Assembly (NCBI GenBank): GCA_963775745.1
Contig: CAVZKE010000029.1
Location: forward strand, 51,959-115,958
DNA from: an uncultured Actinomycetota bacterium
Lineage (GTDB): Bacteria; Actinomycetota; Actinomycetes; Streptosporangiales; Streptosporangiaceae
Direction of reading: 5' to 3'
Length of the DNA: 64,000 bases
Positions 1 to 64,000 of this stretch are shown here, one piece after another. The translations under genes and the position numbers were made by a program. How positions within the stretch are numbered: the first letter of the stretch is position 1; each line of letters begins with the position of its first letter. The notes beneath the pieces are model-generated. The model was not told the origin of the DNA. It ran no database searches and saw only the letters and a program-made list of their open reading frames with translations.

Positions 1-1435
<1,435 letters not shown>

Positions 1436-1487
1436 GCCCGACAGGTTAGGCCAGGGCCGGCCGTCGGCGGTTCGCGGGCCCGGGCCG

Positions 1488-1580
1488 GGGCTGGTCAGAA
1501 CGCCGCCGGGCCGCGGGCCAGGGTTGGCTGGAACGTGGCCGCGGCGGCGGGGCTGGCTAGAACGCGGCCGGTGCGGTGGT
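1488..1580. repeat. three tandem ~31-bp direct repeats (GGGCTGGnnAGAACGnnGCCG...) upstream of the carboxyltransferase start
   Basis: Copies start at 1488, 1519 and 1550. Copies 1 and 3 are near-identical by eye and copy 2 is more diverged. Copy 3 overlaps the stop of the MmyB-like gene. Confidence 0.5.
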
Positions 1581-2582
1581 GGACTGCGGCGGGTGGTGCG
1601 CGGCCCAGCACGGGTACCTGGCGGCGCGTCCCTGGCCCGCGACCAGGCTGGCCAGGGCGGCCCGGGTCGGCTCGTCCACCGGGGTGTGGACGACCATCCT
1701 GGTGCCGGGGGCGGCGAGTACGGCCATCGAGTTGCTCGTCATGACGAGGCGGTCATGGGCCGGGTGCCGGAAGATCTTGAGATAGCTGGCCGGGCTGGCC
1801 ACCTCATGCTGCGCCCAGAACTGGCCGAACTCCGGGCTCGCGGCCTGCAGCCTGCGGACGAACCTGGTCCAGGCGGGCTCCCCGACGTGCCGCCCGTACG
1901 CGCCGCGCAGCTGGGCGACGAGCGTGCCGAGCTGGTCGGCCCGGTTCAGGTACGGGTGACAGCAGGCCGGATGCGTGAAGCACATCCAGAGCGCATTGCG
2001 GGTCGCGCACGGCTGGCTGACCAGGACGGGGAAGAGCGCGGCGTACGGCTCGTTCCAGGCGAGCAGGTCGAAGCGCTCGTTCATGACGCTGGCTGGCAGC
2101 GCGGTCAGCCCGTCGAGGATCTGCTGGATCTCGGGCTCCACCTGCCAGCCCGCCTCCGTGGCCGGCGCCAGGTCGGGCACGTCAGCTAGCCGGTACAGAT
2201 GCTCTCGCTCCGGCTGGTCAAGCCTGAGGGTCCGGGCCACCGCATCGAGGACCTGGGTGCTGGCGTTGATCGGCCGGCCCTGCTCCAGCCAGGTGTACCA
2301 GGTGACCCCGACGCCGGATAGCTGGGCGACCTCTTCCCGGCGCAGCCCGCTGGTCCGGCGCCGGAACCCCGGCGGCAGCCCGACGTCCTCGGGGCTGATC
2401 CGCTCCCGGCGGCTGCGCAGGAACGCGCCCAGCTCCACCCTGCGGACCCGGCCGTCACCCGTGGTCAGGCTGCCCGTGGTCAGGCTGCCCGTGGTCAGGT
2501 TGTCCGTGGTCAGGCTGCCCGTGGTCAGGCTGCCCGTGGTCAGGCTGCCCGTGGAGACGCTGCGCGTGGTCATGGTGGTCAT
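1557..2582 (-). CDS. MmyB-like helix-turn-helix (XRE-type) transcriptional regulator with an N-terminal TGSLT repeat
   Basis: This is the C-terminal 341 aa of ORF 1557..2984, starting at MTTMTTRS (ATG 2582-2580). It contains [23 protein letters not shown]...[29 protein letters not shown] (HTH) followed by an MmyB-type C-terminal domain. It is divergent from an MFS pump. Confidence 0.85.
2458..2556. repeat. 15-bp in-frame tandem repeat, about 6.5 copies (cccgtggtcaggctg), encoding (TGSLT)n
   Basis: Direct reading: units at 2458, 2473, 2488, 2503, 2518 and 2533, plus a partial one. Confidence 0.95.
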
Positions 2583-2684
2583 GTCCTCATCCTGCCCGGC
2601 CGCGGCCGAGTCTGCCAGGTACTGCTGGTACCAGGATAAGCAGGCTCTTGGTACTGGCACTGGGCAGCCGCGAAGCTCAATGTC

Positions 2685-4415
2685 ATGACAGACATCATTG
2701 CTAGCGGTCCGGCCTCGGCAGTTCATTCCCGGCAGCGGCAGCGGCGCCGCTGGCCTGGGAATGGCCGCGCGGGGACCGGCCGCGCGGGCGTCGTGCTGGC
2801 CATCGTCCTGGCCGGCCAGTTCATGGCGGTCCTGGACGCATCGGTCGTGAACGTCGCCGCGCCCTCGATTCATAACGGATTGCACGCCTCCGGCGCCGGC
2901 CTGCAGCTGGTGATCGCGGGCTACACGATCACTTACGCGGTACTGCTGGTGACCGGCGCCCGGCTCGGTGACCTGCTCGGCCATCGCCGTATTTTCCTGG
3001 CCGGGCTGACGGTGTTCACGCTGGCCTCGCTGGGCTGTGGCCTGGCCGGCTCGACGGGGCTGCTGGTGGCGATGCGCTTCGTCCAGGGAGCGGGCGCCGC
3101 GGCCATGATCCCGCAGGTGCTGAGCCTGATCCAGCGCACGTTCACGGGCGCCGCCCGGGCCCGGGCGATGAGCGCGTACGCCGCGGTGCTGGCCGGCGGG
3201 GTCGTGGTCGGGCAGATCGTCGGCGGCGTGCTGATCAGCGCCAACCTGTTCGGTTCCAGCTGGCGGCCGGTGTTCGCGGTGAACGTACCGATCGGCGCGG
3301 TGCTGCTGCTGGCCGGCTGGCGGCGGCTGCCCGCCGGGCGGGGCGAGGCAGGCCGCGGGCTCGACCTGCCCGGTGTCCTCACCCTGTCACCAGCGGTACT
3401 CGCCCTCGTCGTCCCGCTGGTGCTCGGCCAGCCGGAACACTGGCCGGCCTGGGGCTGGGCCTGCCTGGCCGCCAGCGCGGTGCTGTTCGCCGGCTTCGTC
3501 CGCACCGAGGCACGGCTGGAGCGGCGCGGCGGGTCGCCGCTGATCCCGGGCCGGGTGCTCAGGCTGCCGGGGGTGGCCATGGGTATCGGGGCGCTGTTCG
3601 CCGCCATGACCGTGTTCGGCGGCCTGTTCTTCGCGCTGGCGCTGCACCTGCAGGGCGGGCTGGGCGACTCGCCGCTGCGGGCCGGCCTGACCTTCGCGCC
3701 GTCCGCCGCGGCGTTCGCGATCGTGAGCCTGAACTGGCAGCGGCTGCCCGCCCGGCTCCGTCCCTGGCTGGCCATCTGCGGCTTCGCCGGCACGGCGCTA
3801 GCCCTGCTGGTGCTCGCTGCCGTGCTGCGCGGCGGCAGCTCCGGTGGTGTCGCGCTGTACCTCGGGCTGGCCCTGCTCGGCACGGCCCTGGCCGCCGCGT
3901 TCAGCCCGCTGATGACTGCGGTGCTGATGCGGGTGCCGGTGGCGGATGCCTCCGATGCCACCGGCGTGATCGTGACCGTCAACCAGCTCGGGCTGGTGAT
4001 CGGGGTGGCGGCGTTCGGGACGCTGTACCTGAACCTGGCCGGCAGCCTCCCCGCGCACCCGGGCGCGGCAGCCTTCCGGCTGGGGTCGGCGCACGCCGAG
4101 GCGGTCACCTGCGTGGTGCTCGCGGGCGCCGCGGTGGCGGGCGGGGTCCTGGCCGCGGCCCGGGCCTGGCTGGGCCGGGCCGCCCGGCCGGCTCCGGGTC
4201 AGGCTTCGGTTCCGGTCCCGGCTTCGGTTCCGGTCCCGGCTTCGGTTCCGGTCCCGGCTTCGGTTCCGGTCCCGGTTCCGGTCCCGGTTCCGGTCCCGGC
4301 TTCGGTTCCGGTACGGGCTTCGGTTCTGGCACGGGCTGGCGCTGGTCCCGCCCCGGCGGCTGCCCCGGCGCCGATCCCGATCCAGGTCCGGGCATCGGGC
4401 CGCGGCCAGTCCTGA
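2685..4415 (+). CDS. MFS transporter, DHA2 (EmrB/QacA-like, 14-TMS type) drug/metabolite exporter
   Basis: ORF of 576 aa. Typical N-terminus LAGQFMAVLDASVVNVAAPSI, then RLGDLLGHRRIFLAGL and VQGAGAAAMIPQVLSLI, with many hydrophobic spans. Repeat-rich Pro/Ala/Ser/Val tail. Confidence 0.9.
   Translation: MTDIIASGPASAVHSRQRQRRRWPGNGRAGTGRAGVVLAIVLAGQFMAVLDASVVNVAAPSIHNGLHASGAGLQLVIAGYTITYAVLLVTGARLGDLLGHRRIFLAGLTVFTLASLGCGLAGSTGLLVAMRFVQGAGAAAMIPQVLSLIQRTFTGAARARAMSAYAAVLAGGVVVGQIVGGVLISANLFGSSWRPVFAVNVPIGAVLLLAGWRRLPAGRGEAGRGLDLPGVLTLSPAVLALVVPLVLGQPEHWPAWGWACLAASAVLFAGFVRTEARLERRGGSPLIPGRVLRLPGVAMGIGALFAAMTVFGGLFFALALHLQGGLGDSPLRAGLTFAPSAAAFAIVSLNWQRLPARLRPWLAICGFAGTALALLVLAAVLRGGSSGGVALYLGLALLGTALAAAFSPLMTAVLMRVPVADASDATGVIVTVNQLGLVIGVAAFGTLYLNLAGSLPAHPGAAAFRLGSAHAEAVTCVVLAGAAVAGGVLAAARAWLGRAARPAPGQASVPVPASVPVPASVPVPASVPVPVPVPVPVPASVPVRASVLARAGAGPAPAAAPAPIPIQVRASGRGQS
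4202..4333. repeat. 18-bp and 12-bp in-frame tandem repeats (ggcttcggttccggtccc) encoding (PASVPV)n/(PVPV)n in the MFS C-terminal tail
   Basis: Direct reading: four 18-bp units from 4202, two 12-bp units, then two degenerate 18-bp units. Confidence 0.9.
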
Positions 4416-4501
4416 GCGCTGCCGAGCGGATGACCCGGCCGGGCGCCTGAGAAGATCGCACCGCAGACGAGTGCCGCAGAATCGCCCGGGAGGAGAAGGC
4501 C

Positions 4502-4918
4502 GTGACCGACAGCCAGTACGTCGTGCAGCCAATTGGCCGGGTGGAATCCCCGCTGGTCGACCTGGACATGGCACCGCGGCAAGGTGACGAGGGCGCGCCC
4601 GGGGCGTGGCTCGTCTTCGATCAGGCGATCAGCGCGGGGCTGCGCGGCCTGCAGGCCGGGACCGATGTGCTGGTGCTGACCTGGCTTGATCGCGCGCGCC
4701 GCGATGTGCTCTCGGTGCACCCGCGCGGCGACGTCGGCAGGCCGGAGACGGGCGTCTTCAACACCCGGTCGCCCGACCGGCCGAACCCGATCGGACTGCA
4801 CCGGGTAACCATCGAGGCGATCGAGGATGCCCGGGTGCTGGTGCGGAACCTGGAGGCGCTGAACGGCACGCCCATCGTCGACGTGAAGCCGGTGCTCGGA
4901 CCGGCCGCCGAGCGATGA
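4502..4918 (+). CDS. TsaA/TrmO-family tRNA methyltransferase-like protein
   Basis: 138 aa with a GTG start preceded by GGGAGGAGAAGG. VQPIGRVESP...GVFNTRSPDRPNPIGLHRVTI...LNGTPIVDVKP is the TsaA/YaeB fold signature. Confidence 0.85.
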   Translation: MTDSQYVVQPIGRVESPLVDLDMAPRQGDEGAPGAWLVFDQAISAGLRGLQAGTDVLVLTWLDRARRDVLSVHPRGDVGRPETGVFNTRSPDRPNPIGLHRVTIEAIEDARVLVRNLEALNGTPIVDVKPVLGPAAER

Positions 4919-4974
4919 CGGGGCAGGCCAGCCAGCGCGGCCGGCAGGTCTCTCACGACCGCTCAGTCCAGCCA

Positions 4975-5042
4975 CTTATACCGGATTTGCTGACCGCAAA
5001 ACCCATCATTCCGGACACAAACCTCCACCAATCCGGTATAAG
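4975..5042. repeat. perfect 13-nt inverted repeat (cttataccggatt / aatccggtataag) with a 42-nt spacer, inside a low-GC patch
   Basis: 4975-4987 and 5030-5042 are exact reverse complements. CCGGA recurs five times within about 110 nt. Confidence 0.8.
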
Positions 5043-5169
5043 TCAGGGCAGCCAGTAAAGCTAACCGGATGAAAGGCAATAAACCGGGCATGGTGGGCAC
5101 CCTCCACGGAACGCTTCCTACGATTGGCTGCGGCGACGACTTCGCGAGCCTGACGGCTAGCCTGGATCA

Positions 5170-6027
5170 GTGCGGATAGGCGTTAACGTCCCGAATTTCG
5201 GGCCAGGAACCAATCCCGGCGTGCTGGGCGACTGGGCGCAGACGGTGGAAGGCCTCGGCTTTGACCTGCTCATGGTCTCTGATCACGTCGCGGTGACCCC
5301 CGATGTTGCGCAGCAGTACCCGGCGCCGTTCTACGAGCCGTTCACCACGCTCGCCTGGCTGGCCTGCCGCACCAGAACGGTCCGGCTCGGGACCACGGTG
5401 CTGATCGCGCCCTACCGGCACCCGCTGCTCATCGCGCGGATGGCCGCCAACCTGAACGACCTCAGCGGGGGCCGGCTCATCCTGGGCGTGGGCGTCGGCT
5501 GGGCCCGGCAGGAGTTCGACGCGCTCGGCGTCCCGTTCGGCCAGCGCGGGGCGCTCACCGACGATTGCCTGCGCGCGCTGCGCGCGGCCTGGTCCGATGA
5601 GCAGGACTACCGCGGCGGCCGGATACCGATCTGGATCGGCGGCCACAGCGACGCGGGCCTGCGCCGGGCGGTGCGCTTCGGCGACGCGTGGCATCCGCTG
5701 CGGTTCCGGCTCGGCTGGCTGCGCGAGGCCCTGGACCGGCTGCGGGATGCTGCCGACCAGCAGCAGCGGCCGGTCCCGGCCCTGGTGCCCCGCATCGTCC
5801 TGCGCATCACCGATGCGCCGGTCACCGGCAGCGAGCGGCGGGCGGGCGAGGGCACCATCGGCCAGGTTCTCGACGACCTCGAGCAGCTGCGCCTGCTCGG
5901 CGCGGGCACCGTGGTGCTTGACCCGTTCGACGGCGACCCGGCTCAGACGCATCACCCGCAGGCGGCCTGGCAGATGCTGGCCACCGTGTCCGCCTGCCTG
6001 GCTCGGCACACCCCCGCGAGCACGTGA
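5170..6027 (+). CDS. LLM-class (luciferase-like) F420-dependent oxidoreductase
   Basis: 285 aa, GTG start. MRIGVNVPNFGP...GFDLLMVSDHV...RLGTTVLIAPYRHPLLIARMAANLNDLSGGRLILGVGVGW is the typical LLM family pattern. Confidence 0.85.
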   Translation: MRIGVNVPNFGPGTNPGVLGDWAQTVEGLGFDLLMVSDHVAVTPDVAQQYPAPFYEPFTTLAWLACRTRTVRLGTTVLIAPYRHPLLIARMAANLNDLSGGRLILGVGVGWARQEFDALGVPFGQRGALTDDCLRALRAAWSDEQDYRGGRIPIWIGGHSDAGLRRAVRFGDAWHPLRFRLGWLREALDRLRDAADQQQRPVPALVPRIVLRITDAPVTGSERRAGEGTIGQVLDDLEQLRLLGAGTVVLDPFDGDPAQTHHPQAAWQMLATVSACLARHTPAST

Positions 6028-6039
6028 CTGGAGTGAACA

Positions 6040-6459
6040 ATGACATTTAACGAGGAACTTCTCCGCCAGGCTATCGACCTGGCCGGCCAGGCCCGGGCGG
6101 CCGGAAACCCGCCGTTCGGATCGCTGCTGGCGGGCCCCGATGGCACCGTCCTGGCGCAGGACCGCAACACGTCGATCACTGACCGGGACATCACCGCCCA
6201 CCCCGAGCTGAAGCTGGCCCGCTGGGCGGCCCGTGAGCTCGACCCAGGCACGGCCGCCGCGACCACCATGTACACCAGCTGCCAGCCCTGCCCGATGTGC
6301 ACGGGCGCCATCGAGCGGTCCGGGCTGGGCCGGGTGGTCTTCGCGCTCTCCGGCGAACAGCTGGCCAGCATCAAGCGCGGCGGATTCGCGCCGGTGCCGC
6401 ACGAAGGGCCGGCGCTGTTCGAGGAGGCGCGCAAGGTCGTGGACGGTTACTACAGCTGA
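6040..6459 (+). CDS. nucleoside/nucleotide (CMP/dCMP-type, TadA/guanine-deaminase-like) zinc deaminase
   Basis: 139 aa. Zinc motifs AHPE and PCPMC are at the expected spacing. Confidence 0.85.
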   Translation: MTFNEELLRQAIDLAGQARAAGNPPFGSLLAGPDGTVLAQDRNTSITDRDITAHPELKLARWAARELDPGTAAATTMYTSCQPCPMCTGAIERSGLGRVVFALSGEQLASIKRGGFAPVPHEGPALFEEARKVVDGYYS

Positions 6460-6480
6460 GTTGACGGTTACTACAGCTGA
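6439..6480. repeat. 21-bp tandem duplication spanning the stop codons of two convergent genes
   Basis: gtggacggttactacagctga (6439-6459) and gttgacggttactacagctga (6460-6480) match at 20 of 21 positions. Copy 1 holds the deaminase TGA and copy 2 holds the minus-strand gene's stop. Confidence 0.9.
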
Positions 6481-7076
6481 TCCGCCCGCCCGCTCCACTG
6501 CGGGCTGACCGATCGCCACGCAGCCTCCCAGCCCGCCAGCCGCCGCCAGTTCAGCAGCCGCCTGGTGAGCATGGCCAGGCCGGCCAGCAGGACCGCCAGC
6601 GCGCCGACCGCGATCGCCGCCGCCCCGACGACGTGCTGCCTGGCCTGCGCCGCCGTGGGCGGCGGGGCCTGAACGTGGCCCGCGCGGTCCAGCCAGACCG
6701 GCACGCTGCGGCCCGCCCTGGTCCCGGCGGCGGCCGGGACCTGCCCGAGCCACTGCCGCCCGCCGGTCGTCCATCGCGCCGGCGTCCAGACCAGCCAGGT
6801 GTTGGCGCCGCCGTCCGACATCAGGGGTCCTGGCGCAGCCTGCAGCAAGACCGCTTCCGTGCGGTGCCAGGACAGCCGGGCGCGATGCACGGCCGCATTG
6901 TCCGCGCGGGCCAGCAGGCCGGCGCTGGCCGCCACGAGCGGGCCGAGGACCATCAGCGCGATGATCACGGCGGGCAGCAGCCAGGCCTCGATCACGTCGG
7001 AGCGCCGGCGCAGCGGATTACGATCGCGCCCCGGCCGCCGGATCAGCCGCCGCCACGTCATTGTGGGCGTTGTCAT
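6471..7076 (-). CDS. Rv1733c-family two-TM membrane protein
   Basis: This is the last 201 aa of the chimeric ORF 6471..8540, starting at MTTPTMTW (ATG 7076-7074). N-terminal RNPLRRRSDVIEAW followed by a TM helix, then PARW...VPVWLDRAG, a second TM helix and a W/R-rich tail, as in Rv1733c-like proteins. Confidence 0.8.
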   Translation of the reverse strand: MTTPTMTWRRLIRRPGRDRNPLRRRSDVIEAWLLPAVIIALMVLGPLVAASAGLLARADNAAVHRARLSWHRTEAVLLQAAPGPLMSDGGANTWLVWTPARWTTGGRQWLGQVPAAAGTRAGRSVPVWLDRAGHVQAPPPTAAQARQHVVGAAAIAVGALAVLLAGLAMLTRRLLNWRRLAGWEAAWRSVSPQWSGRADQL

Positions 7077-7192
7077 AACTTCCACCCCATCGGCGAGCCG
7101 GTCGCACCGTTGCGAGCGTCTCGCCCTAGATTGTCTCCCTCCCCACCGTTGTGGCGCCATACCTGCGGCGCGAATGGCCGGGAGAACGCCGT

Positions 7193-8659
7193 CTAGCCGG
7201 CCGTCCCTCCGCTGAGGAGGGATAATTTCCCGAGATAGACCGGAGTGCCGGCGCCGGGAATCTTGTGCCATGCCGCCGGGCCGCCTGACGCCTTGGCCAG
7301 GACCTCGCGCAGCTGCTGGCCCGTCCATGGAGCAGCGCATCCCAGGTAATAAGCGACCGACGGTGACCACACGATGCAGGGCGGGCGAGCGCCGAGCGCG
7401 CGCAGGCGGTCGGCCGTCTCGATATAGCCGACCCTGATGGCATGCTGGGCGTTGCTCTCGGTGCGCCTGACGTAATGCTGTGTTACCAGCCCGGTCAGCA
7501 GGAATGCGCAGACGCCCAGGACGGCCACGGTCTGCAAGCGCGGCACTGTAGCCAGCCAACCGATCCCGTCCGCCGCCGGGATGGCCAGCAGGGCAAGAAC
7601 GGGAATCAGGTAGCGCGGCGCAGCGAAGGGCTCGAACAGCACATAGCCCGCGAGTACCGAGAGCGCGGCCGCGACAGCTACCAATGATGAGGCCAGGGTC
7701 AGCCGCCTGGCGGCGAGGATTCCCAGGGTGATGAGCCCGAGCAGCGCCAGCCACCACAGGCTCAGCCAGGGATAGTCCATGCCGTGACAGGCACCAGGTC
7801 GGCAGTACCACGGCCCGTTGAGCACGCGGAGCTGGTACGGAAGCGAGAAGTATACGCCGAACTTCGGGGGTTCCTCCGCAGACAGGTGCAGCCGGCTCAG
7901 CGGACCGCCGTACCAGGCGTACGACTCGCCGATCCACTCCGCGGCGGCCACTACGAGGCCGACGCCGAAGGCGGCCAGCACCCTGCGGTTGCGCCAGGCG
8001 GGCACGATGATCCCGGCCGCGATCACGGGCGCCAGCACGAAGACGGCATTCTGGAAGCGCAGCATCAGCAGGAAGCAGGTCAGCACGGCGAGCAGCGGGA
8101 GGACCACGATGTCGCGCATGCTGCCGGTGACTGCCTGTATGAACAGCCCGGCCACGGCCAGCGCCCCGAGCGCCTGCCACCAGTCCGGATAGGTCTGGAC
8201 TCCGCTGAACTGTGACACGGCCAGGCTGCCGATAATGATCCCGGCCACGGCCAGTATCCACATCGGCCGCAGCCCCCTCCAGGCCAGCAAGGCCAGGAAC
8301 AGCCCAAGCGCGGATAGCGCCGCCAGCCACACCCGCAAGACCAGGACAGAGCTCGTCAGGAGCGTCACAGGTGCCGCCAGCAGCGAGGCACCCCGGCCGT
8401 GCACGGGCGGAAGCAGCACCTGAGAAGCATGAACACTCGTCTGCGCGATGTAGGTGATCTCGTCCGCGCCCAGCGGCATCCGCAGCAGGCCCGGGCTGAA
8501 CTCGGCCAGCAGGAACAGCAGGGCCACCAGGACCAGCCACAGCGGGCTATCCCGGTGGAATCTGGCCCGCAGACTGCGGCCCCCGGTACCGGTATCTCCC
8601 GGGCCGGTATCTCCCGCCGGGCGCGAGAAGGGAGTCTGCACCCGGGCCGCCGAGCTCAT
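7193..8659 (-). CDS. polytopic membrane protein, probable GT-C-fold (ArnT/PMT-like) glycosyltransferase
   Basis: 488 aa with about 11 hydrophobic spans and a soluble C-terminal domain. Its start overlaps the upstream stop (ATGA at 8656-8659). Its context is a glycan operon. Confidence 0.7.
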   Translation of the reverse strand: MSSAARVQTPFSRPAGDTGPGDTGTGGRSLRARFHRDSPLWLVLVALLFLLAEFSPGLLRMPLGADEITYIAQTSVHASQVLLPPVHGRGASLLAAPVTLLTSSVLVLRVWLAALSALGLFLALLAWRGLRPMWILAVAGIIIGSLAVSQFSGVQTYPDWWQALGALAVAGLFIQAVTGSMRDIVVLPLLAVLTCFLLMLRFQNAVFVLAPVIAAGIIVPAWRNRRVLAAFGVGLVVAAAEWIGESYAWYGGPLSRLHLSAEEPPKFGVYFSLPYQLRVLNGPWYCRPGACHGMDYPWLSLWWLALLGLITLGILAARRLTLASSLVAVAAALSVLAGYVLFEPFAAPRYLIPVLALLAIPAADGIGWLATVPRLQTVAVLGVCAFLLTGLVTQHYVRRTESNAQHAIRVGYIETADRLRALGARPPCIVWSPSVAYYLGCAAPWTGQQLREVLAKASGGPAAWHKIPGAGTPVYLGKLSLLSGGTAG

Positions 8660-9612
8660 GACCGTGCCTCATTGAGTTCGCGGAACGCCTCCGCCGTGCG
8701 GCCCAGCAACCGTAACCTCCCTGAGCGCCCGTCGGCCGGGACAACCTGCACAGACACGCCTTGACCGGATTCGTGGGCAGGCCAGCGGGAAAATCCGATT
8801 GATCCAGCCGCACCCGACGGTACCGCAAACTGGCTGGTTCCTGTCGATTCTCTCGATACCTTGTGACCAGTAAGCCCAGGTTCTCCGGCCGCCCGGAGCG
8901 CCGCGCCAGCAGCCACGGTCCGCGCCCAGCGAATGGAGGTGGCGGTGAGCCTCTTGGGGACGGCGGTCGCCTCGTCCCCGGAAGCTGAAGGCCCGGCGGT
9001 AACCCATCGGCTGGCCCGGTCGCCGGAGGTGCCATTCGTTCTCGATGCGCGCCACCAGGACCCATATGACAACGCACGCGAACGCCTCAGCCGTGTACTG
9101 CTTGAGGTCGTCCCGGAGAAGCATCGCTGGTGACAGCAGCACGGCAGCACCGGTCAGGATCCCGTGGTGAAGCGGGTCAGGCGAAGCTCGCGCCCGAAGA
9201 GGTACGCAGCGGCCGCGGCCAGGATGGTGAACGCGAGTGGCACGAGCCGCAGCCCCTGGGCGCCGCCGAAGGGCACCAGCCGCAGCAGGAACGTCCACCC
9301 CAGGGGCGTGCTGGACGCAATCGAGGGTGTCAGTCCGATGCTCGCCCGGACCGAGTCCGCCACCCACGCCTCGTCGACCCAGAAAGAATGACCGAGCATG
9401 TACGGCACGTCGTGAACGACGAGCGCCGACAGCCCGACAGCGGCGGCGAGGCAGCCGTCGATCACGACGGACCTCCCGAGCAAGCGCCGACGCGGCGGAG
9501 CGGCAGAAAGTTGTTCCTCCGCCCGAACGGCCACACTGCCTCCCGCGACCGAGGTGAGCCTGACTACCGTCTCACCAGCCGACCCGCTGCTTCTGCCGGC
9601 CACGTTCGACAT
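8656..9612 (-). pseudogene. decayed membrane glycosyltransferase-like gene (frameshifts, probably also internally shortened)
   Basis: The N-terminal frame (9154..9612: ...FWVDEAWVADSV...LGWTFLLRLVPFGGAQGLRLVPLAFTILAAAAAYLFGREL) stops at 9154. It continues in another frame (GILTGAAVLLSPAMLLRDDLKQYTAEAFACVVIWVLVARIENEW). A third frame carries the C-terminus ending at 8656. Confidence 0.5.
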
Positions 9613-9800
9613 AAGCAGCCTGAAGTGTAAAAACTAACCTAACGGAGATGAAGCGGCTGTGCTGTGACAGCGGGCATGTCATGGGACAGTGAATCCGGCC
9701 ACTCCGGTTCCCAGGTCCTGCGATGAGATCTGGCCGGTAGGAGACCGCGGCAGGGTGTCCAAATCCCGCGCTCACCGGCTAGCTAGTAACCCGGGACATG

Positions 9801-10772
9801 TCACGTGTCCCCCCGGGACCGCACGATCAGGTCAGCAAGAAGGGCGAGCGAAGCGATGAGCAGCCCGGTCACGAAGATCAGGACGGTGTTGACCGCAAAG
9901 CTCAGCGGGTGCACGACCACGTCGTAGATGCCCTTAGCGATGCCCAGGCCGAGCAGGAACAGCGCTACGGGCATGAGCACCTTGAGCGGGTTGAAGTACA
10001 TCACCATCCGTAGCACCTGCAGGACGTAGCGGTAGGCGTCCGTCACGAAACGGAACTTCGACGTGCCCGCCCGCTTCGCGTATGCGATCGGCACGTAGCG
10101 CACGTCGTGCTGGTTGGACAGGAAGGCGAGCGTGATCGTGGTGACGCAGGAGAACCCCGGCGGCAGAAGCCGCAGGTACGGCAGCGCGACCTGGCGCCGG
10201 AAGGCCCTGAGGCCGGAGTTCAGGTCCGGGATGTGGGTGTTGGTCAGCTGCTCGGCGAGCTTGCGGATGAACCACTTGGCCGGCACCCGCAGTATCTTGT
10301 GAGTGCCCTGCTCGCTGGTCCTGGCCCCGACGATCTGGTCCAGCGTTGGGTCCTTCTCGAGCATCTGGACGAATTCGGGAATGCGCTCGTTCGGGTAGGT
10401 CATGTCGGCGTCGGTCCACACGACGATCTCGCCCCGGGCCTTCTGGGTACCGATACGACGGACGGTACCGGAGCCGCCGTTACGGTGGAAATGCTCGATC
10501 CGCAGGTGCGGAAAAGCGGGCGCGGCCTCATAAAGGCGGGCGAGAGTCTCATCGGTCGAGGCGTCATCGAAGGCAAGGAGTTCGTATTCGTAGCCGCTCG
10601 TATCCATGGCCTCGCAGATCCGGGCCACCTCGGCCGTGACATGGTCCTGCTCGTTGTGGCAGGGAAGGATGATCGAGACATAAGGACTCTGTACGGACGG
10701 AACGCTCACAGGGGCTGAGACTAGTACGTCTTCTGATGTAACGGTGTTGGTACCGTCGGCAAGCGCGGTCAT
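9801..10772 (-). CDS. GT2-family polyprenyl-phosphate sugar synthase (dolichyl/undecaprenyl-phosphate glycosyltransferase-like, GtrB/Ppm1 type)
   Basis: 323 aa. VSIILPCHNEQ...AFDDASTDET...VWTDADMTYP is a GT-A DxD-type core, followed by two C-terminal TM helices. Confidence 0.9.
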   Translation of the reverse strand: MTALADGTNTVTSEDVLVSAPVSVPSVQSPYVSIILPCHNEQDHVTAEVARICEAMDTSGYEYELLAFDDASTDETLARLYEAAPAFPHLRIEHFHRNGGSGTVRRIGTQKARGEIVVWTDADMTYPNERIPEFVQMLEKDPTLDQIVGARTSEQGTHKILRVPAKWFIRKLAEQLTNTHIPDLNSGLRAFRRQVALPYLRLLPPGFSCVTTITLAFLSNQHDVRYVPIAYAKRAGTSKFRFVTDAYRYVLQVLRMVMYFNPLKVLMPVALFLLGLGIAKGIYDVVVHPLSFAVNTVLIFVTGLLIASLALLADLIVRSRGDT

Positions 10773-12910
10773 CGCGATGGCTCCGACATCCAGACGTTCA
10801 ACCTGAGCGGCAACGTGTCCAGCGGCGGAGTCGTCAAGGCGCTCTCGTCCCGGGTAGTGCGCAGTTTCATGATCTCCCTCACTGGGCCGCCGTAGTACGC
10901 GAGCTGTGACTGGGTGGCCGCAATGATCACCGGTCGCCGTCTGGCCCGCACTATGCCTTGCACGATCTCGTCCACTCGGTCGCGCCGCGGGTTTCTGAGG
11001 TATGCCGCCGGGTCACCGCACATCCCGCGGATGACCTGGGTGAACCTCTTGGCAATGCGGTAATTGACGATTACGACCGATGAGCCCCTGGGGATCGCCG
11101 CGCACATGTCGTCGACCGCCCCGATCTCGCCCCGATAGGTGGTCTTGACGGCCAGGCCATCCGCGGCCAGCCTGATCCCGAGCGGTCCGCCGTGCTTGAT
11201 TCCCAGACCGAACGTGGTTGCCGCAGTGGGCAACACCAAAGCCGCTGTGCAGCACGCCGCCAGGGCACCGCAGGTCAGTTGGCTAAAGCCACGCTGACGC
11301 AGTCGGCCGATGAGCCAGCCCGATGCCCAGACCGCAAGCAGGATCAGGCCGGGCAGCACGGCCGGAACGAGCCTGCGGCTTGCCCAGGGATGATCGGGAA
11401 TGATCGCGGGCCGGTACAAGAACGTGACAGTGCACCATGCGAACGTCATGAGGGGCAGCGTCCAGGTCGGCGCGCGGCCCCACAGGCACCTGCGCAGGAG
11501 CAACCCGGCCGCCAGCGTGCCGAGCGCCACGGCGGGAATCCCGATATACCAGAACACCCAGTGGAGGCTGTTCTCGTAGTACAGACGCGTCGGGTCGATC
11601 GGCAGGTGATCGGCCCGCTGGTAAGCGGCGACGGCGGCCTCGTTCTGAGCCGATTTGCCCCGCACCGTCTGCAGGTATGGGCGGATGGCGAAACCGATCG
11701 TTACCAGGAAGGCCAGCAGCGCGACGGCGTTGGGCAGCCACTTTCCGCGCACCTTCGGCACGCGGCGCCACAGCACTGCCACCGCCGCCGCTGTCACAAG
11801 AATCACCAACCCGCCCACCAGCCCCAGCGGAATCAGCGAACTGCTGATTTGGCTCAGGTACGGCCTGGACAGCACGATTCCGTCGACACCGCCGTAGGCC
11901 GCGCCGACAACCAGGCCGCCCAGCAGCGGAACTGCCTGCCGACGGCGGGACAGGAGCAGCACGCCGCAGTACGGGATCGCCGGCAGGATGTCGCTGACTC
12001 CATCGATGCGCACCAACACGGTCAGGCCGAGGGCGAGACCGCCAAGCGCCGCGGTGACCCTGGAGCCGATCCCGTCCGCGTCGAACGAGTCGATAACAAG
12101 GCAGAGCCCGCCAAGGAAGAGGATCTCCGCCAGCGGCTCGCTGAAGGCCGATCGGCTGGTGTACTGCTCCGGCAGTGAAAGCGCCAGGACGAGGGCCGCC
12201 AGCGGTGCCCACCGCGGCCCGACGAGCCGGGCCGCCAGGCCGCCAAAGGTGAGCACCGCGCATGCGCCCAGCGCCGCGGGCATCGCCACCGCCGCTCCCG
12301 GGCCGCCGATCCAGAATGCGGGCGCCAGGATCATCGGCAGCCCGGCCATGAACTGCGGCACTATCGCCGTGCCACGCTGGAAGAAAGCGGGGCTGCCGAA
12401 GGTGAGCAAGTTGTGGGCTCCGCCGAACGCCGCGCGATACTCCGGGATCGGCAACGAGCCGTGGTGGGCGATCCAGTAGCCGAACTGGACATAGGACGCC
12501 GGATCACGCGTGACGATGATGAACTGCGAGTGATAGATCAGCTGATCGACGCCGAACCCGACCGCTACCGCAACGACACCAGCGAGCGCCCACCATGGCG
12601 TGCGTGCCTGCTCCGGCTTGCGCACCGGCAGGGCGCCCTGCCACCGATCGGGGATCCAGCGCAGGCCAGACACCACGAGCAAAATGGTCAGCGGTACCCA
12701 AATCACCAGCATGAGCGTCGGCGTGAACCGGCCCGCAAGCAGCAGTGGCAGCCCGGCCAGCAACCAGGCCGTCGCCACCAACGCCGGCAGCACGGATAGC
12801 CGCCCCATCAGCCGACCGGGCCTATCGCCCGGATCGGCCGTCCGGCCGACGCCGTCGGGGACGCCAGCCGCCACGGGCTCCGTTCTCGCGGCCCGGGCGC
12901 CCGTGCTCAT
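10769..12910 (-). CDS. large polytopic membrane protein, probable GT-C-fold glycosyltransferase
   Basis: ORF 10769..12982; I prefer the start MSTGARA (ATG 12910-12908). It has more than 12 hydrophobic spans and a C-terminal soluble domain. ATGA overlap with the GT2 gene at 10769-10772. Confidence 0.72.
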   Translation of the reverse strand: MSTGARAARTEPVAAGVPDGVGRTADPGDRPGRLMGRLSVLPALVATAWLLAGLPLLLAGRFTPTLMLVIWVPLTILLVVSGLRWIPDRWQGALPVRKPEQARTPWWALAGVVAVAVGFGVDQLIYHSQFIIVTRDPASYVQFGYWIAHHGSLPIPEYRAAFGGAHNLLTFGSPAFFQRGTAIVPQFMAGLPMILAPAFWIGGPGAAVAMPAALGACAVLTFGGLAARLVGPRWAPLAALVLALSLPEQYTSRSAFSEPLAEILFLGGLCLVIDSFDADGIGSRVTAALGGLALGLTVLVRIDGVSDILPAIPYCGVLLLSRRRQAVPLLGGLVVGAAYGGVDGIVLSRPYLSQISSSLIPLGLVGGLVILVTAAAVAVLWRRVPKVRGKWLPNAVALLAFLVTIGFAIRPYLQTVRGKSAQNEAAVAAYQRADHLPIDPTRLYYENSLHWVFWYIGIPAVALGTLAAGLLLRRCLWGRAPTWTLPLMTFAWCTVTFLYRPAIIPDHPWASRRLVPAVLPGLILLAVWASGWLIGRLRQRGFSQLTCGALAACCTAALVLPTAATTFGLGIKHGGPLGIRLAADGLAVKTTYRGEIGAVDDMCAAIPRGSSVVIVNYRIAKRFTQVIRGMCGDPAAYLRNPRRDRVDEIVQGIVRARRRPVIIAATQSQLAYYGGPVREIMKLRTTRDESALTTPPLDTLPLRLNVWMSEPSR

Positions 12911-13272
12911 CTCGTAGCCGCCGTCGAGCTCCCGGTGCTCACCCGCGGAGAACTCCAGGTGCGCGTCCGGGAGCCTGCGCACTCTACCGCTAACACCGTC
13001 AGCACCGGAGCGAAGGCGACCTCATGGAAATCGAACGCCGCCGCGCCGATCGGCCAGCTCAGTCCATACACCACGAAGACCAGGTAGGCACCCGCCGTCG
13101 CCTTGCCACCACCGAAGGCCCTGCGGATGAACATCCATCGCGGCGTGACCGCCAGCGCGGCCAGAACCGCCTGCACCACCAGAAGAGGCGCAGTCCGGTG
13201 CCTGCCCGCTTGCCCGTCGGCGCCCGGCACGGCAGCGGGCAGGGCGGTGTCTGTCGTCACGCGGATACCCAT
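12907..13272 (-). CDS. short membrane protein, possibly the N-terminal fragment of a larger polytopic protein
   Basis: 121-aa ORF with two or three hydrophobic spans (LLVVQAVLAALAV, AYLVFVVYGLSWPIGAAAF). Its tail overlaps the next gene's upstream region. No family recognised. Confidence 0.35.
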   Translation of the reverse strand: MGIRVTTDTALPAAVPGADGQAGRHRTAPLLVVQAVLAALAVTPRWMFIRRAFGGGKATAGAYLVFVVYGLSWPIGAAAFDFHEVAFAPVLTVLAVECAGSRTRTWSSPRVSTGSSTAATR

Positions 13273-13277
13273 CGTTG

Positions 13278-13352
13278 CGGAGGCTATTGCGACGAAGCAG
13301 AGACTATCGCGCCGAAGCAGAGACTATCGCGCCGAAGCAGAGACTATTGCGC
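13278..13352. repeat. 20-bp tandem repeat, about 3.5 copies (cgaagcagagactatcgcgc), immediately upstream of the glycan operon
   Basis: Full units at 13293, 13313 and 13333, with a partial unit at 13278-13292. The sequence is intergenic. Confidence 0.9.
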
Positions 13353-13482
13353 CAAACCCTCCCCGTCCGACTGTTCCGAACCTCGGAACTTGCAGTGCCG
13401 TTCGGTGCCCGGACGAAGCCAAGCCAGCCCAAGATGAAGCCGACGGCGAGTACGCCGTGGGCCTGCGCCGCTATCCGATGGC

Positions 13483-14838
13483 CTAGCCCGGCGAAATTCC
13501 GGCGCGCCGACCCTGCGGCGCGGAAAGGCCGAGCGCCCGGTAGGTCCAGCCGGCCGCACGCCACTGGGCTGGATCGAGCGCGTGGCGCCCGTCCACGATG
13601 ACTCGCTGCGCAACGGCCTTCCCGATGAGTTCCGGGTCGGCCTCCCGGAACTCGGACCATTCGGTCAGCAGGAGCAGTATGTCCGCGTCCGCCGCCGCAC
13701 CGAGCACGGAGCCTGCGTATCTCAGTTCCGGATGCACCTGCCAAGCCTTGGCCATGGCTACCGGGTCATAGGCGGTGACTTGGGCACCGAGTTCGTGCAG
13801 GGTCGTAGCCACGTCGAGCGCGGGCGAGTCCCTGATGTCGTCGGAATCTGGCTTGAACGCGAGGCCGAGCACGCCGACAGTGCGGTCTTGGAGCGACCCC
13901 CCGGCTAGCTCCCGCACTAGTTCAACCATGCGGGAGCGGCGCCGCATGTTGATTGCGTCCATCTGGCTGAGGAAAGAGACCGCCTCGCCGACGCCAAGCT
14001 CGGTCGCCCAGGACATGAAGGCCCGGATGTCCTTGGGCAGGCAGCCGCCGCCGAACCCGAGGCCGGGCTGCAGGCCCGCACCGCCAATTCGGTGATCGTA
14101 GGCGAGCGCCTCCGCCAGCTTGGTGACGTCCCCATCCGCTGCTTCGCAGACCTCGGCCATGGCGTTGACGAAGGAGATCTTGGTAGCGAGAAAGGCGTTC
14201 GCGGCGACCTTGACCAGTTCTGCAGTGGCCAAGTCCGTGACGACCAAAGGAACGCCTGCCGCCAGCGGCTCCGCGTACACCTCGCGCAAGATCGCCTCGG
14301 CGGTCGCGGAGCGCACTCCCGCCACGATCCGCTCTGGCCGCAACGTGTCGGTCACCGCATGTCCCTCGCGCAGGAACTCCGGGTTCCAGGCAAGCTCCGC
14401 TGCTGCTCCCACGGGCGCAAGCCGCGCCACGCGTTCGGCAAGGTTCCCGGCGGTGCCTACGGGCGTGGTGGACTTCCCGACGATCAGGCATGGCCGCTCT
14501 AGTAAGGGCGCCAGCGCGTCAACGCAGCCGAACAATTGCGACAGATCGGCTCCGCCTGAGTCCGTGCGCTGTGGCGTGCCCACACAGCAGAAGTGCACGT
14601 CCCCGAATTCCGCGGCCTCCTGAAACAACGTTGTGAAACGGAGCCGCCCTGAGCGCAGGCCACGCTCGAGCAACGGCTCAAGATCAGGTTCGTGGAAGGG
14701 TAGCTTGCCCGCCGCGAGCGCGCTGACCCGCGTCGCGTCGATATCCAGGCCCAGTACGTCAAAGCCGAGTTCGGCCATGCATGCGGCCTGTGCGGCGCCG
14801 AGATAGCCGGCCCCCAGCACGGTGACGCGACGGGCCAT
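13483..14838 (-). CDS. ugd: UDP-glucose 6-dehydrogenase
   Basis: MARRVTVLGAGYLG (Rossmann fold)...NPEFLREG...GFGGGCLPKDI (catalytic Cys)...LGLAFKPDSDDIRDSP. The start is taken at ATG 14838-14836. Confidence 0.92.
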   Translation of the reverse strand: MARRVTVLGAGYLGAAQAACMAELGFDVLGLDIDATRVSALAAGKLPFHEPDLEPLLERGLRSGRLRFTTLFQEAAEFGDVHFCCVGTPQRTDSGGADLSQLFGCVDALAPLLERPCLIVGKSTTPVGTAGNLAERVARLAPVGAAAELAWNPEFLREGHAVTDTLRPERIVAGVRSATAEAILREVYAEPLAAGVPLVVTDLATAELVKVAANAFLATKISFVNAMAEVCEAADGDVTKLAEALAYDHRIGGAGLQPGLGFGGGCLPKDIRAFMSWATELGVGEAVSFLSQMDAINMRRRSRMVELVRELAGGSLQDRTVGVLGLAFKPDSDDIRDSPALDVATTLHELGAQVTAYDPVAMAKAWQVHPELRYAGSVLGAAADADILLLLTEWSEFREADPELIGKAVAQRVIVDGRHALDPAQWRAAGWTYRALGLSAPQGRRAGISPG

Positions 14839-15869
14839 TGCGCTTCCCTCCATCGTGGGCGCTCCGCGGTAGGTCGCCCCGTCTTGTCCAGGGGCCGATT
14901 CATGTTAATGGACGGGGCAGGGTCTCGGTATGCCTGTCGTGAGAGTTGCAGCGCAACGCCATCCGTCGCCCGACCGCCGGATGGCCATCCCCTGCCTGCT
15001 GGCGGCGGCCCTGCGCACGGTGCTTGGCAGGGACGCCAGCCATTAAACGGTCACCGGCCACACCAATCCCGCCAGCTGTGCCACCTGCACGACGCCCTTG
15101 GCTGTGCCACCCGTCAGTCCCTGTGTCCGAGGGGCCGCCCCTACGGCGAGCCCGTCTGATGACGCCGCTGGCTGGCTGTGGTCGGTGATGACGGTTTGTC
15201 GTGACGCCTGCGTTCAGTCTGAAAGGTATCTGGCGCCACCAGTCGTCCCTGAACTGGTGCAGGTCGCGAACTGAGGACGGGCGTCAGGCGGCGATGTAGG
15301 CGATCGTGTCGTTGTCTGCCGCTTGCATGAGCGCTCCCGCAGCATCCTGTCCGGTGCCGCCCACAGTGAGTTACTGTGGGCGGCCTGGCAGCCGCGGATC
15401 TTGAGGCGGTGCGTCGCATGGAACCAGCCGCGGCCCGGCGCGCCGCCCTGGACGTGATCGCCGCCGACCTCGCCGCCGCGGCCGGGCCTGCCCTGCCCGG
15501 CACCCTCGCCGTGCGCCTACGCCTGCGGCAAGCGCCGCTGCCGCTGCCATCGCCACGTCCCAGACGCCGTCGACGACGAGCAGGCATTCCCGCCCCTGCA
15601 GAAGCCCCCGGAGCGCCCATACCGACGATCGCAACCGGCTTGCGGCGTAGACATGTCGCCGCGGAGCGTCCCCGCGTAGTAGGCAAGGCCAAAGAGGGGC
15701 ATCGACTCGGGGATTCGCGGAGGCTACGCCGCGACCTCGAGGCCCGTCAGCTACAGAGAAGACACCCCAGTCCGTCCGTCTGATCGCGATGGCCGCCGAT
15801 AGTTACCGAATTACACGGATGCCTCAGACAGGTCACGACATCCAGGCCGAAGTAGATCGTGCGTCTGCG

Positions 15870-16789
15870 GGCGGTGTAGACAGGGCGCAGGTCCCTGGCC
15901 AGTGGCACCCAGTACTTGCGGCATACCGCAGCGATGCGCGGATCAGGTGCACCACGCACAACTGCACGGTCGCCTGCGGCCAGACCACGCCGATCGCATC
16001 GGGCAGGCCGGTCAGCCCGTCGCAGCACACGATGCACACATCCGCCACGCCCCGGTTCCTGACCTCTGACAGCACCGGCGTCCAGAACTTCGCCGATTCC
16101 CCCGGTCGTGGAGCCGGCCCAACAGGCCCAGCACCTGCTTCTCGCCGTCACAGTCGATGCCGATCGCCAGCTAGACGGCCCGGTTGGTGATCACCCCGTC
16201 CCTGATCTTCACCATCAGCGCGTCGATGAAGACCACCGGGTAGACGCCGCGGTCCAGCGGCCGGGACTGCCAGTCGGCCAGCTCCTCCAGCCCCCGTCAG
16301 TGACCCGGCTGATCAGGTCCGGGCAGACGTCGACGTCATACATCTCGCGCAAGTGGGCGCGGATATCACGGGTGCTCATCCCGCGCGCATACAGCGCGAT
16401 GATCCGGTCGTTGAACCCCTCCAGCCGGAGCTGGCCCTTGCGGACGATCTTCGGCTCGAAGCTGCCGTTGCGGTCCCGCGGCACGCCAGGTCCACCGCGC
16501 CGATGTCGGTCAGCACGGTCTTGGGCGTGCTGCCGTTGCGGCTGTTCCCGCTGCCCCGGCCGGCCGGGTCGTGCTTGTCATAACCCAGGTGGCCTGTCAT
16601 CTCCTCGGCCAGCGCCCGTTCCAGCACGGCCCTGGTCACCTGGGACAGCAGGCCATCGGGGCCCAGCAGCTCCACCCCGCCGGCTTCGGCCCGGGCCAGC
16701 AGCTGCTCAGTCAGCTCCGGGCCGGCCACCGGCGGCGAGGCCGCCGGTGAATCGCCTCGAGTACTGGGCACCGTTGCAGTGTCTTTCAT
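15870..16789 (-). pseudogene. IS256-family (mutator-type) transposase remnant, frameshifted and truncated at the 3' end
   Basis: Pieces lie in three frames: MKDTATV...[34 protein letters not shown]; [52 protein letters not shown]; [38 protein letters not shown]...[16 protein letters not shown]. Homology then ends. Confidence 0.85.
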
Positions 16790-17030
16790 CGCGTGTCCTT
16801 CCGCGAGCCGCCTTTCCTGCGGCTCATCGTCAGGCCACGTCACTTGCACAGCCGGTAAGACACGTCCCGCCGTGGCAGCCAACGGCACGCCTTGATGACG
16901 CCCACACACCGGGGCCGACCTATGGGATTCCAGAACTCAACCACCGGTCTTCACCTGGGCTTCTACGCGGCCTGCTCGTCGGCACGCATAAGGTCATGGG
17001 TGCACGCCGACTGTGGAACCCGCCAGGTGG

Positions 17031-19702
17031 TCACCGCACGGCGGTGATCATCAGATGCCAGCCGATGACCTGGCCGAGCCGATGCCGGACGCCGAGGGGA
17101 AGTTTGGTGGTGAGCGGCCCGAAACCATAAGTGAAGGGGTAGTCCGAATGGACGCCGACATTCGCGAAATCGCGGAAGAGCTCACGAGCACCGCGCCGGC
17201 TGAAGGTGTAGACAACCGGGCAGTGGTCCTTCCGGTCGCTCGGGGACTCGTAGGGCAGCCGCAGCGCCCAGTGCACGAGATTGACCAGGGAGTCTCGGTG
17301 GTACAGCATTACGTACGCGGTCCCGCCGGGCCGCAAGACCCGGTGCACTTCGGCCACGGACCGTTTGATATCCGGGGTGTGGTGGAGCACGCCGAACGAG
17401 TAGACGGCGTCGAAGCTCTCGTCAGGAAAGTCGAGTCCCTCGGCGTTGCCCAGCTGGAAGTCGATCGTGACCCCGCGGTGCGCCGCGAACTGCTTGGCCA
17501 CCGCGAGCGCGTTCTCCGTCAGATCGACCGCTGTCACCTGGAAGCCCCGCTTCGCCAACTGGATGCTGTCGACACCAATGCCGCAGCCAACCTCGAGCAG
17601 GTTCTTATCCGCACCGGCCATCGACTCGAAGAGCTCGGGCAGGTGATAGTGCGTGCCATATCTGCGCTCCTCGATCTCGTCGAAATACGAGTCCGAGGCT
17701 CGCTCGGCGGCGGTGTAGTACTCATTGTTGATGTGTGACTGCCAGAAGTCACGGACCGTGTCAACGGTGCTACCCCGGTGGGGTTTCATGACCTCATGCT
17801 CCTTCGACGGCGGCGCGACGAGCGGCACGGCCTGGCCCCGAGCGAACGTCTCAAGCCAGGTCTCGACGCCGATCATCTGCCAGAGCAGGAAATAGTGCCA
17901 GCGGAGGCGCTGGTGAGGCTCTGCTGTGAGCACAGCCCGGACGAACTCGGGATTGAAGATACCGGACCGTCGAAGCCGGTCAGGCGAAAGCATCTCTGCG
18001 ACCATGGGCCCTAGGTCTTTCTGGTACTGCTCGACGGGATCAAAGGTGAATCCCCATTTCGGCTTGTGCAACACGCGGTCGGGAAGCACCCCGGCCAGCG
18101 AGTCCTTGAGCAGCCCCTTGGGGCCGCCGGCGAAGCGGACGCCGTCTGGGATGCGGGCGGCGAACCGGACCAGCTCAAGGTCGAGCAGCGGGACACGGGA
18201 CTCCACGGAGTGAGCCATTGACATGGTGTCCTCGTTGTGGAGCAGGTCGCACACCATCTTGGTCGCGAACTCGGCCCGCAGGGCCTGGCTCTCCAGCGGC
18301 CGCTCGTCGTCGAAGTGGGCGCTGTAGTCCTCCCAACCGGGCACCGTCAGCCGGTCAAGGAAGTCGGGGGTGTACACGCGCTCGAGTAGCTTGGGGTTGA
18401 AGTCCCACGCGTTGCGGAGCAACAGATAGTTGCGGGCCCCGTCCCCGGAGGCGGCCAGCCACTCCAGCTTGCGGGCGGCCAGATCGAGTTCCGGCGGCTC
18501 AATCCCGCGGCCCGGCGCGCCGCCCAGTCCAGGGCTGGGGCGAGGACGCGAACCGTGGTGCCGAGCCCTCCGCTCCGGAGTCTCCGGGCGCGGAGCATAT
18601 AGCCGTAGAAGTCGTAGCCGGCGAACAGCTCGTCACCGCCGAGCCCCGACAGCACCACCGACACGTGCTCGCCGATGAACCGGTGCAGCAGATACAGCTG
18701 CAGCGAGTTGACCTTGGGTTCCTCGGTGTGCCAGATGGCATCGGCCAGGTGGGCGAGGGCCGGCTCGCGCAGGACCACCTCCTGGTGCTCGGTCTCGAAG
18801 GTGCGCGCCACGAACCGGGCATCGGCGGTCTCATCGGTGGGCTCGTCGAAGCCGAGGCTGAACGTCTTGATGGGCCCGCTCGTGGTGCGCCGCAGCATGG
18901 CAACAATGGAACTCGAGTCGATGCCACCGGAGAGCGAGACACCGATCGGCACGTCCGAGATGAGCTGGCGCTTGACCGCCTGCTCGTAGTGAAACCGGAT
19001 CCCCTCGATCCAGTCGCCGGAGTTCATGCTTCCGTCCGGCGTCCAGTCGACGACCGCGTACGGGAACAACCGGGACTGCCCTTCGGCGAACTCGAGCACG
19101 TGGCCCGGTGGCAGGCGCTTGATGCCCCGGAAGAACGTTCGATGTCCGGGGACATAGCGAACGTTCATCGACAGATGGAGGCTCGCCTCGTCGAGCTCCG
19201 CCGGGACGAGTCCGCTCGCGAGCACCGCCTTGGCTTCGGAGCCGAAGGCCAGCATGCCATCCCGGATCGAGTACACCAGCGGCTTCACCCCGAGCGGGTC
19301 GCGGACCAGGAAGAGCTTGCGGCGCGATCGGTCGAGCAGGGCGAACGCGAAGATCCCGTTGAGCCTGGCCGCGAACGTGATCCCCTCGTCCTCATAGAGG
19401 TGGGGCAGGATCTCGGTGTCGCAGTGGGTGGTCAGCCGGTGGCCGCGGGCCAGCACCCGCTCCCGGAGTTCTGGGTAGTTGTAGATCTCGCCGTTGTAGA
19501 CCACGACGACCGAGCCGTCCTCGTTGGCCATCGGCTGAGAGCCGCCCGGCACGTCCTGGATGGCCAGCCGGCGGTTGCCGAGGTGGACCGACTCACCGCT
19601 GAAGAAGCCCTCGCCGTCGGGCCCCCGGTGGGCGATCGTGTCGGTCATGGCCCGGAGCAGCTCTTCGTCCCCGAAGCCGCAGGTTCCCGCGATCCCGCAC
19701 AC
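17031..19702 (-). CDS. asparagine synthase (glutamine-hydrolysing, AsnB-like amidotransferase) fused to a class I SAM methyltransferase domain; one frameshift near 18.49 kb
   Basis: ORF 18347..19702 is MCGIAG...SLSGGIDSS...SGLGGDELFAGY. The AsnB C-terminal part continues in ORF 17031..18422 (...LDLAARKLEWLAAS.../LLRNAWDFNPKLL...SVESRVPLLD...). It runs without a stop into LEVGCGIGVDSIQLAKRGFQVTAVDL...LRPGG. Confidence 0.8.
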
Positions 19703-19707
19703 CGGAG

Positions 19708-20754
19708 TTACCGTTCCCCGGCGGGCGCCGCGAAGGAGGTCTCGAAGTAGTCGACCATCCAGCCCGTCACGTCGATGTTCTCCTCAAGGAGCCGCTGCCG
19801 CGCGTCCTGCCACACGGCGGCGGGAGTCGCGAGGATCTCCTCGATGGCGGACAGGGCCATGTCGTACTGGTCCTCGGTGAAGTGCCGCACCAGCCCGTAC
19901 CGCCGTTCCTGGTCGTCGGTGTAGCCGCGCCCCGTGGTCGCGATGAACACCGCAGGCACCCCCAGCACAGCTGCCTCCGAGGACATCGTCGCCGATTCTC
20001 CTACCACGAGCCGGGCGTGGGCGATCAGGTGATGGATCTGTTCCACGGGCCCCGCCACGGCGAGTTCCGCCAGGTCAGGGGTGAGCGGTCCCTCCGAGGA
20101 GATGAGCACCCGCCCGCGCCGCGCCAGCACCTCGACCAGGTGCCGCTTCTGCTTGGCCGACAGGCCGCGCTCCTTGCGGTCATGGACGGCCTGCCAGGAC
20201 ACGAACCGCACGATCGAGTAAGGCTCGCCGGGGCTGACCCCGAAGTTGGCCAGCACCGCGGGATCCGGCTGGAAGCGGTTCGGGTGCAGGTAGGCGAGCT
20301 CGTGATACCCGGCGTAGGCCAGGTGGCGGCCGGGAACTGCGCCCTGGTAGGAGTCTGGCGTGCACACGCTGTAGGCGAGCGGGTACACGATCCGGTTGGT
20401 CTGCACGGCGAACTCGGTGTCGTAGAACACCACCGCGGGCACCCGGCGCAGGCGCAAGCGACCCGCTATCGCGATCGACGGGCCCATGATCCCGGCCATC
20501 ACGTCCGGCCGGAACGAGCGCATGATGTTCATCAGGCGCGGCGTGCGCTGGGCCAGCTCGACCGTCAGGCCGGCGCCGCTCTTCTGCTGCGAGATCTGCC
20601 GGTGGGGGAGATCGAACGCCCGCAGCAGCTCCACGGACCTGTCCTTGTCGCGGGCGGTGATGCACACCTCGTGCCCGCGCGCCTCCATCTCGGCGTAGAA
20701 GTTACGGAAGAAGTGGACGTGCGCGGGGTGCAGGATGTCGATGAGGACGCGCAT
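19708..20754 (-). CDS. DUF354-family protein (GT-B/epimerase-like fold, function unproven)
   Basis: 348 aa from MRVLIDILHPAHVHFFRNFYAEMEARGHEV (ATG 20754-20752), which is the typical DUF354 N-terminus. The longer listed ORF 19708..21096 overlaps the upstream gene. Confidence 0.78.
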   Translation of the reverse strand: MRVLIDILHPAHVHFFRNFYAEMEARGHEVCITARDKDRSVELLRAFDLPHRQISQQKSGAGLTVELAQRTPRLMNIMRSFRPDVMAGIMGPSIAIAGRLRLRRVPAVVFYDTEFAVQTNRIVYPLAYSVCTPDSYQGAVPGRHLAYAGYHELAYLHPNRFQPDPAVLANFGVSPGEPYSIVRFVSWQAVHDRKERGLSAKQKRHLVEVLARRGRVLISSEGPLTPDLAELAVAGPVEQIHHLIAHARLVVGESATMSSEAAVLGVPAVFIATTGRGYTDDQERRYGLVRHFTEDQYDMALSAIEEILATPAAVWQDARQRLLEENIDVTGWMVDYFETSFAAPAGER

Positions 20755-20756
20755 GA

Positions 20757-21566
20757 TCAGGCGACCGTGCGGGAGGCGTCGGAGGGAACTTCGGCCGGAC
20801 GGCGCGCCACGGCCAGGACGCCGGCCCCCCACCGCGGCCGGGAGAACTTCCCGAGGTAGGAGACCGCGAGCAGCAGCGGGAACACCGCGGCGTACTGGAG
20901 CTTGCGGTGCTGGTCGGCCCCGGTGATCAGGTAGGAGATGTTGTTGGTCAGCGTCTCGATGGCCCCGTAGGTGTACTGGTGGGAGGTGACCTGGAACCCG
21001 GCCTCCCGCAGCTTGCCAACCAATTGGTCGGCCTGGTAACCGGGCCGGACGTGCCCGGGAACGTCGAAGTTGACCCGGCGGCGCAGCAGGATCCACCGCC
21101 GCTCGTAGCCGGGGACGTGGGCCACGAGCCGCCCGCCCGGGCGCAGCGCGTGCAGCAGCGTGCGCATCGCCGCGACGTCGTCCTCGACGTGTTCGAAGTT
21201 GTCGACGCTCACGACCAGGTCGAACTCGCCAGAGAAGTCCAGCTTGGTGACGTCGCCCTGCTGGAAGCGGCAGTTGGTCAGGCCCGCGCGCCTCGCCATC
21301 TGGTTGGCCCGGTCGACCAGGTCAGGTTCGAGCTCGACACCGGTGACCCGGGCCTCCGGGTGCTGCTTGGCGAGTTCGAAGCTGAACACCCCGGAGCCGC
21401 AGCCGGCGTCCAGGATCTTCTGGTACGAGCCCTCGGTGACCGGCAGCACGCGCCGCAGCCGGATGCGCAGCCCGTTGGCCGGGGCGCCGAGCAGGTTCGC
21501 GTACATCCGCTCGAACCTGCTGCGGCCGGGGTCGAGCGACAGCTCGCGGCCGGGGAATCCCCTCAC
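20757..21566 (-). CDS. class I SAM-dependent methyltransferase
   Basis: ILDAGCGSGVFSFELAK...VVSVDNFEHVEDD...LRPGGRLV. GTG start at 21566 in a GTGA overlap with the upstream stop. Confidence 0.85.
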   Translation of the reverse strand: MRGFPGRELSLDPGRSRFERMYANLLGAPANGLRIRLRRVLPVTEGSYQKILDAGCGSGVFSFELAKQHPEARVTGVELEPDLVDRANQMARRAGLTNCRFQQGDVTKLDFSGEFDLVVSVDNFEHVEDDVAAMRTLLHALRPGGRLVAHVPGYERRWILLRRRVNFDVPGHVRPGYQADQLVGKLREAGFQVTSHQYTYGAIETLTNNISYLITGADQHRKLQYAAVFPLLLAVSYLGKFSRPRWGAGVLAVARRPAEVPSDASRTVA

Positions 21567-22786
21567 GCTTGGCCTCCGCAGTTCTCGAGGTAGCCGGCGA
21601 GCGCCCACGACATCCAGCCCTGGCACCAGCGCAGCTCCCGGATGCGCGTCCGGAAGTACCGGCGCCGCTGGTAGTAGAACCATCCGCTCGCCGGATCCCA
21701 CATGTTCTCCAGCGTCCATTGCAGCACTCTGGTGGCGGTGGCGGAGCCGACACCGAAGTGGTGCTGCTGGAGCGAGAACGTGATGATCCCCTGGGCGCAC
21801 CCGTGGATGTCGATCGGGTACTCCCGGTCGCTCATGAACCGCGCTGCGCCGTTCGCCTCGAACAGCCGTTGCTCGTAGAACTCGATGCCCCGGCGGTAGG
21901 CGGACTCGAACTCGTCACTGCCGGCCGACATCCCGTACTGCAGGATCGCGTCAAGAATGAACCCCGTGTGGTAGTTGTCGTGGGTGATGTGGCTGGCGGA
22001 CGGCGGATCGGCGTAGAACCAGGCGCCATAGTCGGTCTGCTTCGAGACCACGTAGCGAACGAGCCGGCCGCCCTGGCGGACGAGCTCAACGTCGTCAAGA
22101 ATTGCGCCCACCCGCGCCGCCAAGGCGCCGGCCAGGGCCGAGACGTCCATGACGATCCAGTTGATGTCGCGGTCAGGCACGTAGCTGAGGCACCGGCGCT
22201 CGTCGTCTTCGTACAGCGTCTTCGGGGCCTCGAGCAGGAACCGCACGGCGAGCCCGGCGGCATCGAGATAGCGAACGTCCTGGAGCGTCTCGTACCCGTC
22301 CAGCAAGGCCTGGCCGACAAACGAGGTCACCACCCGGTTGGGGAAGTGCCGCGGTGCGAAGAACCCGACATCCTGCCAGGGATAGGGATAGCCCCAGCAC
22401 AGCCAATCGAATCCGGGAGCCGGATGGTCGATCAGCCAGTCGAGCAGGTCGCCCGCCTCACGGGCATCCTCCGCTGATCCCGTCATGCGGTGCCGGGCGA
22501 GCAGCACACGGGCGAAAAGGGAGAGCCCTTTCGGGTTCCTCGCCTTCCGGACACCGACCATGGACCGCACATCCACGGGGCTTCGAGTCACGACCTGGGT
22601 GGCACCGAGTCGGCGAAGCCTCGATTCTCCTGCCAGCCGCGCCAGGAAAGGCGAATTGAGGCCATCGTGCTTGGAGTACCCCTCGTACCGGTCCGACCGG
22701 GCGGTCTGCAGGACCCGGTCGAGCACCTCCATAGCGGAGGTCCCGGCCCCGCGGTGCGCCGTGGCCGTATATCGGTCTTTTGTCAT
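21563..22786 (-). CDS. conserved hypothetical, possibly an alpha/alpha-toroid polysaccharide-modifying enzyme (family not securely recognised)
   Basis: Clean 407-aa ORF, aromatic-rich (WGYPYPWQ, DYGAWFY, RWCQGWMSWAL). Its context is between methyltransferase and oxidoreductase genes. Confidence 0.7.
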   Translation of the reverse strand: MTKDRYTATAHRGAGTSAMEVLDRVLQTARSDRYEGYSKHDGLNSPFLARLAGESRLRRLGATQVVTRSPVDVRSMVGVRKARNPKGLSLFARVLLARHRMTGSAEDAREAGDLLDWLIDHPAPGFDWLCWGYPYPWQDVGFFAPRHFPNRVVTSFVGQALLDGYETLQDVRYLDAAGLAVRFLLEAPKTLYEDDERRCLSYVPDRDINWIVMDVSALAGALAARVGAILDDVELVRQGGRLVRYVVSKQTDYGAWFYADPPSASHITHDNYHTGFILDAILQYGMSAGSDEFESAYRRGIEFYEQRLFEANGAARFMSDREYPIDIHGCAQGIITFSLQQHHFGVGSATATRVLQWTLENMWDPASGWFYYQRRRYFRTRIRELRWCQGWMSWALAGYLENCGGQA

Positions 22787-23066
22787 CGCAAACGATAACC
22801 TCGGATCTAGCTCTCGGATACCCTGAAGCGCGAACGCGGGCCCGAGCTCGGCACAGATGTCCGAGCGGGGCCGGGGCGCTTCGGACTAACGGTACAGGTT
22901 TGCCGCAGGCGGTCGCCCGGTTCGGCCGGTTATCCGGGCCTCCCTCTGGGACCGCCCGAGCGTCACCCATGGGTGATTCTGGTACCGTGGCCCACCCACC
23001 AGCGAACCGCCGCGACCGTCGGCGCGCGGCCGGGATACGTCTGAGCGAAGGCAGGTTGAAGTCGGC

Positions 23067-25334
23067 ATGAAGCAGGTATTCCGGAGGGTGATCGATCGGC
23101 GCGGGCGCGTCCTGGTCGCCGACCTCCCCATCCCGCACGTAGGACCGGATCAGGTCCTTGTCCAGAGCCATTATTCGCTCATCAGCTCGGGCACAGAGAT
23201 GGGGACGGTCTCGAAGACGCCGACCGAGCTTGTGCGCCAGACCATCTCGGATCCCTGGATGCGGAACGTGGTCAAGCAGACCATCCTCGCCACTGGTCCC
23301 AGCCAGACGGCACGACGGGTCTGGCACGAGATGATCACGCCTCGTGAGATCGGCTACAGCGGCGCAGGGACGGTGCTGGCGCTCGGTGACCGCGTGGAAG
23401 GGCTCGAGATCGGCCAGACCGTGGCATACGCGGCGAGCGGCCACGCCGAGGTGGCCGCCCCCTCCATCAACCACGTGGTAGCCGTTCCCGATGGCGTGGA
23501 TCTTCGTCATGCGGCGTTCGTCACGGTCGGCGGCATCGCTATGCAGTCGCTCCGGCGTGCCGACCTGAAATTCGGCGAAACGGTCGCGATCTACGGCCTT
23601 GGCCTGGTCGGCCAGTTGTGCGCCAGTATCGCTAAGGCAGCCGGATGCGTCGTCGTCGGGATCGACATCAACCCGAAGGCGAACGAGCTGGCCACCGCCG
23701 CCGGCGCCGCCTTGGTGGTCAACCCATCCGAGCCGGACTGGAAGCGGCGCATTACCGACCTCACCGGCAAGAACGGGGTCGACGCCACGGTGATCTGCGC
23801 CAGCTCGGACTCGCCGGAAATCATCAACGCGGCGATGGAGATCACCCGGCGGCAGGGCCGCGTGGTCATTGTCGGCTACGTCAAGCTCGACATCCACCCC
23901 AAGAACTTCCTGTACCGCGAGATCGACCTGCGGTATTCGCGCGCGTATGGGCCCGGAAGCTACGACAACAACTACGAGAAGGGCCGCGTGGACTACCCGT
24001 TCGGGTACGTCCGCTGGACGGAGAAGCGCAACCTCGAGGAGTTCATCCGGCTGGTCGCTGCTGGGGCCGTCAACCCCGAGCCGCTGATCGCGGGGGTCTA
24101 CCCCGTGGACCGCGTCCAGGAACCGTTCGATGCGATCCGCGAGCGGACGCTGCCCGGGGTGGCCGCGTTGATCTCGTACGGAGCCAACCCAGAGCGCAGC
24201 CGGACGATGCAGATCGACCCGCGCCCGAAGCGTGACGGTAAGGTCGGGATCTCGCTCATCGGGTTCGGCAACCACGTCCTGGGCATGCACCTGCCCAACC
24301 TCCGGTCGATGCGTGAGGTCGAACTCCGCGGCATCGCGTCGGCGACGGCACGCAACGCCTCCATCGTCGCGAAGGGCCTCGGTGCCACGATGATCACGAC
24401 CGACGTCGACGAGCTTCTCGCCGACCAGGGCACCGACGCGGTGATGATCTGCTCGAATCAGCCTGAGCACTACCTGCACATCCGGGCGGCGATCTCGGCC
24501 GGGAAGTCCGTGTTCATCGAGAAGCCGATGGTCACCCGCCTCGATGACTTCGGCGAACTGCTCCGGTTGATGCACACGCAGCCGGCCCCTCTGGTCACGC
24601 TCGGGCTTAACCGCCGGTACTCTCCCCTCGTCGACGCCCTCCGCGAGTCGCTGGACGCCCCTGTTGACTTCGTCGAGTATGTGATCGCCCAGCAATCCCT
24701 GCCGGCTGAGCACTGGAGCCTCGATCCGGTAGACGGTGGCGGGAGGCTGATCTCCGAGGGAGAGCACTTCATCGACCTGTGCAATCTCCTCGTCGGCAAG
24801 CGGCCGGTATCTGTGACCGCTCGCGCGCTGGGCAAGAAGCCCGACGACATCCGGACTCTCTGCAACTTCGTGGTGACCCTCCATTACGACGGTGCCGCCG
24901 CGACCATCGTCTTCGACGAGTGCGGTGCTCCTGGCTTCCCACGGGAGCGGCTATCGGTGTTCGCCCACGGCCAGGTGGCGATCCTGGATGACTTCGGGAA
25001 GCTCACCGAGTTCGGGAAGCGCAAGCGCAGCCGGGGGACCGGCTTGCACAAGTCCATGGGGCATGCCGAGGAGCTAGAGCAGTTCGTCCGCGCCGTGCAG
25101 GGCGAACCCAACCATCTGCTGTCCTGGGAGGACTCCTCGCTGGCCACGACCTGCATGTTCGCGGCGCAGGAGAGTGTCCGGCTGGGAGCCGAGATCGACC
25201 TCGACCAGTTCTACCGATCGCTTCTGGTCCCGGTGGCCGACGCGGAAGCGGGGGAAGACTCACCGCAGGAAGCGAATACGCTCGGCCAGATGGACAATGA
25301 CCTGGCAGTTCAATCGCCTGGTGGCCAGCGGTGA
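23067..25334 (+). CDS. bi-domain oxidoreductase: N-terminal MDR/zinc-ADH-like domain plus C-terminal Gfo/Idh/MocA domain
   Basis: 755 aa. First Rossmann motif VAIYGLGLVGQL. Second domain ISLIGFGNHV... with the Gfo/Idh/MocA EKP motif (VFIEKPM). Confidence 0.88.
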   Translation: MKQVFRRVIDRRGRVLVADLPIPHVGPDQVLVQSHYSLISSGTEMGTVSKTPTELVRQTISDPWMRNVVKQTILATGPSQTARRVWHEMITPREIGYSGAGTVLALGDRVEGLEIGQTVAYAASGHAEVAAPSINHVVAVPDGVDLRHAAFVTVGGIAMQSLRRADLKFGETVAIYGLGLVGQLCASIAKAAGCVVVGIDINPKANELATAAGAALVVNPSEPDWKRRITDLTGKNGVDATVICASSDSPEIINAAMEITRRQGRVVIVGYVKLDIHPKNFLYREIDLRYSRAYGPGSYDNNYEKGRVDYPFGYVRWTEKRNLEEFIRLVAAGAVNPEPLIAGVYPVDRVQEPFDAIRERTLPGVAALISYGANPERSRTMQIDPRPKRDGKVGISLIGFGNHVLGMHLPNLRSMREVELRGIASATARNASIVAKGLGATMITTDVDELLADQGTDAVMICSNQPEHYLHIRAAISAGKSVFIEKPMVTRLDDFGELLRLMHTQPAPLVTLGLNRRYSPLVDALRESLDAPVDFVEYVIAQQSLPAEHWSLDPVDGGGRLISEGEHFIDLCNLLVGKRPVSVTARALGKKPDDIRTLCNFVVTLHYDGAAATIVFDECGAPGFPRERLSVFAHGQVAILDDFGKLTEFGKRKRSRGTGLHKSMGHAEELEQFVRAVQGEPNHLLSWEDSSLATTCMFAAQESVRLGAEIDLDQFYRSLLVPVADAEAGEDSPQEANTLGQMDNDLAVQSPGGQR

Positions 25335-26059
25335 CGCCGTCGCACGCCCCGCGCCGCCTCCGACGCGTCCCGTTCAGCGCCCGTGTCGCCCTCGAGAGAT
25401 TGTCAGGGAGATCAATCTTCGAAGCCAGCCACTACCGCGAGTCGCAGCTCGCCCGGCTGGTGAACCTGTTCGGCCAGGTCGACGTCGAGCGATGGCGAGG
25501 GATGCAGGTGCTGGAGGTCGGCGCAGGACACGGCCATTTCGGCGATGCCTTTGCCCACCTCGGGTTTGACGTCACCTCGACGGATGGCCGTGCGGAGCAC
25601 GTCGAGGCGATGCGAGCCCGCGGTCGCGACTCGTTTGTCCTGGACCTGGACCGAACCGGCGTTCATGAGGCCGGTGCCTTCGATCTGATCCTCGCCTTCG
25701 GCGTGCTCTACCACCTGGCGCATCCTCAGGAATTCCTGCACAGCTGCGGGAAGGGGGCCAAGGTCCTGCTACTCGAGACCGCCGTCTGCGATCGCCTAGA
25801 ACCGACCGTCGAGTGGGTCAGCGAGCCCGGTGGATGGCGGGGCACAGATCAGGCGGTGAGCGGCCGCGGTTGTCGCCCAAGCCCGTCGTGGGTGGAGCGT
25901 ACCTGCCGGGAGGCCGGCTTCGGTATCGTCCGCGATATCTCCAGCCCGCTGGGAGACTGGTCCAGCGGGACGTTCGGCTGGGAGCCGCGTGACAACGGCG
26001 AATGGCGCCGGGACGGTGTCAACCTGAGGAAAATGTGGGTGTGCGAGCGGGACAGCTGA
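25331..26059 (+). CDS. class I SAM-dependent methyltransferase
   Basis: 242 aa. VLEVGAGHGHFGDAFAHLGFDVTSTD...ILAFGVLYHL. GTGA overlap with the preceding gene. Confidence 0.8.
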   Translation: MTPSHAPRRLRRVPFSARVALERLSGRSIFEASHYRESQLARLVNLFGQVDVERWRGMQVLEVGAGHGHFGDAFAHLGFDVTSTDGRAEHVEAMRARGRDSFVLDLDRTGVHEAGAFDLILAFGVLYHLAHPQEFLHSCGKGAKVLLLETAVCDRLEPTVEWVSEPGGWRGTDQAVSGRGCRPSPSWVERTCREAGFGIVRDISSPLGDWSSGTFGWEPRDNGEWRRDGVNLRKMWVCERDS

Positions 26060-26126
26060 GCCCTGAGCGCAGATCTACCAGTTCTGCCGATTGTTGCTCG
26101 CGAGGCCGGGGCGGGACCTTCGGCCG

Positions 26127-27296
26127 TCAGCTTCCTGTCGTCGGAGGTTCGGCCAGCTCCCGGGCCGCCCGCAGCCGTCGCAGCCGTCGTCGGCCGACGA
26201 GGGCCGCTGCAGCGGCCACGGTGACGGCGTCAGCCACGACCGCCAGCGCTCTGGTCACGAGGGCCACCGTGAGGGCGATCGCCGTCGTCGTTCGCGTGCT
26301 CAGGATCGCGATCATCACCGCTTCCCGGACCCCCGCACCGGCCGGAGCAAAGACAGCCAGGAAGCCGACGGCCCACGAGAGCGCGTAACCACCGATCGAC
26401 ACGAGGAACGTGCCCGGCGGTTCGCCGGCGAGCTGTCGCATCAGTACGTAGGTCATGATCCCGTTGCACGACCAGCCGGCCGCCGCCCACATCATGGCTC
26501 GCGCGAGGCCCATGAAGCTCACGCCCTGCGGGAGCGGAGGCTGGCGCGACAGCCGCAGCACAAGACGCAGCAGCGGGTTCAAGACCGGCGGAGACAGGAT
26601 CACGACGGCGACGGGTATGAGGAGGAGGACCCAGAAGGTGCGTGCGAACGTTGCGCCAGCCGCAAAGGGCAGCGTGACCGCCGCCACCACTACTCCCGAG
26701 CAGGTCATCACGGCGTAGCCCAGGAGCACGGACAAGGCGGTCCTGCTCCGGGGGATACCACGATCAGCCCCCAGCTCCGACTGGGCGAGCACTGGCCAGA
26801 TGCTGCCGGGAAGGTATTTCGCCAGCTGGCCGATGAACATGATGCGCCAGGCCTCGGGAATCGACAGTCGCGAGCCGAGGTCGGCGAGCAACTCCCGCCA
26901 GACCATCAGGCTGCAGATGAGCCCGCAAAGACAGGCGACGAACGCGAGCAGCACGACGGGCACAGACAGTCTCTGGACCTCACGCCACAGCGTGCCCGCC
27001 TGGTCGACGAGGGCGACGACGAGGAGCGCCACCACGACGGCCAGGAAACCGAATCGGATCACCTTCGATCTCATGAGGCTCAAGAGCGCGGTGAGCCCCC
27101 GCGCGCACGGCGGGTTGGCACGACCCAGAGGCTCGGCCGGGGCCTGGCCCGGACTTATGGCATCCGAATCGACAGCGTCCGACGGCGCGACGGAGCCTCG
27201 CTGGCGCGGGTCATCTGACGGTTCCGGATCAGCCGTCACCAGCGGCCCCGCCCCGTCGTCCCGACGGGTTGACTTAACAGGTCCTGGTCGCGACAT
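26127..27296 (-). CDS. LPG-synthase-TM (UPF0104, flippase-like) family integral membrane protein
   Basis: Start MSRPGPV (ATG 27296-27294). About 8 TM spans with FIGQLAKYLPGSIWPVLAQ and VFAPAGAGVREAV motifs typical of PF03706-type proteins. Confidence 0.7.
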   Translation of the reverse strand: MSRPGPVKSTRRDDGAGPLVTADPEPSDDPRQRGSVAPSDAVDSDAISPGQAPAEPLGRANPPCARGLTALLSLMRSKVIRFGFLAVVVALLVVALVDQAGTLWREVQRLSVPVVLLAFVACLCGLICSLMVWRELLADLGSRLSIPEAWRIMFIGQLAKYLPGSIWPVLAQSELGADRGIPRSRTALSVLLGYAVMTCSGVVVAAVTLPFAAGATFARTFWVLLLIPVAVVILSPPVLNPLLRLVLRLSRQPPLPQGVSFMGLARAMMWAAAGWSCNGIMTYVLMRQLAGEPPGTFLVSIGGYALSWAVGFLAVFAPAGAGVREAVMIAILSTRTTTAIALTVALVTRALAVVADAVTVAAAAALVGRRRLRRLRAARELAEPPTTGS

Positions 27297-27298
27297 TC

Positions 27299-28084
27299 CT
27301 ATCGGATCGGCTTCTCGAATGCATACCCGACGCGCCGCCCGAGGTATCCGAGCGTCCGGTGGACCCGGAACTCCAGTTTCGCACCCCATCTCACGACAGC
27401 CGGGTAACCCGGCAGCCACACGTCATCCAGCGGGGCGATGCTGGAGGCGAACGAGACGGGGCGCAGACCGGCACGCTGTGCCATCTTGCGAATCTCGATC
27501 GGCGAGAAGAGATGCGCGTAGCCGTAATGCAGCGTCTTCTCCCTCGTCATCTTCCAGATGCCCGCCGCGTAGGGCGGGTTCCACCAGTTGGGCACTGTGA
27601 TGATCACGTGGCCCCCCCGCTTCGTGGTGCGAGCCATTTCGTCGACGGCCTTCTGTCGGCCTTCAGCGGAGGGGATGTGATCGATCGTTGACATGGAGAC
27701 AGCTACGTCGAACGTCCCGTCCTCGAACGGCAAGTCGCATGCGTCTGCCACCTTGAATGAGAACTTCGCGGCTAGATCGGGATGCAGCTCCCGCCGCAGG
27801 AGCTCCTCCGCGCCTTTGATGGATTCGGGGCTCAGATCGATCGCCGTCCAGCTGCCGATCTTACGGGCGTAGTAGAGCTCGTCAATCGGAAACGAGCAGC
27901 CGACGTTGAGGACCGACTTGCCCTCCATCCCGACAAACTCCATCAGAGTGTAGTCGCTCCGCAGCTTCGAGTACATGTATGTGTACTGGTCGCGGGGATC
28001 GTGCTCCTCAAACCGCGACCCGAGCTTCTCGTAGGACGCCAGCGCAGCCTCAGAGCTGGACTTTGGCTTTGCGTATTCAACCAT
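27299..28084 (-). CDS. class I SAM-dependent methyltransferase
   Basis: 261 aa. VLNVGCSFPIDELYYA...FDVAVSMSTIDHIP...KRGGHVIITVPN. The RBS-like GGAGG lies upstream. Confidence 0.85.
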   Translation of the reverse strand: MVEYAKPKSSSEAALASYEKLGSRFEEHDPRDQYTYMYSKLRSDYTLMEFVGMEGKSVLNVGCSFPIDELYYARKIGSWTAIDLSPESIKGAEELLRRELHPDLAAKFSFKVADACDLPFEDGTFDVAVSMSTIDHIPSAEGRQKAVDEMARTTKRGGHVIITVPNWWNPPYAAGIWKMTREKTLHYGYAHLFSPIEIRKMAQRAGLRPVSFASSIAPLDDVWLPGYPAVVRWGAKLEFRVHRTLGYLGRRVGYAFEKPIR

Positions 28085-28439
28085 TTCTCGGGGGGGCCTC
28101 CTTCTGGGGACGACGCGGCGCGCTCGTCGGAGGCAGCCACCGTACCAGAAGAAACATCCCCTCTTATCCTACTTCCGTGCGCGTGACCAGGTCGCCGGGC
28201 GCACCCACCAGGCGGGCGTGAAGTCGCTGACGAAGATGGTGTTTCGGGCCGGGGCCCGCTGGTTCGAGCCGGATGCTCCATGCCTGACGACTTGGTGCGC
28301 GATAGCGGCATGACTGGCGTAACGAGGTGATCTTGGCGTGTCGGTCCCGGAATGACAGGGGGCCGCGCGGAACGATCAAGGTGTGCCGTCTGGATGGGCC
28401 CGCGCGGCCTTGTCGCATCGTATCTGCACCGGCCTGCCG

Positions 28440-28920
28440 CGCCGCCGCCGAAGGCGTCACCCTGCGGATCTACGGCACCGAGGTCCAGGTCCGCAGGCCC
28501 AGGGCGAACCGGCCCGGGCGGCGGGCCTTCATCTCGGGCAAGCGCCGGCAGAACACCAAGAAGGCCACCGTCATCACCGACGGCAACGGCGCCACCTTGT
28601 GGGCCGGGGCGTTCCGGCCCGGATGCCAGCATGACCAGACGCGCTGAAGGCAGCGGGCGTCGGTGACCTGCCGGAGTGGTTCCCGCAGGTGCATGCGCTC
28701 CTCGACGCTGGCCACCAGGGGCTGGCCCGGCAGTTCCCCGATCAGGTCACCGCGCCGCCGCTCAAGCCGGCCAAGGACGTCCCGCCCAAGGAGGCGGCCC
28801 GCTGGCAGACCAGCCGAAAGGCCCCAGACCAGCCGGGACTCGCGGCTCGGCCGGTACCTGACCGGACTGTTCGGGCGGCCTACCATACAGTCCGGCAGCG
28901 TTCTCGCCTGGCGCCTCTAG
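28440..28920 (+). pseudogene. DDE (DDE_Tnp_4 / IS5-like) transposase remnant lacking its N-terminus, frameshifted
   Basis: AEGVTLRIYGTEVQVRRPRANRPGRRAFISGKRRQNTKKATVITDGNGATLWAGAFRPGCQHDQT, then in another frame VHALLDAGHQGLARQFPDQVTAPPLKP. Confidence 0.6.
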
Positions 28921-28989
28921 CCGGCTACGGCCACCCCCCGGCCGTGCGTGCGGCTAGTGTCGAGCAGGCCATCTACTGCAACGGAGGGC

Positions 28990-29870
28990 ATGTCGGTGCT
29001 GTCACTGGTCTTGCCCAAGGGGTCGCTGGAACGCGCGACGCTTGACCTGTTCGATGCCGCTGACCTACCGTTTGCCGCGTCGTCCGACCGCGACTATCAC
29101 GCGGCGATCGACGACCCGAGGATCGAGCGGGTCAGGTTCCTGCGGCCGCAGGAGATCCCCTCCTACGTCGAGAAGGGCCTGTTCGATCTGGGTATCACCG
29201 GCCGGGACTGGATCGCGGAGACCGGGGCGGACGTCGACGTCGCTCGGTGAGCTTAAGTACTCCAAGGCGACCAGCAATCCGATGCGCGTCGTGCTGGCGG
29301 TTCCGGTGGACTCGGGCTGGCGGTCGATCGCCGACCTGCCCGACGGGATCCGGATCTCGACCGAGTTTCCCTCGCTGACCAGGCGGTTCCTTGAGGAGAA
29401 CGGGATCAAGGCCATGGTCACGCCTCCTACGGCGCGACCGAGGCGAAAGTGCCCGACATCGTCGACGCGATCGTCGACCTGACCGAGACCGGCTCCTCAC
29501 TGCGCCGGAACGGGCTGCGGATTCTGGACACGTTGCTGACCAGCTACACCGAGCTGGTCGCCAACCCGGCGCCTACGCCGACGCCGCCAAGCGGGCCGCG
29601 ATGGAGGACGTGGCCCTGCTGCTGCGCGGGGCGATCAGGGCCGCGGCAACGTCCTGGTCAAGCTGAACGTGCCGGCCGGCCAGCTGGCGGCGGTGACGGA
29701 GATCCTGCCCTCGATGTCCTCGCCGACGATCACCTCGCTGGCCCGCGGCGGGATGCAACGCCGTCGAGGCGGTCGTGCCCAAACGCGGCGTGAACACCCT
29801 GATCCCGGCGCTGAAAGCGGCCGGAGCACGGGACATCCTGGAGATCCCGATCTCCAAGATCATCGAGTAG
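28990..29870 (+). pseudogene. hisG: ATP phosphoribosyltransferase (long form), at least 5 frame changes
   Basis: Spliced by eye: MSVLSLVLPKGSLERATLDLF...GITGRDWIAETGADV | LGELKYSKATSNPMRVVLAVP...EENGIKA | [28 protein letters not shown] | ...[14 protein letters not shown] | [19 protein letters not shown]... | DILEIPISKIIE*. Confidence 0.85.
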
Positions 29871-29908
29871 CCGGCCAGGCTGGCGGAGCGCTCCCGATAG
29901 GCTGGCGG

Positions 29909-32370
<2,462 letters not shown>

Positions 32371-32374
<4 letters not shown>

Positions 32375-32989
32375 CCGGTGACTGGACCGCGGCTGTCCTG
32401 ACCGGCCGCCGACCGGGCGGGTCGAGCGGGTCACCAAGGAGACTCAGGTCGCGGTCGAGATGGACCTGGATGGCACCGGCAGCGCGGACGTGTCCACCGG
32501 CGTGCCGTTCTTCGATCACATGCTGAACCAGCTGGGCAAGCACGGCTGCATCGACCTGCGGGCGGCCGCGGCGACACCGAGATCGACGCCCACCACACGG
32601 TCGAGGACACCGCGATCGCGCTTGGCGAGGCGCTGCGCCAGGCGCTCGGCAGACAAGGCCGGCATCTGCAGGTTCGGCGACGCGCTCGTTCCGCTGGACG
32701 AGACGCTCGTCCGGGCCGCGGTCGACCTGGCCGGGCGGCCGTACGTCGTGCACAGCGAGCCGGACGGCATGCCGCCGCTGATCGGCAGCTATGACACCAG
32801 CCTGACCAGGCATTTCTTCGAGACCCTGGCGCGGCGGCCGCGATCTGCATGCACCTGACCGTGCTGGCCGGGCGCAACCCGCACCACATCGTGGAAGCCC
32901 AGTTCAAGGCGGCCGCGCGGGCGCTGCGGGCGGCTGCCGCGCCGGACCCGCGCTCGCGCGGGATTCCCAGCACCAAGGGCATGTTGTGA
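32371..32989 (+). pseudogene. hisB: imidazoleglycerol-phosphate dehydratase, about 3 frame changes
   Basis: [21 protein letters not shown]...[12 protein letters not shown] | [19 protein letters not shown]...[11 protein letters not shown] | [14 protein letters not shown]...IPSTKGML*. Confidence 0.85.
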
Positions 32990-33633
32990 GCGCAGGCCGG
33001 CCCCGCGTCGTCGTTCTGGACTACGGTTCGGGAAACCTGCGCTCGGCTCAGCGGGCCCTGCAGCGGGCCGGCGCCGACGCCGAGGTGACCGCGGATTCGA
33101 CGCGGCGCTGGACGCCGACGGCCTGGTCGTGCCGGGCGTGGGCGCGTTCGCCGCCTGCATGGCCGGGCTGCGGGCGATCCGCGGCGACGAGATGATCGGC
33201 CGGCGGCTGGCCGGGTCCCGTCCGGTGCTCGGCATCTGCGTGGGCATGCAGGTGCTGTTCGCCGAGGGCGTGGAGCACGGTGAGCGGACCGCAGGCTGCG
33301 GCGCGTGGCCGGGCGTGGTCGACCGGCTGGAGGCGCCCGTGCTGCCGCACATGGGCTGGAACACGGTCAGCGCCCGCCCGCCGGGACAGGCTGTTCGCCG
33401 GGATCGAGCCGGCCGAGCGGTTCTACTTCGTGCATTCCTACGCCGGCGAGGTCGCTGCCGCTGCCAGGCCGGCGGGCCGGATGAGGGCCCCGCTGCTGAC
33501 CTGGGCCATGCACGGCGAGCCGTTCGTCGCCGCGGTGGAGAACGGTCCGCTGTGCGCGACCCAGTTCCACCCGGAGAAGTCCGGCGACGCCGGCGCAGCG
33601 CTGCTGTCGAACTGGCTGGAGCTGGTGCGATGA
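32986..33633 (+). pseudogene. hisH: imidazole glycerol phosphate synthase, glutaminase subunit, at least 2 frame changes
   Basis: [19 protein letters not shown] | [13 protein letters not shown]...[10 protein letters not shown]...PHMGWN | FYFVHSY...TQFHPEKSG. Confidence 0.87.
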
Positions 33634-34385
33634 CCGGCATCGGCGAACCCGGCGGCCGCGCCGAGGCGGCGCTCACCCTGCTTCCTGCGGTGGACGTGTC
33701 CGGGGGCCAGGCGGTCCGGCTGGTCCAGGGCGCGGCCGGCACGGAGACCGGCTACGGCGATCCGCTGGACGCCGCGCTGGCCTGGCAGCGGGCCGGCGCG
33801 GATGGATCCACCTGGTGGATCATCGACGCGGCGTTCGGCCGCGGCTCGAACGCCGCGCTGCTCGCCGAGGTGGTCCGGCGGCTGGACGTCGCCGTGGAGC
33901 TATCGGGCGGCATCCGCGACGACGCGTCGCTGGCCGCGGCGCTGGCGACCGGGTGCGCGCGGGTGGTCATCGGCACTGCCGCCCTGGAGAACCCGGACTG
34001 GGTGCGCGGCGTCATCGCCCAGCACGGCGAGCGCATCGCGGTCGGCCTGGATGTCCGCGGCACCAGGCTGGCCGCCCGTGGCTGGACCTCGGAGGGCGGC
34101 GAGCTGCTCGACGTGCTCGCCCGGCTGGAGGCCGACGGCTGCCGGCGGTACGTGGTCACCGACGTCGCCAAGGACGGCACCCTGGCCGGGCCCAACCTGG
34201 ACCTGCTCCGCCAGGTCTGCGCGCTGACCCGTCGCCCGGTGATCGCCAGCGGCGGCGTATCCAGCCTGGCTGACCTGCGCGCCATCGCGGAGCTGCTGCC
34301 CGCCGGCGTCGAGGGCGCGATCATCGGCAAGGCGCTCTACGCCCGGGCCTTCACGCTCGAGGACGCACTGGCCGCGGTCGGGGAC
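33630..34385 (+). pseudogene. hisA: PriA/HisA-type ProFAR isomerase. The reading frame is open but carries a short out-of-frame patch, and there is no stop before hisF
   Basis: [18 protein letters not shown]...SGGIRDD...GTAALENP...[14 protein letters not shown]...[11 protein letters not shown]...GAIIGKALY. The expected ...WIHLVDLDAAFG is replaced by [13 protein letters not shown] (see finding). Confidence 0.8.
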
Positions 34386-35162
34386 ATGACCGGGCCGGTC
34401 CCCGCCGTGCTGGCCGTCCGGGTGATCGCCTGCCTGGATGTCGACGACGGCCGGGTCGTCAAGGGCGTCAACTTCGCCAGCCTGCGGGACGCGGGAGATC
34501 CGGTCGAGCTGGCCGCCGCCTACGACCGCGACGGCGCGGACGAGCTGGTGTTTCTCGACATCACCGCGTCCAGCGAGCGCCGGGAGACCATGCTCGAGGT
34601 CGTCGGCGCGGACGGCGGAGCAGGTCTTCATCCCGCTGACCGTCGGCGGCGGAGTGCGCAGCGCGGCGGACGTGGACCGGCTGCTGCGGGCCGGCGCGGA
34701 CAAGGTGGCGCTGAACACCGCGGCGATCGCCCGGCCTGAGCTGCTGACCGAGGTAGCGGCCAGGTTCGGCTCGCAATGCGTCGTGGTGTCGGTCGACGCC
34801 CGGCGGGCGCGGCCGGCGGCGGCTTCGAGGTGACCACGCACGGCGGCCGCGCAGGGCACCGGCCTGGACGCGGTGACCTGGGCGCAGCGCGCGACCGAGC
34901 TCGGCGCCGGGGAGATCCTGCTGAACTCGATGGACGCGGATGGCACCGGAAACGGATTCGACCTGCCGCTGATCAGGGCCGTGCGGGCCGTCGTGCACGT
35001 GCCGGTGATCGCCAGCGGCGGGGCCGGCCGGCTCGAGGATTTCGCTCCCGCCGTCGAGGCCGGGGCCGATGCGGTGCTTGCGGCCAGCTTGTTTCACTTC
35101 GGTCGGCTCGGATCCCGAGGTGAAGGACGTCGCTGCGGGCGGCAGGCCATCCGGTCCGGTAG
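34386..35162 (+). pseudogene. hisF: imidazole glycerol phosphate synthase, cyclase subunit, at least 5 frame changes
   Basis: [19 protein letters not shown]...LVFLDITAS | [12 protein letters not shown]...[10 protein letters not shown] | [11 protein letters not shown] | [16 protein letters not shown]...PVIASGGAG | EVKDV..GHPVR*. Confidence 0.87.
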
Positions 35163-35199
35163 GGACCGGCATGGCCGCGATCCAGAGGCGGAGGTAGCG

Positions 35200-35597
35200 A
35201 TGAGCACGGACATGAGCAGGCCAGCCCTGGATCCCGGCGATCGCCGCCCGGCTCAAGCGGGACGAGCGCGGGATTGTTCGCGGCGATCGCCCAGCAGTAC
35301 GACACCGGCGAGGTGCTGATGCTGGGCTGGATGGACGACGAGGCGCTGCACCTGACGCTGACCACCGGCCGGTGCACCTACTGGTCACGCAGCCGCAGTG
35401 AGTACTGGGTCAAGGGCGAGACCTCCGGCCACGCCCAGCGGGTGAAGTCCGTCGCGCTGGACTGTGACGGCGACGCGGTGCTGGTGAAGGTCGACCAGGT
35501 GGGCGGCGCCTGCCATACCGGGGACCGCACCTGCTTCGACTCCGGCCGCCTCGGCGCGGTCAGCGTCGATCAGGCTGACCCGGGCACGGCAAGCTGA
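35200..35597 (+). pseudogene. hisI: phosphoribosyl-AMP cyclohydrolase, 2 frame changes near the N-terminus
   Basis: [12 protein letters not shown] | [11 protein letters not shown] | [23 protein letters not shown]...[19 protein letters not shown]...[26 protein letters not shown]. Confidence 0.85.
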
Positions 35598-36615
35598 CCC
35601 GGTCCGGCCGCTGACCCGGTCCCGCCGCTGGCGCGGTCGTGGCCGCCGGGGCCGGCTGCGGGCGCGCCCGGACGAAGGCCAGGCCGCCGCCACCAAGGCG
35701 AGCGGCAAGGCCGTCAGGTCGTACCGGTAGAAGGACTGCGTGAGCAGCGCGGGCAGCACGATGCTCAGCAGGGCGAGGACCCAGGGCAGGGCCGCCGGGC
35801 CGCCCCATTGCCGCCATTTCCTGGCCATTCCGACCAGCCCGGCCACCAGGACCGCGAAAAAGGCAACGCCAGGGAAGTAGACAGGAAGCTGATAGATGTA
35901 CAGGAAGTAAGCGTACGGCTGGACGGGATGAGTATTGGATACGCTCCCGGTATACATTTGCGATGTCCCTGCCAAACACCGCGGGCAGCACCGGAACTCG
36001 CGGCGTGCGGGTGAATGCCATCGCATCGGTGTTCTGCGGGCGGTCATTCGTCAGCAGCAACTGTATGGCGTCCTTGGCGCTGGCCCGCAGGTAGGCGAGT
36101 GGCTGGGCCCTGATCGCGGCCAGCGCGAACTGCATGCCGAGCTTGTCGTTATAGGCATTGAACCCGGGCTGGGCATCGTGGCGCCACCAGGCGTCAGGTG
36201 CCCACAGGTAATTGGCCGGTGTCGGCCCTTTGACCAGGGCGGGCGTCGATGTCGGGTGCACCTTGACGGGCGGCAGCACCGCTTTGTCCGGGCAGAGCGG
36301 CACCAGGTTCGCGGGCGGCTTGATGATCGCGCAGTTCGCGAAGGTCGTGGTCCGGGACCAGAGGAACAGGCCATCGCTGCTGGTGATGTTGTACTGACCA
36401 CAGGCCGCGTGGAAGGACAGGACGTACCAGAGCACCGGGATGGCAAAGGCCGTGATCCCGGCCGCGATCGCCCGCCAGCCGACCCGCCTGATCAGCAGGT
36501 AGGCGGCGGTGACCAGCGCGATGGGAAAGCCGTTCCCGCGCAAGACGGTCACGTAGGCCAGCAGCCGCTGGCGCTCATTCCGGTCATTGAGCCTGACATC
36601 AGGCACTGCTTCCAA
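35560..36615 (-). pseudogene. N-terminally truncated, frameshifted paralogue of the membrane glycosyltransferase-like gene at 37103..39046
   Basis: ORFs 35560..36615 and 35385..36047 together align colinearly with residues from about 230 onward of the 37103..39058 protein. Example: YLLIRRVGWR...GQYNITSSDGLFLWS..TTFANCAIIKPPA...YLWAPDAWWRHDAQPG | SNTHPVQPYAYFLYIYQLPVYFPGVAFF...RQWGGPAALPW. Confidence 0.7.
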
Positions 36616-36762
36616 CTCTCCTTGGCACTACCCGCCCCTGATCATGTAGGGCGGTCATAGCAACGTTACTGAAAGTAATGCCTGGATCACGCACAGTCTA
36701 TCGAGCATGTGGCAATGGCGTGCGTGATCGCCGCCGCCCGCCCGGCCCGCCGCCGCCTGGCC

Positions 36763-36934
36763 GCGGCGCTGCCTGGCCCGCCACCGTCTGGCCCGCTGCC
36801 GCCCGGGAGCCGGCCTGCGCTTCGCCGATAAGCGGCAATGGCGCGGCGGTGCCTGGCCCGCCACCCCCAGGCCCGCTGCCGCCCGGGAGCCGGCCGACGC
36901 TTCGCCGAATAGCGGCAATGGCGCGGCGCTGCTG
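36763..36934. repeat. 80-bp tandem repeat, about 2.1 copies, intergenic between the dead and live paralogues
   Basis: Units start at 36763, 36843 and 36923 (gcggcg[c/g]tgcctggcccgccacc...cttcgccga[t/a]a[a/t]gcggcaatggc). The two full units differ at only a few positions. Confidence 0.9.
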
Positions 36935-37102
36935 TTGTTTGCGCGCCGATGTGCCGTTACTGCGGTTCGGGCTGGGGCCTGGCTGCTCCGTCCGACCCCC
37001 AAACATGTACCAGGGGCCGCTGGCATCTCTATAGTCACATTGACCACAGTGCTGCCGGGTGCGCGGGGAGTGGCTACCGAGTGGATTCGGGAATCGGTCA
37101 GG

Positions 37103-39046
37103 TTATTCAGAGTCGATTCCCGAATCGACTCGGCCGCAGCCAGGCTCCAGGTGGCCGTTGCTGGGCTCGTCAGCCCCGTCGGATGCCTTCCGCGCGGCCG
37201 TCGCGGCCGCGTCCGGTGACGCCCCGTCGGCCGCCGGGGCGAGGGTCGCAGTGTCGGGCCGCCGGGGAGCGGGAGCCGCGGTGTCCGGGAACGCGGTAGC
37301 TGGCTCGGCGTCCGGCTGCCGGGGGGCCGGCGCGGCGGAGGCAGGAAGAACGCTGTCGGGGCGGGCGGCGGCGGGGTCGGTGTCTGGGTGGGCGGTGGCC
37401 GCGGGGTCGGTGTCGGGGTGGGCGGTGGCCGCGGGGTCGGTGTCTGGGTGGGCGGTGGCCGCGGGGTCGGTGTCTGGGTGCGCGACCGCCGCCGTCGCTG
37501 CGGCCGTGGCGGGGACCGGCTGCTGGCGCTGGCGGACGAAGGCCAGGCCGGCGGCCAGGCAGGCGAGCGGAATGGCGACCATCGCGTACCGGTACAAGGA
37601 CTCTTTCAGCAGCGCGGGCAGGATCAGGCTGACGGCGGCGAGCGCCCACGGGAGTGCCGCCGGGCCGCCCCATTGACGCCGTTTTTTCACCAGCCCGACG
37701 AATCCAGCGACGACGACCCCGAAGAAGACGACGCCGGGGAAGTACACCGGCTCCTGGTACAGGAACAGGAAGTACGCGTACGGCTCGACGGGATGCGTAT
37801 TGCTGGTCGTGTGGGCGTACACGCTGAGGTCGTGGGCGTAGTAGGACGGCAGCGGCGTGGAGAGCCTGGGCTTGGTGGTAAAGCTCATGTGCTGGATGGA
37901 GAACGGCCGGTCGGTCCCCAGGAACACCAGCATCTCATCGCGGGCGCTGGTCAGGATGTAGTCGAGCGGTTGTGCCTTGATGGCGAGGATCGCGAACCGC
38001 ATGGCCAGCTTGCTGTTGTAGGCGTTGATCCCCGGGTGCGCATCGTGCCGCCACCAGGCGTCACCTGCCCATAGGTATTTGGCTGGCGCTGGCGCGTCGA
38101 GCAAGGCGGACACCGACCAGGCGGGTGCCTTCGGTTTCGGGGTCGGGCAGAGCGGCCGCAGGTCCGCGGGCGGCTTGATGATGGCGCAGTTGGCGAAGCT
38201 CGTCGTCCCCGACCAGAGGAACATCCCGTCGCTGCTGGTGATGTTGTACTGACCGTATTCCGAGTGGAACACCATGACGTAGCCGAGCACCGGGATCACG
38301 AACGCCGCTGCCCCGGCCGCCAGGCGGCGCCAGCCGACCCGCCTGATCAGCAGGTAGATCGCGGTCACCACGGCCAGCGGGATCCCGTTGGCGCGCAGCA
38401 CCGTCACGAAGGCCAGGAGCAAGCCGGCCAGCGTGCACTGCCATAGCCGCGGGGTGCGCTTGGTGAGCAGTAGCGCGACGGCCAGCATGAGGCACAGCGT
38501 GAACAGCGTGTCCGGCAGGATGTAGGACTCCAGCGCGATCTGGCGGGTGTCGAACAGCGTCGGCAGCGCGGCCAGGCAGGCCCCCCAGGCGGGCAGGCCC
38601 CAGTAGCGCAGCAAGCCGTACACGATGGCCGCGGTGGCGATGCCCATCAGGTGCTGCAGGGTGGTGACGGCCAGCAGGGGATGCGGGATGTAGTGCAGTG
38701 GGGTCAGGAAGAACGAGTAGCCGGATGGCCTGATCTGCCCCAGTATCCGCTTCGACGATTCCTGCATGTAGAGCAGGGAATCGGAGGTCATCAGCGCGGG
38801 CCGGAACGCGAGCGCCGCGAGCACCCGCGGCAGCACCGACACCAGCGCCAGGATGGTGAACAGACGGTGATCGCGCCACAGGGCGCGCGGTCCGGCGATC
38901 TCGACAGCCCGGCGGCCCGCGGCCCGGACAGCGGCATCCCAGGCTGGCTGGCTGGGGCGGCCGGGCGAGCCTGAGCTGCTCGCGCTGGCCCGCGCCGGGC
39001 GCTGGCGCTCGCCGTGCAGCAGCTCATCGAGCTTGAGATCAGGCAC
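37103..39046 (-). CDS. polytopic membrane protein, probable GT-C-fold glycosyltransferase, with a repetitive Pro/Ala/Asp/Thr C-terminal tail
   Basis: ORF 37103..39058; I prefer GTG 39046 (VPDLKLDELL), preceded by GAGGAGAG. It has about 10 hydrophobic spans and a conserved periplasmic-type domain shared with the 35.6-36.6 kb pseudogene. Confidence 0.78.
   Translation of the reverse strand: MPDLKLDELLHGERQRPARASASSSGSPGRPSQPAWDAAVRAAGRRAVEIAGPRALWRDHRLFTILALVSVLPRVLAALAFRPALMTSDSLLYMQESSKRILGQIRPSGYSFFLTPLHYIPHPLLAVTTLQHLMGIATAAIVYGLLRYWGLPAWGACLAALPTLFDTRQIALESYILPDTLFTLCLMLAVALLLTKRTPRLWQCTLAGLLLAFVTVLRANGIPLAVVTAIYLLIRRVGWRRLAAGAAAFVIPVLGYVMVFHSEYGQYNITSSDGMFLWSGTTSFANCAIIKPPADLRPLCPTPKPKAPAWSVSALLDAPAPAKYLWAGDAWWRHDAHPGINAYNSKLAMRFAILAIKAQPLDYILTSARDEMLVFLGTDRPFSIQHMSFTTKPRLSTPLPSYYAHDLSVYAHTTSNTHPVEPYAYFLFLYQEPVYFPGVVFFGVVVAGFVGLVKKRRQWGGPAALPWALAAVSLILPALLKESLYRYAMVAIPLACLAAGLAFVRQRQQPVPATAAATAAVAHPDTDPAATAHPDTDPAATAHPDTDPAATAHPDTDPAAARPDSVLPASAAPAPRQPDAEPATAFPDTAAPAPRRPDTATLAPAADGASPDAAATAARKASDGADEPSNGHLEPGCGRVDSGIDSE
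37371..37490. repeat. 30-bp in-frame tandem repeat x4 encoding (TAHPDTDPAA)n in the C-terminal tail
   Basis: Units at 37371, 37401, 37431 and 37461 (the last is degenerate). Confidence 0.95.
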
Positions 39047-39158
39047 TACTCTCCTCAACTTTCCCTGGCGCGGCTTCGCCGACTCCGGAAGGCTGACGCG
39101 GTAGTCCCCGGCTGGCGTTGCACACTAGTGCCCAGCGAGGCACAGGGTATCCCGACAT

Positions 39159-40004
39159 GTGAGGGTAGCGGGTGTGAAGCGTTACAGCAGTTCGCAGCGA
39201 CGGCCGCTGAGCGCGGCCTGGCTGCAGGAGGCTCTGGTCAGGCCGGGCGGCCTCTGGCGCGCGGTACAGGTCGTGGCCCAGACCGGGTCCACTCACGACG
39301 ATCTGCTCGCCGCGGTCAGGGACGGGGCGGCCGAGGGCACCGTCCTGGTGGCCGAGGCCCAGACCGCCGGCCGCGGCCGGATGGGCAGGCACTGGGTCAG
39401 CCCGCCCGGTGCCGGGCTGACCTTCTCCGTCCTGCTGCGCCCCGCCGCCGTGCCAGCGGCCCGGCGCGGCTGGGTACCGTTGCTGACCGGTGTCGCGATG
39501 GCCGCTGCCCTGCGCGCGGAGGCGGGCGTGGATGCCTGCCTGAAGTGGCCCAACGACGTGCTCGTGAACGACGCGAAGCTGGTCGGCGTGCTCGCGGAGC
39601 AGGCAGGCGATGCCGTCGTGGTGGGAGCTGGCCTCAATGTGTCGACCTCCAGGGCCGAGCTGCCCGCGGCTGAGACCACCCCGTCCGGGGGCCCGGCGAC
39701 CTCCCTGGTGCTGGAGGGCGCGACGCTGACGGACCGGGGCCAGCTGCTGGCTTTGATCCTGGCCCAGCTGGAGCGCTGGTACCTGGCCTGGGGCGCGGCA
39801 TCCGGCGACGCGGTGGTGTGCGGGCTGCTGCCCCAGTACCAGCAGCTGTGCGCGACGATCGGCCGCGAGGTCCGGGTGCAGCTGCCCGGCGGCACGGCGC
39901 TGACCGGGTCGGCCCGCGAGGTCGACCCGGCCGGACGGCTGCTAATCCAGACAGCTTCCGGGCTCCTGCCGGTCAGTGCCGGCGACATAGTCCATCTCCG
40001 GTGA
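39159..40004 (+). CDS. birA: biotin--[acetyl-CoA-carboxylase] ligase
   Basis: 281 aa. AEAQTAGRGRMGRHWVSPPGAGLTFSVLLRP...KWPNDVLVNDAKLVGVLAE. Its position is opposite the carboxyltransferase gene, as in other actinobacteria. Confidence 0.9.
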   Translation: MRVAGVKRYSSSQRRPLSAAWLQEALVRPGGLWRAVQVVAQTGSTHDDLLAAVRDGAAEGTVLVAEAQTAGRGRMGRHWVSPPGAGLTFSVLLRPAAVPAARRGWVPLLTGVAMAAALRAEAGVDACLKWPNDVLVNDAKLVGVLAEQAGDAVVVGAGLNVSTSRAELPAAETTPSGGPATSLVLEGATLTDRGQLLALILAQLERWYLAWGAASGDAVVCGLLPQYQQLCATIGREVRVQLPGGTALTGSAREVDPAGRLLIQTASGLLPVSAGDIVHLR

Positions 40005-40040
40005 GTTATCGCTACGCCTCTTACCGGTATACATGTCACG

Positions 40041-40553
40041 ATGTGGCGTATGGCCAGCGAAGCGTCCCTGTCGGAGGGCGAGCGCCTTGTCCTGCGGCTG
40101 CACCCGCACTGGAAGACCCTGGTCCGGCCGGTCTTCATCCTGGTGGTCCTGGTCGCCGCCACCGTCGCCGCGCTGATCCTGCTGCCGCCGGGCAGCGTGG
40201 TGATCCGGCTAGTGATCGCCGCGATCGCCATACTCGCGGTGATCATTTGGACCGTGGTGCCAGTGCTGCGGTGGCGTACGACCAGCTACGAGCTGACCAC
40301 CCGCAGGCTCCGGCTGCGCGAAGGGATCCTGGCCCGGTCAGGGCGCGATTTTCCGCTGATCAGGATCAGCGATGTGTCGTTCTCGCACGGCCTGACCGAC
40401 CGGCTGCTCGGCTGCGGCAAGCTGATCGTGGAGTCGGCGGGTGAGCACGGTCAGCTGGTCCTGACCGAGATTCCCCAGGTCGAGCGCGTCCAGGCGACCC
40501 TCTTCCAGCTAGTCGAGGACGAGCAGGCCCGGCTGGCCCGCGAGGAGCGCTGA
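40041..40553 (+). CDS. PH-domain (bPH_2/YdbS-like) membrane protein
   Basis: 170 aa. Two TM helices, then WRTTSYELTTRRLRLREGILARSGRDFPLIRISDV...GKLIVESAG. Confidence 0.8.
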   Translation: MWRMASEASLSEGERLVLRLHPHWKTLVRPVFILVVLVAATVAALILLPPGSVVIRLVIAAIAILAVIIWTVVPVLRWRTTSYELTTRRLRLREGILARSGRDFPLIRISDVSFSHGLTDRLLGCGKLIVESAGEHGQLVLTEIPQVERVQATLFQLVEDEQARLAREER

Positions 40554-40578
40554 GCGGGCTCGGCCGGTCCGGTTAGCC

Positions 40579-41454
40579 TTGCGATTCATGGGCGAGACTC
40601 CTGGCGTGCGACTGCGCAGGCTCCCGGCCGCTGAGACCGGGCCCGCCGAGACCGGACCCGCCGAGACGGGGCAGGCCGAGATCGGGCGAGCCGAGACCGG
40701 CGGGGCGGTGATCGCGGAGATCATGCTGGACCGGCCCGGGGCCATGAACGCGCTGAGCACCGTGCTGGCCACCCGGCTGACCGAGGTCTGCACCGAGGTG
40801 GCCGCCGACCGCCGGGTTCGCAGCGTCGTGCTCTGCGCGGCAGGCACCCGGGCCTTCTGCGTCGGTGCCGACCTGAAGGAGCGGGCGGTCATGACCGATG
40901 CCGAACTGATGGCGCAGCGGCAGGTGTTCCGTGCGGCGTTCGGCTCGCTGCTCGCGATCGGCCAGCCGGTGATCGCAGCCGTGCAGGGGTTCGCCCTGGG
41001 GGGCGGCTGTGAACTCGCGTTGTCCTGCGACATGATCGTGGCCGACCAGACCGCGCAGTTCGGCCTGCCGGAAACCACCGTGGGGCTCGTGCCCGGTGGC
41101 GGCGGCACCCAGCTTGCGCTGCGGCGCCTGGGCCCGGGCCGGGCCGCCGACCTGATCTTCACCGGGCGCCGGGTCGGCGCGGCCGAGGCCGAGCGGCTCG
41201 GGCTGGCGGACCGGCTGGTGCCCGAGGGCACCGCGACCAGCCACGCGCTGGCCCTGGCCCGGAGCATCGCGGCCAACTCACCGATAGCCGTTAAGCATGC
41301 CAAGCGGGCCATCCGCCTCGGCGCCGGCCTAGAGCTGGCGGCCGGGCTGGAAATCGAGGATGCCGCGTGGCGGGCCGCCGCTTTCTCGGCCGACCGCAAA
41401 GAGGGCATCGCCGCCTTCGTGGCGAAGCGGCCGCCTCGGTGGCCGGGTGGATGA
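40579..41454 (+). CDS. enoyl-CoA hydratase/isomerase (crotonase) family, plausibly methylglutaconyl-CoA hydratase
   Basis: LDRPGAMNALS...AGTRAFCVGADLKER...AAVQGFALGGGCELALSCD. Its neighbours are HMG-CoA lyase and a carboxyltransferase. Confidence 0.88.
   Translation: MRFMGETPGVRLRRLPAAETGPAETGPAETGQAEIGRAETGGAVIAEIMLDRPGAMNALSTVLATRLTEVCTEVAADRRVRSVVLCAAGTRAFCVGADLKERAVMTDAELMAQRQVFRAAFGSLLAIGQPVIAAVQGFALGGGCELALSCDMIVADQTAQFGLPETTVGLVPGGGGTQLALRRLGPGRAADLIFTGRRVGAAEAERLGLADRLVPEGTATSHALALARSIAANSPIAVKHAKRAIRLGAGLELAAGLEIEDAAWRAAAFSADRKEGIAAFVAKRPPRWPGG
40630..40704. repeat. 15-bp in-frame tandem repeat x5 encoding (AETGP)-like units at the hydratase N-terminus
   Basis: gctgagaccgggccc / gccgagaccggaccc / gccgagacggggcag / gccgagatcgggcga / gccgagaccggcggg. 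Confidence 0.9.
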
Positions 41455-41554
41455 GATGCCGGGCGGATCAGATGCCGGGCCGGTGAAGGGCCGGGCCGGA
41501 GCGTGGCGGGGCGGGGCGACTGATGGTGCCAACAGGCGAAACGGAGGGTAGCCG

Positions 41555-42469
41555 GTGAGCGATCTGCCGGAACGGATATCGGTGCGCGAGGTCGGGCCGC
41601 GTGACGGGCTGCAGAACGAGGATCCGGTGCCGACCGAGGCCAAGATCGAGCTGATCGACCGGCTGTCCGCGACCGGCGTGCGGCGGATCGAAGCGGTTTC
41701 GTTCGTGCGCCCGGAGGCGATACCCCAGATGGCCGACGCCGACGAGGTCTGGCGCCGGATCGCCCGGGCGCCTTCGGTACGGTACTCGGCCCTGGTGCCG
41801 AACCTGCGCGGGGCCACCCGGGCCCTGGCCAGCGGGCTCACCGAGCTCGAGGCCGTGGTGTCGGCATCGGACACCCACAACCGCAAGAACGTAAACCGGG
41901 GCACCGAGGAGTCACTGGACGACATCGCGGTCATCATCGACCAGGCGCATCAGCGCGGGGCGACCTGCCAGGTGATCGTGTCGACCGCCTGGGGCTGCCC
42001 GTACGAGGGCGACGTCCCGGTGGAGCGGGTGGTCAGGGTGGCCGGACGGGCGGTAGCGGACGGAGCCGACACGATCTCGTTTGGCGACACCACCGGGATG
42101 GCCACCCCGCGGCGGGTCCGCGAACTGGTCGGCGAGTTCCGGTCCGGTTATCCGGACGTGCCGCTCAACCTGCATTTCCACAACACCCGGGGCACCGGGC
42201 TGGCCAACGTGCTGGCCGCGCTCGAACTCGGGGTGTCGGACTTCGACGCCTCGGTTGGCGGCCTGGGGGGCTGCCCGTACGCGCCGGGCGCGACCGGCAA
42301 CATCGCGACCGAGGAACTCGTGTACATGGTCGAGGACATGGGCGTCGCGACCGGCATCGACCTGGACGCGATGATCGACGCTGCCGCCGACGCCGAGCGG
42401 ATCATCGGCCGTCAGCTGCCCTCCCAGGTGCTCAGGGCCGGGCCGCGCTCTCGCACGATCGGGGCCTGA
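41555..42469 (+). CDS. hydroxymethylglutaryl-CoA lyase
   Basis: 304 aa. VREVGPRDGLQNE...SFVRPE...ISFGDTTGMATP...LHFHNTRGTGLANVLAAL...GGLGGCPYAPGATGN. Confidence 0.9.
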   Translation: MSDLPERISVREVGPRDGLQNEDPVPTEAKIELIDRLSATGVRRIEAVSFVRPEAIPQMADADEVWRRIARAPSVRYSALVPNLRGATRALASGLTELEAVVSASDTHNRKNVNRGTEESLDDIAVIIDQAHQRGATCQVIVSTAWGCPYEGDVPVERVVRVAGRAVADGADTISFGDTTGMATPRRVRELVGEFRSGYPDVPLNLHFHNTRGTGLANVLAALELGVSDFDASVGGLGGCPYAPGATGNIATEELVYMVEDMGVATGIDLDAMIDAAADAERIIGRQLPSQVLRAGPRSRTIGA

Positions 42470-42615
42470 GCGGCCGGTCAGCGAGCGAGTACACCTCCGC
42501 CGCACAGCTCACCGGCCAGGAATGGCGGAGATTGCCGAGAATGTTTGAGATTGCCGGTCAAGGAAACTTGGCGGGGCGGTCCGTACTTCTCCGGCGGGGG
42601 GATTGGAGCGGCAAC

Positions 42616-42789
42616 ATGTTCCGGCGCCCGTTCAGGCTCGTCTGGCTGATTTACATCATCATCGGCATCGCCATCGCGTGGGACCGTGGCTACATCACCG
42701 TGGCCCTGCTGAAGCTGCTGGTGTCCGCGCTACTGGTCATCTTGCTGTGGTGGCTGGTATTGCTCGGCGTCAATTTGCACATCCATTAG
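42616..42789 (+). CDS. small hydrophobic (2-TM) protein in a locally AT-richer stretch
   Basis: MFRRPFRLVWLIYIIIGIAIAWDRGYITVALLKLLVSALLVILLWWLVLLGVNLHIH, the internal Met of ORF 42532..42789. No family recognised. Confidence 0.45.
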   Translation: MFRRPFRLVWLIYIIIGIAIAWDRGYITVALLKLLVSALLVILLWWLVLLGVNLHIH

Positions 42790-42827
42790 CCGCCCCGGCG
42801 CATTGTTGAGCTGAGCGGCTCGGCCCG

Positions 42828-44440
42828 GTGCGGGCGGACCGCGGGACCGGGCGACTAGGTACGCTCGCGACCGTGGACGAAGAAGCGAACGCAGCAGGAA
42901 CCCAGGCCGCTGGCGCCCCCGGCCATCCTGAACTCGGGCAGATCCGGGAGCGGATCGAGGCGGGCGGGGCAGCCAGGTATCACCAGGCCGCGGCGGCCCA
43001 GGGCAAGCTGTTCGCCAGGGAGCGGATCGCGCTGCTCATCGACGAGGGCAGCTTCACCGAGGACGGCGCCTTCGCCAATGTGCTCGCCGACGGCCTGCCG
43101 GCGGACGGCGTGATCACCGGGACCGCCACCATCGGCGGGCGGCCGGTGGCGCTGATGGCGAACGACTCCACGGTCAAGGCGGGTTCGTGGGGCGCGCGCA
43201 CCGTGGAGAAGATCATCCGGATCATCGAGCGCGCCTACGGCTCCGGCATCCCCATGGTCTACCTGGTGGACTCGGCCGGGGCCCGGATCACCGACCAGGT
43301 CGACATGTTTCCCGGGCGACGCGGCGCCGGGAAGATCTTTCACACCCAGGTGCGCGCTTCCGGATCGATTCCCCAGGTGTGCGCCTTGTTCGGCCCGTCA
43401 GCGGCGGGCGGCGCCTACATTCCGGCGTTCTGCGACTTCGTCTCGATGGTGGACCAGAACGCCTCGATGTACCTGGGCAGCCCGCGGATGGTCGAGATGG
43501 TGGTCAAGGAGCAGACCACGCTGGAGGAGATGGGCGGCGCCCGGATGCACTGCACGGTGTCCGGCTGCGGCCACCACCTGGCCGGGACCGAGACCGAGGC
43601 GATCGAGGCGGTCCGCGGCTACCTGTCCTACCTGCCGGGCAACTGGCAGCGCCACCGCCGGCCGGGCTGGCCCGCGACCCCAAGCCCGCCGACCTGCGGG
43701 CCCTGGTGCCGGTCAGCGAGCGGCAGGCCTTCGATATGCGCCGCTACGTCCGCGGGCTGGTCGACGCCGATTCGCTGTTCGAGATCCACGCGTTGTGGGC
43801 CAGGGAGCTGGTCACCGGTTTCGCCCGGCTGGACGGCGAGGTCGTCGGCGTGGTCGCGAACAACCCGATGTTCAAGGGCGGGGTGCTGTTCGTCGACTCC
43901 GCGGACAAGGCGACCAGGTTCATCCAGCTCTGCGACGCCTTCAACGTGCCGCTGCTGTTCCTGGCCGACGTGCCCGGCTTCATGGTGGGCACCGCCGTCG
44001 AGCGCCAGGGCATCATCAGGCACGGCGCCAAGATGATCAGCGCGGTGGCAGAGGCCACGGTGCCGAAGATCTGCGTCGTGGTCCGCAAGGCCTACGGCGC
44101 TGGCCTGTACGCGATGGCCGGCCCGGGATTCGAGCCGGACGCCACCCTGGCGCTGCCCACCGCCAAGATCGCGGTCATGGGCGCCGAGGCCGCCGTCAAC
44201 GCGGTGTACTACAACAAGCTGGCCCAGATCGCTGATCCGGCGGAGAAGGAGCAGGAAACCCAGCGGCTGCGGACGGCTTATGACGATGACATCGACGTGC
44301 TGCGGCTGGCCGGCGAACTCGTGGTCGACAACGTGGTCGAGCCGGAGGATCTGCGGGCTGAACTTGCCCGCCGGTTTGCCATAGCGCGTGGTAAGGACCG
44401 GTCGTTCGCGCGCCGCCGGCACGGTGTCACGCCCGTCTGA
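42828..44440 (+). CDS. acyl-CoA carboxylase carboxyltransferase subunit (methylcrotonyl-CoA carboxylase beta-like); one frameshift near 43651
   Basis: ORF 42828..44036 (...GRPVALMANDSTVKAGSWG...GIPMVYLVDSAGARI...LFGPSAAGGAYIPAF...) continues in ORF 43187..44440 (...GVVANNPMFKGGVLFVDSADKATRFIQLCDAFNVPLLFLADVPGFMVG...). The switch lies at ...GNWQ / PPPAG..., in a C-run. Confidence 0.85.
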
Positions 44441-44554
44441 AATGGGCTACGCGTGACAGAATGCCCTGCTCAGCCGGGCAGAACGAGACCTCTACCGGGC
44501 AGTTCCTGCGCGTAGCGCACCGGAAAACTTGGCCGGTCCCCTTACGATCAGGTC

Positions 44555-45226
44555 ATGACCAGCGTTTTGCTTGCCGAGGATGACCCCGCCATTTCAGAGC
44601 CGCTCGCCCGGGCCCTGCGGCGGGAAGGCTACGACATCCAGGTTTCGGCCGACGGCCCGGCCACCCTCGAAGCCGCGCGGGGCGGCGGAATCGACCTGAT
44701 CGTGCTCGACATCGGGCTGCCCAGGCTCGACGGTCTGGAGGTGTGCCGCCGGATCCGGTCCAACGGACAGGCGATCCCGGTGCTGATCCTGACCGCCCGG
44801 GCTGACGAGGTGGACACCGTCATCGGCCTGGACGCCGGGGCCGATGACTATGTCACCAAGCCGTTCCGGCTGGCTGAGCTGCTGGCCAGGGTCCGGGCCC
44901 TGCTGCGGCGGGGCGCCTCGGAGACGCATGTTGTCCAGGGGGTGCGCATCGACGGCGACGCCCGCCGGGCCTGGCTGGACGACACCGAGATGGATCTGAC
45001 CTCGAAGGAGTTCGACCTGCTGTCGCTGCTGGTGGCGGAGGCGGGCAAGGTGGTCACCCGCGAGCAGATCATGCGCCAGGTCTGGGACAGCAAGTGGTGG
45101 GGCTCGACGAAGACGCTCGACATGCACGTCTCGTGGCTGCGCCGCAAGCTTGGTGATGACGCGCATAGCCCGCGTTTCATCACGACGGTCCGCGGGGTCG
45201 GGTTCAGGTTCGAGCGCGGGGACTGA
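44555..45226 (+). CDS. OmpR/PhoB-family response regulator
   Basis: 223 aa. LLAEDD...DLIVLDIGLPRLDG...ILTARADEVD...GADDYVTKPF plus a winged-helix C-terminus (TLDMHVSWLRRKL). Confidence 0.92.
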   Translation: MTSVLLAEDDPAISEPLARALRREGYDIQVSADGPATLEAARGGGIDLIVLDIGLPRLDGLEVCRRIRSNGQAIPVLILTARADEVDTVIGLDAGADDYVTKPFRLAELLARVRALLRRGASETHVVQGVRIDGDARRAWLDDTEMDLTSKEFDLLSLLVAEAGKVVTREQIMRQVWDSKWWGSTKTLDMHVSWLRRKLGDDAHSPRFITTVRGVGFRFERGD

Positions 45227-45297
45227 AACGGGATGCCGCGGGTGATGGCATGCTCCTGAGTTCAGGCGTAACCGCGGGCGGGCCCGGGGGCTGAGCC

Positions 45298-46572
45298 GTG
45301 CAGCGACGCCTGCTCGTTTCGACGCTCGCGGTCGCGGTGGTGGCCGTCCTGCTGCTCGGGCTGCCGCTGGCCTTCGTGCTCAGCCGCCTGCAAGCCGGCG
45401 AGGCATCGCAGGAATTGCGCCGGGACGCCACCACGCTGGCCACCGGCCTGCAGGAGCGGGTCAATTCCGGGCTGCCGGCCGACGCCGCCCAGATCGCCAA
45501 GTCGCTGCCCGATCGTTACGTCACCATCCGCCAGCGCGGCGCCCGGCTGATCTCGGTGGGCAGCAGGCCGCCGTCCCACGACACGATCACCGGGCGGGCT
45601 TCCAGCCGGGATTTCTCGGTCATGGTGGCGGCCGACGACTCGTTCGTGGCGGGCCGGATCGCGAGCGGCCTGGTGCTGATCGGATCGCTGTCGCTGCTGG
45701 CGGTGGCGGTCGCGGTGGTGCTGGCGCTGCTGCAGGCCAGGCGGCTCACCCGGCCGATGCTGGAACTGGCCCGGGCTGCTGACCTGCTCGGCTCCGGAGC
45801 AGCCCGGCCGCTTGGCCGCAGGTACGGGCTGCCGGAACTGGACCGGGTGGCGGAGGGCCTGGACGGCTCGGCGCAGCGCATCGCCGAGCTGCTGTCCGCC
45901 GAGCGTGCCTTCGCCGTGGACGCGTCCCATCAGCTGCGCACGCCGCTGACCGCGCTGTCGATGCGCCTGGAAGAGATGATCGCGGCCGCGAACTACCCGG
46001 ATGTGGTGCGCGAGGAGGGCGCCGCGGCCCTGACCCAGACCGAACGGCTGGCCGAGGTCGTTGGCCAGCTCCTGGGCCGGGCCCGCCGGTCGGTGGCGGG
46101 CACGCCCGCCCTGGCCAGCGTCGACGATACCGTGGCCCAGCAGGTGGTCGAGTGGGACCCGGCCTTCCGCCGGGTGGGCCGTAAGCTTGAGATCAGCGGC
46201 GAGAAGGGCCTGTATGCCTACGTCACGCCAGGCAGCGCCGCCCAGGTGATCGCCACCCTGCTGGATAACGCCCTGGTGCACGGCGCGGGAACGGTCACGA
46301 TCAGGACGTCGCAGACCCCGCGCTCGGTGGTGGTGGAGGTCAGGGACGAGGGCAAGGGCGTGCCGCCAGAACTGGTCCCGCGGATCTTCGAGCGCAGCGT
46401 GAGCGGGACGCCGGGCGGGACCGGGCTGGGGCTATCGCTGGCCCGGACGATGGCGGCCGCGGACGGCGGGCAGGTCGTGCTGGTGCGCCCGCGCCCGGCG
46501 GTATTCGCCGTGTTCTTCCCGCACGCGGCGCCCGCAGCAGGCGACGTGCCCGTGGTCAGCGGCCCGGCGTGA
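45298..46572 (+). CDS. sensor histidine kinase (2 TM, HAMP, HisKA, HATPase_c)
   Basis: 424 aa. H-box FAVDASHQLRTPLTAL, N-box LLDNALVHG, G-boxes DEGKGV and GGTGLGLSLA. Confidence 0.88.
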   Translation: MQRRLLVSTLAVAVVAVLLLGLPLAFVLSRLQAGEASQELRRDATTLATGLQERVNSGLPADAAQIAKSLPDRYVTIRQRGARLISVGSRPPSHDTITGRASSRDFSVMVAADDSFVAGRIASGLVLIGSLSLLAVAVAVVLALLQARRLTRPMLELARAADLLGSGAARPLGRRYGLPELDRVAEGLDGSAQRIAELLSAERAFAVDASHQLRTPLTALSMRLEEMIAAANYPDVVREEGAAALTQTERLAEVVGQLLGRARRSVAGTPALASVDDTVAQQVVEWDPAFRRVGRKLEISGEKGLYAYVTPGSAAQVIATLLDNALVHGAGTVTIRTSQTPRSVVVEVRDEGKGVPPELVPRIFERSVSGTPGGTGLGLSLARTMAAADGGQVVLVRPRPAVFAVFFPHAAPAAGDVPVVSGPA

Positions 46573-46590
46573 CCACCGTAGGCTACCGGC

Positions 46591-47724
46591 GTGAGCGGCG
46601 CTGATCCGGTGGTCGGAATGATCGGAGCCGGGCAGCTGGCCCGGATGACCTGCCAGGCTGCGCCGAGCTTGGGGATCGTGATGCGGGTGCTGGCCGGCGC
46701 GGCCGACGAGAGCGCGGCTCAGGTCTGCGCGCAGACCCGGCTCGGCGACTACCAGTCGCTGGGCGACCTGCGTGACTTCGCGGCCGACTGTGACGTGGTG
46801 ACGTTCGATCACGAGCATGTCCCCGCCGGCCACCTGCAGGCGCTGGAGCAGGCCGGTGTGGTGGTGCGTCCCGGATCGGCCGCGCAGCGCCACGCCCAGG
46901 ATAAGCAGGCGCTGCGGGACCAGCTGGCGCGGCTGGGCGTAGCCTGCCCGCGGTTCACCCCGGTGGCCAGCCTGGGCGAGGTGACCGGCTTCGCGGCGGG
47001 GGGCTGGCCGGTGGTCCTCAAGGCTGTCACCGGCGGGTACGACGGGCGGGGCGTGTGGGTCTGCCCGACGCCCGCCGCGGCGGCCGCGGTCCTGGCGGCC
47101 GGGCCGAAGCTGATCGCCGAGGAGTATGTGGCCTTCGAGCGCGAGCTTGCCGTGCTGGTGGCCCGCTCCCCGAGCGGCCAGGCCGCCGCTTACCCGGTGG
47201 TGCAGACCGTGCAGCAGGACGGGATCTGCCGCGAGGTGCTGGCGCCCGCGCCGGGGCTGGCGGAGCCTCGCGCCCTGGAGGCGCAGCGGCTGGGCATCGC
47301 CATCGCGGCCGAGCTCGGGGTGACCGGCCTGCTCGCGGTGGAACTCTTCGAGACCAGCGGCGGCCTGCTGGTCAATGAGCTGGCCATGCGGCCGCACAAC
47401 AGCGGGCACTGGACCATCGAGGGCGCCAGGACCTCGCAGTTCGAGCAGCACCTGCGGGCCGTCCTGGACCTGCCGCTCGGCGCGCCGACCCTGGCGGCAC
47501 CCGGAGCGGTCATGGTGAACGTGCTCGGTGGCGCCGATCCTGACCTGCACGCCAGGCTCATCCACGTGCTGGCCGCGGATCCGGGCCTGAAGGTGCATCT
47601 GTACGGCAAGGCCGTGCGGCCGGGGCGGAAGGTGGGGCATGTCACGGCGCTCGGCGACGACCTGAAGGTGGTCGCCGACCGGGCCCGCCGGGCGGCCAGC
47701 TACCTGAGCACGGGCGCTGAGTAA
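46591..47724 (+). CDS. purK: 5-(carboxyamino)imidazole ribonucleotide synthase
   Basis: 377 aa. [12 protein letters not shown]...TFDHEHVP...[19 protein letters not shown]...[13 protein letters not shown]...[15 protein letters not shown]. Confidence 0.92.
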
Positions 47725-47730
47725 CGGGAG

Positions 47731-48266
47731 GTGCGGGGGATGGGTGCTCAGGCGGAGGCCGGGCCGCCGCTGGTCGGCGTGGTCATGGGCAGCGATTCGG
47801 ACTGGCCGGTGATGGAGGCGGCGGTGATCGCGCTCGGCGAGTTCGGTGTGGCCTGCGAGGCCGACGTCGTCTCGGCGCACCGGATGCCGCGCGAGATGAT
47901 CGCCTACGGCAGCGATGCCGCCCGCCGGGGCCTGCGGGTCATCATCGCCGGGCCGGCGGTGCCGCGCACCTGCCCGGCATGCTGGCCGCCGTCACCCCGC
48001 TGCCGGTGATCGGGGTCCCGGTTCCGCTGGCGCACCTGGACGGGCTTGACTCGCTGCTGTCGGTGGTCCAGATGCCCGCTGGCATCCCCGTCGCGACCGT
48101 GGCGGTCGGCGGCGCGCGCAACGCAGGCCTGCTCGCGGTCCGGATCCTCGCCGCCTCGGACGAGAGCTTGCGGGCCCGGATGGTCGCGTTCCAGGACGAG
48201 CTGCGGGCGGCGGCGCAGCGCAAGGGCGCGGCGCTGCGCGAGCGGCTGAGCGGCTCGGGCGCCTGA
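47731..48266 (+). CDS. purE: N5-CAIR mutase; one frameshift near 47950
   Basis: [14 protein letters not shown]...VVSAHRMP...RVIIAG, then one frame over, (AGGAAHLPG)[15 protein letters not shown]...[26 protein letters not shown]. The shift sits at gccgggccggc, where gccggggccggc would restore the frame. Confidence 0.88.
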
Positions 48267-48295
48267 TCGCGGCGTGGCCCAACTACGATCGGGCT

Positions 48296-49465
48296 ATGAG
48301 CGTTGACTTTCCCGCGTTTGCCCTGACTCCGGAACTCCAGGCCCTCCGCGAGTCGGTGCGAGCCCTGGCTGATGAGAAAGTCGCCCCGTACGCGGCCAAG
48401 GCCGACGAGGCCGCGGCCTGGCCGCAGGAGGCGTATGACGCCCTGGTCCAGGCCGATCTGCAGGCCGTGCATATCCCGGAGGCCTACGGCGGCCAAGGTG
48501 CCGATGCCCTCGCCACCGTGATCGTCATCGAGGAGGTGGCGCGGGCCTGCGCATCGTCCGCGCTGATCCTCGCGGTCAACAAGCTCGGCACCGTACCGCT
48601 GCTGCTGGCCGGCTCGGAGGAACTCAGGCAGCGCTACCTGCGGCCGGTCGCCGACGGAGCGGCGGTGTTCGCCTACGCGCTGTCAGAACCCGAGGCAGGC
48701 TCCGATGCGGCCGCGATGAAGACGCGCGCCGTCCGGGACGGTGACAATTACGTTCTGAACGGGACCAAGCGCTGGATCAGCAACGCGGGCGTGGCCAGGT
48801 TCTACACAGTGATGGCCGTGACCGACCCGCAGGCCGGTCCCGCAGGGATCTCCGCGTTCGTGGTGGAAAAGGGTGATGACGGCTTCTCGTTCGGTGCGCC
48901 CGAGCACAAGCTGGGCATCAAGGGCTCGCCGACCAGGGAGCTGTACTTCGACAATTGCGTGATCCCGGCCGACCGCATGATCGGCCCGGAGGGCAGCGGC
49001 TTCCGTACCGCGCTGGCCACCCTGGACCACACCAGGATCACGATCGCGGCCCAGGCGCTGGGCATCGGCCAGGGGGCGCTGGACTACGCCATCGGCTACG
49101 TCAAGCAGCGGCAGCAGTTCGGCCGCGCGGTGGCGGAATTCCAGGGCGTGCAGTTCATGCTGGCCGACATGGCGATGAAGGTCGAGGCGGCCCGGCAGCT
49201 GACCTATGCGGCCGCCGCCCGCTCGGAGCGCGCGATGTCCGGCGAGCGCGTCCCCGACCTCACCTTCATGTCGTCGGCGTGCAAGTGCTTCGCCTCCGAC
49301 GCGGCGATGGACGTGACCACCGATGCGGTCCAGTTGCTCGGCGGCTACGGGTACGTGAGCGATTACCCGGTGGAGCGGATGATGCGGGACGCCAAGATCA
49401 CCCAGATCTATGAGGGAACGAACCAGATCCAGCGCGTTGTCATGGCCCGGCAGCTGCTGAAGTAG
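48296..49465 (+). CDS. acyl-CoA dehydrogenase (FadE25/isovaleryl-CoA dehydrogenase-like)
   Basis: 389 aa. AYALSEPEAGSDAA...GTKRWISNAG...QFGRAVAEFQGVQFMLADM...GGYGYVSDYPVERMMRDAKITQIYEGTNQIQRVVMARQLLK. Confidence 0.93.
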   Translation: MSVDFPAFALTPELQALRESVRALADEKVAPYAAKADEAAAWPQEAYDALVQADLQAVHIPEAYGGQGADALATVIVIEEVARACASSALILAVNKLGTVPLLLAGSEELRQRYLRPVADGAAVFAYALSEPEAGSDAAAMKTRAVRDGDNYVLNGTKRWISNAGVARFYTVMAVTDPQAGPAGISAFVVEKGDDGFSFGAPEHKLGIKGSPTRELYFDNCVIPADRMIGPEGSGFRTALATLDHTRITIAAQALGIGQGALDYAIGYVKQRQQFGRAVAEFQGVQFMLADMAMKVEAARQLTYAAAARSERAMSGERVPDLTFMSSACKCFASDAAMDVTTDAVQLLGGYGYVSDYPVERMMRDAKITQIYEGTNQIQRVVMARQLLK

Positions 49466-49636
49466 CGCGGCGGCCGGCGTTTCCGCTGGTCAGCGCCCTG
49501 GGCCTGGGGCCGCCCGCCCCGCCCAAGCGGGCGGGTCTGCAGGCGGTCATCGGGGCCGGGCGGCTCGGCGCTTTGCCCGTTGTTCCCGGTTGGTTCCCGT
49601 CGTTTCCCAACGCGGTGCTGGATCCGTGCTGACCCC
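49397..49636 (+). repeat. copy A (native) of the repeated gene-end module: the last 69 nt of the acyl-CoA dehydrogenase CDS plus about 170 nt downstream
   Basis: Aligned by eye to 52136-52373 and 56741-56976 (see findings). Confidence 0.9.
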
Positions 49637-49780
49637 CTGGGCGATCATGGCGTGCATATCTTGGCGCGGTGGCCGCGGCCATGGTTGTCGTTGCCGCAAG
49701 CTGTCCACGACGGCACTGAGTTCACCTGGGCGGCGGAACCGGATGTGGTGTCGCTAGATCCGCCGTGTGGAGACGCCCGA

Positions 49781-49855
49781 GGCGGACTGACACTCTTGAT
49801 AATGAGCGGTCTGTAAACCGTCGGCTCAGCCTACGCAAGTTCGAACCGCCACCAC
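49781..49855 (+). pseudogene. tRNA-Tyr(GTA)-like remnant, not foldable as an intact tRNA
   Basis: ggcggac...gagcggtCTGTAAaccgtcggctcagcctacgcaaGTTCGAAccgccACCA. It has an anticodon-loop-like CTGTAA(A), a long-variable-arm-like cggctcagcct, a T-loop GTTCGAA and a ccgcc-ACCA end pairing with 5' ggcgg. The D-arm and the 3' half of the T-stem are missing and the loop is 1 nt short. Confidence 0.35.
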
Positions 49856-50194
49856 CTGCGGAAACGGGCCGTGAGCTGGGATTTCCCGGCTATGCGGGCC
49901 GTTTCCTTTGTCCCGTGGCGTGTCACCTTGTAGCGCTGCGCGCCGGCGTGTTGCGGTGTCCACGGACATATAGCGGACGGGAATCGGGGCCAGGGAGCGG
50001 TGTGTCTAGCCGCTCGCTGGCGCGGATCTGCCCGCAGCGTGCCTGGGTCCGGGGTGTTCCGGCTCACGTTCGCTGCTGGCTCGCCCCGGCCGCGACGCCC
50101 GCTGATCCAGGCCGTGGCCGCGAGCTGCCCGAGCTGCTGCGCGGCCAGTGCCGCAGCCCGGCCTGGCTGGCCGGCAGGGCGGCAGACCGCTGAT

Positions 50195-50225
50195 TTGACC
50201 TTGACCCTGGGGGAAGCCGCACAGT
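50195..50225 (+). promoter_or_regulatory. candidate MerR-type promoter: TTGACC, a 19-nt spacer, then CACAGT upstream of the MerR-family gene
   Basis: ttgacc at 50195-50200 (duplicated at 50201-50206) and cacagt at 50220-50225. The GTG start at 50266 is preceded by GAGGGAG. Confidence 0.25.
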
Positions 50226-50265
50226 CTGGGGAGCCGGGTGTCGGCCCGGCACGAGGGAGCCGTCC

Positions 50266-51123
50266 GTGGACTTGATGAGCATCGGTGAGTTCGCCAGGCT
50301 GTCCCGCCTGTCGCCCAAGGCGCTGCGCCTGTATGACGAGCTGGGACTGCTGCCGCCCGCCCAGGTCGATCCGGCCTCTGGTTACCGCTGGTATGCCGCC
50401 GGTCAGCTGGACAGTGCCCGGCTGGTCGCGTCGCTGCGCCAGATCGGAGTGCCGCTGGCGCAGATCCAGCTGATCCTCAGCCTGGAGCCGGAGGCCGCTG
50501 CGGCGCAGGTCGGCGCTTACTGGTCAGGGGCTGAAGCCGATCATGCTGCCCGCCGGGACCTGGCCGGCTACCTCGTTGACCGCCTGACTGGAAAGAGGAA
50601 CGTCATGCACGAGGTCAAGGTCCGCGATATCCCCGCCCGCAGCCTGCTCTGCCTGCTGCGGCATGCCAGCAATCAGCAGGAAGTCTGGGACATGGGCAAG
50701 GAGGTCATCGGCATGCTCAAGGCCCAGCCGGTGCCGGTGCCCCGCATCGAAGGAGTCGCCGGGGCCGCGTTCCTGATCTACTACGGGGAGGTGAACCAGG
50801 ACAGCGACGGCCCGGTGGAGTTCTGCTGGCCGGTGCCGCAGGACCTGGCCGGCCAGCTCGCCGCCAGCTTCCCCGGGCTCACGCTGCGCACTGAGCCTGC
50901 GCACCAGGAGGCGTGCGTTCACCTGGACCAGGACGCGACGGAGGCGCAGTGGCAAGCCGCCGGGGACTCGGCCTTGGCCTGGGCGGCCGGGCAGCAGCGC
51001 CAGCCCAGTGACCTGGGCCTGCGCGTTACACTCCTGACGACCGCCGCGCCAGTGACCGATGCCAGCAGGCGCGGCGGCAGCGACTTCGCCCTCCCGCTGC
51101 GCGACCGGGCCGGCGCCGCATGA
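50266..51123 (+). CDS. MerR-family transcriptional regulator with a GyrI-like effector-binding C-terminal domain
   Basis: MSIGEFARLSRLSPKALRLYDELGLLPPAQVDPASGYRWY (MerR HTH) plus a domain of about 150 aa, ...VKVRDIPARSLL...FLIYYGEV. Confidence 0.85.
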   Translation: MDLMSIGEFARLSRLSPKALRLYDELGLLPPAQVDPASGYRWYAAGQLDSARLVASLRQIGVPLAQIQLILSLEPEAAAAQVGAYWSGAEADHAARRDLAGYLVDRLTGKRNVMHEVKVRDIPARSLLCLLRHASNQQEVWDMGKEVIGMLKAQPVPVPRIEGVAGAAFLIYYGEVNQDSDGPVEFCWPVPQDLAGQLAASFPGLTLRTEPAHQEACVHLDQDATEAQWQAAGDSALAWAAGQQRQPSDLGLRVTLLTTAAPVTDASRRGGSDFALPLRDRAGAA

Positions 51124-51213
51124 AGACCACAGGCGTGATCTATGACGCGGGGACTGATGGTCAGCGGCGGTACGTGCGCGCGGCCGGCGATCCGGACCCG
51201 GAGGGGTACTTCG

Positions 51214-51777
51214 ATGCGAGTGGTTGACATCGTGCTCGGCGTGGGCTGGGTCATCTTCTGGGTGGGCTGGTTCGCCGCATCCGCCGGGGCTAAGCGGGGA
51301 CAGCGGGGACGGGGCAACTGGGCGCGCTTCGGGGGCGTCCGGGTGGCGCTCATCCTGGTCGTCGTGCTCCTGGTCCGGCTGCGGGTGCTGCAGGGGCATG
51401 GCGTCGGATACGTCACAGACCCGGTCCTGCGGGGCGTCGGCCTCGCCATCTGGGTCCTCGGCCTGGGACTGGCCGTCTGGGCGCGGATCTACCTCGGCCG
51501 GAACTGGGGAATGCCGACGTCCACCAAGGAAGACCCCGAGCTGGTCACATCCGGCCCGTACCGGATGATCCGGCACCCGATTTACACCGGCATCCTGCTG
51601 GCGATGATCGGCTCGGCGATCGCCGTCAGCGTCTGGTGGCTGATCGCCGTGGCACTGATCGGCGGGTACTTCATCTACAGCGCCTTCGTGGAGGAACGCA
51701 ATCTGACCAGGCTCTTCCCCGGTGCCTATCCGGAGTACCAGCAGTCCACCAAAATGCTGATCCCCGTTATCTTCTGA
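51214..51777 (+). CDS. isoprenylcysteine carboxyl methyltransferase (ICMT/PEMT)-family membrane methyltransferase
   Basis: Internal start MRVVDIVLG of ORF 51142..51777. Motif LVTSGPYRMIRHPIYTGILL, 4-5 TM spans. Confidence 0.8.
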   Translation: MRVVDIVLGVGWVIFWVGWFAASAGAKRGQRGRGNWARFGGVRVALILVVVLLVRLRVLQGHGVGYVTDPVLRGVGLAIWVLGLGLAVWARIYLGRNWGMPTSTKEDPELVTSGPYRMIRHPIYTGILLAMIGSAIAVSVWWLIAVALIGGYFIYSAFVEERNLTRLFPGAYPEYQQSTKMLIPVIF

Positions 51778-52064
51778 GGACGCGCGGCGCGTGCTGGCGG
51801 GATGGGCCGCGGCCGCGCTGCTGGCCGCGGGGCCTGCGCGGTGCCTGAACCGGATCCCGGTCCGGGTGCGGAGGTCCGCAGCCGGCCGGGCCGGTCAGCG
51901 GTCTGACTTTCGTGCTCCGGCAGTCCCGCTACGAGACGGTCAAGGACGGTGGCGTCTGGCGATGGGGTCGAAGGAGACGGGTCCTGCCGCACCCACCGCG
52001 AGGCCGACGGCACCGCCATGTGCGATTCCTACACGGCTGACTATTTCGCCCGAAACTAGTCCGG

Positions 52065-52373
52065 GTGCTGGAACCGTGCTGACTCAACACCCCGCCGCAC
52101 GCCATCTACCTGCGGAAACTGACCGCCGCTCGACGATCACTCAAATCTACGAGGGAACCAATCAGATCCAGCGCATGGTCATGGCCCGGCATCTGCTGAA
52201 GTAGCGCGGCGGTCGGCGTTTCCGCTGGTCAGCGGCCTGGGTCTGGGGTGGCGCCTCGCCCATGCGGGCGGGTCTGCAGGCAGTCATCGGGGCCGGGCGG
52301 CTCGGCGCTTTGCCCGTTGTTCCCGGTTGGTTCCCGTCGTTTCCCAACGCGGTGCTGGATCCGTGCTGACCCC
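52065..52373 (+). repeat. copy B of the gene-end module, including an orphan acyl-CoA dehydrogenase 3' end (...ITQIYEGTNQIQRMVMARHLLK*, stop 52202-52204)
   Basis: 52136-52204 matches the native CDS end with about 9 mismatches in 69 nt. 52264-52373 matches 49527-49636 at 109 of 110 positions by my manual alignment. Confidence 0.9.
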
Positions 52374-52376
52374 AGG

Positions 52377-52760
52377 TCAGCCCGGCACCCTGGGCTGACG
52401 TTCCGTGTGTCGCTCGATCTCGCCCGCCGGCACCGCCTTGGGCCCGTAAGCAGCCCAGCCGCGCGCGGCTGTAAGCGACACCCACGCGGTGACCGGGTAG
52501 ATGATCCAGCCGTTCCACACGTTGGGGGTTCCAGAGCGCTGGCTGAACCCTTCGGTCGGCCAGCCACCCGCATGCTTGTACTCCGTAGCGGCCCAGATCG
52601 GAACCAGGAGAGCCACGCCAACGGCGGACGCAGTGGTACTGATCTTGAACAGTCGCCTGGCCCTGGCCTGCTTGATCGCCTGCTGGCGGGCAATCTGCTC
52701 GCTGTCGTCGGCAGCAGCTAAGCCTGCGTCCGCGGGCCTGTCATCAATGAGGTGGACCAT
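52377..52760 (-). CDS. 2TM-domain membrane protein
   Basis: 127 aa. ...QQAIKQARARRLFKISTTASAVGVALLVPIWAATEY...WIIYPVTAWVSLTAARGW. Paralogue of 53326..53709. Confidence 0.75.
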   Translation of the reverse strand: MVHLIDDRPADAGLAAADDSEQIARQQAIKQARARRLFKISTTASAVGVALLVPIWAATEYKHAGGWPTEGFSQRSGTPNVWNGWIIYPVTAWVSLTAARGWAAYGPKAVPAGEIERHTERQPRVPG

Positions 52761-53325
52761 GTCGGCACCTCTCTTCCGGAGCGAGCCGTTTCTGCTAAGG
52801 CTCCACCGGCTGCAGGATTGACCTCCGAACGCCGGCCAGCTAGTGCCATAGGTCAGCCGCTGCCCGGCGAGAGCCCTGAGTTATCGCAATGTGCCGGTGT
52901 CAGCGACGATGTGCTGTCCTGTCCCGCGCGGCGGGTCGGCTCGACCCGTCCTGAGAGCCGCCGCCAGCTGCCAGGTGACGACGTGGTGCGCTGTCCGCAC
53001 CGCGCCGCGCCGCTGGAGGTTGACCATGGCGCGGGTGCCTCCGCTCGCGTCGGCCTGCTCCATCAGGGCGACGCTGCATGGCCTGAAACAGCGCGCGGAA
53101 ACGACACGACGCCAATGACCAATCTGTTCGAGCGGCTCAGCCTGCGGAAACTGCGTCATGCGTGACTTCCCCGGCCACTGAACGAACTGCTGATCTTAAG
53201 CCATTCGTCGGCGGACAGGTGACGTACGGCGCTGCCAGTTCAGCGACTGGTGATCGATCCTTGAACGTGGGAGCGGGATTCCATCACGGTTAACCAGCTC
53301 CCAGAGCGAAGAAGGAGGGGTCGAG

Positions 53326-53709
53326 ATGACGAACCTTGTCGATGACAGGCGTGCAGACATCGACTCGAGTGTGCCTGCCAGCAGCGAGAAGCTTGCCCGC
53401 CAGGAGGCTATTAAGCAGATTGAGCGCAGGCGCCGGTTCAAGGTCAGCACGGTCGTGTCCGGCCTCGGCATGATCATCCTGGTGGCGATCTGGGCCATCA
53501 CCGAGTACCACAACGCGGGCGGCTGGCCGGTTCACGGGTTCAGCCAGAGTTCCGGGATCCACGACGTGTGGAACTTCTGGATCGTCTACCCGGTCGGTGC
53601 GTGGGTGTTCCTGACTGCTGCGTTCGGCTGGGACGTTTACCGGCGCAGGTCTATCTCGGAGAGTGAGATCAAGCGCGAGATGGAGCGCCAGTCCGGCCCG
53701 TCCAGCTGA
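53326..53709 (+). CDS. 2TM-domain membrane protein, inverted paralogue of 52377..52760
   Basis: 127 aa. ...RQEAIKQIERRRRFKVSTVVSGLGMIILVAIWAITEY...WIVYPVGAWVFLTAAFGW. The RBS-like GAAGGAGGGG lies upstream. Confidence 0.78.
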   Translation: MTNLVDDRRADIDSSVPASSEKLARQEAIKQIERRRRFKVSTVVSGLGMIILVAIWAITEYHNAGGWPVHGFSQSSGIHDVWNFWIVYPVGAWVFLTAAFGWDVYRRRSISESEIKREMERQSGPSS

Positions 53710-54001
53710 TTGCCCGGTGCCGCTCAGCCGACACCGCATCGCGCGCACAGCGGATGTTCTTCCCCATGGAGGAACGCGGGCCGCCGTGGCCTCGTCCGCT
53801 GCCTCTACTTCGTCCCGGAAGAAATAGACGGTCTTGGCTTCGTCGGAAGCCAGGTCAGCAGGAAGCGTCATGGTCAAAGCCGGCCGTTCCTCGGACGAAG
53901 GCGGTCTCCGGACCAGTCGCTGCAACTGCTGTAGGGCTTGTCAACGGCCAATTTGCAGTCCCCGCTGGTGGCCAGTTAAAAGTCCCCACCCCTCGGGCTG
54001 A

Positions 54002-54778
54002 TCATTTCTTGGTCAGGACGGTTCCTCCTCGTGCTCGGGCCTGGCGCATGCGGAACGATTCGCCGTCTGTGATCACGACGTTCGCGTGGTGGAGCAGGCG
54101 GTCCAGGAGGCTGACGGCGGTGGTGTGCTCGGGCAGGAATCTGCCCCACTGGTCAAACGGCCAGTGGCTGGCCACGCCGAGGGCCCGGCGTTCGTAGGCG
54201 GCGGAGACGAACCGGAACAGCAGCTGGGCTCCGGTGTCGTCGAGCGGGGCGAACCCGACTTCGTCGACCAGGAGCAGGTCGTTGCGGGGCAGGTTCTCGA
54301 TGACGCGGCCGGCCGAGTTGCCGGCCAGGCCGCGGTAGAGGGTCTCGGCCAGGTCAGCGGCGGTGAAGTAGCGGACCTTGTGCCCGGCATGGACGGCGTT
54401 GATGCCGAGGGCGACCAGGACATGGCTCTTACCGGTGCCGGCCGGCCCGACCAGGCAGAGGTTCTCCCGGGCGGTGATCCATTCCAGGGACGCGAGGTAG
54501 TCCAGGGTGGGGCCGGGGATGGAGCACGCGGACCGGTCGAGCTCGTCGAGGGTCTTGGTGACGGGGAACGCGGCGGTCTTCATCCGGGTCGCGGCGCTGG
54601 AGGCATCGCGGGCGGTGATCTCGGCGTCGATCAGGGTCCGCAGCAGTTCCTCGGGTGCCCACCGCTGGGTCTTGGCGGTGCTGAGCAGCTCGGGGGCGAG
54701 CTGGCGGATGGTGGAGAGCTTGAGCCGCCGGAGCCCGGCGGCGATGTCGGGCGCCAGCGGCGGCGCGGCGGCTGTCAT
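54002..54778 (-). CDS. istB: IS21 helper ATPase IstB
   Basis: 258 aa, intact. Walker A LVGPAGTGKSHV and Walker B LLLVDEVG. ATGA overlap with istA. Confidence 0.92.
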   Translation of the reverse strand: MTAAAPPLAPDIAAGLRRLKLSTIRQLAPELLSTAKTQRWAPEELLRTLIDAEITARDASSAATRMKTAAFPVTKTLDELDRSACSIPGPTLDYLASLEWITARENLCLVGPAGTGKSHVLVALGINAVHAGHKVRYFTAADLAETLYRGLAGNSAGRVIENLPRNDLLLVDEVGFAPLDDTGAQLLFRFVSAAYERRALGVASHWPFDQWGRFLPEHTTAVSLLDRLLHHANVVITDGESFRMRQARARGGTVLTKK

Positions 54779-56237
54779 GACAGCGCCCCGATCGCGTAGT
54801 CGGCCAGCGGGCGGACCGGGACGGCCGGCAGGTCCAGGATCAGCGCGTCACCGGCCGGGACCTGGGGCTCGGGCACACCGGCCCCGGCGGCCAGGATGGA
54901 CCGCACGTCAGCGGGCCGCCACCGGCAGAACGCGACCGCCCGGTCCAGCGCGGCCAGGAACTCTTCGCCGCCGTGGGCGGCGCGCAGCGTGTTCAGCTCG
55001 GCCAGGTCCGTGCCGAGCCGGGTGCTGCCGGCTGCGGCGGCGCCGGTGATGAACGCCTCGGCGACCGGGCCGAGTGAGCAGAACTCCTTCTCCGCCGCGG
55101 TCTTCGGCCGCACTGCCCGCCGGGGCGCGGGCCGCGGGCCGCCGTAATGCTCATCGCGCACGGAGGCCTCGCCCGGGGCGATGAGGGTGTGCTCGGCGAT
55201 GACCTCCCCGGTGGTGGTCATGATCACCAGCAGCCGCCCGTCATCGGTGCGCAGCCGCACCCGCGAGCCGATCAGGCGGACGGGCACGGAGTAACGGGCT
55301 GATGCGAATCGGACACATGCCAGCCGGTCGACCTTGCGGGTCACGAACCTGCCGATGCTGGTCCGCAGCGACGGCAGCGGCGCCAGCAGCTCCCGCTCGA
55401 TCACCAGCCGCTCCGCGGGCACCGCGCAGATCTCGCTATGAGTCGCGCCGTTGACCTCGGCGCACCACGCCCGCGCCGCCTCGTTCGCCGCGGTGAAGCC
55501 GCCGAACGGAGCCTGCGGCACGAGCAGGTCGGCCTTGGCATAGCCGACGAGGTTCTCGACGATCCCCTTCGATTCCGGGTCGGCGGCCTCGCAGAAATCG
55601 GGCCGGAACCCGTAATGGCCGGCGAACCGGACGTACTCCGCCGTGGGCACCACGACGTTGGCGACCACACCGCCCTTCAGGCAGCCCATCCGGTCCGCCA
55701 GCACCTTGCCCGGCACCCCGCCGAGGGTCTCGAAGCACTCCGCCAGCATCGCCAGCGTCGTGCCGGACCGCTCATCAGCGGCGAACCGCACGAAACCGGG
55801 ACCAGGCCAGCACCGCGCAGAACACGTGCAGGCCGCCCTCGGCACCCCAGGCCGGTCACCAGATGCTCACCCGGAGACCAGACCGCCTGCCGGCGGCCAC
55901 GGTGATGCTCCCGGCGCCACAGCCGCTTCCGCTCCGCGACCAGCCGGCGGAAGTTCCGCGCCGACCCGGCATACCCCGCCGCCCGGGCCGCCGGCAGCAG
56001 CCGCTTCGCCGAGATCCGGCCCGACGTCTTCCCCACCCGCTCGGCGACCAGCTCTGCGACACCGTCATAGTTATGCCCCCGCACAGCGCGCTCCGGCACG
56101 CCGCCACCGGCCTCGTGCCGGGCGATCACCCGTTTGACTGTCCTATGCGTGGTACCCGTGACCTCCGCGGCCCCGCGGTACGTGCCCACCTCACGGTAGG
56201 CCGAAATGATGTCCATCCGATCCCTCGCAGACTTCAA
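54775..56237 (-). pseudogene. istA: IS21 transposase IstA with at least two frameshifts (about 55.80 and 55.86 kb)
   Basis: N-terminal frame ...ISAYREVGTYRGAAEVTGTTHRTVKRVI...WSPGEHLV. Middle frame WGAEGGLHVFCAVLAWSRFR. C-terminal frame FVRFAADERSGTTLAMLAECFETLGGVP... Confidence 0.85.
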
Positions 56238-56669
56238 TGGAAGCTCCCCGGGCGGTGCGGTGACTGACTGACACCGCCACCGTCACCGCCCGGGCCTCAA
56301 CCCCCGGGACGACACGACGAACGAGGGATGGGGACTTTTAACTGGCCACCAGCGGAGACCTCGACCCGGCCACACATGGGGACTTTCTCATGGCCACGGA
56401 CAAGGGCTTGTTCGGCTGCTGGGATCTGCGAACTAGCCCCTCCACGAGACTTGCTCACTGTCTCACCCCGTTCTCTGCCACAGATCACGCCTAGGAAACT
56501 CTGAGCTAACAAGGCGCACGGTGCAACGCATTTGGCAACGTCATCTGCTTCTGACTCCCGCGCCGCATCTGGCTGCGCCGGGCTCGGCGATCGTTGGCGG
56601 GTCGATTCAGCGCCAGAACTGCGGGCGGCATTCCTACCAGGAACGTCGCGTTACACCTGACACTGCCGC

Positions 56670-56976
56670 GTGCTGGATCCGTGCTGGCTGCTGGCTACCG
56701 GACATGCCGTCTACCTGCGGAAACTGCCCGTAGCTCCGGTATCACGCAGATCTACGAGGGCACGAACCAGATCCAGCGCGTGGTCATGGCCAGGCAGCTC
56801 CTGAAGTAGCCGGGCCGTCAGCGTTTGCGCTGGTCAGCAGCTATCTCTTGGGCGGCGCCTCGGTCGTGTGGGTCGGTCTGGGGCCGGTCGGGGGCGGGCC
56901 GGACGGTCGGGCGATATGCCCGTTGTTCCTAGTTGGTTCCCGTCGTTTCCGGACCGCGTGCTGAGTTTGTGCTGAC
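56670..56976 (+). repeat. copy C of the gene-end module, including an orphan 3' end (...ITQIYEGTNQIQRVVMARQLLK*, stop 56807-56809); the downstream part is clearly more diverged
   Basis: 56741-56809 aligns to 49397-49465. The downstream blocks gcgtttgcgctggtcagc, tgcccgttgttcctagttggttcccgtcgtttcc and gtgctgagtttgtgctgac are conserved. Confidence 0.85.
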
Positions 56977-57206
56977 CCCTGGGGGTCGCTACGGGGCGGC
57001 CATCATGATCTGGTCCCTGTCGGCTATCCATGGCGGCGCGGGGCTGACCCAGGTGGCCGACACGGACGAAGGCCCGCCACCTACGACAAGAGCATCGTCG
57101 AAGTCAGCATCTGCACTCCCGGGGACTGCCGGCGGCGTGTCCTGGTCACGGTGGCCAGGACCGGGCCGGAAAGGCACGCTTGGAATCAGCGAGCGGCCAT
57201 CGCGGT

Positions 57207-57628
57207 ATGCGTGACCGTGGGCACAGGACTGTGCCGCATACCGCGGACTTGCGCATCGAGGGGTGGGGGCCGACCCGGGAGGATTGCATCGCCGAAGCGC
57301 TGCGTGGCCTGGTGGAAAGCTTCGCCGATGTCAGCGGGACCCGATACCAGCGGGTCACTGGTGTCATGTTTCCGCCGGTTCCGACGCCGACCTGCTCGCT
57401 GCCGCCATCGAGGAGGTCATCTACGGCCTGGACACTGGCGGGGAGATCCCGGCCGCCGTTGAGGTGAGCCGCGCTGCTGATGACGGGATCGACCTGATGT
57501 TGCGGGTCGTGGATGCCAGCGCGGTGGAAATCGTCGGCGCCGCGCCCAAGGCTGCCTCGCTGTCCGGGCTGAGCTGTGCCCCGGCAGCGTCCGGGCGGTG
57601 GTCGTGCGCTGTGACGGTCGATGTCTGA
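57207..57628 (+). CDS. archease; one frameshift near 57370
   Basis: MRDRGHRTVPHTADLRIEGWGPTREDCIAEALRGLVESFADV...RVTGVMF, then one frame over, AGSDADLLAAAIEEVIYGLDTGGEIPAAVEV...LMLRVVD...SCAVTVDV*. Confidence 0.8.
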
Positions 57629-57717
57629 CAGTCCCGCCCGGCGGGCGATTCGGCCAGGCAGCCGTCCCCACCCAGCGGTGGCCGCGTGCGTGCCCGCCCA
57701 GCGCCGGCCCGCCTGGG

Positions 57718-59136
57718 TCAGCCTTTGATCACGCCGAGTGGCACGAGCCGGGCGATCTTACGGCACAGGCCGCCGCCTTCGGCGGCTTCCACCACGGCGT
57801 TGACGTCTTTGTAGGCTTCGGGGGTTTCCTCGGCCAGCCCGCGGGCCGATGCGCCGCGCACCGCGATGCCCGCCGCTTCCAGCCGGTGCCGCAGCTGGGT
57901 CCCGTTGACGGTGCGCTGTGCCTGGTGGCGGCTCATCACCCGGCCCGCGCCGTGGCAGGTGGACGCGAACGCACCGCCACCGGGGACGCCGGCCAGCACG
58001 TAGGAGTAGGTGCCCATGGATCCGGGGATCAGCACCGGCTGGCCGGCCACCTGCAGGTCCTGCGGCAGGTCCGGGTGCCCGGGCGGCAGTGCCCGGGTGG
58101 CGCCCTTGCGGTGCACGCACAGCAGCTTCGGCTGCCCGTCCACGGCGTGGGTTTCCATCTTCGCCAGGTTGTGGGACACGTCGTAGACGAGGTCGAGCCG
58201 CGCGCCGGCCGTCTGGCGGAAGATCTCGCGGGCAGTGTGGGCGAGGACGTGGCGGTTGGCGCGGCCGTAGTTGGCGGCTGCGGCCATGGCGCCCAGGTAG
58301 CCGCGGCCCTCGGGGGAGGTGACTGGTGTGCAGGCGAGCTGGCGGTCGGGCATGTGGATGCCGTAGCGCGGCATGGCCTGGTCCATGATCCGCACGTGGT
58401 CGCCGCAGATCTGGTGGCCGAGCCCCCGTGAGCCGCAGTGGATCATGACGCAGACCTGGCCGTGGCAGAGCCCGAACCGCTGCGCGGTGACAGCGTCGTA
58501 GATCTCCTCGACCGCCTGCACTTCCAGGAAATGGTTGCCCGAGCCGAGGCTGCCCACCTGGTGCAGGCCCCGGTCGATGGCCCGGGTGCTGACCTGGCCG
58601 GGGTCGGCGCCGGCGACAGCGCCCTCATCCTCACAGCGCAGCAGGTCACGCTCGGTGCCGTAGCCCTGCTTGACCGCATAGCGGGCGCCGTCGGCCAGCA
58701 CGTCCCTCATCTGGCCCGGGCCGGCCAGATGCCAGATGCCTCCCCGGCCCGCGCCACGCGGGACAGCGGCCGCGAGCTGGTCCATCACGGCGCCCAGGAC
58801 CGGCCTGACCTCGTCTCGGTCCAGGCAGGCCGCGAGCAGGCGCACACCGCAGGAAATGTCGAACCCCACCCCGCCGGGGGAGACCGCCCCGCCGGCCGCC
58901 GGATCGGTGGCCGCGACCCCGCCGATCGGGAACCCATACCCCAGGTGCACATCGGGCATCGCATACGACGCCGTCACAATGCCCGGCAGCGCCGCCACGT
59001 TGGCCACCTGCTGCAGCGAGCGGTCCGCAGCCAGACCTAGCAGGAGCTGCCGGGAGACATATACGATCCCTGGCACCCGCATCGCTCCCCGCTGCGGGAT
59101 CCGGAACCGGTAGGGGGTTTCCTCGACCAGTTCCAT
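57718..59136 (-). CDS. rtcB: RNA-splicing ligase RtcB (3'-phosphate/5'-hydroxyl RNA ligase)
   Basis: 472 aa, intact. [55 protein letters not shown]...HRKGAT, PGSMGT, CHGAGR. Confidence 0.93.
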
Positions 59137-59546
59137 CTCCGGCCTCCCGTACCCCGGCCTGGCAGTGGCAATCCCGCGACGTACCGGCCGGATGAACCGG
59201 CCCCTGCGAGTTCTCTTCCCACGCTTGCCGGATGCCGGCCATCTCGCCAGAGGAATAGGTCCTGTCCTCCAGGGGCTGCCGGGAGCGTCAGGGACTCCCA
59301 GCCCGGCGGCGCCCGTGCCCGCATCCCGATATCGGTCAGCGCTCCCGAACTCCTCGGCCTCCGGGGGCGGCCCGGGGTCGCGGGTCGCAAGCAGATCGCC
59401 CTGCTCTAGGCGTGTGTGCGGATGATCAGGTACCTCGCTGGTGGGTGACCGGTGATGATTGCGCCCCGCAGCGGGCCGGTCAGTACGAACGAAGCGCAGT
59501 CACCGGCGCTGCAGGGATCGTTAGGGCTTGGAAATGAACGACACGC

Positions 59547-60781
59547 TCAATCAGGCATGTCGGCTGGGTGCACGGTGTAGTTCCATTCCCCGTGGAACTC
59601 GTGCGGGGTGACGTGGCGTTGGAGCAGGTTCTTCATCTCCCGGTCAGGGATCTTGATTCCGCGCGGATAGGCGCCGGTGTCGCGTTCGGCACGCACGGTC
59701 AGGCCGGTGCGGGTGGTGGTCCCGGCGATGAGGTTCACCGCGACCTCGTGGCTGGTCAGCGGCTGCCCGGCCCAGTTCATCGAGATGTGGCTGAACAGCC
59801 GGTGCTCGATCTTGTTCCACTTGGACGTGCCCGGCGGCATGTGGCAGACCGTGATCGCCAGGCCGGTCTCGGTGGCCAGGGCCGCCAGTTCCTTCTTCCG
59901 CAGCCGCAGCCGGTAGCCGTTGGAACCGCCCGCGTCTGCGGTGACCATGAGCCTGGCCGCCTGCGGATACGCGGCGGCGCCGACGGTGGACCACCAGCGG
60001 CGGATGGTCTCGACGGCGAACTGCCCGGTGTCTCCGTCGCAGCCCACCGATACCCAGCCAGTGTCGGCGGCCAGGTCGTAGACCCCGGAGGGCACCGCCT
60101 TGCCCTGTTCGCCGGGGAAGTCGTGCACGCCGGCGCGGCGTGGCTCGCCGGCCGGTCGCCAGGCCCGGCCCTTGTTCGCGTACTCGCCGACCGTTTCTTT
60201 CTTCTTCGCGTCCACGCTGATCACCGGCTCGCCTTCGGCCAGGCAGGCAGTGACCTGGCCGTTGATGTAGCGGAACTGGGCGTCCCGGTCTGCGTGCTGC
60301 TTTGCTTCCACGGTCTTGGCGCTGGCCTGCATGCGGTAGCCCAGCGGTCCGCTCAGCAGCCGGCCGACGCTGTGGCGGGACACATGGTGCCCCTGTGCCG
60401 CCAGCTCGCCGGCGAGGTTGCGGGTCGATCTGATGGTCCAGCGCAGCCGGCTCATCGGGTCACCCCGGGTCTCGGGCTCGACCAGCGCGTCCAGGGCGTC
60501 GAGCAGGCCGGGGTCGGTCTCGGTCAGCGGTTTGCGGCCGGCCCGGAGCGCCGGGCACGCCCGGGCATCGCGTCCCCACCGCCTTCCAGCTCCCCGACCC
60601 CGGCAGTGATCGTCACCCGGGATACCCCGGAGGCACGCGCCACCAGCGAAATCCCGCCGTGTCCCAGCGAGCGGGCCTCGGCGGCCAGCACCAGGCGGCG
60701 CTGCCGCTCGTCCAGGTGCGGCACGATCGCGTCGAACTTCGCCGAAAGGACCCGCTCGTCGATCTCCATGACCAGTGCCAT
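59547..60781 (-). pseudogene. ISAzo13-family transposase, one frameshift near 60.55 kb
   Basis: N-terminal frame MALVMEIDERVLSAKFDAIVPHLDERQRRLVLAAEARSLGHGGISLVARASGVSRVTI. The rest reads ...KPLTETDPGLLDALDALVEPETRGDPMSRLRWT...SVDAKKKETVGEY...VTADAGGSNGYRLRLRKKELAALATETGLAITVCHMPPGTSKWNKIEHRLFSHISMNW. Confidence 0.85.
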
Positions 60782-60835
60782 ACCAGAACTGTGCCAGGAC
60801 AATCAGGACATGTAAATCTAATTTAGAGACACTCC

Positions 60836-61915
60836 CCTAGATCGTTGACCGGGAAATATGCGCAGGTCGGGGCCTAGTGGTCGTAGGCGATCAAGGAGCG
60901 CTTGACTGGTGCGCCGATCATCCAGTTGTGCCAGATGCAGGCGTTGAGGGCGAGCAGCCGCTGCACGATCCTGGCCCAGAGCCCGGCGGGGACGCGGCCG
61001 CCGTGGCGTTCGAGGCCGAGCTGGTTCTTCAGCGTCCAGATGATCGCCTCGACCCGCTGCCGCAGCCAGTTCGGGAAGTACCGGGGGGCCTTCTCGTCTT
61101 TGCGGGCCGGGCGGATCAGGGCCAGGCCCAGGCCGGGGCTGGCGAAGAAGGCCTCGGTCTCCTCCCCGGACAGGCCCTTGTCCGTGACGACGGCGGTGCC
61201 CGGCGCCGGGCGGTTAGCGGGCTGGTCCTTGAGCATCTGCCGGGCGTGCTCGCGCTCGCCGAAGAGCTTGGGATTGGCCAGGCCGAAGCCGGTGACGGTG
61301 CCGTCGCAGGTGCAGATGAGCAGCAGCTTGCTGCCCCAGTACCAGCGCGAGTGGCTGGGGCAGTACCCGTAGCCCGCCCACCCGTACAGGTCAGAGCGCT
61401 TCGCGGTGACCGCGGACTGGCCGCACGGGACGGGCGTAGCGTCCATCAGCCGCAGCATCTCCGCGCTGCCCGGCGTGTGATCGGCCAGCCACCGCAGTGC
61501 CGCCTCCATCAGCGGCGCGAGTGCCTTGAGGCGGTCGTTGTACTCCGACTGGCCCAGCAGCCGCGGGAACAAGTGCCCCACCTGCTTAGCCGCGGCGCGC
61601 AGCCAGTGCCGCTCATCATCAAAGCGCAGCAGCACCTGCGCCACGGCCAGGCACACCAGTTCCGCGTCGGTCACCTCCGGCGGCTTGCCAGGCCCGCGGC
61701 GGCTGAACCCGCGCGAGGGGATGATCCGATCGGTCAGTTCCACGTAAAGTGCGGTCAGGAGAGTGTCCAGGTCGGCGATCATGACGGGCTCCAGGGTCCG
61801 GACGTGTGTAGACACGCCGATCCTGGACACTCTTCACTTAACAGTCACGGACCACTCCCGGCGAGTCGCCGAACATGCTCCCCACCAGCCACGAATTACC
61901 GGTCAACGATCTAGG
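60836..61915 (-). mobile_element. IS982-family insertion sequence (about 1.08 kb) with 17-bp perfect terminal inverted repeats
   Basis: cctagatcgttgaccgg (60836-60852) and ccggtcaacgatctagg (61899-61915). No target duplication was recognised. Confidence 0.85.
60874..61782 (-). CDS. IS982-family transposase
   Basis: Start taken at MIADLDTLLTALYVELTDRI inside ORF 60874..61830. ...VVTDKGLSGEE...RQRVEAIIWTLKNQLGLERHGGR...SLIAYDH. Confidence 0.88.
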   Translation of the reverse strand: MIADLDTLLTALYVELTDRIIPSRGFSRRGPGKPPEVTDAELVCLAVAQVLLRFDDERHWLRAAAKQVGHLFPRLLGQSEYNDRLKALAPLMEAALRWLADHTPGSAEMLRLMDATPVPCGQSAVTAKRSDLYGWAGYGYCPSHSRWYWGSKLLLICTCDGTVTGFGLANPKLFGEREHARQMLKDQPANRPAPGTAVVTDKGLSGEETEAFFASPGLGLALIRPARKDEKAPRYFPNWLRQRVEAIIWTLKNQLGLERHGGRVPAGLWARIVQRLLALNACIWHNWMIGAPVKRSLIAYDH

Positions 61916-61982
61916 CAAGGCGTACCCGGCCCTATGGACCGGTGAGCCGTCCAGGATGGGGTACGTGATATCTGGTAGTGTG

Positions 61983-62234
61983 TCAGCCTGCGCTGGACGC
62001 CGACATCAGGTAGGACACGAATAGCTTCACGGTGGCCAGCTTCGGATAGTCCTGAACAGGGATCTCGATACCGGTGCGGTCGTGTATGGCCGCCAGCAAG
62101 GTCAGAAAGTCCATCGAGTCGATGTCGGCCACCTCTTGGAGGGGCAGGTCAGGATCAACGGCGCCGAGATCTATCGCGGGGGCAATGTCGCGCAGCGTGG
62201 CCACCAGCACGGCGGTTGCGTCTTCCTCGGTCAT
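61983..62234 (-). CDS. stand-alone acyl/peptidyl carrier protein
   Basis: 83 aa from MTEEDATAVLVATLRDI (ATG 62234-62232). Phosphopantetheine site motif ADIDSMDFLTLL. Confidence 0.7.
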   Translation of the reverse strand: MTEEDATAVLVATLRDIAPAIDLGAVDPDLPLQEVADIDSMDFLTLLAAIHDRTGIEIPVQDYPKLATVKLFVSYLMSASSAG

Positions 62235-62507
62235 AAGGTTCCCAGCTGAGGCCAGCTTCCGCAGGGTCAGCCTCGTGACGGCGTCAGTCGAAGGGTATGA
62301 CAGCTTAGTGCGCGGCGAGGGCACCCGTGACGCCTGCCCGGGCCGTTGGCCCCGCCTGTCACCGTCGGCCGACCCTTCCGTGGCGGGATGCCTGCGCCGA
62401 AGGTGAGCTTAGGAGCACCGAAAATCCGGCGGACCCGGGGAGGTATGCGGCCCGGAAGAGGCGCAGCCGTCGCCGACCTGGGAGCCTACGCGGCGCGGGA
62501 GGCCCTG

Positions 62508-63032
62508 ATGACGCTAGACCAGGCTGAAGCTGTTGATGACGTCCTTACCACCGTGAGTCTCTCCAATGGCCGGACCCTGACCGTGCGGACCGTGACGCGG
62601 GCCGATGTCGAGGGGCTGAACGCGCTGTTCGAGGGGCTCTCCGATGACGATCGGTACTACCGCTTCTTTAGCATGTCCCATCCCGGCCGCAAGTTCCTTG
62701 AGCAGATGACCCGGGCTGCAGAGGAGGGCGGCTATCGCCTGGTCGCGGTCGTTTCCGGCCCCAAGGACCAACTCGTTGCCGAGGCGGGCTACGCCATCCT
62801 GCCTGACGGCAGCGGTGAGTTCGCCCTCACTATTGCCACTGGCTGGCGAGGCTGGCTAGGTCCCTACCTGCTCGACGCCCTCGTTGCCGCCGCCGCAGCC
62901 CGTGGCGTGCCTAACCTGCAAGCAGACATCCTGGTCAGCAACGTCCGGATGCTCGGGTTGGTCTCCCATCGTGGCTACGTAACGCTCGAGCGTCAGCTCT
63001 CTCAGGTTCGGGTCGCCATCGATGCCGCTTAA
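62508..63032 (+). CDS. GNAT-family N-acetyltransferase (Pat-like C-terminal-domain type)
   Basis: Internal ATG 62508 of ORF 62346..63032. ...LTVRTVTRADVEGLNALFEGLSDDDRYYRFF...ATGWRGWLGPYLLDALVAAAAARG. Confidence 0.75.
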   Translation: MTLDQAEAVDDVLTTVSLSNGRTLTVRTVTRADVEGLNALFEGLSDDDRYYRFFSMSHPGRKFLEQMTRAAEEGGYRLVAVVSGPKDQLVAEAGYAILPDGSGEFALTIATGWRGWLGPYLLDALVAAAAARGVPNLQADILVSNVRMLGLVSHRGYVTLERQLSQVRVAIDAA

Positions 63033-63390
63033 CCTCGCCAAGGCCCCAGCAGCGGCGGACCGGCCGTGCCTAGCCGCTAAGAATCCCGGCACGCGAGGGG
63101 GCTGGCCGAGGTGGCCTGTGCACCCGGAGATACGGCTCAGGCCCACGTGACGAGCACGTCGGCCCATCCCCTCCGTGTGCATGACGGGCGTGAGTGCTTG
63201 CTTGAGGGAGGGCATCCGCGCCGGGCATGAGTAGCCAAGGTACCCGCCGATCACGGCCTGCACAGGCCGCCTGACAGTTAACGGCCTTTGGGCGGGCCGG
63301 TCCATACCAGTGTCCGGGCGGGGAGGTGACTATGGTCCCTGGTGGCACTGACCGGCCTGGGGAAAGCTGGTCCAGAAGAGGTGACTGACA

Positions 63391-64000
63391 GTGTTCGCTG
63401 ATCGTGCCGATGCCGGACAGCAGCTGGCCGCGAAACTGGAGCATCTGCGCGGGGAGCCGGTGGTGGTGCTTGGCCTGCCACGCGGCGGGGTCCCGGTGGC
63501 GTTGCAGGTGGCCCTGGCGCTTGGCGCGCCGCTGGATGTGATCGTGGTCCGCAAGCTCGGGGTCCCCTTTCAGCCTGAGCTGGCCATGGGCGCGGTCGGT
63601 GAGGATGGGGTGCGGGTCATCAACCGGGAGGTTGTGCGCGACGCCATGGTCTCTGAGGAGGAGATCGCCGCTGTTGAGTCACGCGAGCGAGCCGAACTGG
63701 AACGCCGGGTTCGGCGTTTGCGCGGCGGCAGGCCGCGCCTGCCGCTGGAAGGGAAGGTCGCGGTGGTGGTCGATGACGGCATCGCCACCGGGGCCACCGC
63801 CCGGGCGGCGTGCCAGATCGCCCGGGCGCACGGGGCGGCCCGGGTCGTGCTGGCCGTACCCGTCGCGCCGCCGGGGTGGCAAGCGGGCTTCGGCGGCGTG
63901 GCCGGCGAGCTGGTCTGTGTGGACACCCCGGAAGGGTTCTTCGCCATCGGCCAGTTCTACGGCGACTTTTCTCAGGTAAGCGACGAGGAGGTAAACGCCT
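63391..64000 (+). CDS. phosphoribosyltransferase-family protein; 3' end runs off the window
   Basis: Not in the ORF track because there is no stop. GTG 63391: VFADRADAGQQLAAKLEHLRGEPVVVLGLPRGGVPVA...VAVVVDDGIATGATARAA, the PRPP-binding motif. Confidence 0.8.
   Translation, partial: MFADRADAGQQLAAKLEHLRGEPVVVLGLPRGGVPVALQVALALGAPLDVIVVRKLGVPFQPELAMGAVGEDGVRVINREVVRDAMVSEEEIAAVESRERAELERRVRRLRGGRPRLPLEGKVAVVVDDGIATGATARAACQIARAHGAARVVLAVPVAPPGWQAGFGGVAGELVCVDTPEGFFAIGQFYGDFSQVSDEEVNA

Follow-up and report, generated by a model that had tools for sequence, protein, structure and literature searches.

The end of a fadE25-like acyl-CoA dehydrogenase (ACAD) gene, located in the 64-kb stretch of DNA analysed here (the window), is very probably an attachment-site hotspot for small (∼2–10 kb) tyrosine-integrase elements, and the two islands behind it are probably integrase-less, tandem members of this group. 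By analogy with integrase-bearing relatives, these islands appear to be stripped-down members of an undescribed, soil-wide element family. The initial annotation had proposed stacked integrative elements that target the gene 3′ end; integrase-linked relatives, empty sites and cassette reshuffling now support that proposal.

Three copies of the ACAD gene end bracket two islands

The target gene (48296–49465, plus strand; Pfam Acyl-CoA_dh_N/M/1) is intact, including its C-terminus, and has purK-purE upstream, a synteny that is also seen in relatives. The triplication of the gene end with its downstream DNA, suspected from the first, is real, and self-BLASTN gave significant similarity in all pairings (E-values from 2e-46 to 6e-80). 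Copy A (49396–49636) matches copy B (52135–52373) at 92.5% over 241 nt (E = 6e-80), B (52044–52376) matches copy C (56651–56982) at 75% over 337 nt (E = 6e-62), and A (49397–49641) matches C (56741–56983) at 77% over 247 nt (E = 2e-46). A repeat search and a MAFFT alignment also recovered the triplicate module, and there are no further copies in the whole 64 kb. The last 22 ACAD codons are repeated in B and C, the coding ends of which terminate in ITQIYEGTNQIQRMVMARHLLK and ITQIYEGTNQIQRVVMARQLLK, respectively, each followed by a stop codon; no ACAD body lies 5′ of either, in agreement with their earlier description as orphan ends. Both islands are flanked by direct repeats that carry the target 3′ end.

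Copy A consists of the shared coding end (the last 22 codons and the stop, 49397–49465, plus strand; proposed attL core) and a non-coding part, N (49466–49639, plus strand; proposed P′ arm), with three phased GTT(T)CCC repeats, a 19-nt motif (49615–49633) and CCCC. Copy B (52044–52376, plus strand) is a full ∼312-nt unit that would serve island 1 as attR and island 2 as attL. It is composed of a 5′ motif (52065–52083), an extension (52084–52135), the orphan coding end (52136–52204) and N (52205–52376), which includes a 3′ motif (52352–52370). Copy C (56651–56982, plus strand), the putative attR of island 2, has a 5′ motif (56670–56688), the extension, an orphan coding end (56741–56809) and a divergent N (56810–56982) with a degenerate 3′ motif (56958–56976). 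B and C have ∼90 nt more in common on the 5′ side (from 52044 and 56651); this 5′ extension is weakly gene-like, yet it is conserved among orphan copies and absent from the gene. Both putative arms are kept in B, the P′ arm in A and the P arm in C.

A 19-nt motif marks the edges of the repeat unit

The double-hexamer motif GTGCTGGAWCCGTGCTGRC lies at both edges of each ∼312-nt unit. In the window, it is found as GTGCTGGATCCGTGCTGAC at the 3′ end of all three copies (49615, 52352 and, degenerate, 56958), and B and C each carry a second one at their 5′ end (52065 and 56670). Four matches at ≤3 mismatches were obtained vs 0.07 expected; the gene itself (copy A) has no 5′ motif. Past GTGCTGACCCC every downstream context diverges at once, and in 97 distinct orphan sequences from metagenome and genome loci conservation vanishes just 5′ of GGTGCTG. 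The sharp outer edges, the phased short repeats and the poorly conserved spacer suggest, as features of sequence, protein-binding sites rather than neutral homology, and the motifs are putative arm-type binding sites. Gene-attached copies bear N and the 3′ motif, and the distal orphan is often 'short', stopping at the stop codon (L096, L100, L130 and L131); the arms therefore assort as the element model predicts.

The box ACCTGCGGAAAC at 49854, ahead of the MerR gene, hinted at a decayed fourth copy of the module at ∼49.82–49.90 kb. That idea was rejected, as a profile search gave only the 12–19-nt box itself, with a score that shuffled sequences equalled, and the box is kept as an unexplained feature. 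A tail of the P′ arm is also present behind unrelated genes in L008 and L025.

Cargo of the two islands

The cargo of island 1 (49640–52043, plus strand) comprises a conserved non-coding left segment (49640 to ∼49820) and a block (∼49820–51837) that encodes a MerR regulator (50266–51123) and a PEMT/ICMT-like methyltransferase (51142–51777), both recognised by Pfam. Island 2 (52377–56650) holds two inverted 2TM genes (52377–52760, minus strand; 53326–53709, plus strand) together with what is left of the N-terminal part of a 408-aa gene (∼53778–53941 and 56403–56512, minus strand). This remnant is split by an IS21-family element (∼53942–56402; inverted repeats 53958–53995 and 56322–56359) with IstB at 54002–54778 and IstA split over 54775–56237. 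The 408-aa gene is intact in L030. Pfam annotation matches the cargo inventory of the initial annotation (MerR, ICMT-like, two inverted 2TM genes and IS21). A tRNA-Tyr-like remnant placed in island 1 has to be dropped: neither ARAGORN on the whole window nor Rfam over 49300–57300, even at E ≤ 5, gave a tRNA gene or a 3′ fragment at an island edge.

The MerR-ICMT pair read as island cargo is widely conserved, and in other genomes the block lies at unrelated loci that have no copy of the module (94–99% nucleotide identity, L157–L159). Homologues of MerR are very abundant and strongly conserved, and the three MerR(-ICMT) contexts fetched in search of an integrase-linked progenitor of island 1 show no module and no family integrase. 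The high MerR-ICMT identity to L026 (see below) may partly reflect slow evolution or a separately mobile block.

Integrase-bearing relatives in soil metagenomes

Relatives were gathered through homologues of the window ACAD protein, an exact protein look-up having matched no contig. The extension-specific pattern is matched by at least 120 soil metagenome contigs. In several contigs, a tyrosine integrase of 372–381 aa (Pfam Phage_integrase with SAM-like and central domains) abuts the unit, its stop codon lying inside the orphan 5′ motif, and an HTH_17 excisionase-like gene precedes it. The family integrase is present in L070, L073 and L153–L156; it has 434 relatives at E ≤ 1e-40 and is at most 30% identical to annotated plasmid or phage integrases.

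Complete elements of ∼10 kb have the order ACAD, attL, cargo, xis, int and attR. In L153/L154, the ACAD gene is followed by attL (1365–1614), AbiEii/PadR/ABC/APH(6), xis, int and, directly after int, an orphan end as attR (11139–11277). L155 and L156 likewise carry elements behind the ACAD gene, and the cargo between attL and the HTH_17 gene/integrase spans 7–9.5 kb in L153/L154, L155 and L156. No attR was found after int in L155, and the next unit in L156 lies 2.7 kb past int. The module thus has the integrase-linked relatives that stacked elements would lead one to expect. Pfam matches of L153–L156 and of the window islands include no replication or FtsK/TraB-type transfer genes.

The window islands carry no integrase

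The initial annotation had noted that no integrase or excisionase survives in the islands, and tblastn with int and xis (E ≤ 10) indeed returned only noise across the 64-kb window; the two islands are therefore not autonomous but CIME-like, presumably derived from elements that had an integrase. Att-like sites bound them, no recombination or transfer genes lie inside (Pfam on island ORFs; tblastn with int and xis), and no tyrosine recombinase gene stands beside an att site in the window. Such a state is common in the family: among 79 orphans with at least 1.2 kb of upstream sequence, 67 have no integrase, seven a C-terminal fragment and five the full gene. Integrase 3′ stubs of 31–299 nt are kept by 34 of 105 orphans, which points to loss by deletion. 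Integrase 3′ ends have no significant match in the 60 nt that precede the motifs of B and C (z ≤ 1.9; a resemblance over 37 nt at C, none at B), so that the descent of the window islands from integrase-bearing elements is argued by analogy with relatives.

Empty sites, mosaics and reshuffled cassettes

A single gene end is found in L002, L003 and L004 (ACAD proteins 90–93% identical), with no N module or orphan within 10 kb of the ACAD end. The downstream genes of these three also differ, and the original flank can therefore not be reconstructed. Empty sites, as in L002 and L004, and occupied ones elsewhere constitute the polymorphism that the initial annotation regarded as informative.

Different genomes hold the same cassettes in other orders and combinations. 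An APH-PhyH pair follows the gene in L012 and an orphan in L028, L030 and L042; one integrase-less cassette, represented by the right end of the 408-aa gene, is followed on its right by different DNA in the window, L028, L030, L094, L101 and L080. The comparison sequences come mostly from metagenomes or MAGs, in which repeats can easily lead to chimeric contigs; the 408-gene/APH arrangement recurs in three independent assemblies. Across genomes, orphan copies group with their own cargo and not with the resident gene copy. The non-coding part of B is 95–97% identical to the gene-attached copies of L001 and L026, closer than to A. The non-coding part of C is similar to the copies attached to the gene in L014 and L023, and it may be native to the locus instead of belonging to an element arm.

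Pairwise comparisons revealed mosaic structures. Against L026, the window shows 75–84% identity in the ACAD body and 93–100% from ∼49536 through MerR. Against L028, the right end of island 2 is 99–100% identical, and this level is kept until ∼23 nt into the coding end, after which it falls to 68–79%. L028 corresponds to window C on its left side and to L012/L030a on its right, and the switch between the two falls in a 17-nt interval; this recombinant puts the exchange within CAGATCTACGAGGGCAC, inside the shared coding end, for which the window equivalent is 49403–49419 (CAGATCTATGAGGGAAC). We infer that strand exchange takes place in the coding end, the interval being drawn mainly from L028, one clean recombinant, since population-wide mapping yielded only a handful of discordant pairs.

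A model for insertion and its alternatives

In the mechanism that we propose, attB would be the last ∼70 nt of the fadE25-like ACAD gene, and the mover would be the tyrosine integrase with its HTH_17 excisionase-like partner. The ∼312-nt unit would be attP, consisting of a 19-nt motif, a ∼50-nt extension (P arm) that abuts the int stop codon, the gene-end core and the P′ arm, a ∼150-nt non-coding stretch with phased repeats and the same 19-nt motif at its end. A single crossover inside the coding end would insert the element, restore an intact gene end and displace the older end downstream as an orphan, and the tandem array would grow by repeated insertion. The window would then represent two elements in tandem, with int and xis fully lost in both and island 2 further broken by IS21. 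These islands may still be mobilisable; their excision or movement would proceed only through an integrase acting in trans or a newly accreted autonomous element.

The best-surviving alternative, which we consider improbable, is homologous recombination, in which conjugated or transformed DNA of relatives was inserted or swapped by RecA via the ∼240–310-nt units, either through Campbell-type insertion of circles or through a double crossover between flanking units, the integrase being irrelevant to the integrase-less islands. Most cassettes indeed have no integrase, the units are 75–98% identical over 240–330 nt within and between genomes, the high end being enough for RecA, and the breakpoints fall where conservation is highest, a place at which homologous exchange would resolve as well. 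However, in the complete element of L153, attL and attR have only ∼68 nt in common (∼80% identity; longest perfect run 15 nt), too little for RecA-driven recombination; the sharp unit edges, the conserved phased repeats separated by a poorly conserved spacer and the dedicated int-xis pair physically coupled to the unit also speak against this route.

A still less probable alternative is that the 19-nt motif itself is the recombination site and that cargo and 290-nt gene-end blocks are separate cassettes exchanged motif-to-motif in an attC-like manner. All window cargo and gene-end blocks are motif-bounded in direct orientation, contexts all diverge exactly at the motif outer edge, and the L130 orphan lies just 474 nt past the gene copy. 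This reading conflicts with the L028 exchange, which maps to the coding end and not to the motif, with the common short orphans that have no 3′ motif and with the missing 5′ motif of the gene, and it leaves the gene end behind each cargo unexplained. Least credible, and largely refuted, is an old segmental duplication, a local triplication of the gene end and downstream DNA with gaps filled later and no site-specific system: A and B are 98% identical over the last 122 nt, the window has no integrase and IS21 shows that ordinary insertions happen at the locus, but the extension and motif of B and C are absent from the gene and conserved with other cargo in the metagenome contigs, the integrase abuts the 5′ motif in relatives, the non-coding part of B is nearer to L001/L026 than to A, the left half of C is 99–100% identical to L028, of which the right half differs, orphans group with cargo, and empty sites and alternative cassette orders are known.

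Site-specific insertion at the ACAD gene end would add to the actinobacterial mobile-element catalogue a new attachment site formed by the final ∼70 nt of a fadE25-type gene and a new tyrosine-integrase lineage, in a family that is abundant in soil metagenomes. With its integrase-less share of ∼85%, the locus is well suited to asking how non-autonomous islands are maintained and disseminated in nature. The compact proposed attP, the phased repeats and the int stop codon within an arm motif are easily tested experimentally, and the proposed attP/integrase could yield a new integration tool for the poorly tractable Streptosporangiales. In annotation, orphan 'ITQIYEGTNQIQR...LLK-stop' mini-ORFs in such genomes are best treated as att scars rather than genes. 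A bolder extension, which we regard as speculative and rather unlikely, is that the fadE25 end serves soil Streptosporangiales-like actinobacteria as a dedicated platform for gene capture, where one Int/Xis pair, found in a minority of genomes or elements, would act in trans on a large pool of integrase-less cassettes, each tagged with a portable ∼312-nt attP-like unit with two phased-repeat sets in its arms. If true, the platform would parallel the integron functionally but rest on a lambda-type attP and the end of a housekeeping gene, and the P′ arm tails (L008 and L025) and isolated ACCTGCGGAAAC boxes would mark further docking sites.

Comparison with known systems

Our literature search found no element that targets the ACAD 3′ end and no description of this family, in line with the initial annotation, to which no described element class with a fadE25-type gene end as its attachment site was known. 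An M. abscessus prophage in a FadE gene has a serine integrase, sits at nt 280 and is unrelated. Tycheposons of Prochlorococcus are tyrosine-recombinase elements stacked at one gene end that leave partial target repeats, many being cargo-only without an integrase; they differ from the window family in their marine cyanobacterial hosts, tRNA targets and other recombinases. Unlike the attC hairpins of integrons and CALIN, the repeats here are ∼312-nt gene-end units with a direct-repeat motif, and the mapped exchange is in the coding end.

The actinobacterial AICEs pSAM2, SLP1 and pMEA300 insert at tRNA genes and encode Rep as well as FtsK/TraB-type transfer proteins (PMC2440964, PMC3218068). They share with the present family an actinobacterial tyrosine integrase, an Xis-like HTH protein and an integration that restores the target gene 3′ end, whereas L153–L156 have no Rep or FtsK/TraB-type genes and an integrase distant from those annotated in plasmids and phages. 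In the ssrA genomic islands of Dehalococcoides (PMC3146451) and in SGI1, which integrates in tandem at the trmE 3′ end (PMC2297512), a conserved single-copy gene is likewise targeted site-specifically at its 3′ end, this end is duplicated as a direct repeat, and several islands are stacked in tandem at one site; the target is tmRNA or trmE, the integrase lineage is another, the repeats are ∼18–20 bp, and the integrase is usually kept. PAISt of Streptomyces turgidiscabies is also an actinobacterial island at the 3′ end of a protein-coding gene, integrated site-specifically at bacA, with internal att copies that allow modular excision (PMC4057263). It differs in being large and conjugative and in using an 8-bp palindromic site (PMC4057263); the window family has 2–10-kb elements, a ∼70-nt gene-end core with arms and no transfer genes seen.

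Parallels in organisation are also offered by the CIMEs of the accretion-mobilisation model from the Streptococcus ICESt1/ICESt3 family, reviewed for IMEs (PMC5704250) and listed in ICEberg 2.0 (PMC6323972). The window islands differ from them in the actinobacterial host and the new target gene, in autonomous relatives seen here without a conjugation module, and in a long repeat (240–312 nt) with a two-arm architecture. As in CIMEs, att-type direct repeats flank islands that lack integrase, excisionase and transfer genes and that are lined up behind one another where a protein-coding gene ends (3′ side), and, by the same analogy, the islands are presumed deletion derivatives of autonomous elements that would be mobilisable only with a partner integrase.

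The acyl-CoA dehydrogenase gene end is present in three copies

The initial annotation described three copies of the 3' end of an acyl-CoA dehydrogenase (ACAD) gene with its downstream DNA: copy A, the end of the intact gene, and the orphan ends B and C. Self-BLASTN with sensitive settings, using 48-58 kb as query against the whole window, bore this out, and the similarity among the copies was significant. A (49396-49636) matched B (52135-52373) with 92.5% identity over 241 nt (E=6e-80), B (52044-52376) matched C (56651-56982) with 75% over 337 nt (E=6e-62), and A matched C with 77% over 247 nt (E=2e-46). A repeat search and a MAFFT alignment gave the same three copies, and self-BLASTN detected no others in the 64-kb window. 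Both orphans code for ...ITQIYEGTNQIQR(M/V)VMAR(H/Q)LLK* and lack the gene body; a further 5' stretch of ~90 nt is common to both and missing from the ACAD gene. A 19-nt double hexamer, GTGCTGGATCCGTGCTGAC, closes A, B and C at the 3' end, and B and C have it at the 5' end too (4 matches in the window versus 0.07 expected). The cargo was also as annotated, with a MerR regulator and a PEMT/ICMT-like methyltransferase between A and B (island 1) and two inverted 2TM genes and an IS21 between B and C (island 2). A tRNA-Tyr-like remnant had been listed as well; no tRNA or tRNA-like remnant was detectable.

Alignment of all copies from the window and related genomes defined a proposed attP-like unit of ~312 nt. 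It consists of the 5' motif (the 19-nt double hexamer), an extension of ~50 nt that includes the conserved box TCTACCTGCGGAAACTGCCC, the final 22 ACAD codons with the stop codon, a non-coding stretch of ~150 nt (N) carrying three phased GTT(T)CCC repeats, and the 3' motif followed by CCCC. Sequences 3' of the unit differ right after GTGCTGACCCC, and conservation is lost just 5' of GGTGCTG in 97 distinct orphan sequences. Judged by phasing and position, the double hexamers and GTTCCC repeats are putative Int and Xis binding sites. A 12-nt box, ACCTGCGGAAAC, which may be bound by a recombinase or a regulator, occurs eight times at no more than one mismatch (0.21 expected). It is found in the extensions of B and C (52108 and 56713, +), in inverted orientation immediately past the stop codon, within N of A and B (49479 and 52218, -), ~400 nt upstream of MerR (49854, +; likewise in L158 and L159, two other loci carrying the MerR block) and between the two 2TM genes (53140, +). 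A profile search gave no support for a fourth, decayed unit near the box upstream of MerR.

Related genomes contain both unoccupied and occupied sites

Comparison loci (L numbers) are mostly metagenome or MAG contigs. Related genomes had been proposed as a place to look for empty sites, and four (L002-L005) each have a single gene end. Their ACAD orthologues are 90-93% identical at the protein level and keep the purK-purE-ACAD order; they have only the coding end in common with the module, unrelated genes come next, and no orphan gene end was found within 10 kb. L002-L005 are unoccupied sites. A 19-mer from N returned 27 loci from the genome collection, ~17 of which bear the module, from Streptosporangiaceae, Trebonia and uncultured Actinomycetota MAGs. 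An extension-specific pattern matched at least 120 metagenome contigs; among the matches listed, nearly all copies start with the 5' motif, and they take two forms, running on through N ('long') or ending at the stop codon ('short').

The ACAD C-terminus reads LLK* in the occupied window and L001 and LLKG* at the unoccupied L002 and L004 (window 49463-49465 versus L002:11171-11173 and L004:11168-11170), and in L153 the gene end reads LLKG* and its orphan LLK*; an element-borne end can therefore alter the last ACAD residue.

Complete elements encode a tyrosine recombinase-type integrase next to the unit

Clustering of the predicted proteins of the loci revealed a protein of 372-381 aa directly 5' of the orphan 5' motif, its stop codon falling within the motif (..CGG TGC TGA ATCC..). 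Pfam assigned it Phage_integrase together with SAM-like and central domains, and the preceding gene encodes HTH_17, an excisionase-type fold. The integrase has 434 relatives at E<=1e-40, and is at most 30% identical to any annotated plasmid or phage integrase. Contexts retrieved with 10-kb flanks (L153-L156) were decisive for linking this integrase to the module, as the initial annotation had suggested might be found. L153 and L154 carry a 9.7-kb element in the order ACAD, attL (coding end, N and motif), AbiEii, PadR, ABC transporter, APH(6), xis, int and attR (motif, extension and coding end); L155 and L156 show ACAD, attL, cargo, xis and int in the same order. L153-L156 have neither replication nor transfer genes, and so these elements are not AICEs. 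Cargo and neighbours at the hotspot are often defence- or stress-like (AbiEii, ParE/Phd, APH-type kinases, NACHT/STAND NTPase; L153:1629-2309, L148:1638-5021, L004:11250-11833, L153:12094-14184), and in one case a NACHT/STAND NTPase of ~1,120 aa is the sole cargo.

Probable site-specific recombination, arm distribution and mosaic junctions

In L153, attL and attR have only ~68 nt in common, with a longest perfect run of 15 nt, which argues for site-specific rather than RecA-driven recombination. With a lambda-type attP, the P' arm would stay with the gene-attached copy and the P arm with the distal orphan. The sequences are distributed as predicted for such a site: the gene-attached copy bears N and the 3' motif (candidate P' arm), the distal orphan bears the 5' motif and extension (candidate P arm), and in loci whose native downstream DNA differs from N the distal orphan is frequently of the 'short' form (L096, L100, L130, L131).

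Mosaic identity places the junctions inside the unit. Identity between window and L026 is 75-84% over the ACAD body but 93-100% from ~49536 through MerR. Window and L028 agree at 99-100% through the right end of island 2 and as far as nucleotide ~23 of the coding end, beyond which identity falls to 68-79%; the left part of L028 equals window C and its right part L012/L030a, with the switch within CAGATCTACGAGGGCAC. N of copy C clusters with the gene-attached copies in L014 and L023, and could be native DNA or else the arm of a third element since lost.

In L130 (1965-2802) an orphan unit lies only 474 nt past the gene-attached copy, an almost empty cassette consistent with cargo deletion between the arm motifs. 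In two other Streptosporangiaceae MAGs, the P' arm tail (GTTGGTTCCCGTCGTTTCC-N8-GTGCTG-N5-GTGCTGA) occurs just 3' of an ABC-2 permease gene (L008:2838-2933) and half of it downstream of a response-regulator gene (L025:6160-6204); each may represent a sister attachment site or a relocated scar.

Most orphans lack an integrase

Among 79 orphans with at least 1.2 kb upstream, five have a full int, seven a C-terminal fragment and 67 none. Integrase 3' stubs, scored at the DNA level in 105 orphans, form a continuum of lengths: 0 nt in 28, 1-30 nt in 38, 31-60 nt in 10, 61-120 nt in 17, 121-299 nt in seven, and full int in five. Deletions that remove int-xis are thus frequent in this family. The earlier statement that no integrase or excisionase survives was upheld: int and xis are absent throughout the 64-kb window, and no significant integrase stub lies next to B or C.

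Cargo and flanking genes

The MerR-PEMT/ICMT block of island 1 (49820-51837) recurs with 94-99% nucleotide identity at unrelated loci without the module (L157:9915-11844, L158:1-2019, L159:9679-10880). The gene pair is extremely common and well conserved, with 2616 proteins at E<=1e-60 and over 120 clusters at >=89% identity. Its locus varies from genome to genome and the edges of the block are sharp; the left edge (~49820) is the point at which several other genomes cease to match the window. The block is either captured chromosomal DNA or separately mobile. The non-coding stretch directly after the 3' motif (49640-49820; to 50001 in L001) is common to eight genomes whatever comes next (named are L001, L016-L019, L026 and L027), several of which stop matching near 49810-49860, where the block starts in L158 and L159.

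The cassette that forms island 2 recurs in L028, L030 and L042, in which the unit has a 408-aa gene beside it, intact in L030. The window's 408-aa gene is truncated and interrupted by an IS21-family element (53942-56402; inverted repeats 53958-53995/56322-56359, IstB 54002-54778, target duplication about 9 bp) that is missing from L028, which is otherwise 99% identical. With istA divided between two frames (54775-55845 and 55677-56237), the element is probably inactive. An APH-PhyH cassette follows the gene in L012 and the 408-gene cassette in L028, L030 and L042; insertion histories thus differ at the same site. The two diverged 2TM-domain paralogues (52377-52760, -, and 53326-53709, +) face each other as a 328-nt inverted repeat (71%), and the stop codon of the first adjoins the end of unit B.

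Beyond the array, the archease gene (57180-57628), beside rtcB (57718-59136, -), is split into two overlapping frames (57180-57467 and 57263-57628), owing either to a frameshift that made it a pseudogene or to misassembly. At 59547-60455 (-), a few kb past the array, is an ISAzo13-type DDE transposase (PF07592, E=7.5e-125), of which a 53% identical copy adjoins an orphan unit in L074.

Relation to known integrative elements

With integrase-linked relatives and unoccupied sites found, the tandem-island reading of the initial annotation was real and well interpreted: at the window locus, non-autonomous islands form a tandem array. In literature searches, no element using an ACAD gene end as its site came up; the sole FadE-targeting case found involves a serine integrase with its site inside the gene. 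The islands belong to a new, abundant family of an already known kind of element. The nearest concepts are CIMEs and accretion-mobilisation (PMC5704250), PAISt, with modular excision at the bacA 3' end (PMC4057263), the tandem Dehalococcoides ssrA islands (PMC3146451) and SGI1 at trmE (PMC2297512).

What the first reader, a model, noticed from the sequence alone, without database searches (positions are those of the whole stretch)
49527..49636. The 110-nt non-coding tail of the module is better conserved than the coding part (candidate sRNA, att arm or protein-binding element)
Between copies A and B, the 69 coding nucleotides differ at about 9 positions. The 110 nt at 49527-49636 versus 52264-52373 differ at a single position in my manual alignment. 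The roughly 60 nt between the stop codon and this block are much more variable.

Copy C keeps the same sub-blocks: tgcccgttgttcc.agttggttcccgtcgtttcc and gtgctg-N5-gtgctgac. The block has a pyrimidine-rich strand with a reiterated GGGAAC on the complement (gggaaacgacgggaaccaaccgggaacaacggg). Non-coding DNA outlasting adjacent coding DNA implies function or very recent gene conversion.
Basis: seen in the sequence. Interest (0 to 1): 0.6.

Follow-up and report, generated by a model that had tools for sequence, protein, structure and literature searches.

The report
Attachment-site arm of tandem genomic islands
The conserved 110-nt non-coding block is one arm of the recombination (att) site of a family of integrase-driven genomic islands that insert into the end of an acyl-CoA dehydrogenase gene in Streptosporangiaceae. 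It is an ordinary kind of mobile-element feature, although this particular family and target appear undescribed.

Summary
Copies A and B match at 109/110 positions, against 61/69 in the coding part and 42/49 in the stretch between. Only this array carries the block in the 5.96-Mb genome.

It is not an sRNA: there is no Rfam hit, no fold better than shuffles for A or B, and no consensus structure or covariation in 24 homologues.

It is the P' arm of an att site. The full unit is about 310 nt:
- a GTGCTG-N5-GTGCTGAC pair;
- a TCTACCTGCGGAAACTG box;
- a 38-nt invariant core inside the gene's last 69 nt;
- a hairpin;
- three or four phased ~10-nt repeats;
- a second GTGCTG-N5-GTGCTGAC pair.

The strict P' motif occurs in 27 of 401 genomes of the family (15 of 90 genera), with 0 control hits. 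In most fetched loci it lies just downstream of the orthologous gene. It bounds 2-14 kb of varied cargo. A xis-int pair (excisionase plus tyrosine integrase) lies inside many of these islands. In 18 of 27 integrase loci a P arm follows int on the same strand.

A same-genus relative has the empty site. The window's array is three stacked, integrase-less cassettes, with a fourth partial copy just outside the window.

This is a new member of a known kind. The scan's index shows it only on this window.

The parts
48296..49465 (+). Target gene: a fadE25-like acyl-CoA dehydrogenase (389 aa), lying downstream of purK
   Evidence: Pfam Acyl-CoA_dh_N, _M and _1 domains match at E 7e-31 to 9e-46. purK lies at 46591-47724.
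49397..49434 (+). Core (crossover region) in copy A: ATCACCCAGATCTATGAGGGAACGAACCAGATCCAGCG, coding ITQIYEGTNQIQR
   Evidence: The 38-nt stretch is almost invariant in attL-type and attR-type sites of all elements. In G023 the two ends share an exact 51-nt block that covers it.
49466..49572 (+). Less conserved part of the P' arm. It holds the GCGTTTCCGCTGGTCAGCG box and a GC-rich hairpin (CCCGCCC-aagc-GGGCGGG, about 49518-49535).
   Evidence: A is 42/49 identical to B over 49466-49514. This part is conserved only among close copies (own A and B, and G188).
49575..49608 (+). Phased ~10-nt direct repeats: GCCCGTTGTT / CCCGGTTGGTT / CCCGTCGTTT / CCC
   Evidence: CCC recurs at 9-11-nt spacing. These columns are conserved in 24 P' arms from many genera. 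They are candidate Xis or accessory-protein sites; that assignment is an inference.
49615..49633 (+). P' arm pair GTGCTGGATCCGTGCTGAC, candidate integrase arm-type sites, at the end of attL (copy A)
   Evidence: Both hexamers are invariant in 24 of 24 homologues while the 5-nt spacer varies.
49637..52064 (+). Cassette 1 (2.4 kb): a MerR-family regulator (50266-51123) and a PEMT/ICMT-like methyltransferase (51142-51777). No integrase.
52065..52373 (+). Junction B, a complete attP-like unit. In order: P pair 52065-52083; TCTACCTGCGGAAACTG 52105-52121; core from 52136; orphan gene end to 52204; P' arm with pair 52352-52370.
52374..56669 (+). Cassette 2 (4.3 kb): two 2TM-domain ORFs, a stray CCTGCGGAAACTG box at 53139-53151, and an IS21 copy (istB 54002-54778, istA remnants 54775-56237, minus strand). 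No integrase.
56670..56979 (+). Junction C, a complete attP-like unit of a different subtype. In order: P pair 56670-56688 (GTGCTGGATCCGTGCTGGC); core from 56741; orphan gene end to 56809; P' pair 56958-56976 (GTGCTGAGTTTGTGCTGAC).
   Evidence: The spacer subtype matches that of G374 and G076.
56980..64000 (+). Cassette 3. It runs on to about window-equivalent 67484 and ends at partial copy D (G000:C29:119443-119615). Contents: an archease remnant, RtcB (57718-59136, minus strand), transposase genes, a carrier protein, a GNAT, a PRTase and, beyond the window, an aldehyde dehydrogenase.

Best explanation
The 110-nt block is the P' arm of the attachment site of a family of genomic islands. These islands are mobilised by a heterobivalent-type tyrosine integrase and its excisionase (xis-int).

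The islands integrate by site-specific recombination into a 38-nt, almost invariant stretch in the last 69 nt of the fadE25-like acyl-CoA dehydrogenase gene. That stretch encodes ITQIYEGTNQIQR. The element brings a substitute gene end, a stop codon and a hairpin, so the gene stays intact.

After integration, attL is gene body, core and P' arm. This is copy A, including the block in question. attR is P arm, core and the old gene end.

When a further island integrates into an occupied site, the internal junction is a complete P-core-P' unit. Copies B and C are such junctions. The window therefore shows three islands stacked by tandem accretion.

None of the three has an integrase. They are CIME-like cassettes that could move only with Int and Xis supplied in trans, or they are simply fossils.

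Within the block:
- the GTGCTG-N5-GTGCTGAC pair is most likely a pair of integrase arm-type sites;
- the three or four helically phased ~10-nt repeats next to it are most likely Xis or accessory-protein sites.

The block outlasts the neighbouring coding DNA for two reasons. First, its last ~64 nt are binding sites that travel with the element. Second, A's coding part is chromosomal (at least left of the crossover) while B's coding copy comes from an element, so the two have separate histories. The extra A/B identity in the first ~46 nt points to a recent common source or to gene conversion.

Shown: the anatomy, the distribution, the linkage to xis-int, and the empty site in a relative.
Inferred: which protein binds which repeat, the exact crossover point, and whether the cassettes are still mobile.
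For: 1. The module has the same GTGCTG pair at both ends, plus a B/C/D-only left arm that is not homologous to the gene.

2. The same architecture (gene end, P' arm, 2-14 kb of cargo, P arm and orphan gene end) recurs in other genera: G023, G033, G036 and loci L061-L080.

3. The strict P' motif occurs in 27 of 401 family genomes and 15 of 90 genera, with 0 control hits and 0 of 7 in the own genus.

4. A 421-aa tyrosine integrase (PF00589, E 2e-18) lies inside these islands. Close homologues on the same contig as a P' arm always fall inside the island.

5. In 18 of 27 integrase loci a P arm plus core follows int on the same strand. In L091, L092, L094, L102 and L103 it lies within 0-650 nt.

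6. An excisionase gene overlaps the int start (HTH_17 E 6.6e-12; TIGR01764 at 45 bits against a cut-off of 28.8).

7. Integrases only 40-43% identical (Acrocarpospora, Nonomuraea) still have GTGCTGAC-N3-GTGCTGAC just after the matched int region, with no fadE fragment. The motif therefore tracks the integrase and not the target.

8. Same-genus G006 has 210 nt between the gene's stop and a syntenic block that in this genome begins 29 kb downstream. G001 has 2.3 kb there and G003 has 6.4 kb.

9. The conservation pattern is invariant hexamers with variable spacers at 10-11-nt phasing.

10. Across genera the P' arm is up to 97-98% identical while the gene end is 83-86% identical (G324 and G188).
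Against: - No integrase or xis, not even a remnant, is in the window's array. No close homologue was found elsewhere in this assembly at E <= 1e-40. The MAG is only 66% complete.
- Binding of Int or Xis to the repeats is untested.
- A fold search with the modelled Int N-terminal domain gave no significant hit.
- The partial copy D has a tail like A-C rather than the native tail seen in G006. The array's right end is therefore degenerate and the terminal attR is missing.
- The first ~46 nt of the block are not conserved across the family. Constraint alone does not explain 109/110.
Confidence: 0.85

Rival explanations
1. Recent segmental duplication or gene conversion alone. On this view the block is identical in A and B only because it was copied recently, and it has no function.
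For: - The first ~46 nt of the block are 45/46 identical between A and B but are not conserved across the family.
- A and B carry the same spacer subtype (GGATCC), whereas C carries another.
Against: - Identity is not uniform. The coding part (61/69) and the adjacent tail (42/49) are far more diverged within the same module.
- The last 64 nt are conserved in 15 genera at island ends and are linked to xis-int.
- C has not been homogenised with A and B.
Confidence: 0.06
2. A small RNA or a structured 3' UTR element transcribed downstream of the dehydrogenase gene.
For: - The block lies just after a gene's stop codon.
- Copy C folds better than shuffled sequence (z = -2.8).
- A GC-rich hairpin precedes the block.
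Against: - There is no Rfam match at E <= 1 in 46-60 kb.
- Copies A and B fold no better than shuffles on either strand (z = +1.2, +0.3, +1.9).
- RNAalifold on 24 homologues gives -1.2 kcal/mol and 0 covarying pairs.
- The same GTGCTG pair also sits upstream of orphan gene ends and just after integrase genes.
Confidence: 0.03
3. Recombination sites or operators for some other protein, such as an integron-type, Xer-type or transposon system, or a transcription factor. On this view the linked xis-int is incidental.
For: - Most cassettes lack an integrase.
- The integrase sits kilobases away from the att site in several islands.
Against: - There is no integron integrase; the island Int scores 42 bits against a cut-off of 265 for TIGR02249.
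- The units are ~310-nt direct repeats with no hairpin-forming inverted repeats and no target-site duplications.
- The GTGCTGAC pair stays next to int even in a distant clade with another target.
- The IS21 in cassette 2 sits inside the cassette, away from the module boundaries; a companion note of this scan reports its own ends and 6-bp duplication, which I did not check.
Confidence: 0.05

Closest known systems
attP/attL/attR of heterobivalent tyrosine integrases (phage lambda; mycobacteriophage L5; actinomycete elements such as pSAM2)
   Same: - A composite site of about 250-300 bp.
- A core shared with the chromosome.
- Repeated arm motifs, unlike the core, on both arms.
- Tandem phased sites next to one arm pair.
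- An adjacent xis-int operon.
- Integration into the 3' end of a conserved gene, with the gene end replaced.

Background comes from the reviews PMC4111918 and PMC4880445 and from my own knowledge.
   Different: - The target is the conserved IYEGTNQIQR-coding motif of an acyl-CoA dehydrogenase gene, not a tRNA gene.
- The arm motif is GTGCTGAC.
- The Int N-terminus carries a conserved C-x-C...C-x-H motif.
- Int lies 3-7 kb from attR in many islands.
- No biochemistry exists for this family.
CIMEs and tandem accretion of ICESt1/ICESt3-type islands at the 3' end of fda in Streptococcus thermophilus; accretion of pathogenicity islands in Streptomyces
   Same: Integrase-less elements that keep attL and attR are stacked in tandem at the 3' end of a housekeeping gene, by site-specific integration into an occupied site. 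The definition and references are in PMC5704250.
   Different: - The phylum, the integrase and the att sequence differ.
- I did not look specifically for conjugation genes.
- Cis-mobilisation has not been shown.
- The arrays here hold up to three or four cassettes, mostly small (2-14 kb).
Integron gene-cassette arrays
   Same: A row of small cassettes with unrelated cargo, separated by recombination sites. Most cassettes have no recombinase of their own.
   Different: - There is no IntI, no attI and no Pc promoter.
- The sites are 310-nt lambda-type units, not 60-140-nt folded attC sites.
- The cassettes carry their own promoters and regulators and read in either orientation.

Membership tests
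Lambda/L5-type (heterobivalent) tyrosine-integrase att site | A cognate tyrosine recombinase gene is physically linked to the site | tested here: met
   Met in relatives, not in this window. The integrase matches PF00589 at E 2e-18. In 18 of 27 integrase loci a P arm plus core lies downstream on the same strand, and it is adjacent in 5 of them. The window's own array has none.
Lambda/L5-type (heterobivalent) tyrosine-integrase att site | A core sequence is shared by both ends of the inserted DNA and by the target | tested here: met
   A 38-nt stretch is almost invariant in all attL-type and attR-type sites. G023 has a 51-nt exact repeat.
Lambda/L5-type (heterobivalent) tyrosine-integrase att site | Arm-type repeats, unlike the core, are present on both arms and bound by the Int N-domain | tested here: inconclusive
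   On sequence the feature is met. GTGCTG-N5-GTGCTGAC occurs on both the P and P' arms, is invariant in 24 of 24 homologues, and is kept beside int in a 40%-identical clade. Binding is untested. The N-domain model has pLDDT 61 and a beta-beta-beta-alpha topology, and no Foldseek hit at E <= 0.001.
Lambda/L5-type (heterobivalent) tyrosine-integrase att site | A recombination directionality factor (Xis) is present | tested here: met
   An ORF overlapping the int start matches HTH_17 (E 6.6e-12) and TIGR01764 'excise' at 45.1 bits against a cut-off of 28.8. It is 98% conserved across islands.
Lambda/L5-type (heterobivalent) tyrosine-integrase att site | Presence/absence polymorphism at the same chromosomal site | tested here: met
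   Between the gene and the same syntenic block, G006 has 210 nt, G001 has 2.3 kb, G003 has 6.4 kb and this genome has 29 kb.
Lambda/L5-type (heterobivalent) tyrosine-integrase att site | Demonstrated integration and excision | not testable with these tools
This needs PCR or in vitro assays.
CIME / tandem accretion array | Elements are flanked by att sites but lack integration and transfer genes | tested here: met
   tblastn with four integrases and with Xis finds nothing in the array at E <= 0.1. Pfam hits for the cargo show no recombinase other than IS transposases.
CIME / tandem accretion array | Internal junctions are hybrid, attP-like sites in direct orientation | tested here: met
   B and C each carry P pair, box, core and P' arm on the + strand. 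Similar tandems occur in L067, L069, L076 and L084.
CIME / tandem accretion array | Mobilisation in cis or trans by a related element | not testable with these tools
   No experimental or read-level data are available.
Small RNA / structured RNA element | A conserved secondary structure with covariation, or a match to a known family | tested here: not met
   No Rfam hit. z-scores are +0.3 to +1.9 for A and B. RNAalifold gives no structure and 0 compensatory pairs.
Integron | IntI-type integrase with attI, and attC sites that fold as imperfect hairpins | tested here: not met
   The island Int scores 42 bits against a cut-off of 265 for integron integrase. The 110-nt block, which makes up the P' part of the unit, shows no stable fold in copies A and B.

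The most novel reading that the evidence does not exclude
The gene end is a standing cassette platform rather than a graveyard. Integrase-less cassettes keep complete, near-perfect P-core-P' units because they are still excised, shuffled and exchanged between genera by Xis and Int supplied in trans from the minority of islands that encode them. On this reading the site acts as an integron-like, lambda-type exchange point for defence and niche genes (for example QatABCD) in Streptosporangiaceae.
Probability: 0.25. Interest if true: 0.55.

Novelty: new member of a known kind. Interest (0 to 1): 0.33.

Why it matters
This explains a puzzling pattern, non-coding DNA better conserved than the coding DNA beside it, by a well-known mechanism. 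The finding can therefore be filed as ordinary mobile-element anatomy.

The useful by-products are these:
- a defined xis-int/att system whose target is a nearly invariant coding motif of acyl-CoA dehydrogenases. A sister subfamily uses the homologous motif of a paralogue. The system could serve as an integration tool for rare actinomycetes;
- a mapped hot spot where Streptosporangiaceae collect cargo, including anti-phage systems;
- a clear example of tandem accretion of integrase-less cassettes in Actinomycetota.

Tried and rejected
- **Rfam scan** of 46-60 kb at E <= 1: only a chance ASdes hit elsewhere.
- **RNA folding and alifold**: no support for an RNA.
- **ARAGORN** on 48-64 kb: no tRNA or tmRNA, so this is not a tRNA-type target.
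- **Integrase in the array**: a search for an integrase or its remnants found nothing.
- **Partial copy D as terminal attR**: I first read D as the terminal attR carrying the native tail. I rejected this because the empty-site relative G006 has a different native gene end (LLKG*) and tail. D is a degenerate junction, and the true right end of the array is lost or lies beyond an ISAzo13-like insertion.
- **Int N-terminal domain**: structure prediction and Foldseek against PDB were inconclusive.
- **Literature**: searches for an acyl-CoA dehydrogenase att target found nothing relevant.
- **Frameshifted integrases**: I did not treat frameshifted integrases in relatives as firm pseudogenes.

Full report
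**1. The observation**

The window holds three copies of a module:
- A at 49359-49636. This is the true 3' end of a 389-aa acyl-CoA dehydrogenase gene (48296-49465; Pfam Acyl-CoA_dh_N, _M and _1) plus its tail.
- B at 52098-52373.
- C at 56703-56979.

Between A and B the last 69 coding nt match at 61/69. The next 49 nt match at 42/49. The block is less diverged than the coding part (Fisher p = 0.002). Similarity ends abruptly after GTGCTGACCCC.

The 110-mer occurs nowhere else in the 5.96-Mb assembly, a MAG that is 66% complete.

**2. The full unit**

B and C are also preceded by the motif that ends the block: GTGCTGGAACCGTGCTGAC at 52065-52083 and GTGCTGGATCCGTGCTGGC at 56670-56688. After it comes about 50 nt that B and C share with each other but not with the gene body in A.

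With one mismatch allowed the window has five such sites, all on the + strand, against 0.07 expected. The genome's five perfect sites all lie in this array.

A fourth, partial copy D lies just outside the window at G000:C29:119443-119615. It has the left pair, the left arm, the orphan gene end and about 105 nt of tail. It lacks the phased repeats and the right pair.

The unit is therefore about 310 nt. In order:
- the GTGCTG-N5-GTGCTGAC pair;
- a ~21-nt variable spacer;
- the TCTACCTGCGGAAACTGCC box;
- the last 69 nt of the gene;
- the stop codon;
- a GCGTTTCCGCTGGTCAGCG box;
- a GC-rich hairpin;
- three or four ~10-nt phased repeats;
- a second GTGCTG-N5-GTGCTGAC pair.

**3. Cargo**

- A to B (2.4 kb): a MerR-family regulator and a PEMT/ICMT-like methyltransferase.
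- B to C (4.3 kb): two 2TM-domain ORFs and an IS21 copy.
- C to D (10.5 kb): RtcB, an archease remnant, transposases, a carrier protein, a GNAT, a PRTase and an aldehyde dehydrogenase.

No tyrosine integrase lies on this contig. tblastn with the family's integrases and Xis finds no remnant in the array.

**4. Relatives**

A search of 60 relatives with the module found the gene end everywhere. In several genera it also found a second, orphan gene end a few kb downstream, and the last ~64 nt of the tail just after the real gene.

G023 shows the pattern clearly:
- the gene;
- a P' arm, ...CCCGTCGTTTCCGGACCCCGTGCTGAATCCGTGCTGAC;
- 14 kb of cargo;
- GGTGCCGGATCCGTGCTGAC, then the CTGCGGAAACTG box, then an orphan gene end;
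- a native-looking terminator.

The two ends in G023 share an exact 51-nt repeat inside the coding region.

The strict motif CGTTTCC-N5-9-GTGCTG-N5-GTGCTGAC is present in 27 of 401 genomes of the family. That is 15 of 90 genera, and 0 of 7 genomes of the own genus apart from this one. The reversed-pattern control gave no hits. Variant sites exist that this motif misses (for example G033 and G036), so this count is a lower bound.

Twenty further loci showed bounded islands of 2.4-14 kb and several tandems. Record titles place the family as Streptosporangiaceae: Trebonia, Acrocarpospora, Nonomuraea, Sphaerisporangium and many soil MAGs.

**5. The recombinase**

Among 102 cargo ORFs the most frequent Pfam family was Phage_integrase, with 5 members. 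These form one cluster, represented by a 421-aa protein (PF00589, E 2e-18).

Close homologues (57-100% identity) that lie on the same contig as a P' arm always fall inside the island. This holds in G207, G345, G181, G273, G324, G101 and G180.

A scan of all species genomes returned 27 integrase loci. In 18 of them a P arm plus core lies downstream of int on the same strand. In L091, L092, L094, L102 and L103 it lies within 0-650 nt, which is the classic int-attP arrangement.

An ORF overlapping the int start is an excisionase (HTH_17 E 6.6e-12; TIGR01764 at 45 bits against a cut-off of 28.8). It is 98% conserved.

Integrases only 40-43% identical (Acrocarpospora, Nonomuraea) still have GTGCTGAC-N3-GTGCTGAC just after the matched int region and no fadE fragment nearby. 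The hexamer pair therefore follows the integrase and not the target. That is what is expected of arm-type sites.

A sister subfamily (G288 = S. viridialbum, G375, G101) carries the same arms around the end of a different acyl-CoA dehydrogenase paralogue...IFEGTSEIQRLLIGRAVTGLPVQ*.

**6. The empty site**

In same-genus G006 the gene's stop is followed after 210 nt by a syntenic block. In this genome that block begins 29 kb downstream, at window-equivalent 78516. G001 has 2.3 kb at the site and G003 has 6.4 kb.

G006 and G001 end the protein with LLKG* and have unrelated tails. Copies A-D here all end with LLK* and share a tail. This fits a gene end supplied by the element.

It also shows that D is not the native right end. 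The array's terminal attR is missing, and an ISAzo13-like transposase gene sits just beyond D.

**7. The crossover**

The stretch ATCACCCAGATCTACGAGGGCACCAACCAGATCCAGCG is almost invariant in every attL-type and attR-type site. Homology between gene and element starts exactly at its first base. The crossover must lie in it; its exact position is inferred, not shown.

**8. Not an RNA**

- There is no Rfam match.
- A and B fold no better than shuffles on either strand (z = +1.2, +0.3, +1.9). Only C does (z = -2.8).
- RNAalifold on 24 P' arms gives no structure and no compensatory pair.
- The conservation pattern is invariant hexamers with free spacers and 10-11-nt phasing over about 60 bp. That is typical of proteins bound on one face of DNA.

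**9. Why A and B are so alike**

Under the integration model, A is chromosome-core-P'(island 1) and B is P(island 1)-core-P'(island 2). A's coding part is chromosomal at least left of the crossover, while B's coding copy comes from an element, so the two have different origins. The two tails are both element P' arms of the same subtype (GGATCC spacer). C belongs to another subtype (AGTTT, as in G374 and G076).

Across genera the P' arm can be 97-98% identical while the gene end is 83-86% identical (G324 and G188). G188 also shares 145 nt of cassette-1 interior.

Constraint explains the last ~64 nt. The 45/46 identity of the first part of the block is not family-wide. It points to a recent common source or to gene conversion between A and B.

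**10. State of the elements**

In the loci chosen by the P' motif, the integrases fall as follows:
- intact: L077 and L079;
- frameshifted: L063, L064 and L076;
- truncated: L061, L065, L068 and L069;
- absent: the remaining loci, including the whole array here.

Frameshifts in MAGs may be assembly errors. Most cassettes are therefore integrase-less, like the CIMEs defined for ICESt1-type islands, and the tandems match the accretion model (PMC5704250).

**11. Limits**

- Binding and recombination are untested.
- The Int N-terminal domain model (pLDDT 61, beta-beta-beta-alpha) gave no significant structural match.
- I found no paper describing this target or family, but only the held library was searched.

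**Verdict**

This is a real feature and it is correctly located. It is an att-site arm, not an sRNA. It is a new member of a known kind and of modest interest.

Noticed in passing
L025 (G023:C27) 2623-6903, minus strand: The 14-kb island in G023 carries a QatABCD-type anti-phage system: QatA E 1.5e-60, QatC E 1e-96, QatD E 1.6e-56. Two NUDIX genes lie alongside it.
   Followed up: partly
L025 10045-13787; also L077, L066, L080, L075: A four-gene module recurs in islands of at least four genera: an HATPase_c_2 protein, an unknown protein, a radical SAM protein (weak pVip-like hit, E 9e-15) and an APH-like kinase. Its function is unknown. It may be a defence or a small-molecule system.
   Followed up: partly
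L073, L074, L064 (G375, G288 = Sphaerisporangium viridialbum, G101), first 560 nt: A sister subfamily with the same arms (GTGCTGAGTTGGTGCTGAC) flanks the end of a different acyl-CoA dehydrogenase paralogue...IFEGTSEIQRLLIGRAVTGLPVQ*. Target choice has therefore moved between paralogues at the homologous motif.
   Followed up: partly
window 53139-53151: A stray copy of the P-arm box CCTGCGGAAACTG sits inside cassette 2, between two divergent 2TM-domain ORFs.
   Followed up: partly
L081 10085-10369 and homologues: The integrase N-terminus has an invariant C-x-C...C-x-H motif, inserted between the first two predicted strands of a beta-beta-beta-alpha domain. This could be a zinc site in the presumed arm-binding domain.
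   Followed up: partly
P' tails of most islands (alignment A3, columns 5-47): A 12-bp-stem hairpin, GAACGGGCCGCC...GGCGGCCCGTTC, followed by TCTCGTG sits between the stop codon and the phased repeats. By eye it shows paired changes between islands. It is probably the terminator that the element supplies for the gene. RNAalifold on the whole alignment did not pick it up.
   Followed up: no
window 49637-49781: The first 145 nt of cassette 1 are shared with an island in another genus (G188). ARAGORN finds no tRNA there.
   Followed up: partly
window 59547-61830 and L024 3962-5221: Several transposase genes lie in and beyond cassette 3: ISAzo13-like DDE (E 7.5e-125 and 4.7e-138) and an IS4-like DDE_Tnp_1. 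One of them lies directly after partial copy D.
   Followed up: no
G004:C19:337864-337935 (same genus): An orphan gene end lies 1 kb downstream of the real gene, with no strict P' motif. A small or degenerate island may be present in a congener.
   Followed up: no
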